In this document: positions 1 through 64,000 of the stretch, piece by piece
How the letters are laid out: every line of letters starts with the position of its first letter
Numbering within the stretch: the stretch's first letter is position 1
From: Chloroflexia bacterium
GTDB lineage: Bacteria; Chloroflexota; Chloroflexia; Thermomicrobiales; UBA6265
DNA: 64,000 bases
NCBI GenBank assembly: GCA_043427975.1
Contig: JBHWTK010000067.1
Location: 16,523 to 80,522 of the forward strand
Reading direction: 5' to 3'
Program-made: the position numbers and the translations under genes
Notes under the pieces: generated by a model
What the model was told of the DNA's origin: nothing
Database searches by the model: none
What the model saw: the letters and a program-made list of their open reading frames with translations, nothing else

Positions 1-1600
1 CGTTGCGCGTGTTGATGGCTTCCTTGCGCTTGGCGTCTTCGGCGGCGTGCTCCTCAGCCTCCTGAACCATGCGCTTGACTTCATCCTCGCTCAGGCCGGA
101 GCTGCCGGCGATGGTGATCTTCTGTTCCTTGCCTGTGGCGGTGTCCTTGGCGGTGACGTTGAGGATGCCATTGGCGTCGATATCAAAGGTCACCTCAATC
201 TTCGGCACACCACGCGGTGCGGGCGGAATTCCATCGAGGATAAAGCGGCCGAGACTCTTGTTATCGGTGGCCATCGGGCGCTCACCCTGCAACACGTTGA
301 TCTCTACCTGCGGCTGGCTGTCGCTGGCCGTGGTGAATGTCTGGCTCTTGCGGGCCGGGATGGTGGTATTGCGCTCGATTAGCGGTGTCGCCACACCACC
401 AAGCGTCTCGATCGCCAGGGTAAGCGGCGTCACGTCCAGCAGCAGGATGTCCTTGACATCGCCGCCGAGCACACCACCCTGGATGGCGGCACCAAGCGCC
501 ACAACTTCGTCCGGGTTGATGCCCTTGTGCGGCTCCTTGCCGAAGAAGTCCTGCACGGTCTTCTGAACAATCGGCATGCGGGTCTGGCCACCAACGAGCA
601 GGGCTTCGTCCACCTCGCTCTTGCTGAGGCCGGCATCCTTGAGGGCCGATTCCATCGGGCCCTTGGTGCGGTTCACCAGGTCACTGGTGAGCGATTCCAG
701 CTTGGAGCGCGTGAGGGTGATATTCAGATGCTTCGGACCGCTGGCATCGGCCGTAATAAACGGCAGGTTGATATCGGTCTGCTGGGTGCTGGAAAGCTCG
801 ATCTTGGCCTTCTCGGCAGCTTCCTTCAGGCGCTGGAGCGCCATGCGGTCGTTGCGGAGGTCAACGCCTTCCTGCTTCTTGAACTCGTCGGCGAGCCAGT
901 TAATGATCACCTGGTCGAAGTCGTCACCACCCAGGTGGGTATCACCATTGGTGGCGAGCACCTGGAAGACGCCCTCGCTGAGGTCGAGGATGGAGATATC
1001 GTAGGTACCACCACCAAGGTCGTACACAGCGATCTTCTCATCCTTGTCCTGCTTCTCAAGGCCGTAGGCCAGGGCGGAAGCGGTGGGCTCGTTGATAATG
1101 CGCAGCACCTCAAGGCCAGCGATCCGGCCAGCATCCTTGGTGGCATCGCGCTGTGAGTTATCGAAGTACGCCGGTACGGTAATCACGGCCTTGTCCACGG
1201 TTTCACCGAGGTAGGCTTCCGCGTCCGCCTTCATCTTCTGCAGGATCATCGCGCTGACTTCCTGCGGGCTGTACCACTTGTCGCCCATCTTCACCTGCAC
1301 GTCGCCGTTCGGGGCGGCCTGCAGTGCGTACGGCACAAGTTCCTTGTCCTTGGCGATAGCAGGGTCGTTGAACTTGCGACCAATGAACCGCTTCACCGAG
1401 AAAATGGTGTTATCCGGGTTGGTTACCGCTTGCCGGCGGGCAAACCGCCCCACCAGGCGCTCGCCGGAGTTGGTGAGGGCCACGACCGAGGGCGTAAGTC
1501 GCTCGCCTTCGGCGTTGGGGATCACCACCGGCTCGCCACCTTCAATGGTGGCCATTACCGAGTTGGTTGTTCCGAGGTCAATACCGATTGTTCGTCCCAT
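1..1600 (-). CDS. dnaK: Molecular chaperone DnaK (Hsp70), N-terminal ~533 aa; C-terminus runs off the left window edge
   Basis: Absent from the ORF track because there is no stop in the window. Reverse complement from ATG at 1600-1598 reads [22 protein letters not shown]...[20 protein letters not shown]...[12 protein letters not shown]...[22 protein letters not shown] lies upstream. Follows grpE. Confidence 0.95.
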
Positions 1601-1649
1601 GTTGTCTCCTTTAGGTCTGTGTGGCTCACGCCACGTTTATTGAACGTGC

Positions 1650-2213
1650 TTACGCGTTGAACTCTTCGGGAGCGTTGCCGGTTTTCACCATGGCAGCACG
1701 CAGAAGGGTATCCCCCAGTTTGTAGCCCTTCTGGTACACCTCTACGACGTACTCGCCGCTGGTACCGGGCTCTACAGAAACTGCCTCGTGAATGGAGGGA
1801 TCGAATGCCGACCCCACTCCGCTCACTTCCTTCACACCAGCGCCCTCAAGCAACTGGTGGAATTTGGCCTGGATCATCTGGATTCCCTTGAACCAGCTAT
1901 CGTCGTGCTCGTTTTCCGGCACAGCCGCCATGGCCCGGTCCCAGTCATCGATAACGGGCAGGAACCGGCTAATGGCATTGGCAGTGAAGAGTTCCCCCAA
2001 CCGCAACTTCTCGGCATCGGTTCGCTTGCGATAGTTGATGAACTCTGCGCGGCTTCGCTGCAACTGGTCGAGGTATTCGTCCCGCTGGGCGACAAGCTTC
2101 TCGATCATCGAATCGGTATCATCGGACGTTTCACCGAACTCGCCTTCCAGCTCGTCGCCCTCCATATCATCCTCGAGGAATTCGTCATCGTTCCTTACGT
2201 CGTTATGCGTCAT
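1650..2213 (-). CDS. grpE: Nucleotide exchange factor GrpE
   Basis: 187-aa ORF with acidic N-terminus, coiled-coil RSRAEFINYRKRTDAEK and a GrpE C-terminal beta domain. Located between hrcA and dnaK. Confidence 0.95.
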   Translation of the reverse strand: MTHNDVRNDDEFLEDDMEGDELEGEFGETSDDTDSMIEKLVAQRDEYLDQLQRSRAEFINYRKRTDAEKLRLGELFTANAISRFLPVIDDWDRAMAAVPENEHDDSWFKGIQMIQAKFHQLLEGAGVKEVSGVGSAFDPSIHEAVSVEPGTSGEYVVEVYQKGYKLGDTLLRAAMVKTGNAPEEFNA

Positions 2214-2267
2214 TCAAACCTCTCCAATCGGCCGGGCCCGTGCCCAACCAGTACGAATTTTTCCTGT

Positions 2268-3314
2268 TTACGCGGAATACAAGTCGGCCATGAGGTCACT
2301 CATCAGCCGGGCCATGTACCGCACCGACGGGATACTGTGCCAGTAGCGCATGCGGGTTGGCCCAAGGACGCCCAAAATGCCCGTGACTTCGCCATCGACG
2401 CCATAGGTGGCAATTACAATGCCGAAGTTGCGCAGCGCCTGGGCGGGGTTCTCTTCGCCAATAAATACCTGCACATCGTTATCCGGGGTAAGCTGCGGAA
2501 GCAACTCTCCCAGGAATCCGGGTCCGGCCATAAGCTCCATCACCAGCTGGCCCTCGGCGCCCGCGAACTCCGGCTGGCGCAGCATTTTATCGATACCGCT
2601 ATGCCGTACGGGCATATCCTGGACCGAATCCATGGTGCGCAGCCCGCTGGCGATATGCTCCAACACAAACTGCACAACGCCCTGTGCGGTGGCGCTTATC
2701 GCCTCGATTTCCTGGCTGTTCAGTCCGCGTAATGCGCCAATCTGCTGGTCGGCAATACTGCTGAGCAGTGGCTGTTCCGCTTCCTCGGGAAGGTGCAGCA
2801 TCATCTGCCGAACCGCACTCTCCTGCGTCACCAGAATGAGCAACGCCAAACGCGGTTGCAGGGAAATCAGTTCGAAATGCCGCAACCGTGCCACGTGCGT
2901 TTTCGGTGCCGTCACAATGCTGGCCATACCCGAAGTACTGCTGAGGACGCTGGCGGCAAACTCCACCATGCTGTCCAGCTGGCCCTCGACCTGGCGGAAC
3001 TGATGGCGAATCATCACCTGGTCCGCTTGGGCCAACGACCGATTCGGCATCAGGTGGTGCACGTAGTACCGATATCCCTGGTCAGTCGGGATTCGTCCAC
3101 CAGAGGTATGTGGCTGGGCCACGTACCCCATGTGTTCCAGGGCAACCATCTCATTACGAATGGTCGCGCTGGAGATTGGTGCGCCGAACCGTGTCACCAA
3201 GGTTGCAGACCCCACGGGTTTCCCGGAATCCACATACTCGCGCACGAGAAGCTGCAGCAGCTTTTTGCGCCGCTCCGTCATCTCTGCCGGGCTATGTTGA
3301 ATCCGTTGGTCCAT
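2268..3314 (-). CDS. hrcA: Heat-inducible transcription repressor HrcA
   Basis: 348-aa ORF with N-terminal winged-helix RRKKLLQLLVREYVDSGKPVGSATL. First gene of hrcA-grpE-dnaK, with a CIRCE operator immediately upstream. Confidence 0.95.
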   Translation of the reverse strand: MDQRIQHSPAEMTERRKKLLQLLVREYVDSGKPVGSATLVTRFGAPISSATIRNEMVALEHMGYVAQPHTSGGRIPTDQGYRYYVHHLMPNRSLAQADQVMIRHQFRQVEGQLDSMVEFAASVLSSTSGMASIVTAPKTHVARLRHFELISLQPRLALLILVTQESAVRQMMLHLPEEAEQPLLSSIADQQIGALRGLNSQEIEAISATAQGVVQFVLEHIASGLRTMDSVQDMPVRHSGIDKMLRQPEFAGAEGQLVMELMAGPGFLGELLPQLTPDNDVQVFIGEENPAQALRNFGIVIATYGVDGEVTGILGVLGPTRMRYWHSIPSVRYMARLMSDLMADLYSA

Positions 3315-3332
3315 GGCATCGTCCTTTCGGTG

Positions 3333-3359
3333 TTAGCACTCGTTTATTGAGACTGCTAA
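3333..3359 (-). promoter_or_regulatory. CIRCE operator (HrcA binding site)
   Basis: TTAGCACTC-N9-GACTGCTAA on the plus strand, versus consensus TTAGCACTC-N9-GAGTGCTAA (one mismatch). Lies 19 nt upstream of the hrcA ATG. Confidence 0.85.
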
Positions 3360-3367
3360 CCAAATGG

Positions 3368-3397
3368 ATGATACAAGGTTGATACGGACCTTGTCAA
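3368..3397 (-). promoter_or_regulatory. Sigma-70-type promoter of the hrcA operon
   Basis: Minus strand reads TTGACA-N18-TATCAT, ending 8 nt upstream of CIRCE. Confidence 0.6.
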
Positions 3398-3399
3398 GG

Positions 3400-4080
3400 T
3401 TAAGACCGCTTTCCGAACAACCTTCCCATCAGGCTTTGCTTCTCTTCCGCCAGTGCTGCGTCGATGCGCGCACGGATAGCGGGATCCATTTTCTTACGGT
3501 TCGGGGTCTCTACCACCCGGGCGTTGGGCGGAAGCACATTGATTGCTTCGATAAGCCCAAGTCCCGACGATTTCGCGGCATCTGTCACCATTCTCATGGT
3601 GGCGAGCATCGGGTACGGGTCGGCTTCGGCCACGTGCAGACGTTTGGCCCAGAGCTCCAGGCGCAATTCAACCAGCTGGTCCAGCTTGTCAATCAGGTGC
3701 GGTGGAATCCAGGCTCCGGCCATGATGCCCCCGTGCAGGTCAAGCCGAATCGGCATACTGCCCACGAACACCGGCGGTACACCGTTATCCACAAACACGC
3801 GCGCCGGTGGTCGCATCAGCATGCCCACGCCACGATCAATAAGCGCTTCCCATGGCGTAAGGCCAAAGCCCTCGTAATGGAACGTTGGCTGGTCCTCGGC
3901 CATGGCCAGTGCCAGGCCCGTGGTGATGCGATTTGCCGAGAGCTCATCCAACGGCCGCTGGACCAATGCGCGCAAATCGTCTTCCCACCAGCTCCAGGGT
4001 GGCGTGCCCTCGCCACGTAGCGCCTGGACATAGCGTATGGCGGTCTCTGGCGAGTAGAGGTGCATGGTAATGAGCTGCAT
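3400..4080 (-). CDS. Hypothetical protein (226 aa), no recognised domain
   Basis: Long ORF with GC-rich third codon positions, and the only long ORF spanning this gap between neighbouring genes. I recognise no motifs. Confidence 0.55.
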   Translation of the reverse strand: MQLITMHLYSPETAIRYVQALRGEGTPPWSWWEDDLRALVQRPLDELSANRITTGLALAMAEDQPTFHYEGFGLTPWEALIDRGVGMLMRPPARVFVDNGVPPVFVGSMPIRLDLHGGIMAGAWIPPHLIDKLDQLVELRLELWAKRLHVAEADPYPMLATMRMVTDAAKSSGLGLIEAINVLPPNARVVETPNRKKMDPAIRARIDAALAEEKQSLMGRLFGKRS

Positions 4081-4122
4081 GGGTGATCCTTTCGTCGCGA
4101 TATATGCCTATCGTGCCATGAG

Positions 4123-4779
4123 GTGCCTGCCTGCGTCATACTTCAGCGCATGAAAACGATGATCGTCACCCTCCGGCTTTCTACCAACCTCGATGGACGC
4201 ACTCGCGAGCGCTGCCCCGATCTGGTGCTGTCTGTTGATGGCAACGAGGTTGCATCGGTGCGCAGCGATGTCGAGCAGCCGCACCTTCCAACCGGAGACG
4301 GTGAAATCGACCTTGTTGAATTCCAGGATGACGCGCTTAGCAGGGTGATGGATGAAGAGGCATGGATGGCCGAGCTGAAGCGCGTGGTTGCGCCAGGTGG
4401 CAACGTGCGCCTGACGCTGCCCGCCTCGGGCGCGCTGGCCTGGCTGGACACCATGAACCTGTACCGCTACATCGCCGATATCAGCAAGCGCGGCCATGCC
4501 CCGGATGCTGCCCTGCCCACCGGCTGGAATCGCCACTACTCGCCTGAGGATGTCACCCGGTTGCTGGCGGACGCAGGATTCGAGAACGTATCGATTCGCC
4601 GGAGTTGTTACGTGTCCGAAGTGATAGGGTTCCTGGGCAGCATGCTGTGGCGCAACTGGGTGCGGGGTGATCGACGCACCGAGTTAGAGGTTTTTCCCCG
4701 TTTTGCCCGGCGCACACCGGGTGAACGGCGTTTCCCGATTGGAACAACCTGGAGCGTTTCCGCCCGCAAACCTCGCTAA
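4123..4779 (+). CDS. Class I methyltransferase-fold protein with degenerate or absent SAM motif I
   Basis: Post-motif-I region is recognisable (LVLSVDGNE..., EIDLVEF..., ELKRVVAPGGNVRLTLP). The N-terminus (MIVTLRLSTNLDG) lacks a GxGxG. Start uncertain (4123/4150/4159). Confidence 0.45.
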   Translation: MPACVILQRMKTMIVTLRLSTNLDGRTRERCPDLVLSVDGNEVASVRSDVEQPHLPTGDGEIDLVEFQDDALSRVMDEEAWMAELKRVVAPGGNVRLTLPASGALAWLDTMNLYRYIADISKRGHAPDAALPTGWNRHYSPEDVTRLLADAGFENVSIRRSCYVSEVIGFLGSMLWRNWVRGDRRTELEVFPRFARRTPGERRFPIGTTWSVSARKPR

Positions 4780-4831
4780 CGCCGCAGGGGCGGCCACCGG
4801 TTGGTGACCGCCCCTGCCTGCTCCTGTGATG

Positions 4832-6295
4832 TCAGCGAGCCACTGCACCCTTGAGCGAATCTGGCGCCGGGATGTGGACATCGACCTTCTTGATGTACTT
4901 CTCAACAAGGTCCGCTCGGCCTGCCACGCCAAGTTCGCGCATTACCAGCTCGAAACGAGGCTGCAATTCGGCGTAGATAGCCTGCTTTGTTTCATCCGGC
5001 AAGCTCCACATTTCCTTCTTGAACGGGCCGAAGCCGTTCTTACGGGTCTTGTAGTAGAACTGCACATCGCTCATGCCCTCCTTGCGCTCCGATGCATGCG
5101 CTTCGGAAAGGTGGGCGTACACAGCGTCCCTCAGTTCGGCGGGGAAGTGTTCGCTATCGTAGTAGGCGTTCTGGTAGGCGGTGGCGAGGTGGACTTCCAC
5201 CGCGTCCACTTCTGCAAACTTACCAAACGCCTCTTCGGGCAGGGTGCTGGCACCATGCTGTACCGCGCCGCCCATGCCGTACTTCTTCGCCGCCTGGCTT
5301 AGCTTGCCGAGCGTCTCGAAATCGACCGCGACATCCGCAATGGAACCATCCGGCAACACCACGCCACCGTGGCTGGTGCCTGTTTGCACGCTGATTTTGC
5401 TCACAGGGATCAAGTTTTCGCCCAGCTTGGCCAGTTCTTCAGCATACCCTTCGTAGAAGGCATCCAGATCCTCAACGGTGCTGTTGTCGTTGCCGATCTC
5501 ACCTATTTCCGCGCCCACGGAGATCGTGAAGCCTTCCGGCTCATGTTGCCGGATAGCGGCAGTGAGTTCCGCCGTGTGGCGGCTGTTGAGCGCCTGCTGC
5601 TCCTTGAGGGTGGGTTTGGAAAGATCGACCAGCGTGCTGCAATCGATATCGATATTGCCGTAGCCGGCAGCGATGGCCGCGATCGCATGCTTGCGCACTG
5701 CTTCGATTTCGGCCTCAGGATCGGCTTCGTACTTCTTGCGGTTGGCCTGGTAATGGTCGCCTTGCACCATCACCGGACCCTCCCAGCCGTACTTCACCGC
5801 TGCGGCGAAGATGCTGGTAGCGTATTCAGAAGGCGACTGGTTCGTGTATCCATTTTCCGACTTCGCAAGCTCGAACAGCATTTGCTTGGTACCGGTGGCC
5901 TGGGCCGCCCGGAAAATGGTGCCGGCAAACTCCATCACATCACCACGGACATTGATCGCCGGTGTGGTGATGTTATGGTACTCGCCGCGCGCGGAGGCCA
6001 TATACAGGTCCTGGATCGACGCAGGGAACGCACCGGTAGCAACAGCAATGCGTCGAACCAGCCAGCGGGCCGCTTGCTGCGGATCGCCCTCGCCGAAGGC
6101 ACTCGTCCAGGCGAGTTGCTCTATCAGGTCGGACCGCACGGCATCGAGATCGAGAATTTCGATGTCGTCGCCGGTCACCCGTACGACGTCTTCCAGCGCG
6201 CCAACCAGCGACTCCATAGATTGGTGAATCGTTCGGGTCATGTACTGTCGAACCTTTCTCCAGGCATCATCGCCTGCTCTCTCCGGGGCACTCAT
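4832..6295 (-). CDS. Class II fructose/tagatose-bisphosphate aldolase family protein (long form)
   Basis: 487-aa ORF with class II aldolase hallmarks: VMVQGDH, GNIDIDCS, VQTGTSHGG, AVQHGASTLP. Confidence 0.8.
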   Translation of the reverse strand: MSAPERAGDDAWRKVRQYMTRTIHQSMESLVGALEDVVRVTGDDIEILDLDAVRSDLIEQLAWTSAFGEGDPQQAARWLVRRIAVATGAFPASIQDLYMASARGEYHNITTPAINVRGDVMEFAGTIFRAAQATGTKQMLFELAKSENGYTNQSPSEYATSIFAAAVKYGWEGPVMVQGDHYQANRKKYEADPEAEIEAVRKHAIAAIAAGYGNIDIDCSTLVDLSKPTLKEQQALNSRHTAELTAAIRQHEPEGFTISVGAEIGEIGNDNSTVEDLDAFYEGYAEELAKLGENLIPVSKISVQTGTSHGGVVLPDGSIADVAVDFETLGKLSQAAKKYGMGGAVQHGASTLPEEAFGKFAEVDAVEVHLATAYQNAYYDSEHFPAELRDAVYAHLSEAHASERKEGMSDVQFYYKTRKNGFGPFKKEMWSLPDETKQAIYAELQPRFELVMRELGVAGRADLVEKYIKKVDVHIPAPDSLKGAVAR

Positions 6296-6368
6296 GCCAG
6301 CTATGGCATGATGGCCGCAATATCCTTACCAAAGCATGGTACCGCACAGGTATTGCAGAAACGTGTCA

Positions 6369-6411
6369 GGAAAACAGCACATGCCCCGGATGTCGAAACA
6401 CCCGGGGCATG
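6369..6411 (-). terminator. Intrinsic terminator after the cupredoxin gene
   Basis: Minus-strand RNA has a 10-bp stem CAUGCCCCGG/CCGGGGCAUG followed by GCUGUUUUCC, about 20 nt after the stop at 6430. Confidence 0.6.
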
Positions 6412-6429
6412 CACCACTCGTTCTATCCG

Positions 6430-8820
6430 TTATTTGACGGTAAACGTGCCCACCATGCCGCTCTGCTTGTGGCCCGGTACCGAGCAATAGAACTCGACCG
6501 ATGTACCAGACTCGGCATCGTCGGGAATCACCACATCACCGGTCTGGTCATTGTTCAGGAGTTCGGTAGCAATACCCCACTCATCCACAACCAGGTCGTG
6601 CTGGGCAAATCCCACGTTGTGCAGCGTTACGGTTTGACCAGGCGAAACCTCAACTTCATTCGGGCTGAAGCTGAAGTCATCATGCGCCTCGATCGTGATC
6701 GCTTCGCCCGATCCGGAATCCTCGCCGCTGCCAGTCGCCGATGGCGATGACTGCGGGGATGCAACCGGGGTTGCGGATCCACCAGGCGCCACGATGGTGA
6801 TCTTGCCGACCATCCCCTGGTTCTGGGCTTCGGTCAGGTTCGACTTGAACTCGATCGTCTTGCCGACCTCCGCATCCTCAGGGACGGTGAACTCGCCAAA
6901 GCTGCCGTTGGGCACGCTCTTGATCATGGGCGTGAGGGCGTTTTCGTCCCACTCCTCTGAAGTAAGGCCCATCGACATGCCGGTTTCGTTCTGGAAGGTG
7001 ATCACACCACCCGGGGCAATCTCGAACTCGGCAGGCTGGAACTCCCACTGGGTACCAACTACGGTAACAGCCTGCGGCGTGTTCTCCGTGCCACCCGTTT
7101 CAGAACCGGAACCCGCCTCGCCGGCCGCCGCCGTGGCCTCGCCTTCGGCAGCCGGAGCCGCGGCAGACGAGCCGCCCTCAACGACGGTGAAGGTACCAAC
7201 CATGCCGCTCTGCTTGTGGCCCGGCACGGAGCAGTAGAACTCCACCGAGGTACCGACTTCTGCGTCGTCCGGAATGACCACGTCACCAGTCTGGTCGTTG
7301 TTGAGCAACTCGGTGGCAATACCCCATTCGTCCACAACCAGGTCATGCTGGGCAAAACCGACATTGTGGAGGGTCACGGTTTGACCCGGGGCTACCTCAA
7401 CCTCGTTCGGGCTGAAGCTAAAGTCGTCGTGCGCCTCGATCATGATCGCTTCGCCGGAGCCACTCCCGGCGGCGGCGGGAGCCTCTTCTTCGGCAGCAGC
7501 GGTCGCTTCGTCCTCGCCTTCTTCAGCCGGAGCTGCAGCCGAAGAACCACCTTCAACAACCGTAAAGGTGCCTTCCATGCCGCTCTGGCGGTGGCCAGGA
7601 ACCGAGCAGTAGAAGGTGACGGAACTACCGACTTCGGCATCCTCGGGGATCACCACATCGCCGGTCTGCTCGTTGTTCAGGAGTTCGGTAGCGATGCCCC
7701 ATTCATCAACCACGAGGTCGTGCTGGGCAAAGCCCTTGTTATGCAGGGTGACCGTCTGGCCTGGAGCCACTTCAACTTCGTTCGGACTGAAGCTGAAGTC
7801 ATCGTGCGCTTCGATGGTGATTGGCTCGCTGGAGCCGCTACCAGCGGCCGCAGGAGCTTCTTCCTCTGTAGCAGCAGTCGCTTCGTCCTCAGTTTCACCT
7901 GCAGGAGCGGCCGCCGCAGAAGAGCCGGCCTCGACAACCGTAAAGGTGCCTTCCATGCCGCTCTGGCGGTGACCGGGGACGGAGCAGTAGAAGGTAACGG
8001 AGCTACCGACTTCGGCATCCTCGGGGATCACCACATCACCAGTCTGCTCGTTATTGAGCAGCTCGGTCCTGATTCCCCACTCGTCTACGACGAGGTCGTG
8101 CTGGGCAAAGCCCTTGTTATGCAGTGTGACTGTCTGGCCGGGCGAAACCTCGACCTCGTTCGGGCTGAAGCTGAAATCATCATGTGCTTCGATCACGACG
8201 GCCTCAGCGGCACCACCGGCACTGCCTTCCTCGGCGGGAGCTTCCTCTTCAGCAGGGGCTTCCTCACCGGCTGGGGCTGCAGCCGCAGATGCCTCAACCA
8301 CCGTAAAGGTGCCTTCCATACCGCTCTGGCGGTGACCCGGGACGGAGCAGTAGAACGTTGCCGTGCTACCGATTTCCGCGTCTTCCGGGATGGTTATGTC
8401 GCCGGATTCTTCGCTGTTGAGCAGCTCTGTCGCGATTCCCCACTCGTCCACCACAAGGTCGTGCTGGGCGAAACCCTTGTTCTGGAGGGTAACCGTCTGG
8501 CCGGGCGAAACCTCGACCTCATTTGGCGTGAAACTGAAGTCGTCGTGCGCTTCAATCACAATCGCCTCGGCTGAAGCGGCACCGGTATCGCCACCACCGT
8601 CGCCTGATCCAGTTCCTTCAGTGGGCGTATCGGAGCCCTGTTGGGCACCGGGGGTGGAGGTGCGTGGGGCGATCGTTGGTGGTGCGCCCGGAACGTCCGG
8701 GATCTGGGTTGGATTAAGAGCCTCTTCGCTCAGCGGTTCGTTGCCACAGGCAACCAGTAACACGCTTGTTGCGGTTACCGATGTTACCGCCACAAATCGA
8801 CGGCGATTCATACGATTCAT
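6430..8820 (-). CDS. Tat-signal lipoprotein with six tandem cupredoxin modules (five with full type-1 copper ligand sets, one degenerate)
   Basis: Start reassigned to ATG 8820 (AGGAGG SD 10 nt upstream). Signal peptide MNRMNRRRFVAV...LLVAC has a twin-Arg motif plus lipobox L-V-A-C. Each module carries FAQH...FYCSVPGH(R/K)QSGM, giving His, Cys, His, Met ligands. Confidence 0.85.
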   Translation of the reverse strand: MNRMNRRRFVAVTSVTATSVLLVACGNEPLSEEALNPTQIPDVPGAPPTIAPRTSTPGAQQGSDTPTEGTGSGDGGGDTGAASAEAIVIEAHDDFSFTPNEVEVSPGQTVTLQNKGFAQHDLVVDEWGIATELLNSEESGDITIPEDAEIGSTATFYCSVPGHRQSGMEGTFTVVEASAAAAPAGEEAPAEEEAPAEEGSAGGAAEAVVIEAHDDFSFSPNEVEVSPGQTVTLHNKGFAQHDLVVDEWGIRTELLNNEQTGDVVIPEDAEVGSSVTFYCSVPGHRQSGMEGTFTVVEAGSSAAAAPAGETEDEATAATEEEAPAAAGSGSSEPITIEAHDDFSFSPNEVEVAPGQTVTLHNKGFAQHDLVVDEWGIATELLNNEQTGDVVIPEDAEVGSSVTFYCSVPGHRQSGMEGTFTVVEGGSSAAAPAEEGEDEATAAAEEEAPAAAGSGSGEAIMIEAHDDFSFSPNEVEVAPGQTVTLHNVGFAQHDLVVDEWGIATELLNNDQTGDVVIPDDAEVGTSVEFYCSVPGHKQSGMVGTFTVVEGGSSAAAPAAEGEATAAAGEAGSGSETGGTENTPQAVTVVGTQWEFQPAEFEIAPGGVITFQNETGMSMGLTSEEWDENALTPMIKSVPNGSFGEFTVPEDAEVGKTIEFKSNLTEAQNQGMVGKITIVAPGGSATPVASPQSSPSATGSGEDSGSGEAITIEAHDDFSFSPNEVEVSPGQTVTLHNVGFAQHDLVVDEWGIATELLNNDQTGDVVIPDDAESGTSVEFYCSVPGHKQSGMVGTFTVK
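6433..8571 (-). repeat. In-frame tandem array of ~93-aa cupredoxin modules separated by 27-33 aa Ala/Glu/Pro/Ser/Gly linkers
   Basis: Module coordinates: D1 8293-8571, D2 7930-8208, D3 7552-7830, D4 7177-7455, D5 (degenerate) 6790-7077, D6 6433-6708. D2~D3 and D4~D6 are nearly identical as protein. Confidence 0.9.
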
Positions 8821-8871
8821 ACCCACACATCCTCCTGGGCGATTTTGTAGCAGTTCGCGTTGTTGCACCGG

Positions 8872-8897
8872 AAAAAGCGCACCGACGAACGTCGTGC
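8872..8897 (-). promoter_or_regulatory. Stem-loop plus U-tract in the 5' leader of the cupredoxin gene
   Basis: Minus RNA reads GCACGAC-GUUC-GUCG(G)UGC followed by GCUUUUUCC. It lies between a TACAAT -10-like box (8914-8919) and the start codon. Confidence 0.3.
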
Positions 8898-8976
8898 ACA
8901 AGACACTGCAACTATTGTACCGTGCCCGCAGCAAAGGTAACCGCGGGCCAACGGGCCGATGTAAGGAAAATTACCT

Positions 8977-9795
8977 ATGACCGCCCTCCCCCATACACGA
9001 ATGCGAATACCGGTAGATCGTGACGGCACACACCTCGCCGTCACGATGTACGAGGGATCGGGTCCGCCGATGTTGCTGATTCATGGCATCACCAGCAGCA
9101 GTGCCGAGTTCAACGGCGTCATGCCCCGCCTCGTCGAGGTATGCCAGCCGATCACAATCGACCTGCGCGGCCACGGAGAGTCGGACAAGCCGGCTTCCGG
9201 CTACCACTATGACGATTACGTACGCGACCTGTCCGCGGTCATCGCGCACCTGGAGCTCAACCGGCCGCTTGTGCTAGGCCATAGCCTGGGCGGCATTGTG
9301 ACGCTTTTCTGGGCAGCCACCAACCCGGGAGTCGCCCGGGGCCTGGTCATCGAAGACTCCCCCTTGCGAAGCGGCGGCGAATTCCGCCAGGCATTCGATG
9401 GCTGGCTTGCCCTCAACGCCATGCCGGAAGACATGTTGCGAGCCTGGTATGCGGAGCGGAATCCCACCTGGAATGAAACACTCGTGGCCTCACGCTCGGA
9501 TGCCATGAACGCATGCGCCCGGTCAGCCATCCTTGAACTGAGGGATGCCTCAATGGCGAACCAGGGGCTCGATTCATCCGATACACTGGCACGGATTACC
9601 GAACCGGTGCTCTTCCTCCACGGGGATCCGAAGGCGGGTGGCATGGTGCATCCGGATGATGCCGCCACCTTGCCACAGCGGATTCCCAATGTGACGGTTC
9701 GCAGGATCGAGGGCGCGGGACATACGATTCACCGTTCCCACCCGGACGAGTGGCTGAGGCTGGTGCGCGATTTCGTGCTGATGCACCAGGACTAA
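8977..9795 (+). CDS. Alpha/beta-fold hydrolase
   Basis: 272-aa ORF with HG oxyanion motif LLIHGITSS, nucleophile elbow GHSLGG and C-terminal GAGHTIH. Confidence 0.85.
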   Translation: MTALPHTRMRIPVDRDGTHLAVTMYEGSGPPMLLIHGITSSSAEFNGVMPRLVEVCQPITIDLRGHGESDKPASGYHYDDYVRDLSAVIAHLELNRPLVLGHSLGGIVTLFWAATNPGVARGLVIEDSPLRSGGEFRQAFDGWLALNAMPEDMLRAWYAERNPTWNETLVASRSDAMNACARSAILELRDASMANQGLDSSDTLARITEPVLFLHGDPKAGGMVHPDDAATLPQRIPNVTVRRIEGAGHTIHRSHPDEWLRLVRDFVLMHQD

Positions 9796-10733
9796 TCGAC
9801 AATCATCTCGTTCAGCGTAACGAACTCGTACCCCTCGGCGCGATACTCGGCAATCAATTGTTCGAGCGAGAGGTAATCCTGCTCCTGCGAGACGTGGTAG
9901 AGGATGATGGCTCCCGGTCCGCCGTTGGCTGTGTTGGGCCCACACCACTCCACGATCTCTTCGGCGGTATAGCCGTTCCACCCAAGGCTGTCACAGGTCC
10001 ACCAGAAGGTGTAGTCGTATCCAAGCGATGCAAGCAGTACCTGGCCCTGGGCGTCGTAATCGCCATACGGAGGGCGCCAGAATGGGGCCATATCGTGATC
10101 GGCAACATCCAGAACCGCATTGTGCGCGCCCATGACCTCGGCGGTGCGCTCTTCGTCCGTAAGGGGTTCGGTACCGGGTGAAGCACCGGTCCAGCTCCTG
10201 TGACTTTCACTGTGGTTGAACAGCAGGTGCCCCTCATCCAAGATGCGCAGGATCAGGTCGGGATTCTCGCGCGCCCACGCCCCAGTCGTACCGAAGCTCG
10301 CCCGGATACCCTCTGCCTTGAGCAGATCGAGGATCTCTTCGGTGTAGCCGCGCCCTTCTCCGGCATCGAAGGTGAGGGCGACAGTGCGCGTGTCCGTCGG
10401 ACCGCGCTCAACCATCACCGACGTGCCGGTAGTGTTCTCCGGCACCGGGAAGGTGCCACGCCCGACCGGTGCTGCGGTAGGTTCCGGTGTTGGTGCGACG
10501 GTCGGTGCCGGGGTGAGGGGCAAGGGTGCCTGGGTGGCGGTGGGCACTGCTACCGCGGGAGTCTCGGGTGCCAGAAGCGCGATTTCAGTGGGCGTTGGAG
10601 AAACAAGGACGGTAGCAGGAGCCTGCGGTGTGTTCATCACCGCGACCCCACTGCTACCGCCCCACGTTGCGCCCAACACGAGCACAACAAGCACAGCTAT
10701 TCGTGCCAGTGAAGTGACCGCGCGCGGCGACAT
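9792..10733 (-). CDS. Polysaccharide deacetylase (NodB homology domain) with N-terminal membrane anchor and Pro/Thr/Ala-rich linker
   Basis: Motifs LTFDAGEG... and NHSESH. Start placed at ATG 10733 (MSPRAVTSLARIAVLVVLVL), which overlaps the upstream stop as TAATG. Confidence 0.85.
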   Translation of the reverse strand: MSPRAVTSLARIAVLVVLVLGATWGGSSGVAVMNTPQAPATVLVSPTPTEIALLAPETPAVAVPTATQAPLPLTPAPTVAPTPEPTAAPVGRGTFPVPENTTGTSVMVERGPTDTRTVALTFDAGEGRGYTEEILDLLKAEGIRASFGTTGAWARENPDLILRILDEGHLLFNHSESHRSWTGASPGTEPLTDEERTAEVMGAHNAVLDVADHDMAPFWRPPYGDYDAQGQVLLASLGYDYTFWWTCDSLGWNGYTAEEIVEWCGPNTANGGPGAIILYHVSQEQDYLSLEQLIAEYRAEGYEFVTLNEMIVD

Positions 10734-11041
10734 TACCAGATACCGAGTTCGTCCCGGGCTTCCTCGCTCATCATGTCCGGATTCCAGGCCGGGCTCCATA
10801 CCAGCTTGACGTCGGTTTCGCCGATGCCGGGCAGGTCGCGCAGCGCGTTGTTAACTTCCTGCATGATGACCGGGCCAAGCGGGCAACCGAGGGACGTCAG
10901 CGTCATGGTGACCAGCACATCGCCGGATTCCTCAATATCCGCGTCGTAGACGAGGCCGAGGTCGACAATGTTGATGCCGATCTCGGGGTCGTACACGTTT
11001 TTCAGACCTTCATACACATCGTCTTTGGTGAACTGTGCCAA
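10733..11041 (-). CDS. DUF59/SufT-like Fe-S cluster assembly protein
   Basis: 102-aa ORF; VYDPEIGINIVDLGLVY...TMTLTSLGCP is the MIP18/SufT family signature. Confidence 0.8.
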   Translation of the reverse strand: MAQFTKDDVYEGLKNVYDPEIGINIVDLGLVYDADIEESGDVLVTMTLTSLGCPLGPVIMQEVNNALRDLPGIGETDVKLVWSPAWNPDMMSEEARDELGIW

Positions 11042-11116
11042 TGAACTACTCCTGTGAAGTGATCGACCAATCTGCCCGGCAAAGGACCGAACATAGGTGC
11101 TACCAGTGTACAGCCT

Positions 11117-11884
11117 CTAGAAAAGGATCAGGGTAATGCCACCGATGAACGGGGTTGCCACCACCGCGAACCGGAGAAGCGACACCGGGGCGCGGCGGGT
11201 GAACTTCGCGCCGACATACGATCCGGCTGTCATGCCAATCGTCACGCCCGCCATGTGCAACAGCGCGAGGTCGCCGTGGCTCGCCAGCGCGAGGGCGCCA
11301 CTGGCACTAATGAAACAGAGCGCCAGCATGGTGGTACCTACCGCCTGAAGCAATGGCAGGCGCATAACGGTCATCAGTGCCAGCTGGATGAACGGCGCCA
11401 TACCCACGCCGAAAAATGCCGACGCCACGCCCCCCATCATGCCGACGCCCGTTCCAACCGTGGCCTGTCCGCCGGTGACGTGGTAGGTCTCGAGATCGGC
11501 AGGTTCACCAATGCGGGTGCCAAGTCGGATGCGGAGCCATACAAGGAACGCGAGGAAGAGCAACGCACCTCCTGCCGCCGGCTGGAGGATATGCTCCGGG
11601 ACAAGCTGGCTAAGGTCTGCGCCCAGAATCGCCCCCGCCGTACCACCGATCCCGAGGATCACACCGGGCTTAACCACGATGTTCCCCTCACGAAAATGCG
11701 AGATCGAGCCGGAGATGGTGGTGAACACCATCGCTCCGAGGGCAGTGCCAACCGCGGTATGGATGGGGAGACCAAAAACGAGGGTGAGCAGGCTCACCAT
11801 CACGCCGGCCCCACCAGCCCCGATAAACCCGATAATGACGCCAACCCCGAACGTGACGGCAACAAGCGTGAGCAGCAGGTCTAT
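11117..11884 (-). CDS. TauE/SafE family sulfite/anion exporter; start codon non-canonical or uncertain
   Basis: Polytopic membrane ORF. The track starts it at GTG 11803, but the family-typical first TM with GFIGAGGAG is encoded upstream in frame (IDLLLTLVAVTFGVGVIIGFIGAGGAG). No ATG/GTG/TTG is available there. Confidence 0.7.
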   Translation of the reverse strand: MDLLLTLVAVTFGVGVIIGFIGAGGAGVMVSLLTLVFGLPIHTAVGTALGAMVFTTISGSISHFREGNIVVKPGVILGIGGTAGAILGADLSQLVPEHILQPAAGGALLFLAFLVWLRIRLGTRIGEPADLETYHVTGGQATVGTGVGMMGGVASAFFGVGMAPFIQLALMTVMRLPLLQAVGTTMLALCFISASGALALASHGDLALLHMAGVTIGMTAGSYVGAKFTRRAPVSLLRFAVVATPFIGGITLILF

Positions 11885-12240
11885 GACTTTCGCTCCTGGC
11901 GGATATCATCGAGGTCGATCACGTCATCGTTGAGGCGCTGCTGGTCGCGACGCACCTGGTTGAAAAGGTCATCCTGCTGCGTGGGCAGCCTGCCGGATGT
12001 CCAGGTGTACGTGGTGGTTTCGGCCTTTGGGGCGGCGTTTCGCACCTTAAACCAGAACCAGATGGCGACCACAAGTGGCACAAGCAGCAGGATCGCGAAG
12101 CCAAAGCGCATCACCGCACTCACCAGCCCGCTGAACACCCATCCGATCAGGATGCCCAGCACCAGGCCAACGATGAACGAGACCTGCATTCGTCGAGAGA
12201 TGAGCGAGCGGACTGAGGCCGCATTTGGATTGAATTGCAT
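11881..12240 (-). CDS. Small membrane protein (119 aa), hypothetical
   Basis: Two predicted TM helices followed by a charged C-terminal tail. Its stop overlaps the TauE reading frame. Confidence 0.5.
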   Translation of the reverse strand: MQFNPNAASVRSLISRRMQVSFIVGLVLGILIGWVFSGLVSAVMRFGFAILLLVPLVVAIWFWFKVRNAAPKAETTTYTWTSGRLPTQQDDLFNQVRRDQQRLNDDVIDLDDIRQERKS

Positions 12241-12336
12241 GTGAGGCCTCCACGGTGTCGACGGACGCTCCAGCGGCTATGCTGGAATCCTATTGTAGTG
12301 CCGTATCACGGCTGGCGAGCATGGAATGGAGCAGGC

Positions 12337-12786
12337 ATGAGCGAAGAACTCCAGATCACAACATCGTTCGAGATCGTGGAACCGTTGTTCCTGAAGATGG
12401 CGGAGCAGCGCATCCTGGCGGCTGGCGGGGCAGTGACGCACGCCGCCTTCGGGGTCAGCCCGGATGCGTTCGGCAGCTACAACATGACTATCGAGGTCGA
12501 GCCAGACAACCTGGAGGCCGTCCAGGATGTGCTGGTGACCGAGTTCCCCGTGGAAACGATGATCATGGGCGGCGAATTGTTTCGTATTTCCTACGATGCG
12601 GGCCGCGTTACCACCAAGTTCGGCGAGGTCGCCATTCGCGATCGGGTATGGAAGGGCCGCGTTATTGGCGTTCTGCCAAGCCTGCCCGAGTGCGCCACGC
12701 TGGCCAAGCGCTTTGGCGTCCCGGGCGTGATGGTCTGGCAGGAGGCGCTACGGTTGTCGGAATCGCGCGTCGGCCTCAAGCGCTGA
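12337..12786 (+). CDS. Hypothetical protein, possible stand-alone LarC C-terminal-like (DUF111 C-terminal) domain
   Basis: Start placed at ATG 12337 (GGAG upstream). The C-terminal half RVTTKFGEVAIRDRVWKG...PSLPECATLAKRFGVPGVMVWQEAL recalls the LarC C-terminal pattern. This is from memory only. Confidence 0.4.
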   Translation: MSEELQITTSFEIVEPLFLKMAEQRILAAGGAVTHAAFGVSPDAFGSYNMTIEVEPDNLEAVQDVLVTEFPVETMIMGGELFRISYDAGRVTTKFGEVAIRDRVWKGRVIGVLPSLPECATLAKRFGVPGVMVWQEALRLSESRVGLKR

Positions 12787-14410
12787 CACGCCGGAACCGG
12801 GCAGGAAGCCGGCCCTGCAGCATGTCCATGATTTGCCGGATCACAGCGGGTGCCAGAAGCGATACCAGCGCGGCGTAGGTAACAGTAAAGAGCGAGGCAG
12901 GAACCAGCACTAGCGCCAGTCGCCAGGCGATATCCGGCAACCGGATGTCGTACGCTGCCAGCCAGTCGAGGTTGTACCAGGCCAGCCAGGCGACGGTCGA
13001 GGCAACAAGGGCAGACACCCCCACACGCGGCACGAGCGTGCGCAGGGCGGGTTGCGGTGTCCAGCCGAAGTGTTCCCGTCCGAACCACCAGATCACGACG
13101 GTATGGAAGATGAACTGGGCGGAGTTCGCTAGCACCAGGCCCATCATGCCGAAGCGGCCAACCAGCGAAAAGGCGACCAGGAAGTACACGCCAACAGCTG
13201 CCACACCGATCAGCACCGGAAGCCGGGTATTCTGCCGTGAGTAAAACGCGAAGATCAGCACCTGGTCGTAGGCGGCCATGAGCGTACCGGGCAGGTATCC
13301 GAGCAGTGCCAACGAGATCTGCCCTACCCCGACCTCTGTAGTCGCGCCATAGCCAAAAAGCAGCCGGGCGATAGGATCGCTGAGCGTTGCGAGGGCGAAG
13401 GTGGCCGGGAAAATGAGCATGGTTACCATGGTCAGCGCCCGACCGAGCGTATCCCGAAACGAGATGGCATCGTTTGCCTGAAAATGGCGGGAAAGCGTTG
13501 GCAGGGCGGCCAGCGATATGGCCGCGGCCACTATGCCAAGCGTGAGCTGAACCAGCGTGGTGGCGTAGCGCATTGCACCAAGCGCGTTCTCCCCTGCTCC
13601 CCACGCCAGCCCGCGATCCACAATTACCGCCACGCTGTTGACAATCAACCCAAGGAACACCGGAACATACAGCGCGCCCATCTGGCGCAACGCCGGGTGC
13701 TTCCAGTCGAACGCTGGCACCGGCATAATGCCGTGCCGGATGAGTGGTGGAACCTGGATCGCGATGATGAGGGCCGCGCCCAGCACGGTACCCCAGGCCA
13801 TCGCTTCCACACCCCAGCGGGCGCCGAACAGTGCCGTTACCACCACGATCGCGAGGTTACGAACCGCCGTGGAGAGCGCCGGAGCGGTCACCTTCTCAAT
13901 GGCGTAGAGCATGGCCTGCAACACGGTTGCCAGGCAGAGCAGCAGGGCAGCCGGTAACACGATCCGTACCAGGCGAATGGTCAGCTCTACCGCTTCCGGC
14001 CCGCGCGCCTGATCATCGCCGGAGATCAGAATGAGCGCATTCACCACATCCGCGGCGTAGTACTCGCCGATGAGCACAGCGATGCCCACTACGACCAGGA
14101 CACCGGTCAGCAACGTGCCACCAACGCGGCGAATCTCGGCCCGGCCGCCCATGGAAGCAGACGCCCACTGCGCCAGCACGGGGATCAGTGCTGCCTGAAG
14201 CGCCCCGCTTGCCAGCAGATCGAACAGCAGCGTCTGGAGGTTGTCGGCAATCGTAAACGCGGCGATTTCGTTGCCGGTGCCAAACAGGCCGGCGGCAAGT
14301 TGCTCGCGCACCAGGCCCAACACGCGGCTAAGGATATTGCCGAGCATGAGGATGAGGGCGGCGATGGCAATGCCACCACCACGCCGTGCGGGTTGGCCAG
14401 TTTCGCTCAC
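12776..14410 (-). CDS. murJ: Lipid II flippase MurJ (MviN family)
   Basis: Polytopic ORF with LGNILSRVLGLVREQLAAGLFGTG..AAFTIA..LQTLLFDLLASGAL. Start set to GTG 14410, overlapping the upstream stop as GTGA. Confidence 0.85.
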   Translation of the reverse strand: MSETGQPARRGGGIAIAALILMLGNILSRVLGLVREQLAAGLFGTGNEIAAFTIADNLQTLLFDLLASGALQAALIPVLAQWASASMGGRAEIRRVGGTLLTGVLVVVGIAVLIGEYYAADVVNALILISGDDQARGPEAVELTIRLVRIVLPAALLLCLATVLQAMLYAIEKVTAPALSTAVRNLAIVVVTALFGARWGVEAMAWGTVLGAALIIAIQVPPLIRHGIMPVPAFDWKHPALRQMGALYVPVFLGLIVNSVAVIVDRGLAWGAGENALGAMRYATTLVQLTLGIVAAAISLAALPTLSRHFQANDAISFRDTLGRALTMVTMLIFPATFALATLSDPIARLLFGYGATTEVGVGQISLALLGYLPGTLMAAYDQVLIFAFYSRQNTRLPVLIGVAAVGVYFLVAFSLVGRFGMMGLVLANSAQFIFHTVVIWWFGREHFGWTPQPALRTLVPRVGVSALVASTVAWLAWYNLDWLAAYDIRLPDIAWRLALVLVPASLFTVTYAALVSLLAPAVIRQIMDMLQGRLPARFRRVSA

Positions 14411-14985
14411 CTGAAGCGCACCCAGGCGATGAGATACGTAAGTCCGGCAAAGAGCAGGTCGGGAACGACCCGGACCTGAAGCAACTGCGACATAAACGGC
14501 GAGAGGTTGTTCACCATCTCCCACGTAATCCCGTACCGTTGCGCGAGCAAGACGCGGCTCAGCAGCAGCCCGATGGTAACGAGGCCGAACGCAAGCAGTT
14601 GCAGGTCGCGGCCACGCTTGTTATTCGTGGCCCAGGCGATTCCCTCAACCACGCCGAAGCCGAGCAACAGCGCCAGGTAGAACTGCCATTGGGGGAAGAA
14701 TCGCCACAATACCGCCGTGCCGACCGCAATGAGGAGGCCAATACCGGCCGCCTTAACGAGCGAATTGGTCGATGTGCGGATGCTGCCCATGGTGCGTACA
14801 CCGGCGCAATCCGGGCAACGCAACCCTACCGGCGTCCGTACCGCATCCAGCGGGCAAATCGGCCGGCCACAGCGGGTGCAGCGCAAACCGGTGAGCGTGT
14901 CGGGGTGATAGGAACAGGGCACCTGCCCCGAAGCATGATCCATGCGAGCGTATCCGCAACATTTCGGACCGGATTCTCCGGCCAC
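14407..14985 (-). CDS. Zinc-ribbon membrane protein, hypothetical
   Basis: N-terminal CxxC pairs (CTRCGRPIC, CPDCAG) followed by 4 TM segments. The start may be the internal MDHASG. Confidence 0.6.
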   Translation of the reverse strand: MAGESGPKCCGYARMDHASGQVPCSYHPDTLTGLRCTRCGRPICPLDAVRTPVGLRCPDCAGVRTMGSIRTSTNSLVKAAGIGLLIAVGTAVLWRFFPQWQFYLALLLGFGVVEGIAWATNNKRGRDLQLLAFGLVTIGLLLSRVLLAQRYGITWEMVNNLSPFMSQLLQVRVVPDLLFAGLTYLIAWVRFR

Positions 14986-14992
14986 ACGTCCG

Positions 14993-15766
14993 CTATTCTA
15001 CGCCACCGCGCAGCCGTGTCTTGAGGAACTCAAGAAGTACAAGCGCGGCAAAGTGCGGCAGGACCAGCTGCCGTCGCCAACGCCACGGCTCGCGTACCAG
15101 CCGCACGAGCCACTCCAGCCCGAGCTTGCGTACAAGCGGCGAGGGTAACGCCACGTTTCCGGAGATGTAATCGAAGGCACCGCCAATACCGGCAACCACG
15201 CGAACGCCAACATCCTGTAATGCCGGCAGGTTCCGTTCGATCCAGTGAATCTGTGCCGGTGCACCGTAGGCCACCAGCACGATAGCCGCCCCGGCCTCCC
15301 GGATGCGACGGATCGATTCGGCGTCATCCTCTGGCCGCGGTGATCCATCGGCCCAGGTGCCCACAATACGCCCCTGCGGCTGGTCGGCGAGCAACTCCCG
15401 GGCCGCACGATCAGCAATACCAGGGGCGGCCCCGAGGAGGAACACGCCCGCACCGGTTTCCACCGAGAGCTGCACCATATCGGGCACCAGCGTTACGCCG
15501 GTATAACGCCCGGATTCCACATGGGGATAGAGCAGCCGCATGGCCACGGCCAACCCGGCACCGTCCACAGTCACGATGCCGGCATTGTTCAACGACTTGG
15601 CAAATGCGGCATCCCTGCGGGCCGTCATCACGTATTCAGGGTTGGCAGTGACAACGTGCAAGATTGAATCGGACGTCTGCAAATGGTCACGAATGGCCTG
15701 CTGAAGCGCATCACAGCTGCCGGGCGTGATCTCCACGCCCAGCACACGCGGACGACGGGCGATCAT
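14993..15766 (-). CDS. WecG/TagA/CpsF family glycosyltransferase
   Basis: 257-aa ORF. VVTANPEYVM...AGIVTVDGAGL... and the C-terminal GLEWLVRLVREPWR are typical of the family. Confidence 0.85.
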   Translation of the reverse strand: MIARRPRVLGVEITPGSCDALQQAIRDHLQTSDSILHVVTANPEYVMTARRDAAFAKSLNNAGIVTVDGAGLAVAMRLLYPHVESGRYTGVTLVPDMVQLSVETGAGVFLLGAAPGIADRAARELLADQPQGRIVGTWADGSPRPEDDAESIRRIREAGAAIVLVAYGAPAQIHWIERNLPALQDVGVRVVAGIGGAFDYISGNVALPSPLVRKLGLEWLVRLVREPWRWRRQLVLPHFAALVLLEFLKTRLRGGVE

Positions 15767-17763
15767 CCGAAGCTGCTGCTTCCGCCGCCACCACCGCCGC
15801 CGAAGCCGCCTCCGCCGGAGAATCCACCGCCTCCGCCGCCGAAGCCGCCGCCTCCACCACCGGAGCCACTGCTAATCACGCGAGCGGCGGTGCCAAGCAT
15901 GCCCAGGAGGCTCCCGGATGCTCCACCGAGGCCGCGGGCCGCCGAATCGCTGCCGCCTTGCAGGTCGGGGATATTCCATCCGCCCCCACCGCCGGATCGG
16001 TCACCAGGCCCATGGCCAGTTGAGCCGAACGGGCCCGAGCCAACAACCCAGCCACCACCGCGCTGGCCACCATACATGGGGCCTCCACCGGTGTGGATGA
16101 TCACCGGCCCGCCGCCACCGAACCAGGTTGGCGCAGGTACACCGGCCTGTTCGAACTTCGTCACCCAGCCCTTTTCGATGCCGAATGCGACTGCGTACGG
16201 AAGGTACTGCTCGAAAATCTCCTGGCTCTCCTCGAGGTTGGTGCGCTGCTCGATATCCTCCAGGTAGCGTTTGAACGCATTCCACTTGGCGGCAGCCTCG
16301 GCACCGGCCATGGTCTTGCGCACCATCGCGTTGCTTACCGACATGCCGATGAAGAACACAAACGCTGCAGCAAAGGCCATAAACCAGAGCCACCCGGAAT
16401 CGCCGCCATAGATCACGCCCATAACGACCCACACGATGACCGCCAGGATCGGCGCGAAGATGCCCATCATCGAGTAGCGGGCGCGAACCTTGTTCGGGTC
16501 CTTCTCGAAATAGCCGTGGTCTACCACTTCCTGGTAGAAGCCCTCGTGAATCCGGCTGGCGCTGCGCTGCATGCGCTCGTTCGCCGTATGCATGGGCGTG
16601 CTGCTACCTTCGGCCACATTCCCGTTGAAAATCGCGTCCAGCAACACGTCTTCGTAGCTCGCGCGGGGCTGGGAAAGGTCGACAATTGAGATGGTGTAAA
16701 TCGTGCTGCCACCAAAGCCCATGAACCCGCCGGTTTTTTCCTCGTCGATGCGAATGATATTGCGGCGTCCAAGATCAACAAGCGTGGCAACAACGTCGCG
16801 CGTGTCCGTGCGCTCGTCCACCAGGGTGCCAGCAGCACCGGGATGCAGGTCGTCTGGCGGGGAGGTGACGATATCGGCGACCAGGCCGACCTTCGGATCG
16901 CGGCCCGTGGTGTACCAGCGCAGCAACACGAACAGCGTCCCGCCAACGGCGATCAGCAACCCGGCTGCGAGATAGACGGTGCCCGCGACGGCGTTCTTGT
17001 CGGCCTGTTTGGCTTCCTCGGCGCGCCGCTCATCATCGGCGGCCTGCCACGAGGGCGGAGTTGCCTCGGTGATCGGCGGGAACTGGAGGTTCACCTGGAA
17101 CTCTCCGGTCAGGTTCTGGCGGGTCCACGTGAACGTGTCGCCATCGTGTTGGGCGTCCGGCGGGGAATAAACGGTATCTTCATTGGCCACCGGCTCTGGC
17201 AGGTGAACGGTAATGGTGGAACTGCGCACATCGGCACTGTTAACCACGTCGGCCGGCACACCAATCCACCGCAGCTGCTGGTTGGCGGGTTCTTCATCCG
17301 GATAGGCACGCAACCCGCCCACAACGTCGTACTCAATGACGATCAGGCGATCTTCGCTGCCCCGGGTGGGATCAAAGTGGTAGGTGATCTCGACGGAGTC
17401 CTGCATCTCGGCGACGGTGAACGTCCCCGGTTCACCGGTAGCACGATTGAGTTCCTCAAACTGCTCCGGTGTTCCCGATGCACTGTTGGCGACAGACACC
17501 TCGAGGTTCCCGATGCCTTCCATCCGATCGGTGGGGATCACGCGGCTGCCGAACCGGAACGTCCCGTTGAACGCAACGAGCTGGGTTTCCACCACATGGA
17601 ACGAGCCATCCTCGTTCACGGTGATCTCGGAGTTGTATTCGCGCCAGAAAGCACTGCGGGATTCCTGCGATGCCGTATCGACCGGCATGCTGGCAGCCAC
17701 CAGTGCCAGCAACGCAAGCACAAGGAGCGCTACAAAAGATCGGTTGCGGGTTGCCATGGTCAT
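15763..17763 (-). CDS. DUF2207-like membrane protein with long C-terminal Gly-rich tail
   Basis: Start moved to ATG 17763 (signal/TM MTMATRNRSFVALLVLALLALVAA). Extracellular N-domain, 3 TM segments, and a C-terminus ending GGGGGGFGGGGGGFSGGGGFGGGGGGGSSSFG. ATGA overlap with the TagA-family gene. Confidence 0.7.
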   Translation of the reverse strand: MTMATRNRSFVALLVLALLALVAASMPVDTASQESRSAFWREYNSEITVNEDGSFHVVETQLVAFNGTFRFGSRVIPTDRMEGIGNLEVSVANSASGTPEQFEELNRATGEPGTFTVAEMQDSVEITYHFDPTRGSEDRLIVIEYDVVGGLRAYPDEEPANQQLRWIGVPADVVNSADVRSSTITVHLPEPVANEDTVYSPPDAQHDGDTFTWTRQNLTGEFQVNLQFPPITEATPPSWQAADDERRAEEAKQADKNAVAGTVYLAAGLLIAVGGTLFVLLRWYTTGRDPKVGLVADIVTSPPDDLHPGAAGTLVDERTDTRDVVATLVDLGRRNIIRIDEEKTGGFMGFGGSTIYTISIVDLSQPRASYEDVLLDAIFNGNVAEGSSTPMHTANERMQRSASRIHEGFYQEVVDHGYFEKDPNKVRARYSMMGIFAPILAVIVWVVMGVIYGGDSGWLWFMAFAAAFVFFIGMSVSNAMVRKTMAGAEAAAKWNAFKRYLEDIEQRTNLEESQEIFEQYLPYAVAFGIEKGWVTKFEQAGVPAPTWFGGGGPVIIHTGGGPMYGGQRGGGWVVGSGPFGSTGHGPGDRSGGGGGWNIPDLQGGSDSAARGLGGASGSLLGMLGTAARVISSGSGGGGGGFGGGGGGFSGGGGFGGGGGGGSSSFG

Positions 17764-17899
17764 GACTGCTACACACACTCCTCGTCGATATGAACGGCGT
17801 TGCTGCCATTCTAACGTGACCGGGCATCCCCATGTTCCCCGGCCACGCTGCAATTTGGCGGGCGCTATACAATAGGTGGAGGATAGAAGCAGGATCAGG

Positions 17900-18355
17900 A
17901 TGCAGCACGCCAACCCACACACAACTCCACACCTAACGATCACGGAAATCGAGGATCGCCTTCGCCAGCACGGGTACCGGCTCACCGGCCCTCGCACGGC
18001 GGTGGTGGAAGGCGTCCTTCGTCACCAACGTCCCTTTACTGCCGAGCAATTGGTGGCAGAGTTGAGCGCCGGCAAGGACAGCATCGGCCGGGCGACGGTG
18101 TACCGCACGCTCGAGGTACTGGCAAGCATGGATGTGCTCACCCGCATCGTCACCCCGGACGGCCATCCCAGCTACATCAGCGGCGCGCCGGGCCACCGCC
18201 ACCACCTGCTGTGCGAGGTGTGCGGCACCACCGTGACGTTCACGGCCTGCCCGATGAGCGACCTCATCTCCACACTGGCGCACGATACAGATTTCGTGAT
18301 CAAGAACCACACGCTGGAGGTTTTCGGCGTGTGTCCGTCGTGCCAATCGGCGTGA
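17900..18355 (+). CDS. Fur-family metalloregulator (Zur-like by context)
   Basis: Winged-helix RATVYRTLEVL, metal-site HHLLCEVCG and a C-terminal CPSC. Immediately upstream of a metal ABC importer. An alternative GTG start is at 17876. Confidence 0.85.
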   Translation: MQHANPHTTPHLTITEIEDRLRQHGYRLTGPRTAVVEGVLRHQRPFTAEQLVAELSAGKDSIGRATVYRTLEVLASMDVLTRIVTPDGHPSYISGAPGHRHHLLCEVCGTTVTFTACPMSDLISTLAHDTDFVIKNHTLEVFGVCPSCQSA

Positions 18356-18451
18356 AAATGACGGCTGTTGACACCTGGTATCAATAGCGATACGCTACCC
18401 ACCGGCACGCAATGACGCGGGCCTCCTGCTCGATTAAGGACATCCTCCGGA

Positions 18452-19210
18452 ATGACGCCCCAATCCCCGGTCCTCACGTGTACCGACCTCTCGGTGCACT
18501 ACGACAACCGCTCGGCCCTGCGCGACGTAAACCTCGTGATTCAGCATGGCGAAATCACGGCCCTGCTCGGCCCGAACGGCGCAGGCAAGAGCACGATGCT
18601 CAAGGTATTGGCAGGCATGATCCCGCCGAGCCACGGCACGGCCACCTATCGCGGCACTGAGCTCAATGGACCGCACCCCGAGGTGACCTACGTCCCGCAA
18701 CGCAGCGCTGTGGACTGGACGTTTCCAATCTCGGTGCTGGAATGCACCCTGCTGGGGCTTGCCGGTTCCAGGTCGCGATGGAGACCGTTCTCGCGCCGGG
18801 ATAACGACATCGCCATGAATGCCCTTCGGGATGTCCGCATGGATCATCTTGCCCATGCGCAGATCGATGCTCTGAGCGGTGGCCAGCAACAACGGGTTTT
18901 CCTGGCCCGGGCGCTGGTGAACAATGGCCAGGTGCTGCTGCTTGATGAACCCTTCACCGGCGTGGATGTGCCCACACAGGACATGCTGGTCGATATCCTT
19001 ACCGACCTGAAATCGCGCGGCACGGCCATCGTCTACGCCACGCACGACCTCGCCCAGGCTGCCCGCACGGCCGACCATGCCGTGCTGTTGAATGGCGAGA
19101 TCGTGGCCGAGGGTTTGCCCGACGATATCCTGCAGGACGCCCTGCTGTTAAGAACGTTTGGTGGCAGCACCGTATCTGTGGAATCGCTCCGGGAGTCCGT
19201 CACCCCATGA
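18452..19210 (+). CDS. Metal (Zn/Mn-type) ABC transporter ATP-binding protein
   Basis: Walker A GPNGAGKST, signature LSGGQQQR, Walker B LLLDEP. Resembles ZnuC/TroB. Confidence 0.85.
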   Translation: MTPQSPVLTCTDLSVHYDNRSALRDVNLVIQHGEITALLGPNGAGKSTMLKVLAGMIPPSHGTATYRGTELNGPHPEVTYVPQRSAVDWTFPISVLECTLLGLAGSRSRWRPFSRRDNDIAMNALRDVRMDHLAHAQIDALSGGQQQRVFLARALVNNGQVLLLDEPFTGVDVPTQDMLVDILTDLKSRGTAIVYATHDLAQAARTADHAVLLNGEIVAEGLPDDILQDALLLRTFGGSTVSVESLRESVTP

Positions 19211-20103
19211 GCTGGCTTACCGATCCCTGGGCATATACCTTCATGCAGAATGCCTTCCTCGCCATCATCCTGGTCGGGGTAATCTGTGGCGCTATCGGCG
19301 TGTTTGTGATCCTGCGGGGCTACTCGTTCCTGGGCGATGCGCTGGCGCACGCCATTTTCCCTGGCGTGGTGATCACGTTCATCCTTGGTGGGAATTTCCT
19401 CGTGGGGGCGCTCATCGCGGCGATCATCGTATCCACGCTCATCGGTGCGGTCAGCCAGAGTGGGCGAATCAGTAATGACACCGCCATTGGCGTGCTGTTC
19501 GCCGGCTCGTTCGCGCTTGGCGTGGCGCTCATGAGCCTGCAAAGCGGCTACCTTCGCGACCTTAACTCGTTCCTGTTCGGCTCAATCCTGGGCGTTGGCC
19601 GTGACGACCTTGCGATCACGGCGGGAGTCGGCGCGGTCGTCCTCCTCGGGCTGCTGCTCTTCCGGCGTGAGATCATCCTGATCTCGTTCGACCGCGTATT
19701 TGCCCGTTCTACCGGCCTGAACCTGTGGGTGTTCGACCAGGTTTTCCTCGTGCTGCTGGCCCTCACGATTGTGGTATCGCTGCAGACCGTGGGCAATGTG
19801 CTGGTACTGGCGATGCTGGTGACACCAGCCGCAACGGCCCGCATGCTGACCGATAACCTGCGCCGCATGATCGCGCTCAGCAGCAGCATCGGTGCCCTGT
19901 GCGGGCTGACGGGCCTGTACGTGAGCTTCTATTACAACGTGCCAAGTGGAGCGGCCGTGGTATTGACGGCAACGGTGGTGTTCGGCCTCGTGTTCCTCTT
20001 CGCGCCGCAAACCGGCGCCATCACCAGCCGGGTACGGCGCCGGATTCATTATGCGCATCCGGAAAGCGATGTGCACGTGCGGCCCGACAACCCTACCGCT
20101 TAA
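19207..20103 (+). CDS. Metal ABC transporter permease (ABC-3 family, ZnuB/TroCD-like)
   Basis: 298-aa polytopic ORF with FMQNAFLA...GDALAHAIFPG. ATGA overlap with the ATPase gene. Confidence 0.85.
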   Translation: MSWLTDPWAYTFMQNAFLAIILVGVICGAIGVFVILRGYSFLGDALAHAIFPGVVITFILGGNFLVGALIAAIIVSTLIGAVSQSGRISNDTAIGVLFAGSFALGVALMSLQSGYLRDLNSFLFGSILGVGRDDLAITAGVGAVVLLGLLLFRREIILISFDRVFARSTGLNLWVFDQVFLVLLALTIVVSLQTVGNVLVLAMLVTPAATARMLTDNLRRMIALSSSIGALCGLTGLYVSFYYNVPSGAAVVLTATVVFGLVFLFAPQTGAITSRVRRRIHYAHPESDVHVRPDNPTA

Positions 20104-20981
20104 TCGTGGACTTCCACCCGCATACCGATGTAGGCGAAATCAAAGAGGAACGCGGCATCCGCCTCGGACAGGCGGACGCACCCGAGCGTCGCCGTACCAC
20201 CGGTAACCACCACATTCCCCGATGCATCCCGCGTCGGCGAATGGAAACCGTTACTGCGTACGGGATCGAAGCCGACGAAATCCGAGAGGTACACACCATC
20301 GGCAAACGGAGTTTCTGCCAGTGCCTTTTCCTTTACATGCACGTAATAGGTACCAACAGCGGTGCTGTAGTAACCGTCGGGAGATAAGTCCTTCCCGATC
20401 AGCGCATCAAACGTAGCAACCACGATCTCCCCGTTATGGAGCGTCACCGTCCGGTTGGTGCGATCCACTTCAATCCACTTCTCGCCGGGTTGTGGCTCGC
20501 GCTCAACCTGGGTTGATCCCGCAATCACTGGCGCTGCCGTCGACACCGCTGTGGGTTCCGGGGCGACGGCCGGCGGTTCAGGGGTCGGCACCGGAACCGA
20601 GGCCTTATCATCCGATGGCGCCTCGACCACGGTGTGCTCGGCGGCATAGGCGACACCCGGTTCACTCAGATAGTCGCTGGCAATCCACCCATGCTTCCCG
20701 TTTACCCTCACTGCCACGAAGCCGTCCACCGATTCGCGCTCGGCGGAGACCCCGGTGCCCGCAGGAATCACTGCGAGCACCTTGAACGACGTACCCGGGC
20801 CGGTACGGAGGTTCACGTCGTCGATGGTCACCACATCCCTGATAGCTGGTCCCCCACCGGGTGACCATCCATCAATCCACGGCCCCAGGTACCAGCCCCC
20901 CGCCACAACCAAGAAGAGGACCAGGATGGCAGCAACGAAGGTGCTAGCGATGTGTCGACTCCTGGCGACCCTGCGCTTCAT
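20100..20981 (-). CDS. L,D-transpeptidase (YkuD domain) with SH3b-like domain and membrane anchor
   Basis: C-terminal GFHSP...TLGCVRL catalytic motif. The N-terminal half has VNLRTGPGTSFKV...GWIASDYL, which is SH3b-like. Confidence 0.85.
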   Translation of the reverse strand: MKRRVARSRHIASTFVAAILVLFLVVAGGWYLGPWIDGWSPGGGPAIRDVVTIDDVNLRTGPGTSFKVLAVIPAGTGVSAERESVDGFVAVRVNGKHGWIASDYLSEPGVAYAAEHTVVEAPSDDKASVPVPTPEPPAVAPEPTAVSTAAPVIAGSTQVEREPQPGEKWIEVDRTNRTVTLHNGEIVVATFDALIGKDLSPDGYYSTAVGTYYVHVKEKALAETPFADGVYLSDFVGFDPVRSNGFHSPTRDASGNVVVTGGTATLGCVRLSEADAAFLFDFAYIGMRVEVHD

Positions 20982-20983
20982 GG

Positions 20984-21772
20984 TTACCAGTGCACCTCAA
21001 CGCGCATGCCCATTTGCGCGAAATCGTACAGCTGCTCGATGTCGCCTGGCGCCAGTGCCACGCAGCCGCCGGTACGGCCAGCCCCGTTCGGCACAACATT
21101 GCCGCGCTTGTCCTTGGTGTAACTATGGAAGCCGTTGAAACGAACCGGATCGAAGCCAACCCAGTGGCTGATGTAATTACCGGCATAGTCGGTGTAATGC
21201 AGGCTTTCATCGAACGCGTAAACGGTGTAGCTGCCGATTGCCGTGGCGTAGAAGCCATCGTCGGTTTCATCCCAGCCAAGCGAGCCCCAGAACGCAGCAA
21301 TCGATTCCTCACCCATCATCAGCCGTACAAGGCCGCTGGAACGATTCACATCAATCCAGTGCTCGCTACTCCCGGCCGGTCCTGCATTCGCCGTTTCAGG
21401 CGCGCTGCTGCCTCCACCGATGTCGCCAACGGGCGCGGCAGCCCCATCCATGGAGAGGTAATCGGCCCAGATCCAGCCATCTGTGCCGTAATACCGGATC
21501 TCGTAAAGGCCGTTGTACGGGCCGAAAAGGATATCGACCGGCGTGCCGGCATCCATATAGAGAATCGGCGAGAGATTATCCGGATGGACAAACAGCTCTG
21601 CCCCTTGCACGGCAACGTAGCCGATGAGGCCATTCGCTGCGGCCCTGGAAGCGATCAGCGACGATCCAGCGCCCAGCAGCCCGAGCGATGAGGCAGTGAT
21701 GCCGGCCAGGAATTTTCGCCGGCTGGTCGTTATCCGCTGTACGGCGTCCGTCATGCTCGTGCGATGTGTCAT
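20984..21772 (-). CDS. L,D-transpeptidase paralog with Tat-type signal and SH3b-like domain
   Basis: SRRKFLAGITASSLGLLGAG signal and GFHSYT...TGGCVAL catalytic motif. Sits 2 nt upstream of the paralog. Confidence 0.85.
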   Translation of the reverse strand: MTHRTSMTDAVQRITTSRRKFLAGITASSLGLLGAGSSLIASRAAANGLIGYVAVQGAELFVHPDNLSPILYMDAGTPVDILFGPYNGLYEIRYYGTDGWIWADYLSMDGAAAPVGDIGGGSSAPETANAGPAGSSEHWIDVNRSSGLVRLMMGEESIAAFWGSLGWDETDDGFYATAIGSYTVYAFDESLHYTDYAGNYISHWVGFDPVRFNGFHSYTKDKRGNVVPNGAGRTGGCVALAPGDIEQLYDFAQMGMRVEVHW

Positions 21773-21845
21773 GGTTCCCTTCCCCCTGCTAGAACTCCCT
21801 GTTTCCGGTGAGCAGTGGGTCCGTCCCAGCCAAAGACGACGCTCA

Positions 21846-21864
21846 TACGTACATAGTGTACGTA
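21846..21864. promoter_or_regulatory. Perfect 8-3-8 palindrome TACGTACA-tag-TGTACGTA, candidate operator
   Basis: Seen directly in the sequence. Lies just downstream of the predicted ldt promoter -10 box. Confidence 0.5.
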
Positions 21865-21877
21865 CACTCCTAACACC

Positions 21878-21906
21878 AGCATACGGGTCGGGGTCTATGT
21901 GTGCAA
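21878..21906 (-). promoter_or_regulatory. Candidate promoter of the L,D-transpeptidase operon
   Basis: Minus strand reads TTGCAC-N17-TATGCT. Confidence 0.45.
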
Positions 21907-21978
21907 GGGGGATGGAGAATTAATACCCGGAAATATATCAAAGCGAGAAAAGAGGCAGAGCACAAGCTGGTGTTAATT

Positions 21979-21995
21979 TGTGACAATCAGTCACA
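21979..21995. promoter_or_regulatory. TGTGAC-N5-GTCACA inverted repeat (CRP/FNR-like half sites with atypical spacing)
   Basis: Seen directly in the sequence. TGTGA and TCACA are separated by 7 nt instead of the canonical 6. Confidence 0.25.
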
Positions 21996-22039
21996 GATCC
22001 ATCCAGGCCAGAGACTGCCCATCACTGCCGCACCCTGTA

Positions 22040-22068
22040 TTGCTACCTTTCAGCGGGCATCCTATACT
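22040..22068 (+). promoter_or_regulatory. Candidate greA promoter
   Basis: TTGCTA-N17-TATACT, about 150 nt upstream of the greA ATG. Confidence 0.5.
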
Positions 22069-22088
22069 GTGGACATACCCAGTCAGGG

Positions 22089-22113
22089 CCGGTTGGCGAT
22101 GCCATCCGGTTTT
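22089..22113 (+). terminator. Terminator-like hairpin 1 in the greA leader
   Basis: CCGGUUGGC-GAU-GCCAUCCGG (8 bp, one U.U mismatch) followed by UUUUCG. Confidence 0.4.
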
Positions 22114-22138
22114 CGCGTATGGAACACGTTACTGGTTC

Positions 22139-22164
22139 GGCCCCGTATCATGCGGGGTCTTCTT
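22139..22164 (+). terminator. Terminator-like hairpin 2 in the greA leader
   Basis: GGCCCCG-UAUCAUG-CGGGGUC followed by UUCUU. Confidence 0.4.
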
Positions 22165-22221
22165 ACATATCCGGAGCGATTCATCTCGCCCGCCCAACAC
22201 AGATCCTGAAAGGACCGCACC

Positions 22222-22692
22222 ATGGCGCACGATCGTCTGCAACTCACCCGTGAGGGAATGGACAAGCTCACAGCCGAGCTCCACATGCTCGAAAACGAGC
22301 GGCTCAAGGACCTTTCCCAGCGTATCGCCGATGCGAGTGATGAGGGCGACGTTTCTGACAACAGTGAGTTCGAGGAGTTGAAGGAAGAGTATTACTACGT
22401 GGAGGAGCGCATCCGCGAAGTGCGAGGCATCCTTTCCCGTGCCGACTTGCTGGAAGAAGGCTCGGCCGATGGCACCATCAGCCTCGGCAGCCGCATCACG
22501 GTCAAGGCAGAAGACGGCGACACCGAAGAGACCTGGCTGCTGGTGAACGAAGAGGAAGCCTCTGCCCGTGATGGCCGTATTTCCGACGAATCGCCGGTCG
22601 GCATTGCCCTCCTGGGGAAACACGCCGGCGACTCGGTAACGATCAAGACACCCGGCGGCAGCCTCACCTATGCCATCATCAACGTAATATAG
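22222..22692 (+). CDS. greA: Transcription elongation factor GreA
   Basis: 156-aa ORF with an N-terminal coiled coil carrying the acidic tip (DASDEGDVSDNSEFEELKEE) and a C-terminal SPVGIALLGKHAGDSVTIKTPGG. Confidence 0.95.
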   Translation: MAHDRLQLTREGMDKLTAELHMLENERLKDLSQRIADASDEGDVSDNSEFEELKEEYYYVEERIREVRGILSRADLLEEGSADGTISLGSRITVKAEDGDTEETWLLVNEEEASARDGRISDESPVGIALLGKHAGDSVTIKTPGGSLTYAIINVI

Positions 22693-22774
22693 AGAGCGGA
22701 ATCTGTACCGGCGAAACGCGGCGGGATTCCTACCCGCCGCGTTTCGCGTTTTCACCGCCACACCGGAGTACCCT

Positions 22775-24313
22775 ATGGAACTGACTGAACTGCAGGAAAT
22801 ACGGCGTCGCAAGGTCGATGACCTGCGCGATCTGGGCATTGAGCCCTACCCGACCCGTACCGAACGCACCCACACCACGAGCGACGCCCTCGCGCTGTTC
22901 GAGGCCGAAGAACACGCGGAAGCGCTGGATAGCAGCGGCCATTCGACCCAAACCGTGTCGCTTGCCGGGCGTATGGTCAGCTTCCGCCACATGGGCAAGA
23001 CCGTGTTCGCACACATCCGCGATGGCGAGGGTGCGATCCAGCTGTACATCCGCAAGGATGCCATCGGCGAGGATGTTTACCAGCAGGTCCTCAAGCTCTA
23101 TGACGTCGGCGATTTCGTCCAGGCCAGTGGTGAGCTCTTTCGCACCAAGATGGGAGAGGTATCGCTGCGTGTGGACAGCATCACGATGCTCACCAAGGCG
23201 CTGAATGCCCCACCGGAGAAGTGGCACGGACTTACCGATATCGAAACCCGCTATCGGCAGCGCTATGCCGACTTGCTCTCGAACGAGGAAACCCGGCGCG
23301 TGTTTGCCACGCGGTCAAAGATCGTCTCCTCAATCCGGCGCTTTATGGATTCGCATGGATTTATGGAAGTGGAAACGCCAGTGCTGCAACCGTTGTACGG
23401 CGGTGCCGCAGCGCGTCCGTTCACCACGGTGCACAACGCGCTGGACCAAACCTTCTACCTGCGAATTGCCGATGAACTGTACCTGAAGCGATTGTTGGTT
23501 GGTGGGTTCGAGAAGGTCTATGAAATCTCCAAGGATTTCCGTAACGAGGGCATGGATCGCAACCACTCGCCTGAGTTCACGATGATGGAGTGGTACGAGG
23601 CCTATTCCGACTACGAACAGCAGATGTCCTTCGTGGAAGACCTGATCTACCACGTGGTGGAAGAGGTGTTCGGTGGCCCGACATTCCAGTTCCAGGGGCA
23701 CACCATCGATGTCACCCCACCCTGGCCCCGCCAGACGCTGCGTCAGGCGATCCTGGAGCGGAGCGGCATTGACTATACCCAGTACCCGGATGCCGAGGAC
23801 CTGATTGCGGTTGCCCGCGAGAAGGGAGCACACATTGAGGACGGCACCGTGTGGCCGCGCGCGGTAGACGAGTTGCTCAAGCACTTCGTGCGCCCGTTCC
23901 TCATCCAGCCGACGTTCCTTACCGATTACCCGGTTGAGCTCAGCCCGCTGGCAAAGCGCAAGCTGGAAGATCCAACGCACGTGGAGCGATTCCAGCCCTA
24001 CATTGGCGGTGGCGAGATCGGCAACAGCTTCACCGAGTTGAACGACCCGATGGACCAATTGGCGCGTTTCCTGGAGCAGAAGCGCGATATGGACGCCGGC
24101 GACGAGGAAGCCATGCCGATTGATGAGGATTTCATCAACGCGCTCATGTACGGCATGCCGCCCACGGGTGGTGTCGGCATCGGCATCGACCGCCTGGTGA
24201 TGCTGCTGACAGACCAGCCAACGATCCGCGATGTCATCCTCTTCCCGGCCATGCGGCGGTTGCCCGCTGACCAAGGCCAGACGAAGGAAGCGACGGCAGC
24301 GGTCGAAGAGTAG
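22775..24313 (+). CDS. lysS: Lysine--tRNA ligase, class II
   Basis: 512-aa ORF with an OB-fold N-domain and class II motifs (FRNEGMDRNHSPEFTMMEWY, GGVGIGIDRLVMLL). The greA-lysS pairing is common. Confidence 0.95.
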   Translation: MELTELQEIRRRKVDDLRDLGIEPYPTRTERTHTTSDALALFEAEEHAEALDSSGHSTQTVSLAGRMVSFRHMGKTVFAHIRDGEGAIQLYIRKDAIGEDVYQQVLKLYDVGDFVQASGELFRTKMGEVSLRVDSITMLTKALNAPPEKWHGLTDIETRYRQRYADLLSNEETRRVFATRSKIVSSIRRFMDSHGFMEVETPVLQPLYGGAAARPFTTVHNALDQTFYLRIADELYLKRLLVGGFEKVYEISKDFRNEGMDRNHSPEFTMMEWYEAYSDYEQQMSFVEDLIYHVVEEVFGGPTFQFQGHTIDVTPPWPRQTLRQAILERSGIDYTQYPDAEDLIAVAREKGAHIEDGTVWPRAVDELLKHFVRPFLIQPTFLTDYPVELSPLAKRKLEDPTHVERFQPYIGGGEIGNSFTELNDPMDQLARFLEQKRDMDAGDEEAMPIDEDFINALMYGMPPTGGVGIGIDRLVMLLTDQPTIRDVILFPAMRRLPADQGQTKEATAAVEE

Positions 24314-24379
24314 CGAAAACGCCGCGATTCACGCTATGCTGAACGGCAGAATGGTGGCGCAGGCAGGAGAAAACAGAAC

Positions 24380-24523
24380 ATGTCGTCCATGAAGAACAAA
24401 GTCGAAAACGAATCTGGTATCTACAAGCTCGGCTTCAACCTCTGGTCGTTCCTGGGTATCGCGTTCCCGATCGGGTTCGTGATTGTCGTGGGCGGCATCC
24501 TGGGCTATCTCGTCACCCGCTAG
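24380..24523 (+). CDS. Small single-TM membrane protein (47 aa), not in the ORF track
   Basis: ATG at 24380 is preceded by AGGAGA 8 nt upstream. Sequence is MSSMKNKVENESGIYKLGFNLWSFLGIAFPIGFVIVVGGILGYLVTR. Third codon positions are GC-rich, and a strong terminator follows. Confidence 0.5.
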   Translation: MSSMKNKVENESGIYKLGFNLWSFLGIAFPIGFVIVVGGILGYLVTR

Positions 24524-24545
24524 GCTTTCGCTCAACCAGCAACAC

Positions 24546-24581
24546 GAAGCCTCCGGCTCCTATCCTGGAACCGGAGGCTTC
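24546..24581. terminator. Bidirectional intrinsic terminator
   Basis: Perfect 11-bp stem GAAGCCTCCGG/CCGGAGGCTTC with a 14-nt loop. Lies between convergent genes (small ORF plus strand, MOSC gene minus strand). Confidence 0.7.
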
Positions 24582-24592
24582 TTGCGTCCTGC

Positions 24593-25261
24593 CTACTCCG
24601 GATCTTTGTCCGGATTGGCCCGACCAACGTAATCCACCAGGCTGGGTGGGAGGTGTTCGGCGGCGTCCCGCAACCGTGCCACCAGCGATCGGTCAGTCGT
24701 CGCGGCCATAAATGCCACGCGCACACTGATATCGTGCGGCGGGCGGTGAATTACCTCAATCGTATCCCCGGCGCGCACGGTGCCGGGTGAGACGACCCGG
24801 AGGTACGCTCCCGGACGACTATCCTGCGTAAACTCCTTGATCCATTTCGGCTCCTTGATCACGCCCCGGAACGTTCGGCAGGGAATCCGCGGCCCGGTGA
24901 CTTCCAGCACCACGTCGTCGCCAATCCGCCATCGTTCCCCAACCAGCGCCTCATTGACATCAATCCCAATGGTCGTCAGGTTCTCGCCGAAAGCACCGTT
25001 CGGGAACTCGCGCGCTTTCACCTGTTCCCACCGGTCCAGGTCCTCACGCTGGAACGCGTACACGGCCTGTTCGTCGCCGCCGTGATTGTCCGGGTCGCCG
25101 ATGAAATCACCATCGACGCCGCTCTTTCCGTCGGCGGGCGCAAACACTGAGATGGGGCCTTCCACCGGCCGTTTGTGGATCCCTGTCACCCAGGTTGTGC
25201 TGTGCTCGGTTGGTTCAGATTTTCCCACGTTCACTGTGAGAACAGTCGCGCTGTTATACAT
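24593..25261 (-). CDS. MOSC domain-containing protein (YiiM-like)
   Basis: 222-aa ORF with GDPDNHGG..QAVYAF, GENLT..G, RIPCRTF and the C-terminal 3-alpha region. Confidence 0.85.
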   Translation of the reverse strand: MYNSATVLTVNVGKSEPTEHSTTWVTGIHKRPVEGPISVFAPADGKSGVDGDFIGDPDNHGGDEQAVYAFQREDLDRWEQVKAREFPNGAFGENLTTIGIDVNEALVGERWRIGDDVVLEVTGPRIPCRTFRGVIKEPKWIKEFTQDSRPGAYLRVVSPGTVRAGDTIEVIHRPPHDISVRVAFMAATTDRSLVARLRDAAEHLPPSLVDYVGRANPDKDPE

Positions 25262-26252
25262 TGATCTTCACCGTACGCCCTTCTGCTGCCGAAATCTCCG
25301 CCGCTGCTGCCATGCGCGTAAGCGCCAATGCCTCGGCAACGTTCTCCGGATCCTGTTCGCCACGCCGGATATGCTCAACCCAGCGATCAAACGGCGTCAC
25401 GCCATCTGCTGGAAGTTCACGTGATGTCCAGAGGGACTCGCTCCGTAGCTTCGTGCGAAGTCCATCATCGAAATCATATAAAAGCGACCCGTCAGTTCCA
25501 TGAATCTCGATCCACATCCCGATCGCGCCACCGAGGAACGACGCCTCGGCTACACCGGTGAGCCGGCCGGGATAGTTGCAGACCACCAGCGCCTGGTCCT
25601 CCACCGCGTGGCCACTCGCGCTGAGGTAACTGGCGGTGATGCTCTCCGGTAAGCCAGCAAAGCGGTGGACCAGGTAGTACGGATGCGCTCCAAAATCGAT
25701 CATCGCGCCGCCCATTGCCTCGCTACGATCGAAAAAGGTTTCCGGTAGCCATTGAGGGTGGCCGTTTCGGCGCACTGCGCCATCGTGGGAGACGCGCACA
25801 CGGATGTATGAGACCTCCCCCAGCTCACCTTCGGAGAGGATCCGCTCGATCCCCTGCGTGTAGCCGGTGTAGAGCCGTGGCAGCGAAACAGTGAGCACAA
25901 TGCCGGCCCGTTTTGCCGCGTGTGCAATGGCTTCTGCATCCTCAGGAGTGGCGGCGAGCACCTTCTCCGTGTAGATGTGTTTGCCCGCCGCGATCACCTT
26001 CTCCATCACCTCGCGGTGCTGTACCGTAGCGGTCGTGATGATGACGCCATCGAGTTCGGGATCGGCCAGGAGGGTTTCAAGATCGGCACCGTATGGCACA
26101 TTCCACTGGTCGGCAGCCTGCTGGCCCCGGGCCGCGTCATCATCCCACACGGCAACCAGTTCTGTATGCGGGTTGTTCTCGCAGTCGCGGGCGTAGTCGT
26201 TGGCATGCACGTGCCAGGCTCCAACCAGCGCGATGCGCAATTTCTCTGTCAT
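25254..26252 (-). CDS. Gfo/Idh/MocA family oxidoreductase
   Basis: Start moved to ATG 26252 (MTEKLRIALVGAWHVH, a Rossmann N-terminus; AGGGA SD). EKVLA motif present. Confidence 0.85.
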   Translation of the reverse strand: MTEKLRIALVGAWHVHANDYARDCENNPHTELVAVWDDDAARGQQAADQWNVPYGADLETLLADPELDGVIITTATVQHREVMEKVIAAGKHIYTEKVLAATPEDAEAIAHAAKRAGIVLTVSLPRLYTGYTQGIERILSEGELGEVSYIRVRVSHDGAVRRNGHPQWLPETFFDRSEAMGGAMIDFGAHPYYLVHRFAGLPESITASYLSASGHAVEDQALVVCNYPGRLTGVAEASFLGGAIGMWIEIHGTDGSLLYDFDDGLRTKLRSESLWTSRELPADGVTPFDRWVEHIRRGEQDPENVAEALALTRMAAAAEISAAEGRTVKINV

Positions 26253-26347
26253 GCTGTATGTCCCTGAAACGAGCGAAAACGAACGGCGCGGGATCGTACC
26301 TGATTCCACGCCGTTCATCGTATCGTGATTGCCGGAAATACGGACGA

Positions 26348-28327
26348 TTATTCGTCCTGTGATGCACTCACGGTGGCTTCCTGGATCTGGTTCACCACGT
26401 CCTTGTTGGCCAGGCTGGTGGTATCGCCCAGCGTTTGCCCGGATGCAATATCGCGCAAGAGGCGGCGCATGATTTTGCCGGAGCGTGTCTTCGGCAGGTC
26501 GGGCGTGAACATGATGCGCTTGGGCTTGGCAATAGGGCTAATCTTCTTCGCGACGTGGTTCCGCAATTCCTGGCCGAACTGCTTTTCGTCCCCGGGCTGG
26601 GCGCGGTTCTTGAGCGTCACGAACGCGAAGATCGCCTCGCCGGTCAACTCATCCGGTTGTCCCACTACGGCGGCCTCCGCCACCAGGTCGTGGCTTACCA
26701 GCGCGGATTCGATCTCGGCAGTACTCAGGCGGTGGCCGGATACGTTCATTACGTCATCAACGCGGCCAAGCAGCCAGAAGTACCCGTCCTCATCGCGCAT
26801 GGCACCATCGCCGGCAAAGTACATGTCGCCGAACTTGCCCCAGTAGGTATCGATGTAGCGCTGGTCATCGTTGTACAGCGTGCGCAGCATGGAGGGCCAC
26901 GGTTTCTTGATCACCAGGAACCCGCCGTGGCCAAGCGGCACGGAATTGCCCTGCTCGTCCACCACATCGGCTTCGATACCAGGAATCGGAATGGTGGCTG
27001 ATCCCGGCTTGGTGGTTGTCAGGCCGGGCAGAGGCGAGATCATGATGGAACCCGTTTCGGTTTGCCACCATGTATCCACCACCGGGCACTTCTCCCCACC
27101 GATATGGCGGTGGTACCACATCCACGCCTCCGGGTTGATGGGCTCACCCACCGAGCCGAGCAAGCGCAGCGAACTAAGGTCGTGCTTGTCGGCGTGCTGG
27201 TGACCTTCCTTCATATGCGCACGAATGGCTGTCGGCGCGCAGTAGAGGATGGAAACCTTGTAGCGTTCCACGATATCCCACCAGCGATCCGGAGCCGGGT
27301 ATGTTGGCACGCCCTCGTACATGACGCTGGTGGCGCCATTGGAGAGCGGGCCGTAGCAGATGTAAGAGTGACCGGTAACCCAGCCGATATCGGCGGCGCA
27401 CCAGTACACATCATCGTCCTTGATATCGAACACGGCGCGATGGGTGTACGACGTGCCGACCAGGTAGCCGCCGGTGGTGTGGACAATACCCTTGGGTTTG
27501 CCGGTGGTGCCCGATGTATAGAGCAGGTAGAGAAGGTCTTCGCTATCCATCGGCACGGCTTCGTGCTCGGTGCTCTGGCGGGCAACGATATCGTGCCACC
27601 AGAAATCGCGCCCCTCTTCCATATGGACATCTTCGCCGGTGCGCTTCACCACCAGCACCTTCTCGATGCTCGGCGCGCCCTTGATGGCTTCATCAACGTT
27701 CGGCTTGATGGCGCTCGGGCCGCCGCGGCGGAAACCGCCGTCGGCAGTGATGATGATCTCGGCGCTGGAATCGTTAATACGGTCGCGAACCGCGTCCGCG
27801 CTAAAGCCGCCGAACACCACCGTGTGCGGCGCACCAATGCGGGCGCAGGCGAGCAGCGCTACAACCAGCTCCGGGATCATGGGCATGTAGATGACGACCC
27901 GGTCACCCTTCTCCACGTTAAGTTCCGTGAGGGCGTTGGCGAGGCGACACACCTCATCCTTGAGTTCGGTATAGGTGATGACCCGCTGGTCGCCCGGCTC
28001 GCCCTCGAAGTAGTAGGCGACCTTGTTGCCGTTGCCCGCCTCGATATGACGATCGAGGCAGTTGTAGGCCACATTGAGCTTGCCATTCACAAACCACTTG
28101 GCGTGCGGGGCGTCGCTCCAGTCCAGCACCTGGTCCCATTTCTGGAACCAGTGAAGATGTTCGGCCTGCTCGGCCCAAAACGCTTCCGGGTCGGCGGCGG
28201 CGCGTTCATAAATCGCGGGGTCGCTCAGATTCGCGTTGGCCGCAAAGCTGGCCGGCGGTGGAAACGTTCGATCCTCATGCGAGATGACTTCCACGAAATC
28301 CTTTGAGACGTCCTTGATATCCGACAT
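26348..28327 (-). CDS. acs: Acetyl-CoA synthetase (AMP-forming)
   Basis: Start moved to ATG 28327 (MSDIKDV; AAGGTGGGG SD). Motifs [11 protein letters not shown], the WWQTETG region and the C-terminal SGKIMRR. Confidence 0.92.
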
Positions 28328-28578
28328 TGCGTTCCCCACCTTACTGGCCCGAAAAAATAGCTCGCTCGTCACCCATACCCCGGGCGCGATGCACCGATGC
28401 TGCACTGCGTTCGGTATCGCCGTTGATATCTGTCAGTACTCGTCACAATACAACGATCTTGCGGAAATGGCACACCCCGGCCGTTATGTGGCGATGGACG
28501 TAGGGGTATAACGGCTATGCTCCTATACTTACGGGTGATGTTGTGCCAGAGGCACGTTGTGATTCTACGGAGGCTTGC

Positions 28579-28947
28579 ATGTCGTCCACTACCATCCATA
28601 TGATCGTCGGTTCCATCACCCTGTTGCTGTTCCTCGTTAACGTGGTTATGTACGCGATTGAGCTGTTCAAGGGAACCCCGGTGGCCTATCACCGGCTCGT
28701 AAGCATCGGCGCCGCCACAGGCCTGCTGCTGCAATACGCCCTCGGGTTCATGCTGCTGGGCTCCGGTGAGAAGATCACATGGGTGCACTGGGTGCTGGCA
28801 CTGGCGGCGATTGTGCCGGTGGGAATGGAGCACGGCATGACTGCCAACCAAACCAACTTCCGCTCGAAATCGCTGATCGGCCTCGTTGCTTCCGCGCTTG
28901 CGTTTGTTGTGGTGCTTGCCGTGTACGGCATCGGTGAAATGAACTAG
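28579..28947 (+). CDS. Hypothetical 4-TM membrane protein
   Basis: ATG 28579 with GGAGG 6 nt upstream. Hydrophobic helices; no family recognised. Confidence 0.55.
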   Translation: MSSTTIHMIVGSITLLLFLVNVVMYAIELFKGTPVAYHRLVSIGAATGLLLQYALGFMLLGSGEKITWVHWVLALAAIVPVGMEHGMTANQTNFRSKSLIGLVASALAFVVVLAVYGIGEMN

Positions 28948-28951
28948 CGCC

Positions 28952-30250
28952 ATGCGCAACCATTCGTCCCCCCGCGTGACACCGGTTGATATCGCTATCA
29001 TCGGCGGTGGTATAGCGGGCACCTCATTTTCAGTCACCATGCAGCGGGCAGGCTGGACCACCGCTGTGGTGGAACGCGAGCCGGTGTACAAGGATCGCGT
29101 ACGCGGAGAGGCATGCCACCCCTGGGGAGTCAGCGAGCTTGTCGAACTCGACCTGATGCCCCTCGTGAAGGCATCAGGGGGTCTCGAACTCCCTGTATGG
29201 ACGCGCTACGTCGATCAGGAACTCGAATCCGCGTTTCGCTGGGACGAAGCATTCCCAGGCGCGCAACCCGAGATCGGCTTTAGCCACCACACACTTGAGG
29301 AAACGCTGATCGGGGCCGCAGGAGCAGCGGGGGCGCGGGTGTTCCGACCGGCGCGCGCCTCGATTGCGCGCCAACGGGAAGGCTGGCTCCTCCAGGTGGC
29401 CCACGGTGACGCAACCACCGATATTCGCGCCCGATTCCTGGTAGCAGCCGATGGCAAGAACTCTGCTACCCGCAAGCTGTGGGGTGGCGAAACGATCACC
29501 GATCCGCCGCACCACAGCATGGGCGGCTTGCTGGTGGACCACATCGACCTTCCCATAGATAGCGCATTCATGGGCCGCCACGACGACGGTTTCTCGATGA
29601 TGTTCCCCCAGGGCGACAATCGCTGGCGCATTTACCTGGTGGGTTCAACTGGCGTGGCCCGCACCTTCACGGGGCCGGACCGTACCGAGCGCTTCCTGCA
29701 TGCGTGCGCGGAGTGCTTCCCCGAGGGTGTTTTCGAGCGCGTCTCACCCGCTGGGCCGCTGGCGTTCTTCCCGAACTCCCACATCGGCACATCGCGCATT
29801 CACGGCCCGTTCGCTGTGGCAATCGGCGATGCTGCCGGAGCCGGTGATCCGTCCCAGGGGCACGGGATGTCGCTTGTCTGGCGGGATGTGCGCGAACTGC
29901 GTGACGTGCTGACCACGTACGACCTTGAAGATGTGCCCGTGGCCTTTGCCGAGAAGCGCCGCGCCTACGAACATGTGCTGCGCACGCACGCTGCCTGGGT
30001 GGCGCCACTCATCACCGGGACCGATCCCGTAGAACTTGCCCTTCGCGACCAGGTGGACCTCGCCCGCGAGGCCGATCCTTCCGCGCTTGGGTACGCCGGC
30101 ATCTTCGCCAACGGGCCCGACGGACTACCTACGGACGAAAACGCCCGTGTCCTGTTCTTCGGTGAGCACCTGGTTCCGAACCCCGTTACCTACGCACCGC
30201 ATCTCGATAAGTTGGATCAACCTGTGCATAGTAGTCACAAAAGCGAATAG
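28952..30250 (+). CDS. FAD-dependent monooxygenase/oxidoreductase
   Basis: N-terminal dinucleotide fold VDIAIIGGGIAGTS and a later GDAAGAGDPSQGHG motif. Confidence 0.8.
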   Translation: MRNHSSPRVTPVDIAIIGGGIAGTSFSVTMQRAGWTTAVVEREPVYKDRVRGEACHPWGVSELVELDLMPLVKASGGLELPVWTRYVDQELESAFRWDEAFPGAQPEIGFSHHTLEETLIGAAGAAGARVFRPARASIARQREGWLLQVAHGDATTDIRARFLVAADGKNSATRKLWGGETITDPPHHSMGGLLVDHIDLPIDSAFMGRHDDGFSMMFPQGDNRWRIYLVGSTGVARTFTGPDRTERFLHACAECFPEGVFERVSPAGPLAFFPNSHIGTSRIHGPFAVAIGDAAGAGDPSQGHGMSLVWRDVRELRDVLTTYDLEDVPVAFAEKRRAYEHVLRTHAAWVAPLITGTDPVELALRDQVDLAREADPSALGYAGIFANGPDGLPTDENARVLFFGEHLVPNPVTYAPHLDKLDQPVHSSHKSE

Positions 30251-30426
30251 CGAACGTACATCTGGTGACCCTCTGGGCTTTGTCCTAGGCTTCAGGCAGC
30301 GTTTGTGTCAGCGCGCCGATGCGTCGGCTCTCGCGCCACGCATCGCCACTACACCAGGGCACACATCAGGGGAACGCCAGCATAACCGTGAGGGGCGCTG
30401 GCTGTTCGAGGGAGGAAAGTGCAATC

Positions 30427-31455
30427 ATGCGTTTGTTTCGATCGGTAGCGGCCGTAGCGCTATCTGCGATGCTCGGGTTTGGGGCCATTGGAACGGCACC
30501 GGCAAGTGCCGAAAGCGTTGCAGCCTGGATGACCGTGGCAACCAACCATCCTGCTGCCGGCTGCATTGTGGATACCAGCGTTGAGCTCCAGAGTGGCGGC
30601 GCCCCTGTTGTGGGTGCCGAGGTGGCTATTGTCCTTTCGGACGATAACTCCAGCGCTGTGATCGATAGCATGTCCACAACAACAACCGAAACCGGCTTTG
30701 CCTGGTTGAGTTTCGACACCACGGGCGCGCCGGAGAAAACCTGGCTGGAAGTTCGTGTGAATGGCCAGTACCTTGGTGGCCGCACGATTTGGGTGGACGG
30801 CACCGAGTGTGCCGGCGCCCCAAGCGTGCTGGACCTGAGCGGCGATGTCCCGACCGTTACAGACACCTGGGTCCCGGCACCCGCTGCCGAATCGGCCGTT
30901 GCCAGCTCCTCGGGAAGCACTTTCCTGCCGGTTGTGACGTACCAGCAGCAGCGCCCGCTCAGTTGCGAGTATTCCGCCGTACAGATCGCCACCGGCATGA
31001 TCGGTTACACCGTCTCCGAATACGAGATGGAAGCCGTCACCCCGCTTTCCGCCAATCCGCACTGGGGCTACCGCGGCAATATCAATGGCGAATGGGGCAA
31101 CACCACTGATTACGGCATCTACGCCGATGCCCTGATTCCTGGCCTGAACTACTATGGGTACGAGGCCACTTCGTTTTACGGCGATCCTGCAGATCTCACC
31201 GCCTACATTGACCAGGGCACGCCCGTGATCGTCTGGCTGGGTATGCGTGGCGACCTGAGCCACGACGAGTACACATCCGATGGCACCCGCTACCAGGTGA
31301 CACAGTACATGCACGTTATGGTGGTGTACGGGTACGACGAATCCGGCGTGTACCTTTCAGACCCCGGTTCCGGTAACACGGTGTGGTACGACTGGGCGAC
31401 CTTCAACTCAATGTGGCAAACTATCGACGGCATGGCACTGGCCGTAGGTCAGTAA
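30427..31455 (+). CDS. Secreted protein with C-terminal C39-like (peptidase_C39_2/YvpB-like) cysteine peptidase domain
   Basis: Start moved to ATG 30427 (GGAGG SD; signal MRLFRSVAAVALSAMLGFGAIGTAPASA). C-terminal QQQRPLSCEYSAV...MHVMVVYGYDE...DP pattern. Confidence 0.65.
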   Translation: MRLFRSVAAVALSAMLGFGAIGTAPASAESVAAWMTVATNHPAAGCIVDTSVELQSGGAPVVGAEVAIVLSDDNSSAVIDSMSTTTTETGFAWLSFDTTGAPEKTWLEVRVNGQYLGGRTIWVDGTECAGAPSVLDLSGDVPTVTDTWVPAPAAESAVASSSGSTFLPVVTYQQQRPLSCEYSAVQIATGMIGYTVSEYEMEAVTPLSANPHWGYRGNINGEWGNTTDYGIYADALIPGLNYYGYEATSFYGDPADLTAYIDQGTPVIVWLGMRGDLSHDEYTSDGTRYQVTQYMHVMVVYGYDESGVYLSDPGSGNTVWYDWATFNSMWQTIDGMALAVGQ

Positions 31456-31483
31456 CCATTCTCACAACCTGACAATTATCGAC

Positions 31484-31526
31484 ATCGAGGGGTCCTCTGG
31501 CTGGAATGGACCCCTCGATTGTTTTT
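31484..31526 (+). terminator. Intrinsic terminator
   Basis: Perfect 12-bp stem ATCGAGGGGTCC/GGACCCCTCGAT followed by TGTTTTT. Confidence 0.8.
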
Positions 31527-31570
31527 CCCGTGCGATACTGGCGGCATCTGCAACAACGAGAGGGTGCCAC

Positions 31571-32689
31571 ATGAGTTTCGCAACCGGCCTTGTGTACGAC
31601 GAACGCTACCTGGAACATGATCCCGGCGAGTTCAAGATTCGCTATACCGAACCGTACCCATTCGACGAGGTGGAGCCGCATCCTTCCGGCCCGGTGGTGG
31701 TGCGCCGCACGCGCAAACTGCTCACCGAACTGGGATATACACATGCGCTCGCTACAATCGAAGGACGAATGGCGACGGCCGAAGAGATCGAACGCGTTCA
31801 TAGCCCGGAAATGCGTAACCAGGTAGAAGCGGTCAGTAAACACGGTGGCGACGCAGGGTTCGGATCCCCCATCGCGCCCGGCGGTGCAGGGATCGCCCTG
31901 CTGGCGGCCGGCGGTGCGATATCAGCGGTCGAGGCGGTACTCCAGGGCGATGTTCGCAACGCGTTCGGGCTGATTCGCCCACCCGGACACCATGCCACGG
32001 CCACCGAGAGCCTCGGGTTCTGCGTGTACAACAACATCGCCATCGCCGCGCGCCATGCGCAGCAGGTCCACGGGCTCAGCAAGGTCGCAATCGTGGATTG
32101 GGACGTCCACCACGGCAATGGCACGCAGGACATTTTCTGGCACGACAGCAGCGTGCTCTTTGTATCGCTGCACCAGGACAACCTTTTCCCCATCGACTGG
32201 GGCAAGGTAGAAGATTGCGGTGAAGGTGACGGACTCGGGACTACCGTCAATATCCCGCTGCCCGCAGGCTCTGGAAATGCGGTGTACCTGGCCGCAATGG
32301 AGGAAATCGTGGTGCCGGTTATCCGCCAGTTCGCGCCGGACCTGATCCTCATCTCGGCGGGCCAGGATGCCAGCGTGCAGGATCCGCTTGGCCGCATGAC
32401 CGTCACGGTACCTGCCTACCGCCAGATGACCCGAGCGCTGCGCGACCTTGCAGACCAGGCTTGTGATGGCAGGCTGGTGGCACTGATGGAAGGCGGCTAC
32501 AGCAACTACTACGCGCCGTATTGCACCGCTGCAGCCGTCGAGGGCCTTATGGCCGAACCACCAGCTTATGTTCCGGACCCTTACTCTCCGCGCAGCGAGG
32601 TGCAACCGGGCACGACCACGGTCAGCCTGGACCAACGCGCGGCGCTGGATGCCGTGAAGGCTGCCCAGCGGGCCTGGTGGGATCTATAG
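31571..32689 (+). CDS. Histone deacetylase-family (class II HDAC/AcuC-like) amidohydrolase
   Basis: RPPGHHA, DWDVHHGNGTQ and EGGY motifs. Confidence 0.85.
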   Translation: MSFATGLVYDERYLEHDPGEFKIRYTEPYPFDEVEPHPSGPVVVRRTRKLLTELGYTHALATIEGRMATAEEIERVHSPEMRNQVEAVSKHGGDAGFGSPIAPGGAGIALLAAGGAISAVEAVLQGDVRNAFGLIRPPGHHATATESLGFCVYNNIAIAARHAQQVHGLSKVAIVDWDVHHGNGTQDIFWHDSSVLFVSLHQDNLFPIDWGKVEDCGEGDGLGTTVNIPLPAGSGNAVYLAAMEEIVVPVIRQFAPDLILISAGQDASVQDPLGRMTVTVPAYRQMTRALRDLADQACDGRLVALMEGGYSNYYAPYCTAAAVEGLMAEPPAYVPDPYSPRSEVQPGTTTVSLDQRAALDAVKAAQRAWWDL

Positions 32690-33754
32690 CCAGCCAGCGC
32701 CCAGACCTTCGGCCAACACCTTCAGCTCCTCGAACACCGGCTTGCGGATCGGTACGCCGTGCTCCATGTTGAAACGCGTTGCGGTCATCTCGGGGTCGCC
32801 AGGGACTAACACTGGCATAGCCGGGTCGAGCGGATCCATTGCGCGCAACTCGATACACATGGCGCTGAGCGCGTCCTTGAAATCCTGCACATCGCGGAAT
32901 GCGTCGACCCGCCAGGCCATGAACATCTGTCCGTTCGCCCCGGCATCGCCTTCACCATGGCTGCGAGCCAGCTCGTCGCTCCATGGGTTGGTCGCCAGCT
33001 GCGAGCAGAAGATCTCCACCATCGCGCCCAACCCGTAGCCTTTGTGGCCGCCTGTGAGGTATTCACCGCCGAGCGGTGTCAGGGCCGCGTGGGCGTTCAC
33101 ATCGCTGGTGGGGATTCCGTTGGCATCCACACTCCAGCCTGCCGGGATGGGCAGCCCAAGGCGGCGAGCGACCTCGATCTTCCCGACGGCAACGGTTGAG
33201 GTGGCCATATCAAGGCAAAACGGATCGCCATTCGTCGGGGCGGCGAAGGCAATCGGGTTGGTACCCAGGGCTGCCCGTTTTGCGCCGGTCGGCACCACCA
33301 ACGCCGAGGAATTGGTCATGCTCATGCCGCACATATCGTGCTCAATCGCCATCAGGGCGTAGCGGCCGGCAATGCCGTAGTGACTGCTGTAACGCAACGT
33401 TCCCAAACAGATGCCTGTGTCGTTCGCCTTTTCTATCACGCGCTGCATCGCGTAGGTGGCCATCACCAGCCCAAGGCCGTGGTTGCCATTGAACGCAATG
33501 GTGCCGGGCCGCTCACGGCCAACCGTCAGCTCCGCCTTCGGGTCAACGCGGCCGTTGCCGAGGCCGGTAAGGTAGAACTTCATCCGCTGCACGCCATGCG
33601 TTTCCACCCCGCGTACATCGGCGATGAGCAGCGAATCGGCAGCCACCGAGGCATCAGCACCGGAAAGGCCCGCCGCCTCGAACATGCGCGTAATAAGGGC
33701 GTGCAGGTCGGGATAGGGAATCCTCGGTGCGTCGGCCCAATCAATTATGGCCAT
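32684..33754 (-). CDS. Ldh_2 family (malate/L-lactate/ureidoglycolate-type) dehydrogenase
   Basis: 356-aa ORF with GVETHGVQRM, NHGLGLV, SSHYGIAGRYA and GGHKGYGL. Confidence 0.8.
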   Translation of the reverse strand: MAIIDWADAPRIPYPDLHALITRMFEAAGLSGADASVAADSLLIADVRGVETHGVQRMKFYLTGLGNGRVDPKAELTVGRERPGTIAFNGNHGLGLVMATYAMQRVIEKANDTGICLGTLRYSSHYGIAGRYALMAIEHDMCGMSMTNSSALVVPTGAKRAALGTNPIAFAAPTNGDPFCLDMATSTVAVGKIEVARRLGLPIPAGWSVDANGIPTSDVNAHAALTPLGGEYLTGGHKGYGLGAMVEIFCSQLATNPWSDELARSHGEGDAGANGQMFMAWRVDAFRDVQDFKDALSAMCIELRAMDPLDPAMPVLVPGDPEMTATRFNMEHGVPIRKPVFEELKVLAEGLGAGWL

Positions 33755-33804
33755 TGATTACGTCCTTTCCGTGTCCTGATACTCGGATTCCATTGTCGCC
33801 GCAA

Positions 33805-33833
33805 TTGACGAAACACGGGAGATTCCGTACCAT
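33805..33833 (+). promoter_or_regulatory. Candidate promoter for the mgtE leader
   Basis: TTGACG-N17-TACCAT. Confidence 0.4.
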
Positions 33834-33839
33834 TGCCTG

Positions 33840-34327
33840 TGCAGCGAGCCCGAATTGTCGGTTTCGTGTGCCCGGAGGTGGGTTGAGGTATCTCCCCACA
33901 TTGTTCCACCCAAGGAGCTCTTTTGGACGCTGACAGTCCGAGTTGTAAACCAATTCGAGAACCCCGGAGTTAATCCCGGTCAGCGGCCAATTCATCGGCA
34001 CGCCCCGGATATCTCCGGGGACCAGATCGCAGAACGACCTGCGAGAAGGGACGTGCCATATGCAACGGGTTACCACCCCCAAGCGCTTTTATATCGACCA
34101 CAGCAGCGATGACAAAATCGAGGTTCGCACCATTTCGTGCCCCTGGCCACCCAAGCGTGAGCCGGTCGTGCACGAAATCCGCCAACCCGCGACCCAGGCC
34201 GAAAAGCTGTTTTCCGCCGGCCGGCTGGTACGCGGCGGTTTCCTGCGCAAGCGATAACACACAATAGCGAAAGGCGGGCAGCCGGGGATACCGGCCGTCC
34301 GCCTTGCCGTGCGTAGGGAGACTGGCC
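33840..34327 (+). promoter_or_regulatory. Long, hairpin-rich 5' leader upstream of mgtE (candidate Mg-responsive/M-box-like element, unproven)
   Basis: About 490 nt between the predicted promoter and the mgtE start. It holds at least 5 local stems, including CGAGUUG/CAAUUCG, CCCCGGA/UCCGGGG (34003-34020), UCGCAG/CUGCGA and AAGGCGG.../...CCGCCUU (34271-34305). Confidence 0.35.
34060..34257 (+). CDS. Possible 65-aa ORF inside the mgtE leader (coding status uncertain)
   Basis: ATG has GAAGGGA upstream and third positions are mostly G/C. MQRVTTPKRFYIDHSSDDKIEVRTISCPWPP... matches no family I recognise. Confidence 0.3.
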   Translation: MQRVTTPKRFYIDHSSDDKIEVRTISCPWPPKREPVVHEIRQPATQAEKLFSAGRLVRGGFLRKR

Positions 34328-35725
34328 GTGTACGCCCCAACCGACGAGCAGAACGACATCGATATGTCCGGTGGCGAGCTGCTGGATGCCATACGCGCAG
34401 CAATCCAATCACGCGATGCCGACCAGGCCCGCCTGCTGGCGGGCCGTATGCTGGATGACGATGCGCTCGAACTCCTGGAAGACCTTAACGGCCGGGAACT
34501 GACGCACCTTTTCGCCTTCCTCGGTGAGGAGAGCCTGGGCGCCTTGCTCGCCCGGCTCGACCATCGTGACGCGGCCGGCATCCTTACCCGCATGTCCGCC
34601 ACACAGGCTGCCGATATCCTGGAGGTCATCGGGCCGGACGACGCAACCGATATCGTCCAGGTTATCAACGCCAGCGATCCGGAATCTGTAGAAAACATCC
34701 TCGTGGCCATGGAGCCCGAGGAAGCCGCCGAAATCCGTGAACTCCTCCCCTATGGCGAGGAAACCGCCGGCGGTTTGATGACCCCCGAGTTTGTGGCGGC
34801 ATTCCCGGAAATCCGCGCGGACGAAATGATTCGCGCGCTCCGACGGTTGGCAACCGAGATCGACAACGTTCAGTACGTGTACGTCATCGACCGTGAGGAA
34901 CGGCTGCTGGGCGTGCTGTCGCTGCACCGGCTGGTACTCAGCGCGCCGAACACTCCTATCGGCGACCTAATGTCCCGCGATATCTGGACCGTCCGGGCCG
35001 ATGAGGACCAGGAAGTGGCCGCCCGCATTGTGACCGAGCGATCGCTGCTGGCGATCCCGGTTGTAGATGAAGACGGCAAGCTCCTCGGCATCATTACGCG
35101 GGACGACATCGACGAGATTATCGAAGAAGAAGCGACAGAGGACATGGAGCGCCTTGGTGGTGCCAACCCGCTCAATGTGTCCTACCTTCGCGCCACGCCG
35201 ATGATGCTTTTCCGAAAGCGCATTGTCTGGCTGCTGGTGCTCTTTTTCGCCCAGTTCATCACCGTATCCATCCAGGAAAACTACGAATCGTTACTCTCGC
35301 AGGTCACCTTGCTGGCCGTATTTATCCCCATCCTTATCGGCACCGGCGGGAACGTCGGTTCCCAAACCGTCTCCACGATCATTCGCGCGCTCGCCGTGGG
35401 CGAGGTGCAGGGCCGTCATATCCTGCGCGTTATCGGCAAGGAAACGCTCACCGGCCTCCTCCTCGGCATTGTGATGGGGGTCCTCATGTACGGGCGGGCC
35501 CTGTTTGTGGGCGAGGGTGACACCACAGACCTGGCCATTGTCGTTGGCCTCACTATCCTGGTGCTCACGACCTGGGCGGCAACGGTTGGTGCAATACTGC
35601 CGATCGTGCTAAGCAAGCTCAAAATGGACCCAGCCGTTGTATCGGCACCGTTTATCAGTTCGCTGGTGGATGGCACCGGGCTCATTATCTACTTCACCCT
35701 GGCGGGCTACTTCCTGGACCTGTAA
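34328..35725 (+). CDS. mgtE: Magnesium transporter MgtE
   Basis: MgtE N-domain, a CBS pair and a C-terminal TM domain with PILIGTGGNVGSQ. Start set to GTG 34328 (GGGAGA 6 nt upstream); alternatives are 34304 and 34364. Confidence 0.9.
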   Translation: MYAPTDEQNDIDMSGGELLDAIRAAIQSRDADQARLLAGRMLDDDALELLEDLNGRELTHLFAFLGEESLGALLARLDHRDAAGILTRMSATQAADILEVIGPDDATDIVQVINASDPESVENILVAMEPEEAAEIRELLPYGEETAGGLMTPEFVAAFPEIRADEMIRALRRLATEIDNVQYVYVIDREERLLGVLSLHRLVLSAPNTPIGDLMSRDIWTVRADEDQEVAARIVTERSLLAIPVVDEDGKLLGIITRDDIDEIIEEEATEDMERLGGANPLNVSYLRATPMMLFRKRIVWLLVLFFAQFITVSIQENYESLLSQVTLLAVFIPILIGTGGNVGSQTVSTIIRALAVGEVQGRHILRVIGKETLTGLLLGIVMGVLMYGRALFVGEGDTTDLAIVVGLTILVLTTWAATVGAILPIVLSKLKMDPAVVSAPFISSLVDGTGLIIYFTLAGYFLDL

Positions 35726-35773
35726 ATGGCGTAAGATGAACCGGGAACAGAGGGCGTTTTTCGGGGAGAACTC

Positions 35774-36556
35774 ATGGACCAGCAACCATTCGCGCTCGCC
35801 AAGGCGGCATTCCGGGCCATGCCTGCCGTAACTCTGGTGCGCCAGAACGTGGTGTGGCTGGGTATGACGCTGATCGCCATGTTGAGCGCGCCAGGAGCGC
35901 ATTCCGGTTGGTCGCTCTTTTGGTTGGTGGTCGCGTCGCTTCTCTCGGCAGCATGCCTCACCGAAGTCCATCTTGCCCGCGCTATCGAACATCCTCGCAC
36001 CGTCATAACAACGCTGGGTGCCGCTGCACTGAGCGCCCTGGTTGCGCTCGTCCTCACAATGGCGCTCAACCCGCTCTCCGGTCTGATGCTAATCTTGCTC
36101 CTCGGCATGCTGGCTTACACCGGCAAGGAGCGGCCGTTTGTGACCGCGGCGCTCACCGTGGCCCTGGTGCCGTGGTGGGTATGGATGGCACTGGACCAGT
36201 GGCACTGGCAGCTGCTGGTGTTGCTGCCCCTGGTCGGCATGGGCCTGATCGCGGTGAGCCACCTGCTGGATACACACGCCTGGCCGGACGATGTTAAGCG
36301 CATCATGCCTGCGCGGGCGCACCGAGCGGCCGCCTGGCTGATCATCGCGCTTTCCGGTATTGGGCTGATGCTGCTCGGCCTGATGGCCGACGCCCGCCGA
36401 CCGTTCCTCGCGTTGGCGGGCATTGTCCTGGCGCTTTCCGTGCCGCTGGAAGCCGGGTTCGGGTCTACCAGTCGCCGTTCCGCGCAGCAAAGCATCCGCA
36501 TCGTCGTGAGTGCCTACCTGATCGCCGTAGCCTGCTGGCTCGTCGCAATCGCATGA
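35774..36556 (+). CDS. Hypothetical polytopic membrane protein (260 aa)
   Basis: Seven or eight hydrophobic helices. ATGA overlap with the next ORF. Confidence 0.55.
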   Translation: MDQQPFALAKAAFRAMPAVTLVRQNVVWLGMTLIAMLSAPGAHSGWSLFWLVVASLLSAACLTEVHLARAIEHPRTVITTLGAAALSALVALVLTMALNPLSGLMLILLLGMLAYTGKERPFVTAALTVALVPWWVWMALDQWHWQLLVLLPLVGMGLIAVSHLLDTHAWPDDVKRIMPARAHRAAAWLIIALSGIGLMLLGLMADARRPFLALAGIVLALSVPLEAGFGSTSRRSAQQSIRIVVSAYLIAVACWLVAIA

Positions 36557-37203
36557 CACCGTACTCGCCTATCCCACGCATTGTCCCCGGCACTGCGCAC
36601 CGCCAGCTCATCCATCGCATCCTCCGGTCCGACGTTCCGCCCGAAACACAGCGCATCGACCTGGTGACCACATCGTTCAAGCGTGTGAGCATCATCGACA
36701 GCGGAGAACCCCCTGCCGAGCGCACTGCCGAGGGCGATACAGCCATCCACGTGCTATGGCAGCATCAGGAGCACGGTGCCACGATCGAGATCGGCACCGA
36801 TCGTTATGCCATAGCGCCAGGTGATACCTCCATGATCCCCGCCGGAGACAGCTGGCGAATGCCTCCGCACACGCTGTTTATCGAGGTGGCGGTACGGAGG
36901 TCATCGCTCGCGCTGCCGATTCCTCCAACACATGGCGATTACCACTTCACAGGTCACAATCGTGAATCGCGCTACCCCGCCATGGGAACCGTGCAGCTCT
37001 CGCGCTGGAAGCTGAGCGAGAACCTTGCGATGCCAGCTCCGGACGCGGAACGCGTGCTTATCGGCCTCTACAACGACATCGCCCTCCTGCATCCCGGAGG
37101 CATTACGATGCTGCGAAAAGGCGAAACCAGTGTGACCCGCCCCGCAACCGGAGGGATCACACTGGTGCCGAATGGACTCTCGTACATGCTGGTTATCGAC
37201 TAA
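36553..37203 (+). CDS. Hypothetical protein, cupin-like
   Basis: Beta-rich segments (YAIAPGDTSMIPAGDSWRM; ITMLRKGETSV) resemble a cupin barrel. Weak call. Confidence 0.45.
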   Translation: MTPYSPIPRIVPGTAHRQLIHRILRSDVPPETQRIDLVTTSFKRVSIIDSGEPPAERTAEGDTAIHVLWQHQEHGATIEIGTDRYAIAPGDTSMIPAGDSWRMPPHTLFIEVAVRRSSLALPIPPTHGDYHFTGHNRESRYPAMGTVQLSRWKLSENLAMPAPDAERVLIGLYNDIALLHPGGITMLRKGETSVTRPATGGITLVPNGLSYMLVID

Positions 37204-38036
37204 CCACTGCGCTTGAGCAGTCCGGTTTTCTTGGCGTAGATCTCGCCACGCTGGAACAGGTACAGTCCCAGTGGCGGAAAAATGACGCCCATGATCAGCA
37301 GCGGCCACACGTTGTGCCACTGGCTCGCGAAGCTGGCACCTTCCAGCAATGCGGCCCGGATGCCGTTCAACGCGTAGTACACCGGGCTCACGTTGGCCAG
37401 CGGCTGCATCCAGCCGGGAAGCACATCCACGCTGTAGTAGATACCGCTCACCAGCAGCAGCACCGCCGTGAAGATGTACGTCACCTGTTGGCCCTTCTCC
37501 GGGCTCAGCAACGGCATCACTGCGGCGACCATCCCGAATCCCACCAGGGAGACAGAACAGATGGCCAGGATCATGATGGCCGCGCCGTAGTTCGCCTTCG
37601 ACAGCGAGAGGTCGAAGAAGAGCGAGATCGCCCCCAGCATGATGATGATACGCAGGATGCCGTACAGCACCGCGTACACACCCATACCGATCAGCTGGGT
37701 CGCACGGCTGGCCGGCGCCATAAAGGTGTACTCGATAGTTCCCTCCCAGCGCTCCCAGCTCACGGTTTCCGAGAGCAGGTCGAAGATCATGCTCAGGTAG
37801 CTCCAGATGAGCGTACCGATAAGCAGGAAGGTCGTCGCCTGCGCGGCCGCCTCGCCGCCGAAATTCACTCCAATGAAGCCAATGGTGAGGGCGTTCATGG
37901 TGCTGTATACCAGCCACACCACTTCCCAGAGGAAGTAGCGCTTGCTAAGAAAGTAGTTTCGCTGGGCGTATCCCCAGATCGCGATCAGTTCGCGTTGCCA
38001 CCCCGGTTTGTTCAGGTGGCCGTGGGTTATTTCCAT
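37200..38036 (-). CDS. ABC-2 type transporter permease
   Basis: 278-aa ORF with 6 TM segments. N-terminal WGYAQRNYFLSKRYFLWEVVW is typical of ABC-2 permeases. Abuts the ATPase gene. Confidence 0.8.
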   Translation of the reverse strand: MEITHGHLNKPGWQRELIAIWGYAQRNYFLSKRYFLWEVVWLVYSTMNALTIGFIGVNFGGEAAAQATTFLLIGTLIWSYLSMIFDLLSETVSWERWEGTIEYTFMAPASRATQLIGMGVYAVLYGILRIIIMLGAISLFFDLSLSKANYGAAIMILAICSVSLVGFGMVAAVMPLLSPEKGQQVTYIFTAVLLLVSGIYYSVDVLPGWMQPLANVSPVYYALNGIRAALLEGASFASQWHNVWPLLIMGVIFPPLGLYLFQRGEIYAKKTGLLKRSG

Positions 38037-38933
38037 CTATCCAACTCCTGCCCCAACCTCTACCGGCGAGGCCTGCTCTTCTTCCTGCTCCACCTTGCCG
38101 TTCTCCGATCCCTTCAGTTCCTCCGGGTCGAACTCCGCTTCATCCAGGCTGGTGCCGGTTGCCGCCATAAAGACCTCTTCCAGCGAATCTGATCCGTACT
38201 GCGCCTTCAGTTCGTCGGCGGTGCCCAAAGCGATCAGTTCACCATTCAGCAGGATGCCGATGCGGTCGCACAGCTCCTCTGCCTCGCCCATATCGTGCGT
38301 GCAGAGCAGGATCGACGAATCGTGCCCCTTGCGGATGTGCTGAACTAGCTTCTGCACATCCTTCTTGCTCCGCGGATCCAGACCCGTGGTCGGCTCGTCG
38401 AGCAGCATCAGCATCGGGCTGGTGAGCAGTGCGCGCGCCAGCGCAATCTTCTGCTGCATACCGCGGCTGAGGTGCTCCATCGGCTCGCCAATGCGCTTCA
38501 CATCGAACCCGATACTCTCCAGGATGTTGCGGATCTGCGGACGGCTCTCGCTATCGGTGACGCCGTACATCTTGGCGCCAAACAGCAGGTTCTCCAGCGA
38601 ACTCAGCTTCTTGAAGAAGCTCGCCTCCACGCTCACGCGGTTGATAAACCGCTGCACCGTGCGCGGATGTTTCACCGCGTCGATATCAAACACCTTCACC
38701 TCGCCGGCATCCGGCAGTGTGAGCGTGCTGATGACACGCACCAGGGTGCTCTTGCCCGAACCGTTCGGCCCCAGGATGCCGACAACCTCGCCGCGGTGAA
38801 TCGTCAGCGAAACACCCTTCAGCGCGTACGCGTATTCACCGCGCTTCTTCTTGAACTTCTTTTCCACATTTGTCATCACCAGGGCTTCGACGCCTGGCTG
38901 TAACTTGTTGATCACCTTTGATCCTTCCTCCAT
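38037..38933 (-). CDS. ABC transporter ATP-binding protein (ABC-2/DrrA-like subfamily)
   Basis: Walker A GPNGSGKST, signature LSRGMQQK, Walker B MLLDEPTTGLD, H-loop CTHD. Confidence 0.88.
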   Translation of the reverse strand: MEEGSKVINKLQPGVEALVMTNVEKKFKKKRGEYAYALKGVSLTIHRGEVVGILGPNGSGKSTLVRVISTLTLPDAGEVKVFDIDAVKHPRTVQRFINRVSVEASFFKKLSSLENLLFGAKMYGVTDSESRPQIRNILESIGFDVKRIGEPMEHLSRGMQQKIALARALLTSPMLMLLDEPTTGLDPRSKKDVQKLVQHIRKGHDSSILLCTHDMGEAEELCDRIGILLNGELIALGTADELKAQYGSDSLEEVFMAATGTSLDEAEFDPEELKGSENGKVEQEEEQASPVEVGAGVG

Positions 38934-38991
38934 ACCGCGCTACTTCCTGGAACGGGCATTCGCGCTTCCCACCTGTGGCGTCCCCTAAAGG

Positions 38992-39023
38992 CACAAAAAA
39001 ACCCTAACGAATGCTCGCCAGGG
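38992..39023 (-). terminator. Intrinsic terminator inside the ABC-2 exporter leader (candidate attenuator)
   Basis: Minus RNA reads CCCUGGCGA-GCAU-UCGUUAGGG (9 bp, 2 G.U) followed by UUUUUUUGUG, about 58 nt upstream of the ATPase ATG. Confidence 0.7.
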
Positions 39024-39055
39024 GTCAGTGTGCTCGTTCGGTTGTGCGCTCGGAC

Positions 39056-39145
39056 CTAGATCGCAACCTCCACCGAATGGACACACTGCTCCCGTGCTGT
39101 GCTGCCGATAGGCAGTTGACGGCATCGGGTGAATCCGTGTGTCAT
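39056..39145 (-). CDS. Candidate leader peptide uORF (29 codons)
   Basis: GAGGU lies 9 nt upstream of the ATG. Sequence is MTHGFTRCRQLPIGSTAREQCVHSVEVAI. It contains the shared motif GGGAGCAGUGUG in frame as (R)EQC(V). Confidence 0.35.
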   Translation of the reverse strand: MTHGFTRCRQLPIGSTAREQCVHSVEVAI

Positions 39146-39200
39146 CAGGTTCCGACCTCGTACGTGTACGCAAGTGGTGCGCCGGTTGCGAACCTCTCGC

Positions 39201-39229
39201 AGAATACGGAATACGAATTGAAAAGTCAA
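39201..39229 (-). promoter_or_regulatory. Candidate promoter of the ABC-2 exporter leader
   Basis: Minus strand reads TTGACT-N17-TATTCT, starting right at the DUF1801 stop codon. Confidence 0.5.
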
Positions 39230-39658
39230 CTAGTCCGGATGCTCCTTCTTGATGGCGATATAGGAATCCCGGATTAGCCAACGGAGCACGGACTCGTCCA
39301 CCTCCGCCAGCTTCCTGATGTAGAGGCAAGCGTTGCCGGTTTTGAATGGGCCCAGTTGCATAAGCTGTTCCTGGTAGCGGTCCTCGTAGCCACCGATAAG
39401 GTAGACCACCAGCTGCGCCTTACGCGGACTGAATGCGGCTGCTGGCGCATCGCCTTCCCGGCCGGATTCGTATTTGTAATGGTATGTGCCGAAGCCGACG
39501 ATGCTCGGGCCATACATGTACGGCTCCTCGCCGGTTTCCTCGCGCATGATATCGACCAGCCGATAGGCATCGGCGCGGCGGACATCGTTCTCCACAGCGG
39601 CGATAAACGCCATTGGGTCGACCTCGGTTGGCTGGGTTTTGTTCACCGGTTTGGCCAT
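39230..39658 (-). CDS. DUF1801 (YdhG-like) domain protein
   Basis: 142-aa ORF. The pattern VDPMAFIAAVEND.RRADAYRLVDIMREETGEEPYMYGPSIVGFGTYHYKYESGREGD fits the family. Confidence 0.7.
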   Translation of the reverse strand: MAKPVNKTQPTEVDPMAFIAAVENDVRRADAYRLVDIMREETGEEPYMYGPSIVGFGTYHYKYESGREGDAPAAAFSPRKAQLVVYLIGGYEDRYQEQLMQLGPFKTGNACLYIRKLAEVDESVLRWLIRDSYIAIKKEHPD

Positions 39659-39690
39659 GTCTGCACGATCCTGCTACCGGTCGGTAGCCG

Positions 39691-40266
39691 CTAGAGTGTC
39701 CGGGCGACGGATTTGGCGATGGTGGCGAGCGTTTCCTTCACGCCGATGCCGCGAATCGCCATTGCCTGCACCACCGGCCAGGCGTGGGCGTTGAGCGGAT
39801 CGCTCACCTCTGCAACTGGCAGGGCGTTCGGCAGGTCGGTTTTGTTCACCTGGATAATCAACGGCATAGTGACGGGATCCTTGCCGTAATGGGCCAGGTG
39901 GCCGTGCAGCTCATCCTTACTGGCCTCATTTGCCTCACGCTGGGCGGGATCAGCATCGGCCACGAACACAATGCCATCGGCACCGCCCAGGATCGCGCGG
40001 CGTGTGCGCACGTAATCGGCCTGCCCGGGGACGGTGTACAGGTGGAAGCGGATATTCCAGCCTCCCACCTCGATATCCTGCATGGGAATGAAATCAAAAA
40101 AGAGCGTGCGCTCGTCGACGGTGTCGATCGATCGCATGGGGCCGCGCGCTTCCCCTGGCAGGCGTGCATGCACGTTGACCAGGTTGGTGGTTTTGCCACT
40201 CTGCGCTGGACCGTAGTACACGATCTTGGTATCAATGCGGTGGTTGCGAACGTCGATAGCCGCCAT
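39691..40266 (-). CDS. MglA-like Ras-superfamily small GTPase
   Basis: 191-aa ORF: KIVYYGPAQSGKTTNL (P-loop), RTLFFDF, LYTVPGQ (G3), VNKTD (G4). Collinear with Myxococcus MglA as I remember it. Confidence 0.8.
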   Translation of the reverse strand: MAAIDVRNHRIDTKIVYYGPAQSGKTTNLVNVHARLPGEARGPMRSIDTVDERTLFFDFIPMQDIEVGGWNIRFHLYTVPGQADYVRTRRAILGGADGIVFVADADPAQREANEASKDELHGHLAHYGKDPVTMPLIIQVNKTDLPNALPVAEVSDPLNAHAWPVVQAMAIRGIGVKETLATIAKSVARTL

Positions 40267-41327
40267 TACTCGCTGACTAATCCTTGCACGGCGGCCTCAT
40301 CGGGGTTGGATCGCGGGATGATTCGGCCGATCTGGACAGCACCGTCAACCTCGGCCAGGACCGTTGCCGCATCCTCGGGACGGACGACCAGCACGAAACC
40401 GATGCCCATATTGAGGGCGCGGTAGCGTTCTTCCTGGCTAAGTACAGCCTGCTCGACCAGGTAATCGAAAATCGGCAACGACGGGAACGTGCCGGGATCG
40501 AGTACGGCGATGCAGTTTTCAGGCAGAGTCCGCGGCAAGTTGTCGATCAGGCCGCCGCCGGTGATGTGGGCCATGCCGCGCACCAACCCGCGCTCCAGCA
40601 GTGGCATCACCTCCGGAAGGTAGCTACGGTGTCCGCGAATCAGCGCATCGCCAAGCGTCTCATTGGAGCCGGGCAATTGCTGAGAGAGAATGGTCGCGTC
40701 CTGGGCGTGCTCACCGGTAAGGCCGACCACCTTTCGTGCCAGTGAATAGCCGTTGGTGTGCAGGCCATCGCTGGGGATGCCGATAACGATATCGCCGTCC
40801 CGGATGCCCGAACCATCGACAATGCGATCCTCAGTCACTGAACCGACGATGAACCCCGCGAGGTCGTACTCACCATCACTGTACATGTCGGGCATTTCCG
40901 CGGTTTCGCCGCCGAGGAGGGCCATGTTGTTGTGCTTGCAGGCATCGGCGATTCCGCCCACCACCTGCTCCACAATGTCGCCATCAAGCCGGCCCGTGGC
41001 AAAGTAATCGAGGAAGAAGAGCGGTGTGGCCCCAAGCGCGAGGATATCGTTGACGCAGTGGTTGACGATATCGCGGCCCATGCCCGCATGTGCCTCGCCG
41101 CCAAGCACAAAGGCAAGGCGGAGCTTGGTACCCACGCCATCGGCGCTGGCCACCAGGATCTGGTTGGCTGGCCCCTCCATGCGCCAGGTGCCGCCAAAGT
41201 GGCCGATGGGCCCCGCACTGCTGCCCAGCGTGCCCGCAACCCGGGACTTGAGGCGGTCGATGGCCTGCATTTTGGCATCGATATCGACACCGGCGTCCTT
41301 GTAGGTAATAGGCGTGCGGGCGTTCAT
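40266..41327 (-). CDS. purM: Phosphoribosylformylglycinamidine cyclo-ligase (AIR synthetase)
   Basis: 353-aa ORF with YKDAGVDID, ADGVGTKL and the GGETAEMP region. Confidence 0.93.
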   Translation of the reverse strand: MNARTPITYKDAGVDIDAKMQAIDRLKSRVAGTLGSSAGPIGHFGGTWRMEGPANQILVASADGVGTKLRLAFVLGGEAHAGMGRDIVNHCVNDILALGATPLFFLDYFATGRLDGDIVEQVVGGIADACKHNNMALLGGETAEMPDMYSDGEYDLAGFIVGSVTEDRIVDGSGIRDGDIVIGIPSDGLHTNGYSLARKVVGLTGEHAQDATILSQQLPGSNETLGDALIRGHRSYLPEVMPLLERGLVRGMAHITGGGLIDNLPRTLPENCIAVLDPGTFPSLPIFDYLVEQAVLSQEERYRALNMGIGFVLVVRPEDAATVLAEVDGAVQIGRIIPRSNPDEAAVQGLVSE

Positions 41328-41346
41328 ATGGGTCCTTGTACTGCGC

Positions 41347-41375
41347 CTGCGGGGACCCGTTTGGGTTCCCCGCAG
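41347..41375 (-). other. Stable GC-rich hairpin between hflX and purM
   Basis: CUGCGGGGA(A)CCC-AAAC-GGGUCCCCGCAG with no U-tract. Function unknown. Confidence 0.4.
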
Positions 41376-41407
41376 CTCGGCCGCAAAGGTGCGGAATCGC
41401 TACCAGT

Positions 41408-42682
41408 CTACTGAATTTCGGCTGTCTCGTCCGCGTGCAGGTAGGGCTCGAACCGGCTAATCTCGCGGTTCGGCAGCGAACCGGTTAGCACCGTGCCATC
41501 CTCTGTGAAATCACGCTCGAGCACGTGGCCCTGGGTATGGAACCGCTCCACAAGGTCGGACCGGTCGTAGGGGATCGTGGCCTTCACCGGGCGGAATCCC
41601 TCTTCCCGTTCTAGCATCACCTCGATGCGGGTGAGCAGTTCCTCGATGTTCTGGCCCTTCGCCGCCGAGATCGCGACAGATTCGCCATCGATCCCGAGTT
41701 CGGCCTTGGCCGAATCCAGCTGCTCCAGTTGCTCTTGCGAGAGCGCATCGATCTTGTTGAGCGCGTACAGCACCGGCCGGTCATCGACGCCGAGGTCCTC
41801 GAGCGTTGATTGCACCGTGGCCGTTTGTTCCGGCGCGTTGGGATGGGTCACATCCACCACATGCACCAGCAGTGTCGCCTCCTCGATCTCTTCGAGCGTG
41901 GCGCGGAAGGCGGCGATGAGTTGGGTTGGAAGGTTGTTGATGAAACCTACCGTATCGGTGAGGAGCACTTCCCGGCCGCCCGGCAACGTGACCCGGCGGG
42001 TAGTGGGATCGAGCGTGGCGAAGAGCTTGTCTTCCGCCAACACATCGGACCCCGTCACCTGGTTCAGCAGGGTGCTCTTGCCAGCGTTGGTATAGCCAAC
42101 GAGGGACACAACAGCGATCGGGGCTTTCTTCCGCTGCTGTCGATAGCGTTCACGATGCGCATGCACATCAACGAGCTGCTCTTTCAGGAACGCAATCCGC
42201 TGGTTCGCCAACCGGCGGTCTGTTTCCAGCTGGGTTTCACCGGGTCCACGGACACCCACTCCACCAACGGACTGGCGGCTGAGGTGGCTCCACATGCGGG
42301 TGAGCCGTGGCAGGCGGTATTGCAACTGGGCAAGCTCGACCTGCAACCGACCCTCCCGCGTTTGAGCCCGGCGGGCGAACACATCCAGGATGAGCGCGGT
42401 ACGGTCGATGATCTTGAGTTCCAGCGCCTGTTCCAGGTTGCGTTGCTGGGCGGGCGTGAGCTCGCCATCGACCATCACCAGGTTGTAATCCAGCTCGTCG
42501 CGGAGTTCCTTGATTTCTTCCAGCTTGCCCTTGCCCACAAACGTGCCGGGATGCGGGTGGCCGAGCTTCTGGGTCACAGAACCCACCACCTCGACATCAA
42601 CGGTCTCGGCAAGGCTGGCGAGCTCTTCCAGTGAATCGGTAGCGCTCCAGGTTTGTGACGGGGTCTCCACAGCTACCAGCAA
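41408..42682 (-). CDS. hflX: GTPase HflX
   Basis: HflX N-domain (ERALLVAVE...), GYTNAGKSTLLN, DTVGF and NKID. A TTG start is called; the true start may differ by a few codons. Confidence 0.9.
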   Translation of the reverse strand: MLVAVETPSQTWSATDSLEELASLAETVDVEVVGSVTQKLGHPHPGTFVGKGKLEEIKELRDELDYNLVMVDGELTPAQQRNLEQALELKIIDRTALILDVFARRAQTREGRLQVELAQLQYRLPRLTRMWSHLSRQSVGGVGVRGPGETQLETDRRLANQRIAFLKEQLVDVHAHRERYRQQRKKAPIAVVSLVGYTNAGKSTLLNQVTGSDVLAEDKLFATLDPTTRRVTLPGGREVLLTDTVGFINNLPTQLIAAFRATLEEIEEATLLVHVVDVTHPNAPEQTATVQSTLEDLGVDDRPVLYALNKIDALSQEQLEQLDSAKAELGIDGESVAISAAKGQNIEELLTRIEVMLEREEGFRPVKATIPYDRSDLVERFHTQGHVLERDFTEDGTVLTGSLPNREISRFEPYLHADETAEIQ

Positions 42683-42847
42683 CGCCCGCTCGCGGTCGGT
42701 TGCGGTTGAATGGGAATGAAGTTCAATATCGAATTGTATGGTCGTTTCCTTTCGGCGGTGCGCCGATTGGCATCACATGTCGTACGCATGATGGTGCACC
42801 TATCGGCTGCACCAGGTGGTTACGCTGTTATCCGGGCCCGGTGCGGT

Positions 42848-44659
42848 TTATGCTGCCCAGTCGATCCAGTGTGTGTAGATCATGTCCATCCTCCTGTCAT
42901 GCGCAGATACAGCAAGCATATCACGCCGGGTTAATGCTTCCGGAATCACCAGTCCCTCGCGCAGGATGTCACCCTTAGGCGCTTCCTGTTCCCACAGGTC
43001 CACCGGGGCGATGTGTGTCATCACGAGGTTGGCCGTGCCCTGGATGAGGGCAAAACAATCGATACGGATGACGTATTCCTGGTCGGCGCGTTCATCGGCC
43101 AGGGGCTCCACGCGGTACACCACCCACGCAGAAGTCGCGGTGTTTCCGCCCTCGGTATTCCCACTGGCATCCTCCCAGAGACGTATATCGGCATGCTCCT
43201 CGAACACCTGCAGCGTATGCAGTTCATCCAGCACGCACTGCACCGGATCGCCGTGATGATTGATCACGCTCTCAAACTCGAACAGGCTTGAACCGTTCTG
43301 TAGGCCGATGCGGTCGTAGCCCGCTTCAGCAAACTGTTCAGTAACGGTCCACTCCGGGCCAAGCTCCGGCAGCATCCAGCCGAACTCGGTACTGCCCAGT
43401 TGCGAACCACCTGTTACCGGCGTGGCCTGGGGCGGGATGGTAACCGGCGGCAAGACCGATGCCAGGTCGAACGGCGGGCACACATGCGCGGCCTCGATAC
43501 ATCCCAGCTGATGGTCCATAAGCGCGCTGGTGATATCTACGCCCGGTACCGATGCCCCGACCGAGCGATACCCGATCACGACAACTGTGTTGCCAGTCGC
43601 GCGGATTTCGACGTTACCGGAGTACCGGGCGCCTTCCCATGTGCCGGTCACGCGGTAAAGGCCAACAACGCCTTGTTCCGTCCACGATTCTTCTGCGTCC
43701 GGCACGAAATACGGATCTTCCAGCGATGGGTATGGCGAACCGCTCATCAGTGTATCGAAATACGTGCTGGCGGACGCCTCGGAATCGAAACTGCCAAGCC
43801 AGACCGAAACCAGCGCATGGCCGCCGCCCGTGCGGGTAATACTGTTGGAGAGGTACAGGGATTGCACCCCGGCAGGGATTTCGGCAGTCTCGGCACCGAG
43901 TTCGCCGATGGCCGGCTGCACCTGGCCATCGCGCAGGCGGTAGACCCCGTGCACGCCGGTTTGCTGCGTATGCGCGAATGGCGCAGTGAACTCATCGGGG
44001 CGAAGCGTCAGGGCAAGGGAGGAAACGCCCGGGCCACCGATCTCACGAGCTACCTGCAGGCGATCGAGGGTTCCTTGCACGATCAGCCCGTGTTCGGTTT
44101 CGTCGGGCGTGCCGGTGACGTCCAGCGAAACGATCTCAATCACCACCCGGCCATCGCTCACCACCGTGCGCAGCATATCGCCGCCCTCGCCAATGATGGC
44201 AACCGTTGTTGCGCCTTCCACCGCCGGGTCGCGATCCTCCAGGTAATCCGTCGCTGAATAATCGCGAAGCAGGTCGACCAACTGGCCGGCGTTGGCCTCA
44301 TCGTGAAGGACATAGACGCTGGTTTGCTGCACGGCAAGTACCGGCGAGTCGCGCCAGGCACGGTCCTCGGGCAGGACCAGGTCCAGCACGTAGGCCCGGG
44401 CCACACTGATGGCGTCCAGGTCGCTCCCTACTTGCCCGGCATCGAGGTTCCGCGGTTCGGCGACGAGCCTCACCATATCGGACGGAGTAAGGTAGGCGCC
44501 GGCCAGCACCTGGTAACCATCCTCCGGCAGGGATTGCACGGGGAGCGGCACATCGGCGAGGTCGATACGTTCATCGACCTGTGCAGCCTGCACCGGGTCC
44601 ATGGCGAACCCGCCCGCAACGATGCACAACGCAAGCAGTAAGTGAATGACGCGGCGCAT
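42848..44659 (-). CDS. Secreted hypothetical protein (~603 aa)
   Basis: Start moved to ATG 44659 (GGGAGA SD; signal MRRVIHLLLALCIVAGGFAMDPVQA). I recognise no domain. Confidence 0.6.
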   Translation of the reverse strand: MRRVIHLLLALCIVAGGFAMDPVQAAQVDERIDLADVPLPVQSLPEDGYQVLAGAYLTPSDMVRLVAEPRNLDAGQVGSDLDAISVARAYVLDLVLPEDRAWRDSPVLAVQQTSVYVLHDEANAGQLVDLLRDYSATDYLEDRDPAVEGATTVAIIGEGGDMLRTVVSDGRVVIEIVSLDVTGTPDETEHGLIVQGTLDRLQVAREIGGPGVSSLALTLRPDEFTAPFAHTQQTGVHGVYRLRDGQVQPAIGELGAETAEIPAGVQSLYLSNSITRTGGGHALVSVWLGSFDSEASASTYFDTLMSGSPYPSLEDPYFVPDAEESWTEQGVVGLYRVTGTWEGARYSGNVEIRATGNTVVVIGYRSVGASVPGVDITSALMDHQLGCIEAAHVCPPFDLASVLPPVTIPPQATPVTGGSQLGSTEFGWMLPELGPEWTVTEQFAEAGYDRIGLQNGSSLFEFESVINHHGDPVQCVLDELHTLQVFEEHADIRLWEDASGNTEGGNTATSAWVVYRVEPLADERADQEYVIRIDCFALIQGTANLVMTHIAPVDLWEQEAPKGDILREGLVIPEALTRRDMLAVSAHDRRMDMIYTHWIDWAA

Positions 44660-44721
44660 ATGCGTTCTCCCGGGTACCGGTTTCAAAGCTTCATTACGTT
44701 GAAGTGTAACGGAAGCGGAAA

Positions 44722-45510
44722 TCACCCCCGTTGGGGCGAACGGCGCAGAAGAACAACAAAAAGCCCAAGTGCGATCATGGCAAAACTGAGCCAATACGCA
44801 GCAGGCAACGGCCCGATATAGAGGCTATCCGTCCGGATGCGCTCCAGGATGAGTCGTATCACGCCATACGCGAGGAAGTAGATGCCGAACGCCATGCCGG
44901 GCCGGAACCAGCTGATCTTCTCCTGGTGCAGCACCAGCAACACCAGTGCGGTGCACAGCAGCAGGCTGAGCAACGATTCGTACAGGAACGTGGGATGGAA
45001 GGTAGTGAACTGCTCATATCCTTCCGGTCGGCGGGACGGTTCGATGGTTACCGCCCACGGCAGGGTGGTTGGTGTGCCAAATGCCTCCTGGTTGGCCCAA
45101 TTTCCCCACCGTCCAATCGCCTGCCCCAGCGCCAGGGCAGGCACGATGCAATCGAACCACTGCCAAATGGAGCCTTCCTGCCTGCGTAACAGTAACCATG
45201 CGGCGAGGCTGCCACCAAGAATCGCGCCGTGGATAGTCAGCCCGCCCCCGCGCACGTTAATGGCACCCCAGAGATCATCCCTGAACCGGTCCCACTCGAG
45301 GAGTACGTAATACAGTCTGGCACCAGCGATAGCGGCCAGCACGATCACCGGCGCAGCGTCCAGCAGCGCCTCCCCATTCAGCCCTCGCTGGTTGGCAATC
45401 CAGACCGCCAGCGATACGCCCAGCACAATGCCCAGCACGATAAAGAGCGCATACCAGCGCACTTCAAACGGGCCCAGCGCCAAGGCGACGGGGTCATGCA
45501 GGGTGGGCAT
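44722..45510 (-). CDS. lgt: Prolipoprotein diacylglyceryl transferase
   Basis: Start moved to ATG 45510 (MPTLHDPVALALGPFEVRWYAL). Motifs GRWGNWANQEAFG and HPTFLYESL. Confidence 0.9.
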   Translation of the reverse strand: MPTLHDPVALALGPFEVRWYALFIVLGIVLGVSLAVWIANQRGLNGEALLDAAPVIVLAAIAGARLYYVLLEWDRFRDDLWGAINVRGGGLTIHGAILGGSLAAWLLLRRQEGSIWQWFDCIVPALALGQAIGRWGNWANQEAFGTPTTLPWAVTIEPSRRPEGYEQFTTFHPTFLYESLLSLLLCTALVLLVLHQEKISWFRPGMAFGIYFLAYGVIRLILERIRTDSLYIGPLPAAYWLSFAMIALGLFVVLLRRSPQRG

Positions 45511-46426
45511 GCAGGAACTCCTGAACCTGGTCGAGGGTTGGTAGCCCCTCCATGGCACCCGGTCGGGTTGTAGCAAGCGCGCCACAGGCCATGGCCACCC
45601 GCAGGTCGGCGGCATCTGCGCCATGCCAACCACGCGCGATCATCCTGCTGATAAACCCGGCGGTGAAGGCATCGCCGGCTCCGGTGGGCTCGATTGCATC
45701 GACCGGGAAGACATCCTGGCGAATGCGGGCGCTGCCCACGCGCAACAGCGCGCCGCGTGAGCCATCCGTAATAACGGCGACAGGCGGGTCAATGCGCTCC
45801 AGCGCGTCGGCAGCCTCATCGAGCGTGCGGGCGCCCCACAGGTGTCGGGCATCATCGACGCTCATTTTCACGACCGTGCTCGACGCCAGGCCGGCCGACA
45901 CGAGCATACGCAACTCGTCAATCGGTACAAGGCCGGGACGGACGTTAACGTCGAACACGAGCGGGATGCCCTCCTCGGTCGCGTGGCGAATAGCGGTAAG
46001 CACGGCGTCCACGCTGGGGCTGGCGCACATCGCTACAGACCCAAAGACCACCGCTTCAGCGTCGCCAAGCTCCATATCGGCTGGCGCAAGCAATCGGTCG
46101 GCGTGGCGATGCAACCGGAAATGGCCGTCACCATGCTCGTCCGCCCAGGCGAGCGCGATGGTGGTAGGTGTGCCCTCGGCGATGCGAACGTGGCTCACAT
46201 CCACGCCCTCTGCAGCGATGTGATCGTGCAGCCGCTGGCCAAACGGGTCGTCGCCCAGCACCGAGCGCAGTTGCACCGGTACCCCGAGGCGGGCGAGGCC
46301 AACAGCCACATTCGCGGGCGCGCCGCCCTCACGGATATCAAGCGTGTTGCCGCGTACCAGGTCGGTGCCCCGGGGTGCGATGAGGTCGACCAGGCACTCG
46401 CCAATGGCAATGACCGGTTTTGTCAT
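45494..46426 (-). CDS. PfkB-family carbohydrate kinase
   Basis: N-terminal GECLVDL, GGAPANVA and C-terminal TGAGDAFTAGF. Confidence 0.85.
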   Translation of the reverse strand: MTKPVIAIGECLVDLIAPRGTDLVRGNTLDIREGGAPANVAVGLARLGVPVQLRSVLGDDPFGQRLHDHIAAEGVDVSHVRIAEGTPTTIALAWADEHGDGHFRLHRHADRLLAPADMELGDAEAVVFGSVAMCASPSVDAVLTAIRHATEEGIPLVFDVNVRPGLVPIDELRMLVSAGLASSTVVKMSVDDARHLWGARTLDEAADALERIDPPVAVITDGSRGALLRVGSARIRQDVFPVDAIEPTGAGDAFTAGFISRMIARGWHGADAADLRVAMACGALATTRPGAMEGLPTLDQVQEFLHAHPA

Positions 46427-48726
46427 GCGGTCGATCGGATGGTCGAGGGGCGGTCGGCCTCCCGGCGCACGCTGTTCACCTGCCGGAGTTGCTCCAGTTT
46501 GGTGAGCATGGTGGAGAGGTGGTTAATATCTTCCACTTCGACCACAGCGCGGAAGGTGACGGTGCGATCCTCGTGCGTTTGCGTCGCCATGCTGAGGATA
46601 TTTACCCGCTGGTCGGCCAGGAGCGTCGAGATGTCCTTGAGCAGCCCGACGCGGTCCTCGGCATCGACAATGATGGCCACCGGGTGCGTCTCGTTGCTCT
46701 GGTTGCCCCAGTTCACCTGCACCAGTCGCTCAGGATCCGGAATGTGGGTGACATTCGGGCAGTCCTGACGGTGATACACCACTCCACGGCCCCGGGTGAT
46801 ATAGCCAATGATCGGTTCGGGCGGTACCGGCTTGCAGCAGTTGGCTTGCATGGTAAGCACATTTCCGGCACCCATGACCTCGACCTTGGCCACCTTGGCG
46901 GGGACCTTCACCGGCGTGACCGGAACCACGTCCTTAATCGAAACATCAAGCCGGGACGTAATCGAATGCGCCGAAATGGCGCCATATCCGATGGCGGCGT
47001 AGAAATCGTCCAGCTTGGTGTAGCGCGGGTACTTGGCCATCACCTCTTCGTGCTTGATGTTGAGCGCGAGGCGATTGAGTTCCTTGTCGAGCGTGGCCTT
47101 GCCGCTGGCAATGTTCTCGTCCCGCTCCTGGCGGCGGAACCACTGGCGGATCTTCTCCCGGGCCGAAGCAGTTTTGACGTAGCCGTTTTCAAGCTGCAAC
47201 CAGTCCCGTCGTGGACCCTTCACCGTTTTGCTGGTGCGAATCTCCACGATCTGGGCGTTGTTCAGCTCGTATTTGAGATCGACCTGCTGGCCATTCACCG
47301 TGGCACCAACGGTGTGGTGCCCTACTTCGGTGTGGATGCGATACGCGAAGTCGATCGGGGTGGCTCCACGCGGCAGCTCGATGATATCGCCCGCCGGGGT
47401 AAAGCAATAGATCATGTCCTGGAAGACATCGGACTTGAGACTTTCAACGAACTCTTCCGCATCGGCCACTTCATCGCGCCAGTCCATAAGCTGGCGCAGC
47501 CAGGTGATCTTTGCTTCCAGGCGTTGGTCGCTGCGCGACCCTTCCTTGTAGCGCCAGTGGGCCGCGATACCGTATTCGGCAACGTGGTGCATCTCCCAGG
47601 TACGAATCTGGATTTCCACCGGATGCCCGCCCGGACCAATTACCGCCGTATGGAGGCTCTGGTACATGCTTTCCTTGGGCGTGGCAATGTAATCGTCGAT
47701 TTCACCCGGAACCGGGTGCCACATTTCGTGCACCAGTCCCAGCGCGATGTAACACTGGGTCACGTCCTCCACAATGATGCGGATGCCGATGACATCGTAA
47801 ATCTCATCGAACGCGCGGTTCTTGCGGTTCATCTTCCGATAGATCGAATAGATGTGCTTCTTGCGCCCGTACATATCTGCGCGGATGCCCGCCTGCGAAA
47901 GCAATGCCCCCAGCTGGTCGGTAACCTGCTGCAGGGCAATGGCGCTATCGGCACCGCGGCGATCGAGTTCCTCAGTGATGTGACGGTATTGGACGGGATT
48001 GAGGTACTTAAAGGCCAGATCTTCGAGTTCGGACTTCACCTGCCAGATACCAAGGCGGTTGGCGAGCGGCGCGTAAATTTCCATGGTTTGCTGGGCGATG
48101 CGCACCTGTTTTTCGGGCCGCATGGAATCCAGCGTACGCATGTTGTGCAGGCGGTCGGCCAGTTTAATGAGCACGACTCCGATATCGTCCACCATGGCGA
48201 GGAACATCTTGCGCAGGCTCTCGGCCTGTTGCTCGCGTTCGCGCTCCTGCTTGTTGCGTTTATCTTCTGAATCTGGAACCCACTGGATCTTGCCGAGCTT
48301 GGTGGTGCCATCAACAAGCTGTGCCACCCGTTCGCCGAAAATCTCCTCGATTTGCTCGATGGTGACCGGGGTATCCTCCACCACGTCGTGCAACAGGCCG
48401 GCGGCCATGGTTTGGCCATCCAGCCGCATAACGGCAAGGATCCGCGTCACTTCAATGGGATGAACGATGTAGGGTTCACCGGATTTGCGCATCATGCCCT
48501 GGTGCCCGTGGTAGGCAACAAGGAACGCACGGGCCACGATCATGAGATCGCCCGAGTGCTGGTCCTCACTGATGGCGGCACTGAGCCCCTCGAGACCCGC
48601 CTGAACCTCCGGCTCGAACGTTTCCGGTGGTGGCGCAACCAGCGCATGCTCGTGTTCCAGCACCGCGGGATCGCGGAACATGGCGATGGTTTCCAGCAAA
48701 TTGGAGTCTGCGTTGGTCGGGGTCAT
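46423..48726 (-). CDS. rel: Bifunctional (p)ppGpp synthetase/hydrolase (RelA/SpoT homolog)
   Basis: HD hydrolase (HPIEV...LLHDVVEDT), synthetase (YSIYRKM...GIRIIV...YQSLHT), and TGS and ACT domains. Start moved to ATG 48726. Confidence 0.93.
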   Translation of the reverse strand: MTPTNADSNLLETIAMFRDPAVLEHEHALVAPPPETFEPEVQAGLEGLSAAISEDQHSGDLMIVARAFLVAYHGHQGMMRKSGEPYIVHPIEVTRILAVMRLDGQTMAAGLLHDVVEDTPVTIEQIEEIFGERVAQLVDGTTKLGKIQWVPDSEDKRNKQEREREQQAESLRKMFLAMVDDIGVVLIKLADRLHNMRTLDSMRPEKQVRIAQQTMEIYAPLANRLGIWQVKSELEDLAFKYLNPVQYRHITEELDRRGADSAIALQQVTDQLGALLSQAGIRADMYGRKKHIYSIYRKMNRKNRAFDEIYDVIGIRIIVEDVTQCYIALGLVHEMWHPVPGEIDDYIATPKESMYQSLHTAVIGPGGHPVEIQIRTWEMHHVAEYGIAAHWRYKEGSRSDQRLEAKITWLRQLMDWRDEVADAEEFVESLKSDVFQDMIYCFTPAGDIIELPRGATPIDFAYRIHTEVGHHTVGATVNGQQVDLKYELNNAQIVEIRTSKTVKGPRRDWLQLENGYVKTASAREKIRQWFRRQERDENIASGKATLDKELNRLALNIKHEEVMAKYPRYTKLDDFYAAIGYGAISAHSITSRLDVSIKDVVPVTPVKVPAKVAKVEVMGAGNVLTMQANCCKPVPPEPIIGYITRGRGVVYHRQDCPNVTHIPDPERLVQVNWGNQSNETHPVAIIVDAEDRVGLLKDISTLLADQRVNILSMATQTHEDRTVTFRAVVEVEDINHLSTMLTKLEQLRQVNSVRREADRPSTIRSTA

Positions 48727-48825
48727 AACCCTCTTCCCGGCCCTGCCTTGGGTACACCGGCGCGGACGAACCACTTTCCAACGGTCGCCAACTCTTCGCC
48801 GCTGCGTTGAAGCGGATAAGTGATC

Positions 48826-48854
48826 AGTGTAAGGAGATAGCGCCGCACCGTCAA
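48826..48854 (-). promoter_or_regulatory. Candidate rel promoter
   Basis: Minus strand reads TTGACG-N17-TACACT. Confidence 0.4.
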
Positions 48855-48890
48855 CGCTGACCGTACGTGCGCATCGTACACCGAATTGTA

Positions 48891-50102
48891 CTAGCGACGG
48901 AGCGAATTAGCGAAGGTTGCAGCGGTATTCGTTACAAATATCACCATAGCCACTGCGCCAGCCAAACAGGGCCACACGATAACGTCGGGATCGAGCCGAC
49001 CGTACATTCGTAAACCCATAAATACCATGCCAAGCAGGCACGCAAGCGCCATAAGCACAACCTGCGGCATCCGCAATGCGGGCCAGCGCATTTCCTCCAC
49101 ATCGGCCAGTTGGGGCACATACCGATACCCGAAGCCGCTGATAAGCAACCCGGCGAAACCGAACAGGTTGGCGATCACGTGGGTGGTCCGCAGCCGGGCG
49201 CCTGCAGCCGGATCGATGGCAAACATCACACCGAGGCCAATGCCTGCCACCATAAAGAGCAGCGCGATTGCGATTCCAACGCGAACTGGCGCCGACAGTG
49301 GCCAGGCCACGGGCAGGATATTTACCGCCCAGGCAACCATGGCAATGGCCATGAGGATAGCCCCAAATCGGAACAGGATATCGGCATCCGTCGCCAGCGC
49401 CACTGCCATCGCCGGCAAGCCGGCGAGAAACGCGACCAGGTGTACGCCGATAAGCCGGAGATGCCGGAAGTCCCGCCCGCTCCATCGGCCGAGCATGTGG
49501 TAGCTGGTACCCGAGGCCATGGGAAAGAAGAACCCGAGTAACATCACGTGCGCCCACACCAGGTCCCACCGGCCCTGTGACGGCTGCCAGTAATGCAGCG
49601 CAACGCCCATCGCCGTGCCCACGACCACCAGCATGCCACTGAGCATGGTAAAGGGGATCGCCAGCCGGTCCACCTTCTGCTGCTGCGTTCGTTCCTGCCA
49701 CGGAATCCGCGGCGGACGCGCACCCGGACCGGTAAACAGCAGCATCAGGTTGAGCAGGAAGAGCCCTGCTCCCGCAAATGCGAGCCAGTGGCCCAGCTCG
49801 GTCAGGGCTGCGTTCCGCTGCCCGTAGCCAATGGCTGCCAGCCAGCCCCCGGCAATACCGGTAACCACCTGCAGGCCAACCAGTGGCAGGCTACGCCATG
49901 GTTTGCCCGAGTGCGCCGGCAGGGCCTGCACGTTCACGCCATAGATCATCACCGTGATGCCGCCAAGCACCGCCAGGTGAACGCTCCCGGTCCACCAGGC
50001 ACCGTGGGTTTGGCTGTAGCCGGCAAGGGCGAGCGCGACGCCCATGGCCAGTGGTGCCATAACCACGGCGAGCGCAATGATGGATCGTTGGGATACCCGC
50101 AT
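48891..50102 (-). CDS. Polytopic membrane protein, NnrS-like (two copies of an H-x4-G-x7-G-x6-(P/G)-x3-G motif)
   Basis: 403 aa, about 12 TM. HLAVLGGITVMIYGVNVQALPAHSG and HVMLLGFFFPMASGTSYHMLGRWSG match the spacing of the NnrS HEMLFGF...GFLLTAVPNWTG signature as I recall it. Confidence 0.5.
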   Translation of the reverse strand: MRVSQRSIIALAVVMAPLAMGVALALAGYSQTHGAWWTGSVHLAVLGGITVMIYGVNVQALPAHSGKPWRSLPLVGLQVVTGIAGGWLAAIGYGQRNAALTELGHWLAFAGAGLFLLNLMLLFTGPGARPPRIPWQERTQQQKVDRLAIPFTMLSGMLVVVGTAMGVALHYWQPSQGRWDLVWAHVMLLGFFFPMASGTSYHMLGRWSGRDFRHLRLIGVHLVAFLAGLPAMAVALATDADILFRFGAILMAIAMVAWAVNILPVAWPLSAPVRVGIAIALLFMVAGIGLGVMFAIDPAAGARLRTTHVIANLFGFAGLLISGFGYRYVPQLADVEEMRWPALRMPQVVLMALACLLGMVFMGLRMYGRLDPDVIVWPCLAGAVAMVIFVTNTAATFANSLRR

Positions 50103-50103
50103 A

Positions 50104-50562
50104 TCAGGATTTCTTTACAGGGGGAACGCCCAGTTTGTTCTTGCCGTAGATGCGCGGCCACATTTGTGCCACGAAAATGACGATGGCCATCACCTGCAAC
50201 ACCGAGGACACCACCAGGAGGATATCGATCCAGGCACCATCGTTCCGCTGCCGGAAAAACGGCTCGGCGATAACTCGACACGCCAGCCCCACGTTGAGGC
50301 ACACCAGCGCGAAGAACGCCTTGTGCTCGCCATACCCCAGCGGCAGTTCCGGCACGCGTTTACGGGGCAGCAACCAGAACGCGATGCCGATGACGAACTG
50401 TACAAACCAACCGACAAACAGGATATGGCCGTGCGTCGGCAGCAACCACCCTCGCCAGTTGCCGGGAATGAGATGGTCAATCAACATCAGGCTGCCCATG
50501 GCGATACCAACGACCATCCATAGCAGCGATGTCTTCACCGCAATGATGCTGAATCGATCCAT
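50104..50562 (-). CDS. Small 4-TM membrane protein carrying one copy of the same NnrS-like motif
   Basis: 152 aa. HGHILFVGWFVQFVIGIAFWLLPR has the same H/G/G/P spacing. Tightly packed between the usp gene and the large NnrS-like gene. Confidence 0.45.
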   Translation of the reverse strand: MDRFSIIAVKTSLLWMVVGIAMGSLMLIDHLIPGNWRGWLLPTHGHILFVGWFVQFVIGIAFWLLPRKRVPELPLGYGEHKAFFALVCLNVGLACRVIAEPFFRQRNDGAWIDILLVVSSVLQVMAIVIFVAQMWPRIYGKNKLGVPPVKKS

Positions 50563-51380
50563 CAGGTACGCACCGCCGGCTCGGCCTTCAGCGGTTCCGC
50601 CCAGCCACAGGCCTGGTAGCCATCAATGACGATGTCTGCCTGCGGGTCGGCTTCCATGATGAGGATCGGTTGCGGGGTGGATACCAGCACGCGCCGCGCA
50701 ACACTATCGCGATGATGCAGGTTATTTCGCTCGGGCCCGTGGGTGGTCATCACCACCAGGTCACCGTCCTGGATACTGGCCATAAGCGATGCATTGATCG
50801 ACCCCAGCAGCAGGTCGGAACTGACGGCAATGCCGTCCCCCTTCATGGTGGTCTCGGCCTGGCCCAACGCCCAATGGGCGGTGACCCGTAGCTCTTCGAT
50901 CACGCCCCAGGCCTCGGGATCGTAGGCATAGGCGGGCGGAATCACCCGGGATGGATCGATCACCATGACGAACTTCACCGGCAGGCTGTAGCGCCTCGCG
51001 ATCCGGCTCGCAACCGGAATCGCCTGCCCGGCGACCGCAGAGCCATCGAGCGGTACCACAACCCGCGCGAACGGGAGCGGTTCACGCTCCGTGCCTTCCG
51101 GCTGGCGGATGACCAGCACGGGCACCTGCGAGGTGAGCAACTGCTCGATCAGGGGCGATCCCTGCATCAGTTGTCCATCAGCGTCGGCATGGACCGCTAC
51201 TACCATCAGCGCCGAAGGGTCACGCGGCCGTACCAGGGCATCGGTGAACGAAGCCAGGGGCATGGTTTGCACAGGGAGATCCGGAAACCGGGCCGCGCAG
51301 TAATCTCGGGCAAACGGTTCCAGCGCCGGTTCTTCAGTCGCGAGCGATATCCGTGTTATCTGGGAAGGTTCGTGGGTCAT
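50562..51380 (-). CDS. Universal stress protein, tandem UspA domains
   Basis: Start moved to ATG 51380 (GGAGGTG SD 7 nt upstream). VVPLDGSAVA... and DLVVMTTHG...SVARRVL motifs. Confidence 0.8.
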   Translation of the reverse strand: MTHEPSQITRISLATEEPALEPFARDYCAARFPDLPVQTMPLASFTDALVRPRDPSALMVVAVHADADGQLMQGSPLIEQLLTSQVPVLVIRQPEGTEREPLPFARVVVPLDGSAVAGQAIPVASRIARRYSLPVKFVMVIDPSRVIPPAYAYDPEAWGVIEELRVTAHWALGQAETTMKGDGIAVSSDLLLGSINASLMASIQDGDLVVMTTHGPERNNLHHRDSVARRVLVSTPQPILIMEADPQADIVIDGYQACGWAEPLKAEPAVRT

Positions 51381-51503
51381 GGCAGCCACCTCCATGTGGA
51401 TTGGGCGCTCAATGCGGGCGAGCACCCGCTGTCTACACCTTGATGGTACTGGTTCCACCAGCCGGCTTCACGCCAGCACTGTCGGGGAAACCCCCTGAAT
51501 CCC

Positions 51504-51559
51504 GGATAACGGCAACGCGCGGCACCAACCAGCATCGGTGCCGCGCGCCCGGGTTATCC
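51504..51559 (-). other. Long composite hairpin downstream of the multicopper oxidase gene
   Basis: Inner perfect 10-bp stem GCGCGGCACC/GGTGCCGCGC plus outer 7-bp stem GGATAAC/GTTATCC. No clear U-tract. Confidence 0.45.
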
Positions 51560-51575
51560 AGGTTCAGCCGGAGGA

Positions 51576-52595
51576 TTACTCCTCAACAATCAGCACTGTC
51601 ACCATACCGAACATGCCGTGGTCGCTCTCGGCGTGGGAGAGGATGTGGCAGTGGTACGCCCACAGGCCCGGCTCGGTGCAATCCACAATCACGTCGAACC
51701 GCTGGCCGGGGGCGATATTCAGCGTATCGCACATGTACGGCTGCGGCAGGTTCCACCCGTCCTGCGCAATAACCAGCTGCGGCATGCCGTGCAGGTGCAT
51801 CGGGTGAATCATCAGGCCTTCGTTCATGTACCGCACGAGGATCTTCTCACCCACCTTGGCCGTAAGGGGCTGGGTAGACGGGAAGCTCTTGCCGTTGAGC
51901 GAGTAGCCGCCGATGGGGCCGTCATTCAGCACCATGATGTACTCGTGGTCGTATTCCGGCTTCTTGGTTTCGTCCTTCGGTTCGATGATGAACGCGCCGA
52001 GGAGACCCATGGTCACCTGCTTGGCGGCGTTGTGATGGCTGTGATACATGTGCGAACCGGCATTGCCCTCACGCGCCTCGAACTCGTAGGTGAACGTTTC
52101 ACCCGGCTTGATCGGCGGCTGGGTCAGGTACGGCACGCCGTCCATGGTGTACGGCAGCATCACGCCGTGCCAGTGCACCGCGGTGGATTCCGGCAGGTTG
52201 TTGGTGACGTTCACGCGAACCTTGTCGCCCTCGGTCACACGGATCGCCGGGCCAGGGGTGACGCCGTTGTAGCACCACGCCTCCACGCGCTTCTCAACGT
52301 CGAATTCCCAGTCGACCACGTCACAGGTGATATCGAACACCTTAACGTCGCCATCCATGGTGAATTCCAGGTCCTGGTTGCCCAGGCCCTCGGTTTCGGC
52401 CGGGAAGGCACGTACTCCGGCTTCGTGGTAGGCATCCATCTCGTCCGGGGTAACCTGCTGGCTCGAAAGACCTTCCATGCGGGCGTCCATCTCGCGAGCA
52501 GACCATGGAGAAAGGGTGGCACCGAATGCTCCGGCGCCAACGAGGCCAGCAAGGCCATTGAATCGACGACGGGAGACTTTGCTTTCCTGGGTCAC
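51576..52595 (-). CDS. Two-domain multicopper oxidase (small-laccase-like) with Tat signal
   Basis: 339 aa with SRRRFNGLAGLVGAGAFG signal. Copper motifs HWHG, HSHH, HPMHLHG and HCHILSHAE. Confidence 0.88.
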   Translation of the reverse strand: MTQESKVSRRRFNGLAGLVGAGAFGATLSPWSAREMDARMEGLSSQQVTPDEMDAYHEAGVRAFPAETEGLGNQDLEFTMDGDVKVFDITCDVVDWEFDVEKRVEAWCYNGVTPGPAIRVTEGDKVRVNVTNNLPESTAVHWHGVMLPYTMDGVPYLTQPPIKPGETFTYEFEAREGNAGSHMYHSHHNAAKQVTMGLLGAFIIEPKDETKKPEYDHEYIMVLNDGPIGGYSLNGKSFPSTQPLTAKVGEKILVRYMNEGLMIHPMHLHGMPQLVIAQDGWNLPQPYMCDTLNIAPGQRFDVIVDCTEPGLWAYHCHILSHAESDHGMFGMVTVLIVEE

Positions 52596-52634
52596 TGTTG
52601 GTTTCCTTCCTTGGTTGGACGATGATCCCCAGGT

Positions 52635-52648
52635 AGCACCCGGGTGCT
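52635..52648. promoter_or_regulatory. Perfect 14-bp palindrome AGCACCCGGGTGCT in the divergent MCO/moeA intergenic region
   Basis: Seen directly in the sequence, 40 nt upstream of the MCO start codon. Confidence 0.35.
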
Positions 52649-52810
52649 CACGACTACGGTCAAGTATGCCGACCCGGAATACCCGCGTCCGTAGGGTTTT
52701 TTCTGCAATTGCTGTTACAAATTCGTATCAACACCCTGCTACCATGCCACACGTTGTGAATCCGTGCCTGAATACCTCCGCTGAGAATTCGCGAATTAAG
52801 GAGCCAATCG

Positions 52811-54049
52811 ATGCCCGCACCACACGATATCGACCGAATGCTGCATCCACACGAGGCGCACGAAGTCATCGCTGCCACCATCGTGCCACTCGCAACAGAG
52901 GAGATTCCCCTACAACAGGCCGTTGGACGCGTCCTGGCGGAGGACGTGACCGCCACAGGCCCTTACCCGCCATTTGCGGCAAGCACCATGGATGGCTACG
53001 CCGTTCTCGCGGCAGATGCATCGCCCTGGCGCGAGGTGATCGGCACCCAGAACGCCGGCGACGTGTTGCAGCTTGAGGTGACCGAAGGCTACTGCGTGCG
53101 CATCATGACCGGCGCGCCTCTACCGCCGGGCGCCGATGCCGTGGTACCGGTGGAAGCCACCGAAATGGCCGACGACCATGTGGTGATCCACCAGGAGGAT
53201 GTGGAGCCCGGACAGAATATTCGCCCGGTCGGTGTCGATATCGCGGCTGGCGAGCTGTTGATCCGCGCAGGCACACGCATCGGTGCGGCGGAAATCGGCC
53301 TGATGGCCAGTCTCGGCCACACACCGGTAACGGTGACCCGAAAACCACGTATCAGCATTATCAGCACTGGCGATGAACTGGTGGAACCGGAACAAACACC
53401 GGGGCCAGGGCAGATCCGCGATGCGAACCGCTTCACCATCTCGGCCCTGTTGGCCGCTGAACCGGTGGAGATCAGCTGGATCGGCATCGCGCCGGATAAC
53501 CGGGGGGAACTCGAATCGCTGCTGACGGAACGGCTGGCGCACGACGACCTGGTGCTGACATCCGGCGGTGTCAGCATGGGCGAGAAGGATTACATCAAGG
53601 CGATCCTCTTCGAGGACAGCGATGTTGAGCTCTACTTCCGGCGCCTGTTCATGAAACCGGGCAAACCACTCACGTTCGCCCGCAAGGGCGAAGCGTTCAT
53701 CTTCGGGCTCCCGGGCAACCCGGTAAGCTCCATGGCCACGTTCGATGTGTTTGTGCGGCCAGCCATTCACCGGATGATCGGCGCCCGCCAGGTTGGCCTC
53801 CCGACAGCGAAGGTGAAATTGCTGCAACCTGCCGAACCTGCCGACCGGATCGAGTATCAGCGGGGCACCGTATACGTCACGGCAAGCGGCGAGCTCGTGG
53901 CCCGGCCAACCGGGGATCAACGCTCGTCCCGCCTGGCCTCCTATATCGACGCCAACGCGTACCTGGTGATCCAGCCGCGAGAATCGCCATACAATGCCGG
54001 AGAACACGTCGACGCGTTGCTGACCGCAGCACCGACACTGGAAGGATAA
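52811..54049 (+). CDS. moeA: Molybdopterin molybdenumtransferase MoeA
   Basis: 412-aa ORF with MDGYAV, GAPLPPGADAVV, ISTGDEL, TSGGVSMGEKDY and FGLPGNPVS. Confidence 0.92.
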   Translation: MPAPHDIDRMLHPHEAHEVIAATIVPLATEEIPLQQAVGRVLAEDVTATGPYPPFAASTMDGYAVLAADASPWREVIGTQNAGDVLQLEVTEGYCVRIMTGAPLPPGADAVVPVEATEMADDHVVIHQEDVEPGQNIRPVGVDIAAGELLIRAGTRIGAAEIGLMASLGHTPVTVTRKPRISIISTGDELVEPEQTPGPGQIRDANRFTISALLAAEPVEISWIGIAPDNRGELESLLTERLAHDDLVLTSGGVSMGEKDYIKAILFEDSDVELYFRRLFMKPGKPLTFARKGEAFIFGLPGNPVSSMATFDVFVRPAIHRMIGARQVGLPTAKVKLLQPAEPADRIEYQRGTVYVTASGELVARPTGDQRSSRLASYIDANAYLVIQPRESPYNAGEHVDALLTAAPTLEG

Positions 54050-54059
54050 GCACAGCTCC

Positions 54060-56093
54060 ATGGCCAAGAAATCGAAGAAGACGACCACCACTGTGACACC
54101 CGTGCAGGATTCGCCCGCCTGGAAGGTAGCGGCACCCGATGCACCGCTCGAGAAAGCGGGCACCGGCGGCCGTGCGATCACCATCGACGACCTCTATGCC
54201 TGGCACCTGCCCGGCAACCCGCAGGTGTCGCCGGATGGCAGCAAGATCGTCTACGAGGTGCTGGGTATCGACCGCGAAAGCGACGAGTACCGCTCCACCC
54301 TGTGGCTGATTGATGGCGATGCTGCCCCGCGCAAGCTCACCAGCGGCCAGTGGAAAGATACGTCCCCCGCCTGGAGCCCGGATGGCAGCAGGATCGCGTT
54401 TACCTCCAATCGCGATGAGAAGAACCAGCTCTTCGTGTTGCCGATTGATGGCGGTGAAGCCACGCAGGTAACCGACATCGAAAGCGGCGTGGGCGAGTTC
54501 GCCTGGAGTCCGGACGGGTCGCAGATTGCGTTCACGAGCCGCATCGCGCCGGAAAAGGATGGCGACAGCGATGTGAAAGTGATCACCAGTGCCTACTACA
54601 AATTCGATGGCATGGGCTTCATCGAGGACAAGGCCAGCCAGGTGTGCATCGTTGCTGCCGATGGTGGCGAGCATGAAGTGCTTACGGAAGGACCGTTCAA
54701 CCACACCCAGATCGCCTTCTCGCCTAACGGCTACGAAATTGCGTTTGTGAGCAACCGCACTCCGGATTGGGATATCCGCCGCGAGCGGGATATCTGGACG
54801 ATCGACATTCACAGCAAGCAGCTCCGCCAGCTCACCGATGGCCGGGGGTCGTGGGTTACGCCCACGTACTCGCCAAACGGAAAGTGGCTGGCCGTGTTGG
54901 GCGAGCCGGACGCCTACGCCGAGAACGTGAACCATGGCCTGTACATCATGCCTGCCCGGGGTGGCGAAATGACCAGGCTGGGCAAGAACCTGGACCGAAC
55001 CATCGGTGATTCCGGGATGAGCGGCCCTGCCGGTGCCGGTGGCAAAACGCTGATCTGGACTGCAGACGGCAAGGCCATCGACGCCATGGTGTCCGACTGT
55101 GGTGACACCCACGTTGTGCGTTTCGCCCGCAAGGGAAAGAAGCCTGTGCGCCTTACGCCGAAAGGTCGCCACATCAAGGCGTTCCAGCATCGCGGTGACG
55201 ACCTGGTACTGGCCGCCGCACAGCCGGCCCGGCCAATGGAGATCAGCCTGCTCACCGAAGACGGTGAAAAACGCCTGACGCATCACAACGATGCCTGGGT
55301 GGCGGAAGTGAACATCCCCCAGCCAGAAGAGTTTTGGGTGCAGAGCGGCGACGAGGTGATTCAGGGCTGGCTGATCCGCCCGGAAGGCAACAGCGCTGAC
55401 AGCGAAACGAAGGTCCCGCTCATCCTCAACATCCACGGGGGACCGCACGCCCAATTCAGCCCGGCGTTCTTCCACGAACTGCAAATGTACACCGCGCGCG
55501 GATTCGCGCTGGTTTTCATTAACCCGCGTGGCAGCACCGGCCGCAGCAACGACTTTGCCCGCGCCGTGAACGCCAAATGGGGTTTCGCCGACATGCCCGA
55601 TTTCATGGCGGCAATCGACCACGTGCTCGCCCTTGGCGGGCTGGACGAGAACCGGCTTGGCATCACCGGCGGCAGCTATGGCGGGTTCAGCACCAACTGG
55701 TTGCTGGGGCATACCGACCGTTTCAAGGCTGCTGTGACTGACCGGTCCATCAGCAACATGGCCAGCATGTTCGGCACCGATGACATCAGCCTGGTGGCGT
55801 TCGACAAGGCGCTTGGTACCCCGTGGGAGAATCCAACGGGATTCTGGGAAGCCTCGCCGCTGGCATACGTCGCGAACGTCACGGCTCCCTGCCTCATCAT
55901 TCACAGCGAAGAGGATTACCGTTGCCCGATGGAGCAGGCCGAGCAGTGGTACATGGCGCTGAAATCGCTCGGTCGTACCGTGGAGTTCGTCCGCTTCCCG
56001 AACGAGTCCCACGGGCTGGGTCGTAGCGGCAAACCGAAGCACCGCGTAGAGCGGCTGGAGCGCACGCTTGCCTGGTTTGAACAGTACCTGTAG
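54060..56093 (+). CDS. S9-family serine peptidase (prolyl oligopeptidase/acylaminoacyl peptidase type) with N-terminal beta-propeller
   Basis: Repeated SP(D/N)G...IAF propeller blades. Catalytic GGSYGG, later D and H in ...FPNESHGL. Confidence 0.88.
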   Translation: MAKKSKKTTTTVTPVQDSPAWKVAAPDAPLEKAGTGGRAITIDDLYAWHLPGNPQVSPDGSKIVYEVLGIDRESDEYRSTLWLIDGDAAPRKLTSGQWKDTSPAWSPDGSRIAFTSNRDEKNQLFVLPIDGGEATQVTDIESGVGEFAWSPDGSQIAFTSRIAPEKDGDSDVKVITSAYYKFDGMGFIEDKASQVCIVAADGGEHEVLTEGPFNHTQIAFSPNGYEIAFVSNRTPDWDIRRERDIWTIDIHSKQLRQLTDGRGSWVTPTYSPNGKWLAVLGEPDAYAENVNHGLYIMPARGGEMTRLGKNLDRTIGDSGMSGPAGAGGKTLIWTADGKAIDAMVSDCGDTHVVRFARKGKKPVRLTPKGRHIKAFQHRGDDLVLAAAQPARPMEISLLTEDGEKRLTHHNDAWVAEVNIPQPEEFWVQSGDEVIQGWLIRPEGNSADSETKVPLILNIHGGPHAQFSPAFFHELQMYTARGFALVFINPRGSTGRSNDFARAVNAKWGFADMPDFMAAIDHVLALGGLDENRLGITGGSYGGFSTNWLLGHTDRFKAAVTDRSISNMASMFGTDDISLVAFDKALGTPWENPTGFWEASPLAYVANVTAPCLIIHSEEDYRCPMEQAEQWYMALKSLGRTVEFVRFPNESHGLGRSGKPKHRVERLERTLAWFEQYL

Positions 56094-56167
56094 CCGACCT
56101 TGGCACCAAATATGCGTAGTTTTCTGCAGTCGATGGCGGTAACGCCGTTTACCTGAGGAGGTACTAC

Positions 56168-56392
56168 ATGACTCACGGACACGATGATTTTGCAGTTTCC
56201 GACGTTGAATACAACCTCGTAACCACGCTGAGCAACCTGCTTCAGGCTGAGGATGCGCTGCACAAGTACATCTCGGATGCCGAGAGCGCCGGGGCGAGTA
56301 ACGTGGCTTCGCTGTTCAGGGAATTGCACGATTCGAATCGCCGCATCGCCAAGCAGATGCGCCAGGTGCTCCACGACGAATTCATGAGTTAG
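56168..56392 (+). CDS. Small helical hypothetical protein (74 aa)
   Basis: Strong GGAGG SD 7 nt upstream; a terminator follows. Confidence 0.55.
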   Translation: MTHGHDDFAVSDVEYNLVTTLSNLLQAEDALHKYISDAESAGASNVASLFRELHDSNRRIAKQMRQVLHDEFMS

Positions 56393-56418
56393 TCGCCATG
56401 AGCATATTGGGTAAAATC

Positions 56419-56453
56419 AAGGGGGATTGCCGCTGGCAATCCCCCTTTTTGTT
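56419..56453 (+). terminator. Intrinsic terminator
   Basis: Perfect 13-bp stem AAGGGGGATTGCC/GGCAATCCCCCTT with a 3-nt loop, followed by TTTGTT. Confidence 0.8.
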
Positions 56454-56468
56454 ACCACGAGGCGATGC

Positions 56469-57176
56469 ATGTCCCAGTCCATCACCATTTCGATGCTCTA
56501 TTTCGCCATGTTCCGCGAGCACCTTGGCAAGTCTGCCGAGTCGCTTTCTGTGCCACCCGGCACGACAGCCGGTGACATCTTCGGGATCGTCACTGAGGGT
56601 TTTTCTGCCCTGTCCGGCATGCGCAACTCCACCATGGTGATGGTGAACGAGGAATACGCCGATCCCGCACAAGAATTGCGCGATGGGGATCAAGTCGCCC
56701 TGATCCCGCCGGTAAGTGGCGGCGACCATCGGTTTACGTGCACGGAGGACGAACTGGATCCCCGAGCGGTCGAAGCGCTGGTCGCGTCCGACGATGCCGG
56801 CGCGCTGGTAACGTTCACCGGCACCGTGCGCAACCATGCCCGCGGCATGGCGGTGAAGTCGCTGGAATACGAGGCCTACCCGGCAGCTGCCGAAAAGATG
56901 ATGGCGCAGGTTGGTGCGGAGGTGCAGCAGCAGTGGTCGGCGGTGAACATCGCCATCTCCCACCGCTTCGGCCACCTCATGCCCGGCGAGGCCAGTGTGG
57001 TGATCTGCACCAGCAGCGCCCACCGGGACGAAGCCTATGCTGCCAACGCCTGGGCGATCAGCCGTATCAAGGAAATCGTCCCTATCTGGAAGAAGGAGCA
57101 CTACGCCGACGGCTCCGCCTGGATTGGCAGCGAACACGCCTACCAGATTGAAACGGGCAGGATCGGCAAACCATAG
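56469..57176 (+). CDS. Fused molybdopterin synthase MoaD-MoaE
   Basis: Start moved to ATG 56469. The N-terminal 85 aa form a MoaD/ThiS fold ending ...IPPVSGG. This is followed directly by MoaE (ALVTFTGTVRN...EYEAY...ISHRFG...IWKKE). Confidence 0.85.
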   Translation: MSQSITISMLYFAMFREHLGKSAESLSVPPGTTAGDIFGIVTEGFSALSGMRNSTMVMVNEEYADPAQELRDGDQVALIPPVSGGDHRFTCTEDELDPRAVEALVASDDAGALVTFTGTVRNHARGMAVKSLEYEAYPAAAEKMMAQVGAEVQQQWSAVNIAISHRFGHLMPGEASVVICTSSAHRDEAYAANAWAISRIKEIVPIWKKEHYADGSAWIGSEHAYQIETGRIGKP

Positions 57177-57260
57177 GCCCGGGTTTTATGGACCGTTCAG
57201 CGAGAGACAACTTCGCCGCCATTCCCGCTCTACCCTGCCCCTACCTCTATCACGGCGGCT

Positions 57261-58718
57261 CTACGGCAGATCCACCCGATATACGCCGGTGTCGGTGACC
57301 AGGTACAGCATGTTCCCTTCGAACCACGCGTTCCAGACGTTGCTGGCAGCCGGCAGGTACCTGGTACCGGCGCGGTCGAAGCAGGTGAACTCCTTCAGCG
57401 TCACACAGGCGTAATCCGAATTGGACGCCACCGCCAGCGGACTCATTTCAGGCTGGCGAACCGGATCCGTTTCCAGCATCACCCAGCCATTGGCATCCAG
57501 CCACACCAGCGCCGAGGCCGTATGGCCATGCTGGCCCAACAGGCGCAGCAGGAACGGCGCGCTGTTCCAGGTGTAGGTCGCCATGGCGATGGAGCCATCG
57601 GACGCGACATTGATGCGGCTGGATTGATCGAGTGCCCGCTCCCACACCACGCTGCCATCCGCCGGGTTCACCACCACCAGTGTCGTGAGCGCTCCCGAGC
57701 CAACATAGGTATCGGCCGCAACCAGCAGCCCGGCCGGAACGCTGAACATCTGCATGCTCACCGGGTGGGCCTGCTGGAACGACGCCGGCATGGTGAACTG
57801 CCGTACAGATGCGCCAGTGGTGAGGTTCAGCACCTCAATAGAGCCATCCACTTGCCCCAGGTACAGCTCCTCGCCGATATGCATCAGCGCCGGAGGCTGC
57901 ACGTAATTGTCCTCCCGAGATGCATAGAGGTCATACCCGGCCTGCCAGCGCATTTCGCCGCTGCTGCCATCGATTGCAACCAGCTTGCCTCCCAGCACAA
58001 TCACAGCGGTATCGCCTGCCATCATCACGGTTTCCCATCCGTGGACGACGTCCCATTCGGCCAGGGAATTGGTCCAGAGTTCTTCTCCGGTGTCGATGTT
58101 GTAGGCAGCCATTTCCTCCAGGCCAAATAATGAATTTGGATCGTTGTCCTTTGGTTCGCTGTACGTGATACCGATGATGACATCGTCTCCAAACAGGATG
58201 TGCCACATCTCGGGCACCTCTTGTTGCCACTGGACCGCGCCGGATGCCGGGTCATACGAGACCAGGTACGGCTGATCCGAGCCGGACATCGACGTGACAG
58301 CGATAAGGTGGTCTTCGTACATGTGGACCTGGCCCGCTGTACCAACGCCGGGCAGCATCTCGGCTGTCAGGGTGACATCGGGGCCGGGTGTAGCGCTGGC
58401 ATCGGCTGGCAACGTCGCGACCGCCTGGCTCGCGTACTGCGGCTCCAGCACCCTGGGTGCAAGTTGCACGACAGAAGCGAGCGCGAGCGCGAACACCACC
58501 AGTGCGGCCGCTGCGATGAAGAGCGGGTGTCGCCTGTCCGGTGCCGTCGCGTTCACAGATCGTCCCGACGGCGAAGCACCAATGATCGGCTGCACCGGGA
58601 CCGGTTTCGCGGGTGCTTCTGCCGCCATCCGTCGTCGCATCCGCTCTGCGAACGCGCTATCTGGCTCCATGGCCGAATCGAATGCCCCGTGAAATTGACG
58701 GAAATCGGTATCGTTCAT
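57261..58718 (-). CDS. Putative anti-sigma factor: cytoplasmic N-terminus, one TM, extracytoplasmic PQQ-like beta-propeller
   Basis: ATGA overlap with the upstream ECF sigma gene. TM segment is LFIAAAALVVFALALASV. Repeated ...G.V.W... blades are typical of PQQ-like propeller repeats. Confidence 0.6.
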   Translation of the reverse strand: MNDTDFRQFHGAFDSAMEPDSAFAERMRRRMAAEAPAKPVPVQPIIGASPSGRSVNATAPDRRHPLFIAAAALVVFALALASVVQLAPRVLEPQYASQAVATLPADASATPGPDVTLTAEMLPGVGTAGQVHMYEDHLIAVTSMSGSDQPYLVSYDPASGAVQWQQEVPEMWHILFGDDVIIGITYSEPKDNDPNSLFGLEEMAAYNIDTGEELWTNSLAEWDVVHGWETVMMAGDTAVIVLGGKLVAIDGSSGEMRWQAGYDLYASREDNYVQPPALMHIGEELYLGQVDGSIEVLNLTTGASVRQFTMPASFQQAHPVSMQMFSVPAGLLVAADTYVGSGALTTLVVVNPADGSVVWERALDQSSRINVASDGSIAMATYTWNSAPFLLRLLGQHGHTASALVWLDANGWVMLETDPVRQPEMSPLAVASNSDYACVTLKEFTCFDRAGTRYLPAASNVWNAWFEGNMLYLVTDTGVYRVDLP

Positions 58719-59296
58719 CGGTGGTCTCCATTGCGCTGCAACCAGATCGATCGGAAGGCGTTACGGGCACGGGCAAGCAGCGACTGAGTCGCCGATTCCG
58801 AGAGGAAGAGCGCCGCTGCGACCGCGGCGACGTCGCATCCATCGAGGTATTTGAGGACGATCGCTGCGCGGTAGCGCGGGTTGAGCTCGGCCAGGGTCGC
58901 GATCACTTCCTCGCGGACAGGCAGGGATTCGAGGTCGAGATCGGGCAGGCCGGGTTGGACGCCGGGGTCATCGTCGTCCACGCGCCGGCCAAACGCGGAT
59001 CTCTCACGGGTTTGGCGGCGGTAGTGGTCGATGAGCCGGTTGCGGGAGATATGGAACAGCCAGCGCATGCGGTCATCCGCACCTTCGGGCGCTGCGCCAG
59101 ACCGCACGGCGGCCAGCATGGTGTCCTGCGTCAGGTCTTCTGCCAGGGCGCGATCACCGCCCACCCGTGGGTAGAAGTACCCGTAGATACGCGGGATCGC
59201 CTCGGCCAGCGCGGCGGTCGGCGCGTGGTGAGGCGACGATTCGGCTTTCTCCTTCGTGGGGTTCAATACGATCGTTCCCGGCGCAGCAAGCTCCAT
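58715..59296 (-). CDS. ECF-type RNA polymerase sigma-70 factor
   Basis: Start moved to ATG 59296 (AAGGAG SD). Region 2 (AEDLTQDTMLAAV...WLFHISRNRLIDHYR) and region 4 (LNPRYRAAIVLKYLDG...SESATQSLLARAR). Confidence 0.85.
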   Translation of the reverse strand: MELAAPGTIVLNPTKEKAESSPHHAPTAALAEAIPRIYGYFYPRVGGDRALAEDLTQDTMLAAVRSGAAPEGADDRMRWLFHISRNRLIDHYRRQTRERSAFGRRVDDDDPGVQPGLPDLDLESLPVREEVIATLAELNPRYRAAIVLKYLDGCDVAAVAAALFLSESATQSLLARARNAFRSIWLQRNGDHR

Positions 59297-59492
59297 ATGC
59301 AGGTCTCCTTGCAAAGTAGAACGAAGCCGCGTCAGAAATCTGTCGGTTGACCCCAAATACGCCAGGTACATGGCATATCCAGAAATCTGCTGTGATTAGT
59401 AACAGGCTGACAGCAGTTTATTCTGGTCCTGCGGTATGCTTCGGGCAGGAGATCGATAAATTGGCAGGGTAATAGATCGGGGAAGAAATCTG

Positions 59493-60500
59493 ATGAAGCG
59501 AACGATAGTCTCGTTGTTGGCCGCAATGCTCGTTTGCGTTGTATCGGTGCAGCCAACTATCGCCCAAGCCGATGAAGGGTGTGAACCAGAGATCGAACAA
59601 CCCTACGCGTGCCGAACGTTCGCCTCCACATCACCTGGCGTGGCCGAGGTAACCATGCTGATGATTGTGGTAAGCGATCACCAAACAGCATCCCAGGCAG
59701 ACAGCTATGTCCTCGGAATGGAAGAAGCAATGGTTGATGCAGACGTTCCTCTACTCCGGCTTCGAGGTCTTCCATCCGAAATGGAATACGCCTATTCCTC
59801 CCTCACTTTGGAGGAGGATGGATCCTCAATGGGGTTGGCCATCCTTCTGGTTTCCGTTGAAAAATACGTGGTATCAATTTTCGCTGGCGGCGCCGCCGAG
59901 CCCAGCAGCAACGATCTGGTGAGCATTGTGGTCGAGATTGTAGATCGTGCCAACTCTAGTCATGCCACACTGTTCGACTTGCTCCCGAATGAGGACGATC
60001 TGCCCTATCGCATGTCTGTGTCAGTTGAGCGGACAACAGAATCCTCCAATAATGCCGGCACCAGGCGGTCTGGCAATACCAGTAACGGTATTACACGGAC
60101 GCCTCGAACCGGCTCCACATCCTCCAGCCGAAACACCACCTCAGGTGAATCTTCTGGAACAATAACCCGCACACCACGGACCGGATCAGCGAATACAAGC
60201 TCCGGTAGTTCCGGCACCCAGACAGGGAGCCTCCGAGTAGTGGATATAACAACAAAAGACGCTGGAATAGGTGACGGGACGATCTATGTTTACATCGAAC
60301 TGGAGAACGCCTCGAGCAAGGATTATGGTTACGTTCAGGTGGACTTGATATGTCGTGATAGTAGCGATCGCGTGGTAGCAACGGGCATTGCCAACGAGCT
60401 GGGACTGCCCGCTGGGGGAAGCACGGTTCTCACCGGCATCATCATGAGTGCTCCCGATTGCGTCAAGGTCCAGGCAAAGGTCAATCCCTTGTCCGACTAA
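59493..60500 (+). CDS. Secreted hypothetical protein with Ser/Thr/Gly/Arg-rich linker; locally AT-richer gene
   Basis: Signal MKRTIVSLLAAMLVCVVSVQPTIAQA. Duplicated ITRTPRTGS peptide (60090-60116 and 60162-60188). C-terminal beta-rich domain. Confidence 0.65.
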   Translation: MKRTIVSLLAAMLVCVVSVQPTIAQADEGCEPEIEQPYACRTFASTSPGVAEVTMLMIVVSDHQTASQADSYVLGMEEAMVDADVPLLRLRGLPSEMEYAYSSLTLEEDGSSMGLAILLVSVEKYVVSIFAGGAAEPSSNDLVSIVVEIVDRANSSHATLFDLLPNEDDLPYRMSVSVERTTESSNNAGTRRSGNTSNGITRTPRTGSTSSSRNTTSGESSGTITRTPRTGSANTSSGSSGTQTGSLRVVDITTKDAGIGDGTIYVYIELENASSKDYGYVQVDLICRDSSDRVVATGIANELGLPAGGSTVLTGIIMSAPDCVKVQAKVNPLSD

Positions 60501-60588
60501 CGGCCAGCTCCGACACTTCAACGGAAAACGTGAATTGCGACATTGTGGGCAAGCGTTGCTGATCAAATGTCGCAACTGACCATAGCTG

Positions 60589-60613
60589 GAGCCCGGGAAT
60601 AAAACCCGGGCTC
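60589..60613. terminator. Bidirectional hairpin terminator between convergent genes
   Basis: Perfect 9-bp stem GAGCCCGGG/CCCGGGCTC with loop AATAAAA. Abuts the ABC-F stop codon. Confidence 0.6.
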
Positions 60614-62313
60614 TACTTTTCCCGTTTCCTCACCGGTTCCGATGCGGCGGCGGGGTGGCGCAGGCCGAGGGTGAGCGGGGTGCCTTTCTCCGCGTTCTCG
60701 ACGGCATAGGTGTAGCCGCCCGGATAATCGCGCACGATGCCGTCCTCAATCGCGAGGATGCGGTTGCAGACCTTGTCCATGAAATAGCGATCATGCGAGA
60801 TGCTGATGATGGTGCCCTCGAACGCCAGCAGCGCTTCTTCAAGCTTCTCGACACTGGCGAGGTCGAGGTTATTGGTCGGTTCGTCCAGCACCAGCAGGTT
60901 GGCACCGCTCAGCATCATCAGTGCGATCTGCAGCCGGGCCCGTTCCCCACCGCTCAGGTTCTTCACCTGGTTCATCGCGTCAACACGATCAAAGCCCATA
61001 CCCACCAGCGCGCTGAGCGCCTGCTGTTCATTGAGCGCCTTCACCTTGCGCACGAGTTCTAGCGGCTGGGAATTGCCATCCAGCGATGCCTGCATCTGGT
61101 CGTACCACGCCATCTGGATACTCGCGCCGATGCCAATCCGGCCGGAGGAAGGCGCGAGTTCGCCGGTGAGGCACTTCATCAGGCTGGTTTTACCGGCACC
61201 GTTCGGCCCGATGATGCCTACCCGCTCTCCATGCCGCACCAGCACATCGAACGGTTGCAGCACAGTGCGGTCGCCATAGCGGATGCTGACGTTGCTGCCC
61301 GTGACCACGTTCGTGGATCCCCGTTCCGCCTGGAAATCGATATTGATGTTGCGGCGCTGCATTTGCGGCCATGGCTGGGCATCGAGCCGGGCGCGTTCCT
61401 CCGCCATTCGGTTGCGTTGCTGCTCGGCGCGGGTAGCGAACTTCGGATTCTGCCGCGCCCACTGGGTCAGTTCCTCGGCGCAGGCCTTCAGCTTCAGGTA
61501 TTCGCGTTCGGCCAGCTCGCGGAGTTCCAGTTCACGTTCAAGCCGATCCCGCTTCTGCTGCTGGTAGGCGCTGTAGTTGCCGGTGTACCGGCGGATGCGG
61601 CCATCCTCCAGTTCAACGATCGAGTTGGCGACCCGGTCGATCATGTAGCGGTCGTGCGAGATCATGCACACCGCGCCGCGATACTGCGTGTTGAGCCAAT
61701 CCTCCAGCCAGGCGCGGGCATCGACATCGAAGTGGTTATCTGGCTCGTCCAGCAGCAGCACATCCGGCGGGTCCAGCAGGAAGCGGGCGACATCCACCAG
61801 CTTCCGTTCGCCACCGGAGAGCGTGCCGATTGATTGGTCCCAGCGGTGTTCCGGAATATGCAATTCGCCGAGCACCTGCTGCAACTGATCGGTGGCATCG
61901 TTGCCGGCGAGTGCGTCGAGCCGATCCAGCAAGGCCGCCTGGGTGTCCAGCAGCGCTGCCATCTCGTCGTCAGTCATCGGCTGGCCAAACCGTTCCTCAA
62001 TTTCCAGGAGCTGGTATTCCACGCTCTCGGAATCGCCGATTGCCTCGCCGAGCACTTCGCGAACCGTCTTGTGGGCCGGGAGTGTCGATTCCTGCTGCAG
62101 GTATCCGATGCTGATGCCATTGGCGTGCGTGATTGCTCCAGACTGCGGGTGCAACTCCTTCGTCAGCAGGCGAAAGAGGGTGGACTTGCCCGTGCCATTC
62201 TCTCCGATCAACGCGAGGCGGTCGCCAGACTGGATGGTGAATGAAAGTCCCTGGAAAAGCTGGTTACCGCCGTGGGCATAGGCGATATCCGCAGCCTGAA
62301 TGAGAAGTACCAT
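60613..62313 (-). CDS. ABC-F family ATPase (two NBDs, no TM domain; ribosome-associated type)
   Basis: 566 aa. Two Walker A motifs (GENGTGKST, GPNGAGKTS), two signatures (LSGGERK, LSGGERAR) and a charged interdomain linker (QQQKRDRLERELELRELAEREYLKLK...). Confidence 0.9.
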   Translation of the reverse strand: MVLLIQAADIAYAHGGNQLFQGLSFTIQSGDRLALIGENGTGKSTLFRLLTKELHPQSGAITHANGISIGYLQQESTLPAHKTVREVLGEAIGDSESVEYQLLEIEERFGQPMTDDEMAALLDTQAALLDRLDALAGNDATDQLQQVLGELHIPEHRWDQSIGTLSGGERKLVDVARFLLDPPDVLLLDEPDNHFDVDARAWLEDWLNTQYRGAVCMISHDRYMIDRVANSIVELEDGRIRRYTGNYSAYQQQKRDRLERELELRELAEREYLKLKACAEELTQWARQNPKFATRAEQQRNRMAEERARLDAQPWPQMQRRNINIDFQAERGSTNVVTGSNVSIRYGDRTVLQPFDVLVRHGERVGIIGPNGAGKTSLMKCLTGELAPSSGRIGIGASIQMAWYDQMQASLDGNSQPLELVRKVKALNEQQALSALVGMGFDRVDAMNQVKNLSGGERARLQIALMMLSGANLLVLDEPTNNLDLASVEKLEEALLAFEGTIISISHDRYFMDKVCNRILAIEDGIVRDYPGGYTYAVENAEKGTPLTLGLRHPAAASEPVRKREK

Positions 62314-62331
62314 GATGCGAAATCCCCGCAG

Positions 62332-62370
62332 ACAAACAAAAATCCCTCCGACAAATGCGTCGAAGGGAGG
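62332..62370 (-). terminator. Intrinsic terminator 18 nt upstream of the ABC-F start codon (candidate attenuator)
   Basis: Minus RNA reads (CC)UCCCUUCGAC-GCAUUU-GUCGGAGGGA (10 bp) followed by UUUUUGUUUGU. The single non-Watson-Crick pair is G.U on the minus RNA and C.A on the plus, which makes the structure strand-specific. Confidence 0.7.
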
Positions 62371-62411
62371 TCAAACACCCTGATTTGATGCTGATCGTTA
62401 GCCAACGCTCG

Positions 62412-62492
62412 TTACATCAACCAGGCACACTGCTCCCATATAGTGGCCGTTCGTGGTGAAACCGCGATGGTGGCTTTCATAAAGAACTGCAT
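62412..62492 (-). CDS. Candidate leader peptide uORF (26 codons)
   Basis: GGGGA lies 5 nt upstream of the ATG. Sequence is MQFFMKATIAVSPRTATIWEQCAWLM. It contains GGGAGCAGUGUG in frame as (W)EQC(A). Confidence 0.4.
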   Translation of the reverse strand: MQFFMKATIAVSPRTATIWEQCAWLM

Positions 62493-62522
62493 CTTGATCC
62501 CCGGTAGCGATAACCTGCGCCT

Positions 62523-62551
62523 ATGCTACGGGATGGGCCGGCCGGGGTCAA
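62523..62551 (-). promoter_or_regulatory. Candidate promoter of the ABC-F leader
   Basis: Minus strand reads TTGACC-N17-TAGCAT, immediately after the sodC terminator. Confidence 0.5.
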
Positions 62552-62585
62552 CACAAACGCCTGGCACACCTTTGTGCCGGGCGTT
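62549..62585 (-). terminator. Terminator-like hairpin after sodC
   Basis: AACGCC(C)GGCAC-AAAGGU-GUGCC(A)GGCGUU followed by UGUGUUG, about 30 nt after the stop at 62617. Confidence 0.5.
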
Positions 62586-62616
62586 CAGTTTGATCACACT
62601 CGCCGCTGAGGTGTGC

Positions 62617-63285
62617 CTAGTTCTCCGGCGTCGCTGCCGGGGAAGCAACTGGCGAGGCTACCGGTGTACCGGTCAGTCCTGCCGCGGTCGGGAAGAGGAT
62701 CGCGCAGGCCCAGCGATCACCGCTGTTGCCGGATGGATCGGTGGCAAGGTCATCCTCGCCAGCATGGATCACGATTGCGCTGCCATTCTCGCCGGCAAGG
62801 GAGTTCGGCTGGTCGCGCTCCATGGTGAGCTTCTCGGCCAGCACTTCATGCTCGAAATTGCCGTCTCCGTCCGCCTCCAGGTTCCCCAGATCACCAGCGT
62901 GGCTCGGGTCGGCGTTGATATCGCCATGGGTCTCTTCGGTCGGGTTAAAGTGGCCACCAGCAGAATCGAACGCATCGGCGGGGTCGCACACGCCACGCTC
63001 ATGGACGTGAATGCCGTACTTGCCCTCTGCGATGCCGGTGCCATCCTCGCTCTTGATCGAGAACCAGACACCGTTCCCCTCTTCGTCCTGCCACACCTCA
63101 GCCACAGCTACGGTATTGCCTTCAGCGTCGATAAAGGGGACGTCCTGCTTGACGGGCAGATCGGCAATCGGAGTGCCCATGCTGTCCTCAGTAGCCGGAG
63201 TCGATTCCTGCGCCATGGATGCAGCACCACCAAGTACCATCGATGAAGCAAGGATGCCGGATAGCAAGGTTTTGCGAAGTTGCAT
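62617..63285 (-). CDS. sodC: Cu/Zn superoxide dismutase, secreted
   Basis: Start moved to ATG 63285 (signal MQLRKTLLSGILASSMVLGGAASMAQ). Motifs GIHVHERGVC, GGHFNP, HAGDLGN and IVIHAGEDD. Pro/Thr/Ala-rich C-terminal tail ending ATPEN. Confidence 0.9.
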   Translation of the reverse strand: MQLRKTLLSGILASSMVLGGAASMAQESTPATEDSMGTPIADLPVKQDVPFIDAEGNTVAVAEVWQDEEGNGVWFSIKSEDGTGIAEGKYGIHVHERGVCDPADAFDSAGGHFNPTEETHGDINADPSHAGDLGNLEADGDGNFEHEVLAEKLTMERDQPNSLAGENGSAIVIHAGEDDLATDPSGNSGDRWACAILFPTAAGLTGTPVASPVASPAATPEN

Positions 63286-63405
63286 AGCAATTGAGTCCTT
63301 TGCTGAGGCAGAACCAGTTCCCACCATCGTTGGGACCGACAGGGCAAGTCGCGTGCCATGCCGTCGATTCCTGCACCACAGGCGTTAATAGCCTTGGCAC
63401 TCAGG

Positions 63406-63439
63406 CAACGAAAAGCCGCGCCCACAGACAGACGCGGCT
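63406..63439 (-). terminator. Intrinsic terminator after the upstream sodC paralog
   Basis: Minus RNA reads AGCCGCG-loop-CGCGGCU followed by UUUCGUUG. Confidence 0.55.
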
Positions 63440-63473
63440 CCCCGTTGGTGCTGATATCAGCCCGGTCCTGGTC

Positions 63474-64000
63474 CTAGTTGGCAGGCGTCGCCTCAGGCGT
63501 ACCCGTGCCCTCAACCGGCGCGAAGATCACGCCGCAGGCTTCGCGGTCGCCGCTTTCGCCAGACGGATCGGTGGTGAGGTCATCCTCACCGGCATGGATG
63601 ATGATGGCGCTGCCATCTGCATCGTTCAGGGAGTTCTCGGCATCGGGCTGGAGCGTGATCTTCTCCAGCTTCACCTTGTGCTCGAACGAGCCATCATCGT
63701 TGACGGTCATGTTGCCAAGGTCGCCGCCGTGGCTCGGGTCGGCATTGGCATCGCCGTGGGATTCATCCGTAGGGTTGAAATGACCACCGGCCGAATCAAA
63801 CGCGGCATCGTCATCGCACACGCCACTCTCGTGGATATGCACGCCGTGCTGGCCCGGTGAAAGCACGGCCTCGCCGCTGCTCTTGATCACCAGCGTGACG
63901 CCGCTTTCATCCTGCCAGAGGGTGGCATAACCAACAAAGTCGCCATCCACCGTCTTGATCGCCTTGGGTTCAACAGTGATCCGAGTCACGGGCGTGGCGT
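63474..64000 (-). CDS. sodC: Cu/Zn superoxide dismutase paralog, N-terminus off the right window edge
   Basis: Motifs GVHIHESGVC, GGHFNP, HGGDLGN and IIIHAGEDD. The frame stays open to position 64000, so the GTG at 63989 in the track is probably internal. Tail ends ATPAN. Confidence 0.88.
   Translation of the reverse strand, partial: ATPVTRITVEPKAIKTVDGDFVGYATLWQDESGVTLVIKSSGEAVLSPGQHGVHIHESGVCDDDAAFDSAGGHFNPTDESHGDANADPSHGGDLGNMTVNDDGSFEHKVKLEKITLQPDAENSLNDADGSAIIIHAGEDDLTTDPSGESGDREACGVIFAPVEGTGTPEATPAN

Follow-up and report, generated by a model that had tools for sequence, protein, structure and literature searches.

Blue-copper carriers are, in the textbook account, one-domain, one-electron shuttles. 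In contrast, members of the protein family described here carry three to eight cupredoxin modules in a row, joined by disordered linkers and tethered by a lipid anchor, and the strings have been maintained by selection. We came upon this arrangement in a gene on the reverse strand of the window, the whole 64-kb stretch of DNA that was analysed, and the locus raises the question of what a tethered string of copper heads might do. An earlier note, made from the letters of the DNA, had read the product as a lipoprotein of six cupredoxin modules with five complete type 1 (T1) copper ligand sets; it had suggested a copper analogue of multihaem electron conduits, or a high-capacity buffer for electrons or for copper.

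Gene structure and export signal

The longest open reading frame (ORF) form of the gene spans 6430..8934 (-) when counted from the first TTG. The start used by homologues is the ATG at 8820, which gives a protein of 796 aa (Table 1). The upstream gene is divergently oriented, and a strong terminator hairpin lies downstream: its RNA fold reached −33.2 kcal/mol (z = −6.0), and none of 200 shuffled sequences was as stable (0/200). The scan itself reported a shorter version of this hairpin. A sigma-70 promoter scan of 6150–9150 found no site. The gene appears to form a transcription unit by itself, an arrangement that would suit an abundant stand-alone carrier.

Table 1. Features of the poly-cupredoxin gene and its product, with positions in the window.
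Feature	Position	Strand	Residues	Evidence or remark
Poly-cupredoxin lipoprotein gene, complete	6430..8820	(-)	796 aa	ORF list, translation, motifs; stop codon 6430-6432
Shine-Dalgarno-like AGGAGG	8831..8836	(-)		10 nt upstream of ATG at 8820; read from sequence
Signal peptide	8749..8820	(-)	1-24	twin-arginine-like NRRRF + Ser/Thr/Val/Ala h-region
Lipobox L22-V23-A24-C25	8746-8757	(-)	22-25	translation
Lipidated (predicted) Cys25 + 59-aa Gly/Pro/Thr-rich tether	8572..8748	(-)		composition; pLDDT <50
Tether linear motif	8665-8718	(-)	35-52	conserved across family
Module 1, T1 cupredoxin	8293..8571	(-)	84-176	His120, Cys158, His163, Met168
Linker 1, 28 aa, Ala/Glu/Gly/Pro, net charge -7	8209..8292	(-)		composition; pLDDT <50
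Module 2, T1 cupredoxin	7930..8208	(-)	205-297	His241, Cys279, His284, Met289
Linker 2, 33 aa	7831..7929	(-)		composition, AF2 model
Module 3, T1 cupredoxin	7552..7830	(-)	331-423	His367, Cys405, His410, Met415
Linker 3, 32 aa	7456..7551	(-)		composition, AF2 model
Module 4, T1 cupredoxin	7177..7455	(-)	456-548	His492, Cys530, His535, Met540
Linker 4, 32 aa	7081..7176	(-)		composition, AF2 model
Module 5, conserved T1-less cupredoxin fold	6787..7080	(-)	581-678	alignments, AF2, Foldseek
Linker 5, 26 aa, Ser/Gly/Pro-rich	6709..6786	(-)		composition, AF2 model
Module 6, T1 cupredoxin	6433..6708	(-)	705-796	His741, Cys779, His784, Met789
Intrinsic-terminator-like hairpin	6368..6415	(-)		18-bp stem, then UGUUUU; ~15 nt past stop codon

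The N-terminus, MNRMNRRRFVAVTSVTATSVLLVAC, contains an RRxF motif followed by L-V-A-C with Cys25. Across 12 relatives, R6 and R7 were at least 90% conserved, and F9, L22, A24 and C25 were invariant. The lipobox agrees with the pattern [LVI][ASTVI][GAS]C for bacterial lipoproteins and is conserved in all full-length family members. The Tat-like motif reads N-R-R-R-F-V-A in this protein and DRRKF or DRRTF in some relatives, and divergent sub-families have Sec-type lipoprotein signals that lack the RR pair. An NCBIfam scan of the N-terminal 58 aa (E ≤ 10) returned two insignificant matches, LptM and MelC1, and no Tat-signal family. Tat export is thus a prediction at the level of a motif, the conserved RRxF; lipidation and the route of export are likewise predicted from the signal sequence. 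Within the tether lies a linear motif, LNPTQIPDVPGAPPTIAP, whose family form is PT(Q/R/M)IPxVxGAPPT(L/I)AP and which also occurs, in degenerate form, in the single-module orthologue.

Copper-ligand sets and fold of the modules

The six modules are each about 93 aa long and are joined by acidic linkers rich in Ala, Glu, Gly, Ser and Pro, the shortest of which is slightly below the 27–33 aa given in the earlier note. Net charge per module ranges from −14 to −16, and the pI of the protein is about 4.1. At the DNA level, TRF returned a period of 375 nt in 3.8 copies.

Modules 1–4 and 6 carry the motifs FAQH and YCSVPGH(R/K)QSGM, that is, His...Cys-x4-His-x4-Met, which corrects an earlier spacing of Cys-x3-His. 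The protein contains exactly six cysteines: that of the lipobox and one per T1 site. The Pfam model Copper-bind (PF00127) matched five stretches with 122.8 bits (cut-off 21.2, E = 8.5e-36), far beyond what chance would yield, and Cupredoxin_1 gave 76.7 bits (cut-off 27). Among solved structures, the best sequence relatives were the NirK-fused cupredoxin domains 2dv6 and 6tfd (E = 2.5e-9 and 9.5e-9), followed by plastocyanins and auracyanin. The T1 ligand positions were invariant in the 12 relatives, which are 36–75% identical to the protein. Translation, motifs, PF00127 and the AF2 model all bore out the reading as a lipobox lipoprotein with six cupredoxin modules and five complete T1 ligand sets, and the homology search placed the modules in a redox cupredoxin family, with the NirK donor domain, plastocyanins and auracyanin. 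We infer that the five T1 modules bind copper and have a redox role.

The NCBIfam model TIGR02656, "plastocyanin", scored 111.9 bits (cut-off 87.85), and it passed only as the sum of five stretches. We rejected an identity with plastocyanin proper, the TIGR02656 equivalog, on account of this summed score and of a loop that is Cys-x4-His, not Cys-x2-His. All of the poly-cupredoxin relatives are annotated merely as "plastocyanin", a database label that is generic for such proteins.

In the AF2 model the T1 modules had pLDDT values of 91–96 and seven to eight strands each, whereas linkers fell below 50 and pTM was 0.25. Because of these values, the poly-cupredoxin is, as modelled, a string of beads with independent heads and not a packed wire. 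Ligand loop and His1 motif are practically identical across all five T1 sites, which are therefore presumed to be isopotential.

Module 5 and the history of the repeats

Module 5 keeps the axial Met670 and has lost the other T1 ligands (His1 is Met617, Cys is Ser and His2 is Ala). Its fold is predicted as confidently as that of the others (pLDDT 92), and Foldseek matched it to plastocyanins and auracyanin with TM 0.65–0.75. Across the family, the His1 position of this module is occupied by Met or His and the axial position by an invariant Met; most members have an extra Met two residues before the latter. A randomly decayed copy was ruled out, since relatives have a conserved orthologous T1-less module. 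In these relatives the modules are differentiated into A, B, T1-less and C types. The last module of the present protein is an A-type copy in place of the distinct C-type terminal module, and module 6 shares 97% protein identity with module 4.

Module pairs within the gene were only 70–84% identical in DNA, and third-position identity was 37–62%; dN was 0.02–0.14, dS was about 1 or saturated, and dN/dS was ~0.02–0.1 where it could be estimated. The DNA and third-position identities, together with a dS of at least about 1, ruled out that the repeats stem from recent duplication, gene conversion or an assembly artefact. The combination of low dN with such dS indicates that every T1 copy has long been kept by selection. 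We concluded that the T1 modules are old and that each of them is under purifying selection.

Relatives and genomic locus

About 45 relatives with three to seven modules were found at the same conserved chromosomal locus in metagenome-assembled genomes of Thermomicrobiales, and other lineages and families reach eight modules. P0001, the closest member, shares 87% identity and the length of 796 aa. Genomic context was taken from the window and from the homologue loci, whose conserved order is polysaccharide deacetylase, hydrolase, cupredoxin, aldolase-like gene, two hypothetical genes, hrcA, grpE and dnaK. We defined a Thermomicrobiales poly-cupredoxin lipoprotein family by an RRxF-lipobox signal, the tether motif, at least three cupredoxin modules on acidic linkers, and a locus running from deacetylase/hydrolase to aldolase-like/hrcA/grpE/dnaK. 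All four features are present here, and on these sequence grounds the protein is a member of this uncharacterised family.

The homologue searches returned no family member from a named cultured organism, and the open-access papers and bioRxiv preprints searched gave no description of tandem, multi- or poly-cupredoxin proteins, of blue copper in Thermomicrobia or of Rieske/cupredoxin fusions. The earlier judgement that a tethered string is unusual is therefore right for that literature and wrong for sequence space, given the abundance of multi-module relatives.

Module number at the same locus varies from one to seven among relatives. A distant relative (L022) has there a single-module lipoprotein cupredoxin of 165 aa, and in the cultured Thermalbibacter longus (L034) a single-module cupredoxin adjoins a deacetylase homologue. 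From these single-module cupredoxins we take the string to be an amplified form of a single-domain anchored carrier.

The window itself holds housekeeping genes, including dnaK-grpE-hrcA, the aldolase-like gene, the hydrolase, the deacetylase, MurJ and WecG, and a related locus (L001) is similar. No respiratory complex adjoins the gene in the 64-kb window or in the syntenic loci of relatives. A gene for a two-domain multicopper oxidase is present at 51576-52595 (-); we rejected it as a linked partner because it lies 43 kb from the poly-cupredoxin gene and is not syntenic in relatives.

A proposed respiratory carrier and its alternatives

Candidate redox partners are suggested by other loci of other genomes. 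Seven Thermomicrobiales loci contain a row of genes for cytochrome b6, subunit IV and Rieske protein, and after it one for a monohaem cytochrome c that is anchored in the membrane and fused to one or two homologous T1 modules; the b6/Rieske row was confirmed by Pfam in L021 and by BLAST in the others, with L066 holding the Rieske gene only. Representatives of the cytochrome c-cupredoxin fusion elsewhere carry three T1 modules. The fusion modules were 38–46% identical to those of the query, and members of the poly-cupredoxin family have no CxxCH haem motif. With moderate confidence, we read the protein as a lipid-anchored, multi-headed blue-copper electron carrier of an aerobic respiratory chain, of auracyanin or plastocyanin type, in which the redox module has been amplified.

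By this mechanism the exported protein would be acylated on Cys25 and held at the outer face of the cytoplasmic membrane by its flexible tether of ~59 aa, from which five near-identical T1 copper modules and one module lacking a copper site would hang on acidic disordered linkers of 26–33 aa. Each T1 module would pick up a single electron at a membrane donor and hand it on to a terminal acceptor. The likeliest donor would be the cytochrome b6/Rieske complex, whose cytochrome c subunit bears homologous cupredoxin heads in related genomes; the likeliest acceptor would be a haem-copper oxidase, and copper enzymes might also serve. More heads per anchor would raise the local concentration of carrier and give a storage capacity of five electrons, and the string would extend the reachable radius in a cell that probably has no outer membrane to retain soluble carriers. 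The earlier suggestion of a high-capacity electron carrier or buffer is compatible with the data and close to this explanation. There is precedent in the same phylum: auracyanin takes electrons from ACIII (PMC10873879), and in the non-photosynthetic Thermomicrobium roseum, which is without outer-membrane genes, an auracyanin homologue has been proposed for electron transport (PMC2615216). A gain in dosage alone leaves unexplained the conservation of the T1-less module and of the tether motif, as well as the distinct types of C-terminal module in relatives, and the very acidic surface could equally fit a role away from the surface of the membrane.

One alternative is an electron relay spanning the envelope, in which electrons would pass along the modules, by self-exchange within the molecule, between the membrane and partners in or beyond a thick proteinaceous wall. 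Fe(II)/Mn(II) and wall-bound oxidases or dehydrogenases are candidate partners, and such a protein would be the copper-based and flexible equivalent of a multihaem conduit. By rough estimate the contour of tether and linkers measures up to ~90 nm, and their coil would reach over tens of nanometres; Thermomicrobium apparently has no outer membrane (PMC2615216). Also in keeping with a relay are the seven to eight modules of some relatives, their differentiated terminal modules (A, B, T1-less, C) and the fusion of related modules to PQQ beta-propeller proteins (P0081, P0094, P0102, P0115, P0117). Nonetheless we consider the relay unlikely. The disordered linkers (pLDDT <50) and a pTM of 0.25 leave it no fixed geometry, the near-identical ligand loops and His1 motifs of the five sites give no potential gradient, and encounter complexes between modules of charge −14 to −16 on acidic linkers are expected to be disfavoured at low ionic strength, so that the proposed analogy with multihaem conduits found little support. 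Self-exchange is slow in plastocyanin, which by analogy weighs against hopping here. A range of one to seven modules at one locus argues against a size set by a defined envelope, and the distal C-type module is replaced in this protein by an A-type copy. A relay by tether-enhanced self-exchange among five isopotential centres over tens of nanometres, linking complex III heads and distant acceptors or donors across the wall of a cell that has no outer membrane, with the T1-less module and the tether motif as docking elements, seems to us quite unlikely; it would amount to a copper alternative to multihaem wires, built on disordered linkers.

The solved structures that match best, 2dv6 and 6tfd, are cupredoxin domains fused to Hyphomicrobium NirK, and NirK proteins with this fused module make up many of the weaker database matches. 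They raise the idea that the protein serves one copper enzyme of nitrogen or oxygen chemistry as a dedicated donor, be it NirK, N2O reductase or a multicopper oxidase, instead of acting as a general shuttle; the multicopper oxidase gene within the window might also speak for this. That oxidase is distant and not syntenic, however, the window and the 10-kb flanks of relatives showed neither nirK nor nosZ, and order-wide conservation beside housekeeping genes suggests a core function and not an accessory one; we judge a dedicated donor very unlikely. A role in copper handling appears highly improbable; the protein would then be a surface buffer, sequestration protein or chaperone and would keep or transfer Cu at its T1 sites, perhaps also at the Met-rich module 5. 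The top NCBIfam match by E-value was a CopI model (NF051440, E = 2.3e-36), and the Met pattern of module 5 recalls what is generally known of Met-rich Cu(I) sites. But the CopI scores fell far under their equivalog cut-offs (125.2 against 280 bits for NF051440, 40.7 against 200 for NF047895), which ruled out an identity as a CopI copper-resistance cuproprotein; the protein has no CopI-type His/Met-rich stretch and no HxH motif, and no cop/cus/cso copper-homeostasis genes were found near the gene in the window and flanks. T1 sites bind Cu tightly and are buried, which makes them poor exchangeable buffers, and with one Cu per 93-aa module little remains of the copper buffer that had been suggested. 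That modules of this type are fused to the cytochrome c of b6/Rieske operons points instead to electron transfer.

Taken as a respiratory carrier, the protein and the complex III fusions together suggest that Thermomicrobiales, which are common in soils and sludge, may run the high-potential end of respiration largely on tethered copper and not on soluble cytochromes. The family would offer a natural system for tethering and multivalency in inter-protein electron transfer, for the retention of carriers without an outer membrane and for charge relay by flexible redox polymers. Its members are small, modular and probably easy to express, and are possible scaffolds for bio-electronic materials.

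Comparison with known systems

Ceruloplasmin, factor V/VIII and MnxG likewise have six cupredoxin folds per chain and were the top full-length Foldseek matches by E-value. Global TM was ~0.1, however, and ceruloplasmin and the others are compact proteins whose trinuclear clusters lie where domains meet; the full-length Foldseek search gave no information on global shape. We rejected kinship with multicopper oxidases or ceruloplasmin on this TM, the pTM of 0.25 and the absence of HxH anywhere in the protein. Multihaem conduits of the MtrA/MtrC and OmcS type also have many one-electron centres per polypeptide at the cell surface, a functional analogy without homology. Their haems lie at fixed short edge-to-edge distances and form a rigid wire, whereas each poly-cupredoxin centre has a globular module of its own, some 30 residues from the next, and the model predicts no contact between them.

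Closer likenesses are found among electron donors. The three-domain NirK of Hyphomicrobium denitrificans (HdNIR) has a tethered T1 donor module and shares the motifs AQHD...YCS(I/L)(A/P)GHRQAGM(E/Q)G. In HdNIR that module is fused to and packed against the catalytic NirK core, whereas the poly-cupredoxin has no catalytic domain and repeats its modules on disordered linkers. Plastocyanin, pseudoazurin and amicyanin agree in fold and in a ligand set that matches PF00127, and the acidic surface is like that generally known from plant plastocyanin; unlike plastocyanin, with its Cys-x2-His loop, the poly-cupredoxin has Cys-x4-His and is multi-module and, as predicted, lipid-anchored. The Cys-x4-His-x4-Met loop of auracyanin B probably has the same length as that of the poly-cupredoxin. 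Auracyanins A and B of Chloroflexus and Roseiflexus, in the same phylum, attach their T1 domain, which has an axial Met, to an N-terminal membrane anchor through a flexible Gly/Pro/Ser/Thr tether, and are presumed carriers from a quinol-oxidising complex to a terminal acceptor (PMC10873879, PMC2615216). They differ in having one domain of ~140 aa against five T1 modules of ~93 aa and one T1-less module, the sequence match is weak and partial (1ov8, E = 3.4e-4 over 45 residues; 2aan, 7.4e-4), and context in relatives suggests the b6/Rieske complex as partner, not ACIII.

Monoderm bacteria anchor their carriers where no outer membrane retains soluble ones, as with c551/c550 of Bacillus. Anchored cytochromes c and the Thermomicrobiales cytochrome c-cupredoxin fusions follow the same anchored-carrier logic; they use a haem cofactor or form part of complex III, whereas the poly-cupredoxin stands alone, without a haem motif or a catalytic partner.

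Architecture of the six-module lipoprotein

The protein that we analyzed had been described in the earlier note as a lipoprotein of six cupredoxin modules, and its open reading frame, its LVAC lipobox, the module boundaries and a Pfam search confirmed this description. The gene lies in a single long ORF (ORF list), inside which the ATG used as the start in homologues yields a 796-aa product; an AGGAGG precedes this ATG by 10 nt. The N-terminus (MNRMNRRRFVAVTSVTATSVLLVAC) has a twin-arginine-like RRxF, then a Ser/Thr/Val/Ala-rich h-region, then the lipobox L-V-A-C with Cys25. Downstream are a 59-aa Gly/Pro/Thr-rich tether and the modules, joined by linkers of 28, 33, 32, 32 and 26 aa that consist almost exclusively of Ala, Glu, Gly, Ser, Pro and Thr. 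In the DNA, Tandem Repeats Finder reported a 375-nt period (3.8 copies, 76% matches).

Modules 1–4 and 6 have type-1 (T1) copper sites, and each contains FAQH and YCSVPGH(R/K)QSGM. All five His/Cys/His/Met sets proposed earlier were complete, but the spacing in every T1 module is Cys-x4-His-x4-Met, the Cys-x3-His first reported being a miscount by one. Cysteine occurs exactly six times, at the lipobox and once in every copper site, and a motif scan of the full protein found no HxH anywhere. In the HMM search that the earlier note proposed, five stretches matched Copper-bind (122.8 bits versus a cut-off of 21.2). NCBIfam plastocyanin, halocyanin, azurin and CopI models also matched; only the plastocyanin model exceeded its cut-off, and only when summed over five stretches. 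Net charge was −14 to −16 for every module and −2 to −8 for the linkers, and the mature protein’s pI was about 4.05 versus a median of 5.3 among window proteins.

Positions of the lipoprotein gene, its modules and other features in the window and at homologous loci (L numbers, loci in other genomes)
Feature	Position	Strand	Details
dnaK	~1-1600	-	HSP70, 94% identical
Two ORFs matching PF10712	47-1153	+	
Aldolase-like gene	4832-6295	-	487 aa, atypical class II
Long ORF	6430-8934	-	
Lipoprotein gene	6430-8820	-	ATG at 8820
Module region	6433-8571	-	
Module 1	aa 84-176	-	His120, Cys158, His163, Met168
Module 2	aa 205-297	-	His241, Cys279, His284, Met289
Module 3	aa 331-423	-	His367, Cys405, His410, Met415
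Module 4	aa 456-548	-	His492, Cys530, His535, Met540
Module 5	aa 581-678	-	Met617 at His1, Ser at Cys, Ala at His2, axial Met670 retained
Module 6	aa 705-796	-	His741, Cys779, His784, Met789
Tether motif	8665-8718 (aa 35-52)	-	LNPTQIPDVPGAPPTIAP; 10-27 residues past lipobox Cys
AGGAGG	8831-8836		
Alpha/beta hydrolase gene	8977-9795	+	
Basic membrane protein	48891-50102	-	403 aa, pI 10.8
Multicopper oxidase	51576-52595	-	339 aa, Cu-oxidase_3 and Cu-oxidase_2
PQQ-like beta-propeller protein	57261-58718	-	
ECF sigma factor	58715-59371	-	
L021	7127-10375		Cytochrome b6 (PF00033), subunit IV-like (PF00032), Rieske (PF00355), then cytochrome c-cupredoxin fusion (Pfam)
L022	690-1184		Single-module orthologue
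L011	9521-11197		Module string, Solirubrobacteraceae
L040	3366-5225		Module string, Burkholderiales

Predicted structure

AlphaFold2 was run on the full-length protein with a 12-sequence alignment. It returned folded modules of 7–8 strands each (pLDDT 91–96 for T1 modules, 71–90 for module 5), whereas the signal, the tether and all linkers fell below 50 and pTM was 0.25. The structure prediction suggested in the earlier note thus gave folded modules and disordered linkers, but no fixed arrangement of the kind that a wire would have; because no such arrangement was predicted, the model points to a beads-on-a-string protein. A Foldseek search with the whole model retrieved ceruloplasmin, factors V and VIII, MnxG and three-domain NirK at TM about 0.1, indicating that the likeness to six-domain proteins is per domain only. 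Multicopper oxidase or ceruloplasmin-type identity was rejected on this TM and the lack of HxH.

By sequence, the nearest solved relatives of one T1 module were, in order, Hyphomicrobium nitrite reductase domains, plastocyanins, a Bacillus Cupredoxin_1 protein and auracyanins. The top match was 2dv6 (E = 2.5e-9); 6tfd, with the N-terminal tethered cupredoxin domains of the Hyphomicrobium enzyme, was also found. That enzyme’s N-terminal domain and the T1 module have AQHD...YCS(I/L)(A/P)GHRQAGM(E/Q)G in common. The named solved relatives are all electron-transfer cupredoxins (the Bacillus protein is uncharacterised), and membership of a non-redox family, raised earlier as an alternative, was not borne out.

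Module 5, which is ~31% identical to the other modules, was predicted alone with pLDDT 92 and pTM 0.82, and its model superposed on plastocyanins and auracyanin at TM 0.65–0.75. An orthologous T1-less module, usually penultimate, occurs in 16 relatives and is 86–94% identical among close ones. Ala at the His2 position and Met at the axial position are invariant in these orthologues, and the His1 position is always Met or His. This conservation rules out that module 5 is a decaying copy. Docking, spacing or a Met-type Cu(I) site are possible roles.

Genomic locus

The gene is flanked on one side by the alpha/beta hydrolase gene and a polysaccharide deacetylase gene, and on the other by the aldolase-like gene, two hypothetical genes, hrcA, grpE and dnaK. 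The neighbour order was the same at L001, whose homologue is 48% identical, and likewise at L002–L005, L010, L022 and L025. The syntenic loci are from Thermomicrobiales or Chloroflexota MAGs (GTDB species set), and the common gene order across them marks a vertically inherited chromosomal locus. In the distant relative L022, the locus encodes a lipoprotein cupredoxin of 165 aa that has one module and a degenerate tether motif (EPTVTRI...NAP). L034, from the cultured Thermalbibacter longus, has next to its deacetylase homologue a lipoprotein cupredoxin with one module and a Tat-like signal. Given these single-module forms, the string is best interpreted as a single-domain anchored carrier whose module was amplified.

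The upstream gene is oriented divergently, and about 15 nt past the stop codon an 18-bp hairpin is followed by UGUUUU (−33.2 kcal/mol, z = −6.0), which together suggest that the cupredoxin gene is transcribed as a unit by itself. The aldolase-like gene lies directly downstream in all syntenic loci (53–79% identity). Its product matched class II fructose-bisphosphate aldolase weakly (Pfam, 52 bits), fell far under the cut-off of every NCBIfam model, and appears to belong to an atypical, long aldolase-like family. The plus-strand ORFs that matched PF10712 ("NAD-specific glutamate dehydrogenase") were rejected as antisense translations of dnaK, because synteny with L001 and BLAST placed dnaK on the minus strand there. 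Antisense-dnaK matches are a known artefact of PF10712. Farther along the window, the C-terminal third of a basic membrane protein weakly matched the start of the COX1 profile (28.7 bits, under the cut-off of 34.8); the protein had no NCBIfam match.

Distribution and evolution of the modules

Relatives were sought among 5.8 billion proteins, which yielded about 45 multi-module proteins of 450–915 aa (P numbers, database relatives). They come from Thermomicrobiales MAGs, and where named at all they are "plastocyanin", "plastocyanin/azurin family copper-binding protein" or "cupredoxin domain-containing protein". P0001, the nearest of them, has the same length (796 aa) and 87% identity. An HMM made from the query protein counted 3–7 modules per relative, many with every site complete. 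Nearly all relatives have the signal MNR(x)NRRRF...LVAC, and the inter-module linkers are not conserved. By these sequence features, the protein is a clear member of an uncharacterised Thermomicrobiales poly-cupredoxin family, which we define here. The motif (D/E)LxPT(Q/R/M)IPxVxGAPPT(L/I)AP is strikingly conserved, near-invariant across the family within an otherwise variable tether; docking, glycosylation or sorting are possible functions.

A one-module HMMER scan of 1.84 billion representatives gave 3447 proteins at E ≤ 1e-3. The best 150 of these included 142 new sequences, of which 74 had two modules, 20 had three, seven had four, four had five, two had six and two had eight (P0177, 1154 aa; P0185, a lipoprotein of 1166 aa). 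The few names available were "plastocyanin" or "uncharacterized cupredoxin-like copper-binding protein", and one cluster was from an Actinomycetota MAG. Beyond the Thermomicrobiales family, strings of 3–8 T1 modules were seen in P0177, P0185, P0189, P0233/P0267 (Actinomycetota MAG), L011 and L040, in part behind lipoprotein signals; the architecture may have arisen independently in these. No multi-module protein that we found came from a cultured organism. A tethered string of copper centres had seemed unusual at first reading; the architecture is in fact recurrent in sequence space (2–8 modules) and unannotated as such. We found no description of tandem or poly-cupredoxin carriers in the full text of open-access papers and bioRxiv.

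Within each protein the N-terminal modules are alike (83–96% identity), and the last two or three modules in relatives are position-specific types conserved between proteins. When modules were classed as A, B, T1-less (d) or C type, P0002 and P0003 read A-A-A-A-d-C, and the query and P0001 A-A-A-A-d-A; in the lineage leading to the query, the terminal C-type module was exchanged for a copy of module 4 (97% protein identity). Nucleotide identity among the query’s T1 modules was 70–84%, with 37–62% at third positions. Nei-Gojobori estimates were 0.02–0.14 for dN and 1.0 to saturated for dS, giving dN/dS of roughly 0.02–0.1 where estimable. This synonymous divergence excluded an assembly artefact and recent gene conversion as sources of the repeats. 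Each T1 module has long been under core-gene-like purifying selection, and module multiplicity is maintained, not transient. The modules are 86–97% identical in protein with synonymous sites near saturation; this gap between protein and DNA identity is accounted for by ordinary purifying selection acting on copies that are old, and selection against recombinogenic DNA repeats could contribute.

Link to complex III in relatives and proposed mode of action

In some database relatives, 1–3 T1 modules are preceded by an N-terminal transmembrane helix and a monohaem cytochrome c whose CxxCH lies at residue 56. At L021, such a fusion ends a row of complex III genes. BLAST matches to the L021 proteins gave the same gene order at L013, L014, L016, L017 and L027, and L066 has the Rieske gene and the fusion only; all are from Thermomicrobiales MAGs or unclassified bacteria. 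Fusions at these loci have 1–2 T1 modules, and the representatives P0048, P0151, P0166 and P0176 have three. Their cupredoxin heads are 38–46% identical to the query modules. In Thermomicrobiales, then, the electron-output subunit of complex III bears tethered cupredoxin heads, and this fusion links the query’s module type to the respiratory chain. We found no description of a complex III with copper heads in the literature searched (open-access papers, bioRxiv). The evidence fits with the role of auracyanin in filamentous Chloroflexota, where it is alternative complex III’s periplasmic acceptor (PMC10873879), and with the Thermomicrobium roseum genome, which has an auracyanin homologue with possible electron transport function and lacks outer-membrane genes (PMC2615216).

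In the reading we prefer, a multi-headed lipid-anchored electron carrier, the protein would leave the cytoplasm, possibly via Tat, and become acylated on Cys25. Every T1 module would bind one Cu and cycle it between Cu(II) and Cu(I), and the protein would receive electrons from complex III and pass them on to a high-potential acceptor, such as a terminal oxidase. With five heads per anchor, the local carrier concentration would be higher, five electrons could be stored and the reach would be wider; the contour length of tether, linkers and modules is about 90 nm, and we roughly estimated the coil of each linker at ~5 nm. Because ligand loops and His1 motifs are virtually identical at the five sites, we expect near-equal potentials. 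The protein is closest in mode of working to the auracyanin-type anchored cupredoxin, but lies outside the auracyanin family by sequence relationship and domain number, and its differing loop length sets it apart from plastocyanins proper. Compared with described systems, it would be a cupredoxin carrier made multivalent on disordered linkers.

A flexible relay across the wall would explain why terminal modules are differentiated in relatives and why module numbers are high. However, the acidic modules and linkers are like-charged, which should keep the chain extended and, at low ionic strength, hinder module-module contact. According to electron-transfer theory, physiological rates need cofactors within about 14 A, a spacing that could be reached here only in transient encounters. 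Owing to charge repulsion, the lack of fixed geometry and a module number that varies from 1 to 7 at one locus, we ranked an ordered wire below the multi-headed carrier; a relay across the wall seems unlikely, and that the protein works as a copper-based flexible electron relay is distinctly unlikely. The NirK-domain similarity of the T1 modules suggests instead a dedicated donor to NirK, NosZ or a multicopper oxidase, and the window does encode a two-domain multicopper oxidase. This gene, however, is 43 kb from the cupredoxin gene and not syntenic, and we find a dedicated donor very doubtful. Copper buffering or chaperoning is highly improbable, as only CopI matches below threshold and module 5 with its Met pattern point to it; CopI identity itself was rejected on those sub-threshold scores.

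The multicopper oxidase fell below every NCBIfam equivalog cut-off (CopA, CueO, laccase, NirK); a small laccase and a NirK-like enzyme are its candidate identities. The window also encodes a PQQ-like beta-propeller protein adjoining an ECF sigma factor; propeller proteins elsewhere (P0081, P0094, P0102, P0115, P0117) end in a cupredoxin module that is related to those of the query.

Follow-up and report, generated by a model that had tools for sequence, protein, structure and literature searches.

Results

A leader precedes an ABC-2 operon

The window (the whole 64,000-nt stretch of DNA that was analyzed) comes from a Thermomicrobiales genome, of an organism known only from metagenome-type assemblies, and carries, on its minus strand, an operon of an ABC-2 ATPase gene and an ABC-2 permease gene, preceded by a leader whose parts all lie on that same strand (Table 1). 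The ATPase most likely starts at GTG 38915 rather than ATG 38933, because the GTG has a Shine-Dalgarno (SD) sequence, GGAGGAAGGA, and ortholog alignments begin there. The pair was not assigned to the DrrAB daunorubicin-resistance transporters, as drrA (223.6 bits, cut-off 312) and drrB (49.6 bits, cut-off 223) are only its best-scoring NCBIfam families, both below cut-off. A search of solved structures gave no clue to the exporter substrate. No modification enzyme was found nearby; the neighbors are DUF1801, an MglA-like GTPase, PurM, and two convergent ORFs to which no Pfam or NCBIfam family could be given.

Table 1. Features of the leader, its operon, and the paralogous leader
Feature	Positions	Strand	Details	Evidence
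Promoter (predicted)	39201-39229	-	-35 TTGACT 39229-39224; 17-nt spacer; -10 TATTCT 39206-39201	Consensus scan
5'-terminal hairpin	39176-39194	-	GGUUCGC-AACCG-GCGCACC	By eye in alignment of close loci
Leader sORF	39056-39145	-	29 codons + TAG, encodes MTHGFTRCRQLPIGSTAREQCVHSVEVAI; SD GAGG 39159-39156; ATG 39145; TAG 39058-39056
5' hairpin domain (candidate anti-antiterminator or pause hairpin)	39080-39143	-	GACACAC 39143-39137 with GUGUGUC 39086-39080; CCCG 39129-39126 with CGGG 39094-39091; apical CUGCC-UAUC-GGCAG 39115-39102	Whole-leader centroid fold, segment MFE fold
Pro-12 codon	39110-39112	-	CCU, 9 codons before core Cys codon, 18 before stop
Antiterminator (predicted), long interrupted hairpin	39015-39097	-	5' strand: core GGGAGCAGUGUGU 39093-39081, inner UUCGGU 39077-39072; 3' strand: ACCGAA 39043-39038, GCACACUG 39033-39026, CCC 39024-39022	Segment MFE -35.1 kcal/mol
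Intrinsic terminator	38995-39023	-	Stem CCCUGGCGA-GCAU-UCGUUAGGG 39023-39002; U7 39001-38995	Consensus scan, conservation
Regulated operon	37200-38915	-	ABC-2 ATPase 38915-38037; ABC-2 permease 38036-37200	Pfam ABC_tran, ABC2_membrane
Paralogous leader before ABC-F gene (60613-62313)	62344-62492	-	sORF 62492-62412; shared core 62437-62426; terminator stem 62367-62344, then T-run

The promoter begins directly after the TAG codon of DUF1801 (39232-39230), a gene with no terminator of its own before the leader. A consensus scan of the 10-kb region, which includes the leader's own promoter and terminator, yielded 2 promoters (3.2 expected) and 9 terminators (6.3 expected), and neither class is above chance by count alone. 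We judge the leader promoter and terminator to be real because they are conserved, and not because of these counts. In the four closest orthologous loci (L001, L002, L003, and L025) the promoter keeps a -35 GTTGAC, a -10 TAYTCT, and the 17-nt spacing, and conservation at the nucleotide level covers the promoter, sORF, core, spacer motif, and terminator. The same scan found no promoter-like site between the leader terminator and the ATPase start codon. Transcription would start near 39194. Directly 3' of this presumed start lies a 5'-terminal hairpin with a compensatory change in its stem, CGC:GCG in the window, L001, and L003 and CC:GG in L002 and L025; it could be a 5' stabilizer.

The leader sORF and terminator are conserved

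The leader was found upstream of orthologous ABC-2 ATPase/permease pairs as 58 unique sequences, 28 from Thermomicrobiales and 30 from Rubrobacter. Within the operon's 5' leader is a short ORF with a start codon and a ribosome-binding site, though at 10 nt from the ATG the SD of the window is rather far, and all 58 orthologous leaders contain homologous sORFs. These start with ATG in 55 of 58 cases and follow an SD-like 4-mer in 47 of 58; their modal length is 28-29 codons (range, 26-34), and the stop is fixed in position while alternating between TAG and TGA. The retention of ATG, SD, a length of ~28 codons, and a fixed stop supports the view that the sORF is maintained. An intrinsic terminator lies between this ORF and the first structural gene. 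It has a 9-bp stem that begins 32 nt after the sORF stop, and a counterpart occurs in 54 of the 58 orthologous leaders, where the distance from stop to stem is 24-44 nt, mostly 28-35 nt (mean z = -3.9).

An original prediction, made from the letters of the window, had placed here a promoter, an SD-preceded 29-codon uORF, and a strong intrinsic terminator with its U7. The consensus scan and the four closest loci bear out the promoter, and the uORF and terminator were confirmed at the same coordinates by their recurrence among the orthologous leaders. The predicted distance of ~58 nt between the terminator and the ATPase start did not hold, as the U-tract ends ~79 nt before the likely GTG.

Sequence constraint on the sORF is uneven. 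The N-terminal codons vary at all three positions, and at codons -12 and -10 bases 2 and 3 are fixed and the amino acid varies; the RNA is the conserved object, with the peptide mostly free. The codon at Pro-12 is CCN in 26 of 28 Thermomicrobiales-type leaders when these are anchored on the Cys codon; with anchoring on the stop, it is CCN in 24 of 28, with all four synonymous codons used, and in 25 of 30 Rubrobacter leaders. We considered the use of four synonymous codons as a sign of selection on the amino acid and did not find it decisive: the two C of the Pro-12 codon also pair with a downstream GG, closing a local hairpin, so that RNA and peptide selection are inseparable at this codon. 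No arrest motif is conserved across the leader family. A macrolide-type +x+ motif, present in the window as R7-C8-R9, was likewise rejected as a family feature, not being kept across the family.

A predicted antiterminator overlaps the sORF and the terminator

The original prediction also included an alternative helix between GGGAGCAGUGUG (39093-39082) and CACACUGACCCC (39032-39021) that would share the CCC of the terminator stem. These segments are complementary, and we found the helix to form the base of a longer predicted antiterminator with compensatory changes. The 5' strand of this hairpin consists of the last 12 sORF codons (18-29) and its 3' strand of the spacer, with the sORF stop codon in the apical part. 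As the CCC is common to the antiterminator 3' strand and the terminator 5' arm, the two structures would exclude each other, and the location of the 5' strand within the sORF places it in sequence that a translating ribosome would occupy.

A global alignment of 24 antiterminator segments (MAFFT with RNAalifold) missed the long helix, as the register of the 3' strand differs from one subgroup to another. We turned instead to a covariance-model alignment and to a test that needs no alignment and compares cognate with non-cognate duplexes. Among Thermomicrobiales, cognate strands paired at -36.7 kcal/mol versus -29.2 kcal/mol for non-cognate strands, a value that none of 20000 permutations matched (0/20000; z = -3.4), and under dinucleotide shuffling the antiterminator had z = -2.0 in the window and a mean z of -3.1. 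The model-based alignment had 85.9% of outer-helix cells paired versus 42-62% for slid controls, and in five pairs both partners had changed. In this alignment the Cys codon covaries at its third base with the 3' partner (CG 9, UA 7, UG 6). Covariation thus supports the antiterminator in Thermomicrobiales. In Rubrobacter, cognate and non-cognate energies are alike (-25.2 versus -24.7 kcal/mol; z = -1.1) and the sequences too uniform; we therefore claim only the sORF-plus-terminator layout there, with weak support for an antiterminator.

The folding z of the 5' hairpin domain is -2.58 in the window, against a mean of -1.29 across 27 leaders, and in the duplex test, which gave weak support, the domain was no better than composition-matched shuffles (z = -0.25). 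It is a candidate anti-antiterminator with at most moderate support, and we do not regard that role as established. The leaders also contain conserved, apparently unpaired apical motifs, CACAAC after the stop and, in the larger subgroup, GCCUGACUGAC. The Thermomicrobiales and Rubrobacter cores are alike at the nucleotide level and are read in different frames.

The leader family precedes ABC-2 and ABC-F genes

The leader layout occurs whatever lies upstream. DUF1801 is found in only 5 loci, and the leader remains beside the ABC-2 pair where DUF1801, mglA, and purM are missing. Metagenomes added 17 leader copies, with a relative of the ABC-2 ATPase just downstream in 12 of the 17 contigs; four others were fetched with too little downstream DNA. 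The window itself holds a paralogous leader before an ABC-F gene, whose product passes the cut-off of NCBIfam NF000355 (ribosomal protection-like ABC-F), with 419.9 bits where 380 are required. This second leader has an sORF encoding MQFFMKATIAVSPRTATIWEQCAWLM and a terminator stem, and the core GGGAGCAGTGTG is identical in the two. The same kind of leader accompanies ABC-F genes in L012 and L095, and the ABC-F and exporter genes adjoin in two other genomes. The common leader and the adjoining genes suggest that the ABC-F protein and the exporter act against the same translation inhibitor.

The leader was compared with Rfam, including its leader, riboswitch, and T-box families, and belongs to none of them: the window gave no hit at the gathering threshold, nor did 38800-39400 with E relaxed to 10, nor any of 14 related loci. 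We found no published description of the leader in the literature.

Discussion

The anatomy of this leader, its conservation, its linkage to ABC-2 and ABC-F genes, and the covariation of its antiterminator are probably those of a ribosome-mediated (leader-peptide) transcription attenuator controlling a DrrAB-like ABC-2 exporter operon, with the exporter most likely switched on when ribosomes stall. The original prediction had proposed a leader-peptide attenuator, and the comparative data bear out its anatomy part by part; the conservation that it required is found across one order and, in layout, in a second phylum.

From these data we infer how the promoter, sORF translation, ribosome positions, and inducer might fit together. 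Transcription would begin at the leader promoter, possibly joined by read-in from the upstream DUF1801 operon, and the 29-codon sORF would be transcribed first, its last 12 codons providing the 5' strand of an antiterminator whose 3' strand takes in the first bases of the terminator stem. During smooth translation of the leader, the ribosome would cover or melt the antiterminator 5' strand, allowing the terminator to form and transcription to stop before the ATPase gene. With no ribosome loaded, the 5' hairpin would sequester that strand, which would also result in termination. A ribosome stalled within the first 12-13 codons, at or before the conserved Pro, would hold the 5' half of the 5' hairpin and leave GGGAG (39093) unreached, so that the antiterminator could form and the ABC-2 genes be transcribed. 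The signal for such an early stall would most likely be general translation stress or a ribosome-targeting antibiotic, a proposal made because the leader family also precedes an antibiotic-resistance-like ABC-F gene; it is a guess as to the inducer, since no arrest motif is conserved across the family. A more specific version, which we regard as doubtful, is that the leader is a dedicated nascent-chain or mRNA sensor of one ribosome-targeting compound, duplicated so as to bring ABC-F and exporter under one signal as a two-gene resistance regulon without a protein regulator in Thermomicrobiales and, in diverged form, Rubrobacter. The mark of such a sensor would be the conserved Pro nine codons before the W/G-E-E/Q/K-C core.

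Several other explanations were weighed against the attenuator. The conservation is largely at the RNA level, as at codons -12 and -10, which would also suit hairpins that answer a small molecule or an RNA-binding protein, with the ORF incidental; the conserved apical motifs and the nucleotide similarity of cores read in different frames fit such an RNA-only switch as well. We think this unlikely given that 55 of 58 leaders, drawn from two phyla, keep an ATG with its SD 26-34 codons ahead of a stop that is fixed in position and alternates between TAG and TGA. The antiterminator is a simple interrupted hairpin that lacks any conserved junction or pocket, and there is no Rfam match even at E = 10. 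A plain, unregulated terminator was also considered, one that ends the purM-mglA-DUF1801 transcript or damps read-through, with neither the sORF nor the alternative helix sensing anything. Because DUF1801 has no terminator of its own, upstream transcripts must meet the leader hairpin, and terminator-like sites in the region are not rarer than chance. However, terminator, sORF, and antiterminator keep to the ABC-2 pair in loci without DUF1801, mglA, and purM, and the antiterminator strands covary, which a simple terminator would not need, making this explanation quite unlikely. The original prediction had named a hairpin merely ending the upstream transcript as the case that would count against it, and that case is answered because the leader travels with ABC-2 rather than with purM-mglA-DUF1801.

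Sensing of a single amino acid is known from the trp and his leaders and from mycobacterial poly-Cys leaders. An attenuator for one amino acid or tRNA, such as proline or cysteine, would explain the fixed positions of a Pro codon that hardly varies and a Cys codon that never does, and amino-acid starvation can be sensed by a leader of this kind, as the whiB7 uORF demonstrates (PMC10274678). We nevertheless consider it very unlikely: the sORF has no run of a repeated codon, the genes under control, for an exporter and an ABC-F factor, are not biosynthetic, a stall at the Cys codon would favor termination because this codon lies in the antiterminator 5' strand, and the covariation of its third base with the 3' strand indicates an RNA constraint. 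Finally, a conserved Cys-containing ORF of 26-34 residues directly 5' of an exporter, with a terminator between them, could encode a functional small peptide (a bacteriocin, RiPP precursor, or signal) exported by the ABC-2 pair, the hairpin setting the peptide:transporter ratio. The N-terminal half of the peptide is, however, free at all codon positions, RNA pairing explains the conserved part, no modification enzyme is encoded nearby, and the leader family also stands before genes for ABC-F proteins, which are soluble ribosome factors. On account of these ABC-F paralogues we rejected the RiPP or bacteriocin reading, and the small-peptide explanation as a whole is highly improbable.

The leader-peptide attenuator proposed here would follow the three-structure logic (1:2, 2:3, 3:4) of the trp, his, and leu leaders of Enterobacteria, in which the outcome depends on where the leading ribosome stands. 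Unlike these, it has no runs of regulatory codons, its downstream genes are not biosynthetic, and its antiterminator 5' strand is part of the ORF instead of following the stop; the Rfam models of the trp, his, and leu leaders did not match it. The analogy drawn in the original prediction, to bmrCD of Bacillus subtilis, stands as a functional comparison and not as homology. The bmrB leader is a 53-codon ORF with the terminator inside its coding region, and antibiotics that target the ribosome induce read-through by slowing translation of the leader (Reilman et al. 2014; PMC4191407). Both systems have a leader ORF, alternative antiterminator and terminator structures, and an ABC exporter operon downstream, and in both a predicted anti-antiterminator may take part. 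The leader in the window is nevertheless not of the bmrB type: its ORF has 29 codons with the terminator 32 nt past the stop, the exporter is an ABC-2/DrrAB-like pair whereas BmrCD is a type I (ABC_membrane) heterodimer, and the two leaders have no sequence relationship.

In the whiB7/wblC leaders of Actinobacteria, a uORF is likewise followed by a Rho-independent terminator, and efficient translation leads to termination (PMC10274678), while translation stress, from antibiotics or amino-acid starvation, is reported to lead to antitermination (PMC10274678; Lee et al. 2022, as cited in PMC12421871). Those leaders differ from ours in controlling a transcription factor, and the whiB7 uORF is alanine-rich and widely variable in length and sequence, whereas the sORFs of the present family are held tightly to ~28 codons with a conserved 3' half, conserved because it forms an antiterminator strand. 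The attenuators of ARE ABC-F genes (vmlR, vga(A), lmrC, msrD, and are5sc/tiaA) also combine a uORF, a premature terminator, and an antiterminator in the 5' UTR, and their uORFs are usually very short (MLV, MVGDDDISG) and read by ribosomes stalled at or near the start codon (PMC12421871). The window's own ABC-F gene has a paralogue of our leader, but in this family the uORFs run to 26-34 codons and the leader also precedes a membrane exporter. Membership in the attenuator type represented by bmrBCD, whiB7, and the ARE ABC-F genes, all of them established by experiment, is the best reading of the leader.

If so, the control of an exporter can be predicted in Chloroflexota (Thermomicrobiales) and in Rubrobacter, where gene regulation has hardly been studied, and ABC-2 (DrrAB-like) exporters would join the genes governed by leader-peptide attenuation of the antibiotic type. 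With the alignment and covariance model the leader could be annotated in genomes and metagenomes, and the leader common to the ABC-F and exporter genes offers a handle for finding both the compound and the substrate of the exporter.

Organization of the leader and its operon

The ABC-2 ATPase and permease genes are preceded on the minus strand by a leader whose features are collected in the table. Read across 39232–38915, the elements that the original prediction described were accurate, and both its promoter and its terminator were recovered by a consensus scan. With shuffled sequence as the baseline, that scan returned 2 promoters (3.2 expected) and 9 terminators (6.3 expected); the matches alone are not beyond chance. 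The likeliest start of the ATPase is GTG 38915, where a Shine-Dalgarno (SD) sequence (GGAGGAAGGA) is present; residue 2 of this reading is also where the ortholog alignments begin. In NCBIfam, the transporter scored best against drrA and drrB, each time under the cut-off, and the other neighbors by Pfam were an Arf/MglA-like GTPase, PurM, and HflX. As DUF1801 lacks its own terminator before the leader, the leader hairpin must also stop purM-mglA-DUF1801 transcripts.

The 5′ hairpin at 39194–39176 may be a 5′ stabilizer. Downstream of the permease lie two convergent plus-strand ORFs (260 and 216 aa, 35774–37203), which matched no Pfam or NCBIfam family and are conserved beside the ABC-2 pair in several related loci (L001, L002, L011, and L025).

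Features of the ABC-2 operon, its leader, and the paralogous ABC-F leader
Feature	Position	Strand	Basis or remark
DUF1801	39230–39658	minus	Pfam
DUF1801 gene stop, TAG	39232–39230	minus	read from sequence
Promoter-like site, TTGACT, 17 nt, TATTCT	39229–39224, 39206–39201	minus	consensus scan
Small hairpin, GGUUCGC-AACCG-GCGCACC	39194–39176	minus	directly after inferred transcription start
GAGG	39159–39156	minus	upstream of small ORF (sORF)
sORF, 29 codons, MTHGFTRCRQLPIGSTAREQCVHSVEVAI	ATG 39145, TAG 39058–39056	minus	
Antiterminator	39097–39015	minus	predicted fold, −35.1 kcal/mol
Antiterminator base, GGG:CCC	39093–91 : 39024–22		
Antiterminator outer pairing, CAGUGUGU:GCACACUG	39088–81 : 39033–26		
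Antiterminator inner pairing, UUCGGU:ACCGAA	39077–72 : 39043–38		
Spacer, sORF stop to terminator hairpin	32 nt	minus	
Terminator hairpin, CCCUGGCGA-GCAU-UCGUUAGGG, then U7	39023–39002, 39001–38995	minus	consensus scan
ABC_tran ATPase	38037–38933/38915	minus	Pfam
ABC2_membrane permease	37200–38036	minus	Pfam
ABC-F leader	62344–62492	minus	paralogue of ABC-2 leader, upstream of ABC-F gene
ABC-F leader sORF, 26 codons, MQFFMKATIAVSPRTATIWEQCAWLM	62492–62412	minus	
ABC-F leader terminator	62367–62344	minus	
ABC-F gene	60613–62313	minus	NCBIfam ribosomal-protection-like ABC-F, 419.9 bits (cut-off 380)

The leader is conserved with the ABC-2 pair

Relatives of the ATPase were scanned in one genome per species, returning 80 loci, all in Thermomicrobiales (Chloroflexota) or Rubrobacter (Actinomycetota) assemblies, which assigns the window to a Thermomicrobiales genome. 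The leader aligns at the nucleotide level with the four closest loci (L001, L002, L003, and L025), in which the −35 GTTGAC, the −10 TAYTCT, and their spacing are kept, along with the sORF core GGGAGCAGTGTG, GGAGGT.GCGAT, CACAAC, and the terminator. The 5′ hairpin is also kept, with CGC:GCG swapped for CC:GG as a compensatory stem change. A small-ORF search of all upstream regions found the sORF family, examples being MSNYYFQMQTPLGATAWEKCACLPEVAT, MSSTMYILRFPIAGLPGEECALLTTVPD, MNRGFYRISPPLGDNLWEECALSIREPD, and, from Rubrobacter, MHIRRTNIGIPVFGGEVRPEVREVAMRT. Across the unique leaders, 28 from Thermomicrobiales and 30 from Rubrobacter, the modal sORF length is 28–29 codons, 55 of the 58 start with ATG, 47 have an SD-like 4-mer, and the terminator stem begins 24–44 nt (mostly 28–35 nt) past the stop. 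Among the closest relatives, TAG and TGA alternate at an identical position, as would be expected from selection for a stop codon.

The leader accompanies the ABC-2 pair, and DUF1801 lies upstream in only five loci, one with an intervening insertion, so the hairpin is more than a terminator for the purM-mglA-DUF1801 transcript; the proposed attenuator survives this named refutation. A pattern scan of metagenome contigs gave 17 further copies of the commonest leader subtype, with an ABC-2 ATPase relative just downstream in 12 and the permease too in all five that were sufficiently long; for 4 of the 17, the downstream DNA fetched was too short to reveal an ATPase relative. There is good support for the leader being a conserved cis-regulatory element; its inducer is putative.

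Several loci depart from this layout. Four from Thermomicrobiales (L023, L026, L028, and L032) are without the described leader and have another conserved region ~400 nt upstream of the ATPase; there, TTGACTTTCGG, the hairpin GCAGGG-UCCU-CCCUGC, and GGGAAGGAAGGTG are followed by a longer ORF, and the region may be another leader type for the same operon. Upstream of the ATPase, L030 and L033 have a 49-codon leader ORF variant (MERYLF..RPRWEETARLRP..) with a related core, TGGGAGGAGACTGCC, and then a terminator, and in Rubrobacter loci L042, L043, L044, and L052 the leader ORF carries a tandem duplication of its 3′ half (..PVFGGDVRPEPRLLGLTNSVIGAFGGEVRPKVRAVAMRT). Between the leader terminator and the ATPase, Rubrobacter loci such as L044, L050, and L063, and likewise L029, L034, and L041, have at least one conserved small ORF of 70–90 codons; those of Rubrobacter end ..EREETWRVVWERLEAR.., some of Thermomicrobiales begin ..PE.I.LIHR.M...EL.R.., and the window has none. 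In L002, a ~1.4 kb insertion, whose last ORF has a transposase- or integrase-like end (..FYNHKRLHQALGYQTPASH..), separates DUF1801 from an intact promoter and leader.

A covarying antiterminator overlaps the terminator

In every Thermomicrobiales leader, the segment that runs from the core into the 5′ arm of the terminator folds as one long interrupted hairpin. The alternative helix proposed originally (39093–39082 with 39032–39021) forms the base of this longer predicted hairpin, whose 5′ strand is the final 12 sORF codons and whose apex lies near the stop codon. On its 3′ side the antiterminator ends in the bases that open the terminator stem, so the two structures are predicted to be mutually exclusive. 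Against dinucleotide shuffles, the antiterminator had a mean z-score of −3.1 and the terminator one of −3.9.

Compensatory differences were found in the inner helix (UUCGGU:ACCGAA in the window, CUGUUUAC:GUAAACAG in L003, CAUUGCG:CGCAAUG in L025) and the outer helix (GCGC:GCGC in L004, GUGC:GCAC in L011). Plain alignment misses the helix because the 3′ strand changes register among subgroups, and an alignment-free pairing test was therefore used. Duplexes with the leader's own partner averaged −36.7 kcal/mol versus −29.2 with the 3′ strands of the other 26 leaders, a cognate mean reached by 0 of 20,000 permutations (z = −3.4 against shuffled 3′ strands). A covariance model trained on ten sequences picked up the element at 26 sites; in its alignment, which is fitted to the structure and hence biases pairing counts towards it, the outer helix is 85.9% paired versus 42–62% with slid partners, five pairs are altered on both sides, and at the Cys codon the third base and its pairing partner covary (CG 9, UA 7, UG 6). 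Rubrobacter leaders have the same layout, with antiterminator duplexes of −25.2 versus −24.7 kcal/mol, their sequences being too uniform to discriminate.

Selection on RNA and peptide, and a proposed mechanism

Codon-position entropies over 23 distinct leaders showed variation at all three positions of the N-terminal codons. At codons −12 (G/W/R) and −10 (E/K/Q), counted back from the stop, the first base and the amino acid vary but the second and third bases stay constant, so what is conserved is mainly the RNA strand GG-GAG-nAG-UGY-GCC. Nine codons ahead of the Cys codon, 26 of 28 leaders have CCN, using all four synonymous proline codons, which could reflect selection for proline. The two C residues also pair with a GG further downstream, closing a small local hairpin whose lower stem covaries (CUGCC:GGCAG, CACC:GGUG, GUUGCC:GGCAAC, CACCG:CGGUG), and on these sequences peptide selection and an RNA hairpin appear indistinguishable as causes.

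The sequence that surrounds the stop codon, GCCUGACUGAC, hardly varies in the largest subgroup (group B, for example L004, 3770–3780, and the 17 metagenome loci) and contains UGA in two frames. In most leaders, the window's included (39046–39041), a CA-rich motif, CACAAC, comes 10–20 nt further on. Neither is accounted for by the pairing model alone.

The sORF start and core can also pair as a 5′ hairpin (39143–39080), a candidate anti-antiterminator found alongside the terminator in the whole-leader centroid fold. Its z-score is −2.58 in the window and −1.29 on average, and its duplex test was no better than composition-matched shuffles; support for this predicted structure is moderate.

A ribosome translating the sORF smoothly would cover the antiterminator 5′ strand during terminator synthesis, and transcription would end at ~38995. 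With no ribosome, the 39143–39080 hairpin would sequester that strand and termination would likewise follow. Stalling within the first 12–13 codons would leave the strand free, allowing the antiterminator to form and the ATPase and permease genes to be transcribed. As established by toeprinting, a ribosome covers ~15 nt of mRNA downstream of the first base of the P-site codon. With Pro-12 (39112) in the P site, its front edge would lie near 39097, just short of GGG 39093, and Pro-12 would be the last stall position at which the ribosome occupies the upstream hairpin's 5′ half while sparing the antiterminator strand.

Sister leaders and alternative explanations

Within the window, the core 14-mer is present in just two copies, each inside a leader. 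The second leader precedes an ABC-F gene and has the identical core and its own promoter-like site. The ABC-F genes of loci L012 (leader 859–936) and L095 have the same kind of leader.

A plain terminator is disfavored, as the antiterminator covaries and the leader is linked to ABC-2. So is a switch made of RNA only, given that the start, SD, length, and stop of the sORF are all maintained. An attenuator sensing a specific amino acid would sit poorly with a sORF without codon runs and with the nature of the regulated genes. Export of the sORF product as a peptide is likewise disfavored, because paralogous leaders precede ABC-F genes and the conserved residues are explained at the RNA level.

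Leader-peptide attenuation is the established route of induction for antibiotic-resistance (ARE) ABC-F genes (PMC12421871) and also controls the exporter BmrCD (PMC4191407) and whiB7 (PMC10274678), and by functional analogy our leader would be an attenuator of this bmrBCD/whiB7/ARE-ABC-F type. While that kind of attenuator is already known, the leader belongs to no described family: no Rfam model matches it, bmrB has an ORF of another length and its terminator in another place (PMC4191407), the uORFs of ARE ABC-F genes fall far short of this sORF in length (PMC12421871), and literature searches found no description of it.

The window's ABC-F gene and ABC-2 pair are 23 kb apart. In L012 (~860–4700) and L095 (~2000–7250), a leader-bearing ABC-F gene lies immediately upstream of a leader-bearing ABC-2 pair, and this adjacency suggests that the two are functionally linked. 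Mainly because one leader family is common to both, we infer that the signal would be translation stress or a ribosome-targeting antibiotic.

Follow-up and report, generated by a model that had tools for sequence, protein, structure and literature searches.

A leader family common to an ABC-F gene and a DrrAB-type exporter operon of Chloroflexota: a candidate ribosome-mediated transcription attenuator

Introduction

In the trp, his and phe attenuators, a segment linked to an upstream open reading frame (uORF) competes with the 3' arm of the terminator for its 5' arm. An early ribosome stall in these leaders leads to read-through, and termination follows when the ribosome has reached the end of the uORF. 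In arrest peptides, the key residues typically lie 8–12 positions from the active site. The MsrDL leader peptide is reportedly very short, with 6 residues.

Leader-peptide attenuation has been described both for exporter genes, in bmrB-bmrCD (PMC4191407), and for an ABC-F gene, in msrDL-msrD (PMC10314930). The footprint of the ribosome extends to about +17 nt from the P-site (PMC6238534). The ToiL uORF of the E. coli topAI-yjhQ operon is a proposed sensor of stalling by several classes of antibiotic (PMC12121999).

Results

The window, that is, the whole 64-kb stretch of DNA that was analysed, contains exactly two exact copies of the 12-mer GGGAGCAGUGUG (= GGGAGCAGTGTG), both on the minus strand. 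Copy 1 (39082–39093) lies in a leader that precedes a drrAB-like operon and is named leader D; copy 2 (62426–62437) lies in a leader that precedes an ABC-F gene and is named leader F. In each leader the 12-mer is referred to as segment A. As proposed in the first-pass annotation, the 12-mer is in frame in both uORFs, where sequence and frame place Glu-Gln-Cys at codons 19–21 of leader D and 20–22 of leader F. Copy 1 spans the last two bases of CGG (Arg, codon 18), the Glu-Gln-Cys codons and the first base of GUC (Val, codon 22), and copy 2 spans the last two bases of UGG (Trp, codon 19), the Glu-Gln-Cys codons and the first base of GCC (Ala, codon 23). The T-A pair said to precede Glu-Gln-Cys in both peptides is out of register, being at −3/−2 relative to Glu(0) in leader D and at −5/−4 in leader F. 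The gap from motif to terminator is 58 nt in leader D, as had been given, but 57 nt in leader F, where the earlier value of 55 nt is obtained only with an arm starting at CCUCCC. Counted from the first base of the Glu codon, the terminator stem begins 68 nt downstream in D and in F alike. The apex letters CGA(C)GCAU are indeed common to both window terminators and GGGGA does occur 3' of both U-tracts, but orthologous leaders keep neither of them; the GGGGA of leader F is the Shine-Dalgarno sequence of the ABC-F gene.

Leader D begins with a promoter-like site at 39201–39229 (minus strand; TTGACT, a 17-nt spacer and TATTCT), which comes solely from a consensus scan. The uORF at 39056–39145 (minus strand) comprises 29 codons, MTHGFTRCRQLPIGSTAREQCVHSVEVAI, followed by TAG, and can be aligned with the D-type peptides that precede drrA orthologues; it has Pro(−7), Glu(0), Cys(+2) and the tail length in common with them. 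By peptide alignment, the invariant Pro(−7) is codon 12 (CCT, 39110–39112, minus strand). Segment B (CACACUGACCCC, 39021–39032, minus strand) comprises the 5' flank and the first three bases of the terminator stem. The predicted intrinsic terminator, CCCUGGCGA-GCAU-UCGUUAGGG followed by U7, occupies 38995–39023 of the minus strand, with the hairpin at 39023–39002 and the U-tract at 38995–39001. The operon that follows (37200–38933, minus strand) encodes a drrA-like ATPase, which starts at GTG 38915 or ATG 38933 and ends at 38037, and an ABC-2 permease (38036–37200). A DrrA-like ATPase (PF00005) followed by an ABC-2 membrane protein (PF01061) is the composition of a DrrAB-type ABC-2 exporter; the top matches of the two genes, TIGR01188 and TIGR01247, are both below cut-off. 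The order Arf-like GTPase, DUF1801 gene, leader, drrAB is retained in the related loci L110–L113.

Leader F has a promoter-like site at 62523–62551 (minus strand; TTGACC, a 17-nt spacer and TAGCAT; sequence scan), and TTGAC and TAGGAT/TAGCAT hexamers recur upstream in its orthologues. Its uORF at 62412–62492 (minus strand) comprises 26 codons, MQFFMKATIAVSPRTATIWEQCAWLM, followed by TAA; the invariant Pro(−7) of the peptide alignment is codon 13 (CCA, 62454–62456, minus strand). An inner hairpin (CCUGGUUGAUG ... CAUCAAAUCAGG; 62379–62425, minus strand) that would enclose the uORF stop codon is predicted by both the MFE and the centroid folds. Segment B (UUUGACCUCCC, 62365–62375, minus strand) comprises the 5' flank and the first four bases of the terminator stem. 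The predicted intrinsic terminator, UCCCUUCGAC-GCAUUU-GUCGGAGGGA followed by U5, extends over 62338–62368 of the minus strand (hairpin 62368–62343, U-tract 62338–62342). In both leaders, then, a predicted hairpin with a U-tract lies between the uORF and the gene. The ABC-F gene (60613–62313, minus strand) is matched by NCBIfam ribo_prot_ABC_F (NF000355, 'ribosomal protection-like') with 419.9 bits against a cut-off of 380. Its product has two ABC_tran domains and an ABC_tran_Xtn domain, an architecture (a linker between the two ABC domains, no membrane domain) that fits ARE ABC-F proteins; among solved relatives it is closest to EttA, followed by YheS, Uup and VmlR, and none of the named ARE models reaches its cut-off with this protein.

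The relationship of the two leaders was assessed with cross-family nhmmer profiles built without the window sequences. The profile of ABC-F leaders from other genomes matches the exporter leader of the window (E = 2e-6), and the profile of exporter leaders from other genomes matches the ABC-F leader of the window (E = 1.2e-7), the matches spanning ~115–130 nt. Neither profile finds a third leader in the 64-kb window. Of 101 related loci, 65 contain a single copy of a degenerate core, GGGARNNGUGYGYC, and the window contains just two. In the 65 loci it has the orientation of the gene and, where the matched gene was located, lies 5' of it; all of these loci are Thermomicrobiales/Chloroflexia genomes or metagenome contigs. 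Across the family, the uORF has 26–33 codons, the stop codon is 26–44 nt from the terminator stem, and the Glu codon is 64–71 nt from the terminator in 25 of the 26 leaders measured. Conservation in the leaders of related species, on which the first-pass annotation had let its proposal stand or fall, is found for the orthologues of both genes. Together with the cross-family profiles, it bears out the suggestion of a paralogous cis-regulatory leader common to the ABC-F gene and the exporter. By sequence comparison, leaders D and F are homologous members of one family, with the 12-mer as its conserved core.

When the two leaders were shuffled, 14 of 5000 trials yielded a shared word of at least 12 bases, as did 32 of ~4900 randomly paired real stretches of the window, so that the earlier chance estimate of ~0.004 is close to the computed ~0.003–0.007. 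The 12-mer was noticed post hoc, and this is its chance probability when it is taken by itself. Moreover, 9 of its 12 bases are family-invariant, which leaves only three bases of 'extra' identity. Nevertheless, a fortuitous match between two unrelated leaders is next to impossible: profiles from one leader type match the window leader of the other type, the core is conserved in the 65 related loci, and the peptide family and the geometry are common to both leaders. The cross-family matches and the core conservation refute it.

A search of the whole window against Rfam gave no match at the gathering score, the two leaders yielding only chance-level matches (E at least 3), in agreement with the earlier remark that this is not a described RNA family. 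Literature searches returned no description of this leader family. The family is newly recognised, and its type of switch, a uORF combined with a terminator, is already well known.

The uORF displays conservation of the translation type at the sequence level. It is a short reading frame in the 5' leader, on the strand of the gene, and its frame, length and stop are conserved in orthologues. Inspection by eye of the upstream sequences of several orthologues shows purine-rich, Shine-Dalgarno-like bases no more than 16 nt from its start. Alignment of 22 peptides, drawn from the two gene contexts, shows no variation at Pro(−7), Glu(0) or Cys(+2) and very little at Ala(+3). In 21 of the 22, Pro precedes Glu by exactly 7 codons, the residues between them varying freely; Pro(−7) uses all four codons, and Cys is encoded equally by UGU and UGC. 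The F-type N-terminus, [FY]xKATIA[VTI]SP, is conserved as a peptide: between codons −17 and −7, the pairwise differences at codon positions 1, 2 and 3 are 0.17, 0.19 and 0.44, that is, mostly at the third, and several synonymous forms of the Lys, Ala, Ser and Pro codons are in use. Stalling motifs known from drug-dependent arrest peptides (Erm, Msr and Cat/Cml leader classes) include IFVI, IAVV and +x+; the TIAVSP segment of this N-terminus is presumably akin to the IAVV class of ErmAL1.

For the 12-mer, the codon-position pattern indicates a constraint on the nucleotides themselves. The third-position difference inside the motif is 0.11, compared with 0.44 further upstream; all 28 Ala codons at +3 are GCC; and the third base of the variable codon of the motif is G without exception. 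In approximately 30 drrA loci, termed group 3, a conserved uORF reads the same bases, GGGGAGAGGUGCGUC, in another frame. The variable positions of the motif map to a predicted internal loop between the two sub-helices of the pairing described below.

A peptide function could be an alternative cause of the invariance of Glu and Cys. In this reading, the motif encodes an arrest peptide ([W/G]-E-x-C-A, with Pro seven residues upstream), and a stall on the motif, with or without drug, sets the fold. The residues retained throughout the 22 peptides, and the synonymous freedom of Cys (UGU and UGC in equal use) and of Pro (four codons), speak for it. Accordingly, the 'leader-peptide arrest motif' considered in the first-pass annotation stands as far as the invariant residues are concerned, but the codon-position data fit it less well. 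Conservation of the nucleotides, with GCC always used, G as the third base and a difference of 0.11, fully explains the residues, and the converse does not hold; the group-3 leaders keep the bases although the frame differs; and a ribosome on the motif gives the terminator in every fold. Since the terminator is predicted in that state, a stall there would turn the genes off or do no more than reinforce the off state. An arrest peptide is for these reasons a fairly unlikely basis of the motif.

Segment A is complementary to segment B, the 5' flank and base of the 5' arm of the terminator. Leader D pairs through GGG:CCC and CAGUGUG:CACACUG with 39021–39032 (ΔG −19.9 kcal/mol, reached by 0.5% of shuffles); the CAGUGUG unique to this leader is matched by an equally unique CACACUG, and its own B ranks first of 30 B strands. 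Leader F pairs its GGGAG with the CUCCC at the terminator base. The A:B duplexes across the leaders range from −12 to −26 kcal/mol, always joining GGGAG to CUCCC-like bases of the terminator arm, and in a sequence-only alignment GGGAG:CUCCC pairs in 91% of cells, compared with 59–81% at slid registers. The cognate A:B combination is better than permuted ones in D-type leaders (p = 0.01) and no better in F-type leaders (p = 0.29). A formal count of pairs gives almost no covariation of A with B, because A is invariant, and none is claimed for the F-type. The helix of the terminator does covary: both sides have changed in 6 of its 7 pairs, and none of 500 shuffles equals the observed score. With RNAalifold, MAFFT alignments of whole leaders or of the stretch from A to B give no more than a portion of the terminator plus a trivial local stem; because subfamilies differ in the register of segment B, no single column-wise A:B structure applies to all sequences. 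The A:B complementarity is nonetheless conserved at the sequence level, nearly all leaders having it.

Predicted folds were computed with a ribosome masking successive positions. In the window leader D, the terminator is lost with the P-site at codons −14 to −7 and regained from −5 onward. In the F-type, the terminator wins at equilibrium in every leader at any ribosome position, and an attenuator model consequently needs kinetic trapping there. In transcripts cut before the 3' arm, A pairs with B in most leaders, and these co-transcriptional snapshots give the highest A:B probability for the F-type with the ribosome at −8/−7; in the window leader F it rises from 0.20 to 0.77–0.79. The A:B probability falls to 0 with the ribosome on the motif, and is 0.00 in the window leader F when the ribosome has reached the stop codon. 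A ribosome in that position leaves A uncovered in D-type leaders. The folding energies of the whole leaders are no better than those of shuffles (z = −1.2 and +0.1). Similarly, RNAduplex found no upstream partner of A (an anti-antiterminator) better than in shuffles; in the D-type, a position at −30 to −50 nt is plausible.

Of the three functions that the first-pass annotation offered for the motif, the antiterminator strand is the best supported, by the complementarity, the duplex energies and the masked and truncated folds. A site for a trans-acting factor, whether a protein, a small ligand or the anti-Shine-Dalgarno sequence of 16S rRNA, is very improbable. The bases are nearly invariant over lineages and reading frames, GGGAGG resembles a Shine-Dalgarno core and CCUCCC of segment B resembles an anti-Shine-Dalgarno sequence, all of which such a site would explain; yet the complementarity to the base of the terminator already accounts for the composition, RNAalifold detects no conserved structured aptamer, Rfam has no match, and the loci examined have no linked candidate regulator gene. 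The suggestion of a protein or ligand binding site therefore finds no support in the aptamer, Rfam and linked-regulator searches.

The tails of the leader peptides were also compared. In 18 D-type leaders the tail codons are near-fixed as nucleotides (CCU in 14, GAC in 13, UGA in 14) and the stop is followed by C; several F-type leaders also end in Pro-Asp-UGA. The window tails are AWLM-UAA and VEVAI-UAG, and L001–L003, L009 and L012 also do without Pro-Asp-UGA-C. The peptide of the window leader D contains R-C-R (+x+), which its orthologues do not have.

These tails raise the possibility of a TnaC-like sensor, in which a ligand or drug would inhibit release at the poor stop Pro-Asp-UGA-C via W-E-x-C-A-L in the exit tunnel and the arrested ribosome would remodel the leader. 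Its attractions are the near-fixed CCU/GAC/UGA tail of the D-type with C after the stop, the Pro-Asp-UGA of some F-type leaders, a Trp or Gly 11–12 residues before the last residue, as W12 in TnaC (PMC8429421), and a lower terminator probability with a ribosome at the stop in L030 and L056. We nevertheless regard it as quite improbable. The ending is missing from both window leaders and from L001–L003, L009 and L012, so that it cannot explain the 12-mer shared here, and the conserved C-terminal residue plus stop of a TnaC-like termination arrest is absent from the window leaders. In addition, the leaders have a predicted intrinsic terminator with an A:B alternative in place of a Rho site, and with 26–44 nt between stop and stem, a stop-proximal ribosome remains at least 13 nt from the terminator stem.

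Sensing of Trp or Cys starvation was considered and rejected: the codons are single, many members have Gly or Arg in place of Trp, and the genes that follow have no biosynthetic role.

Discussion

The leader family is probably a ribosome-mediated transcription attenuator with the 12-mer as its antiterminator strand. We infer a stall site, a switch direction and an inducer as follows. The layout would be a promoter, a translated uORF of 26–33 codons and an intrinsic terminator ~30–45 nt past the uORF stop; the model assumes that intrinsic termination operates in Chloroflexota. Segment A in the uORF would pair with B and mimics the 3' arm of the terminator, segment C. Because A is complementary to B and resembles C, A:B would be the antiterminator and B:C the terminator. 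In the uninduced state, the ribosome would traverse A to the end of the uORF, thereby blocking A:B; B:C would form and transcription would halt. In D-type leaders, a ribosome at the stop codon would have to block A:B sterically, as the model argues. In the induced state, the ribosome would be held within the first ~12 codons, up to the Pro seven codons before Glu. There it would cover the presumed upstream partner of A and leave A just exposed, so that A:B could form once B is made and RNA polymerase could continue into the ABC-F or drrAB genes. Pro(−7) may thus mark the last stall position that leaves the motif uncovered. The switch is likely triggered when translation is inhibited, be it by ribosome-targeting antibiotics or by some comparable stress.

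A more elaborate reading is that of dual coding, in which the invariant bases would act as the antiterminator strand and also encode the central part of an arrest or sensor peptide of a new class, Pro-x6-Glu-x-Cys-Ala; in most relatives this peptide would end at a programmed poor stop, Pro-Asp-UGA-C, and it would sense a specific antibiotic or metabolite. The ABC-F protein, which acts on the ribosome, and the exporter would then be co-ordinated in Chloroflexota by one sensor. We consider this speculative and rather doubtful.

With the attenuator as the preferred reading, the family would represent an undescribed leader type, a peptide combined with an RNA switch, in Thermomicrobiales/Chloroflexota, and gene regulation has hardly been characterised in this phylum. 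One attenuator module appears to have been duplicated onto an ABC-F factor and a DrrAB-type exporter, two different putative determinants of resistance, and its presence before both points to a small translation-stress regulon. It also offers a compact test case for peptide-level versus RNA-level constraint, with Pro as a ruler and the motif in two frames across lineages. No general concept is altered; in Firmicutes, ABC-F and exporter genes are well known to be under ribosome-mediated attenuation. The family is a candidate addition to Rfam or to annotation pipelines; its leader peptides are currently annotated just as hypothetical proteins of 28–72 aa.

Comparison with known systems places the family among uORF-based regulators with several distinguishing features. 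The bmrB leader of B. subtilis (PMC4191407) has no sequence similarity to it. The terminator of bmrB lies inside the leader ORF, whereas here it lies 26–44 nt past the stop; BmrCD is a type I exporter heterodimer and the operon here is of the DrrAB/ABC-2 type; and, in contrast to bmrB, the present family also precedes an ABC-F gene. ToiL (PMC12121999) is likewise a regulatory uORF and differs in organism, sequence and downstream genes. TnaC (PMC8429421) shares with most relatives a conserved aromatic residue 11–12 positions before a conserved Pro-containing C-terminus and a UGA stop, but the window leaders lack such an ending, and termination here would be by an intrinsic terminator rather than by Rho.

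The streptococcal msrDL (PMC10314930), like the leader F described here, combines a leader peptide with a Rho-independent terminator before an ABC-F gene. There the stalled ribosome prevents termination, as proposed here, by itself obstructing the terminator. The uORF here has 26–33 codons, and the peptides are unrelated. Unlike in msrDL, the terminator is out of reach of the ribosome, and the 12-mer would be needed as a separate antiterminator strand. Relative to the trp, his and phe leaders, there is no run of regulatory codons, just a single Trp and a single Cys; the genes downstream are ABC-F and exporter genes and not biosynthetic ones; and the putative antiterminator strand lies in the coding part of the uORF.

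Architecture and homology of the two leaders

The window contains exactly two copies of the 12-mer GGGAGCAGTGTG, one at 39082-39093 and the other at 62426-62437; both are minus-strand, and each lies within the leader of an ABC gene. Leader D (39229 down to 38934, minus strand) precedes genes for a DrrA-like ATPase and an ABC-2 permease. Leader F (62551 down to 62314, minus strand) precedes an ABC-F gene whose product scores 419.9 bits against the NCBIfam 'ribosomal protection-like ABC-F' model (cut-off 380), contains two ABC domains and the ABC-F linker, and has EttA, then YheS, Uup and VmlR as its nearest solved structures. Common to both is the order of a sigma-70-like promoter match, a short upstream ORF (uORF), a G+C-rich hairpin with a U-run, and the gene. 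The uORF of leader D (39145-39056, minus strand) encodes MTHGFTRCRQLPIGSTAREQCVHSVEVAI followed by a stop, with the terminator at 39023-39002 and then U7; that of leader F (62492-62412, minus strand) encodes MQFFMKATIAVSPRTATIWEQCAWLM and a stop, with the terminator at 62368-62343 and then U5. As the first-pass annotation had stated, the 12-mer is in frame in both uORFs, where Glu-Gln-Cys occupies codons 19-21 (D) and 20-22 (F). In each leader, 68 nt separate the first base of the Glu codon from the terminator stem.

Taken alone, a 12-base match found post hoc is suggestive. The annotation's chance estimate agrees with our counts: of 5000 shuffles, 14 gave a common word of at least 12 bases, as did 32 of ~4900 random pairs of real window segments. 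The decisive test used nhmmer profiles built from other genomes' ABC-F leaders only, or from drrA leaders only. The ABC-F profile matches leader F (E=4e-19) and leader D (E=2e-6), and the drrA profile likewise matches both (1.2e-7 and 9.5e-7, respectively); neither detects a third copy on either strand of the window. These cross-family matches uphold the earlier proposal of a paralogous cis-regulatory element; it spans ~120 nt, and the 12-mer is its best-conserved piece. The motif is also conserved in related loci: 65 of 101 have a single copy of the degenerate core GGGARNNGTGYGYC, oriented like the gene and, where the matched gene was located, upstream of it; in the window the core is present only at leaders D and F. 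A chance match is refuted by these two results and retains a negligible probability. Other resemblances noted in the first pass (T-A ahead of the motif, shared letters in the loop, and GGGGA behind the U-tract) were lost on comparison with orthologues.

ABC-F relatives were taken from species genomes (14 loci, 59-87% protein identity), all from Thermomicrobiales/Chloroflexia assemblies, and 12 of the 14 have a uORF that fits the pattern ..[FY]-x-K-A-T-I-A-[VTI]-S-P-x5-W-E-[QKE]-C-A.. followed by a terminator. The Thermomicrobiales orthologues at loci L007 and L010 (60-62% identity) have no recognisable upstream leader of this kind, so the element is not universal for the ABC-F gene. Among 80 drrA relatives from metagenomes (68-82% identity), those with sufficient upstream sequence have uORFs such as MSSIFYRISPPLGAELWEECALLTCEPD or MTSSGLYILRIPSGLLAGEGCALLTVVPD, each with a stop, and then a terminator. 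Peptides from ABC-F leaders (F-type) and drrA leaders (D-type) align readily; with codons numbered from Glu as 0, all 22 peptides have Pro(-7), Glu(0) and Cys(+2), and at least 90% of them have Ala(+3). Some C-termini are common to both contexts, for example EECALLTTVAPD in an ABC-F leader and EECALLTTVPD in a drrA leader.

Peptide matches in a collection of 5.8 billion proteins form 28 clusters (28-72 aa) in which every sequence is F- or D-type and is named 'hypothetical protein' or not at all. Four clusters were placed in their genomic context, before an ABC-F gene (L102-L109) or before drrAB (L110-L113, syntenic with the window, where genes for an Arf-like GTPase and a DUF1801 protein come before the leader); no other type of downstream gene was seen at these loci. 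In one lineage (L102-L105, 1-3800), the F-type leader and ABC-F gene lie directly downstream of prfA (RF-1) and prmC (release-factor methyltransferase), a proximity that may be coincidental. Rfam holds no family for the element, in line with the first reading, and no published description was found in the literature. Elsewhere in the window ARAGORN predicts a 92-nt tRNA-Cys (11203-11294, minus strand) that overlaps long ORFs; a search of all 64 kb against Rfam at gathering score gave no tRNA, and either a false positive or an atypical gene is the probable explanation.

Constraint on the peptide and on the motif

Across codons -17 to -7 of F-type leaders, differences amount to 0.17/0.19/0.44 at first/second/third positions, with several synonymous codons each for Lys, Ala, Ser and Pro. 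This pattern points to a translated uORF, part of whose peptide is under selection. Position bias is absent from the five codons that separate Pro from the motif (0.46/0.42/0.44), yet their number is fixed. Within the motif, first, second and third positions alike are frozen (0.18/0.03/0.11): the Glu codon is GAG in 27 of 30 cases, the variable codon invariably ends in G, and Ala(+3) is GCC in 28/28 Ala codons. Nucleotide invariance fully explains the invariance of Glu, Cys and Ala, and the converse fails. Moreover, in about 30 drrA loci (group 3, L060-L101) the 28-codon uORF MH[IV]xxTNIG[IV]PVFGGEVRPEVRxVAMRT-stop includes GGGGGAGAGGUGCGUC, the 12-mer core in a different frame (e.g. L084 2450-2650); L074, with one G fewer, is alone in this group in reading the core as G-E-R-C-V.

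An arrest peptide acting through E-x-C-A conflicts with both the frame-shifted lineage and the frozen synonymous positions, and would yield termination rather than read-through in every fold; we consider it unlikely. From these conservation patterns we conclude that the 12-mer is above all an RNA element that happens to lie within coding sequence, and that a peptide-level sensor, if any, would lie upstream of it and end at the invariant Pro.

Predicted alternative pairing and ribosome position

Segment A (the 12-mer) is complementary in nearly every leader to segment B, which comprises the 5' flank and base of the terminator 5' arm. The partner of GGGAG(G) is (C)CUCCC, CUUCCC or CUCUUC and that of GUGYGCC is GGCRCAC, the variable codon falling in an internal loop between the two sub-helices. 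Through this complementarity, A resembles the terminator 3' arm, segment C (in L030, UGGGAGGAGUG and CGGGAGGAGUU, respectively). In leader D, GGG:CCC and CAGUGUG:CACACUG (39021-39032) give -19.9 kcal/mol, an energy reached by 0.5% of shuffles and the best of 30 B strands for this A. In leader F, GGGAG:CUCCC (62365-62369) is predicted to close around an inner hairpin at 62379-62425. In a sequence-only alignment, 91% of the cells for the five GGGAG:CUCCC pairs are paired, versus 59-81% at shifted registers; the pair count shows no A:B covariation because A never varies. The terminator helix covaries clearly. Cognate A:B combinations beat permuted ones in D-type leaders (p=0.01) and are no better in F-type leaders (p=0.29). 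In folded transcripts that end just before the 3' arm, A is paired to B in most leaders. At full length, 25 of 29 leaders form the terminator with a probability of 0.85 or more, and the partner of A is upstream uORF sequence, a pairing without statistical support. The modelled anatomy is that of a classical attenuator, with a predicted A:B antiterminator, a B:C terminator, and A inside the uORF. A binding site for a protein, a ligand or the anti-Shine-Dalgarno sequence found no positive support and is very improbable.

To model the ribosome, bases from -12 to about +15 nt relative to the P-site were kept unpaired; the 3' edge of the ribosome lies near +17 in inverse toeprints (PMC6238534). At equilibrium, the terminator of leader D is lost when the P-site occupies codons -14 to -7 and forms again from codon -5 on, a response matched by several D-type leaders, and F-type leaders keep the terminator at every position. 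Co-transcriptional snapshots, in which the transcript ends before the 3' arm, gave the probability of A holding the base of the terminator. It was 0.26 (F-type mean), 0.20 (leader F) and 0.61 (D-type mean) with no ribosome, rose to 0.57-0.58, 0.77-0.79 and 0.77-0.85 with the P-site at -8/-7, fell to 0.00 in all three with the ribosome on the motif (0, +3), and was 0.16, 0.00 and 0.66 at the uORF stop. The invariant Pro lies exactly 21 nt before the Glu codon, making it the last P-site position that leaves the motif uncovered, which would explain the fixed spacing and the free intervening residues. Codons 7-9 of leader D (39125-39133, minus strand) read Arg-Cys-Arg, matching the +x+ macrolide stalling motif (PMC12583479); they lie within the predicted antitermination window and are not conserved in orthologous leaders.

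On balance we favor, with some reserve, a two-state ribosome-dependent attenuator with a putative stall site. In free translation, the ribosome would pass over A to the uORF end while B and C are synthesized, and the terminator would form; ribosomes held in the first ~12 codons would leave A to pair with B, and polymerase would read through. Because an ABC-F gene and an exporter share the leader, and given the precedents for leader control of an exporter in bmrB-bmrCD (PMC4191407) and of an ABC-F gene in msrDL-msrD (PMC10314930), we infer that inhibitors of translation are the probable signal. Most relatives end in a nucleotide-invariant Pro-Asp-UGA-C that neither window leader has; speculatively, it slows release and keeps the ribosome between A and B. 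TnaC-like termination arrest could suit such relatives and is inapplicable to the window leaders, which leaves it a slim chance.

Variant leaders

Nine of the 12 bases are family-invariant, the exceptions being C and A in the variable codon plus the U of UGU. At these three, leader D matches leader F and the F-type leader of the closest relative (L001 1362-1375, GEQCV), as no other D-type leader does; its CAG and Val GTC are unique among D-type leaders and agree with F-type leaders from the same clade. The agreement could stem from conversion between leaders within the genome, or from chance.

In distant loci the leader is not next to drrA (L046/L047/L049/L050/L051/L053, about 1250-3000; L060-L101). 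The first six have one to three tandem ORFs of ~75-100 aa between terminator and drrA, which in L050 share a ..LGRWL[IV]xxGTR[IV]... motif; group 3 has a single Arg/Glu-rich ORF of 73-90 aa between leader and drrA (e.g. L084 2700-2990). These small ORFs have no Pfam match, and the window contains none of this kind. In folds of four group-3 members (L084, L062, L091, L070) the start region of the uORF is the partner of the motif, and a strong hairpin without a good U-tract comes next. In L038, L042 and L044, a longer, different uORF (MQQHQIQLNAVRIAARW...GARCLPSG...) without the motif lies ~400 nt upstream of drrA; the leader may have been replaced or be highly diverged.

Comparison with known systems

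The leader peptide matches no known arrest class; F-type TIAVSP presumably resembles the ErmAL1 IAVV class. The working principle would be that of trp-type and bmrB/msrDL-type attenuators. A translated uORF and a covarying terminator were found in silico, as was, for D-type leaders, a predicted alternative A:B pairing; F-type cognates do no better than permuted pairs, and there the pairing is a candidate. The leader is a new, taxonomically restricted family of an already known kind of attenuator. It is unusual in that one module serves two different resistance-type operons, and in that the predicted antiterminator strand is embedded in a conserved uORF, within which it is frame-shifted in one lineage.
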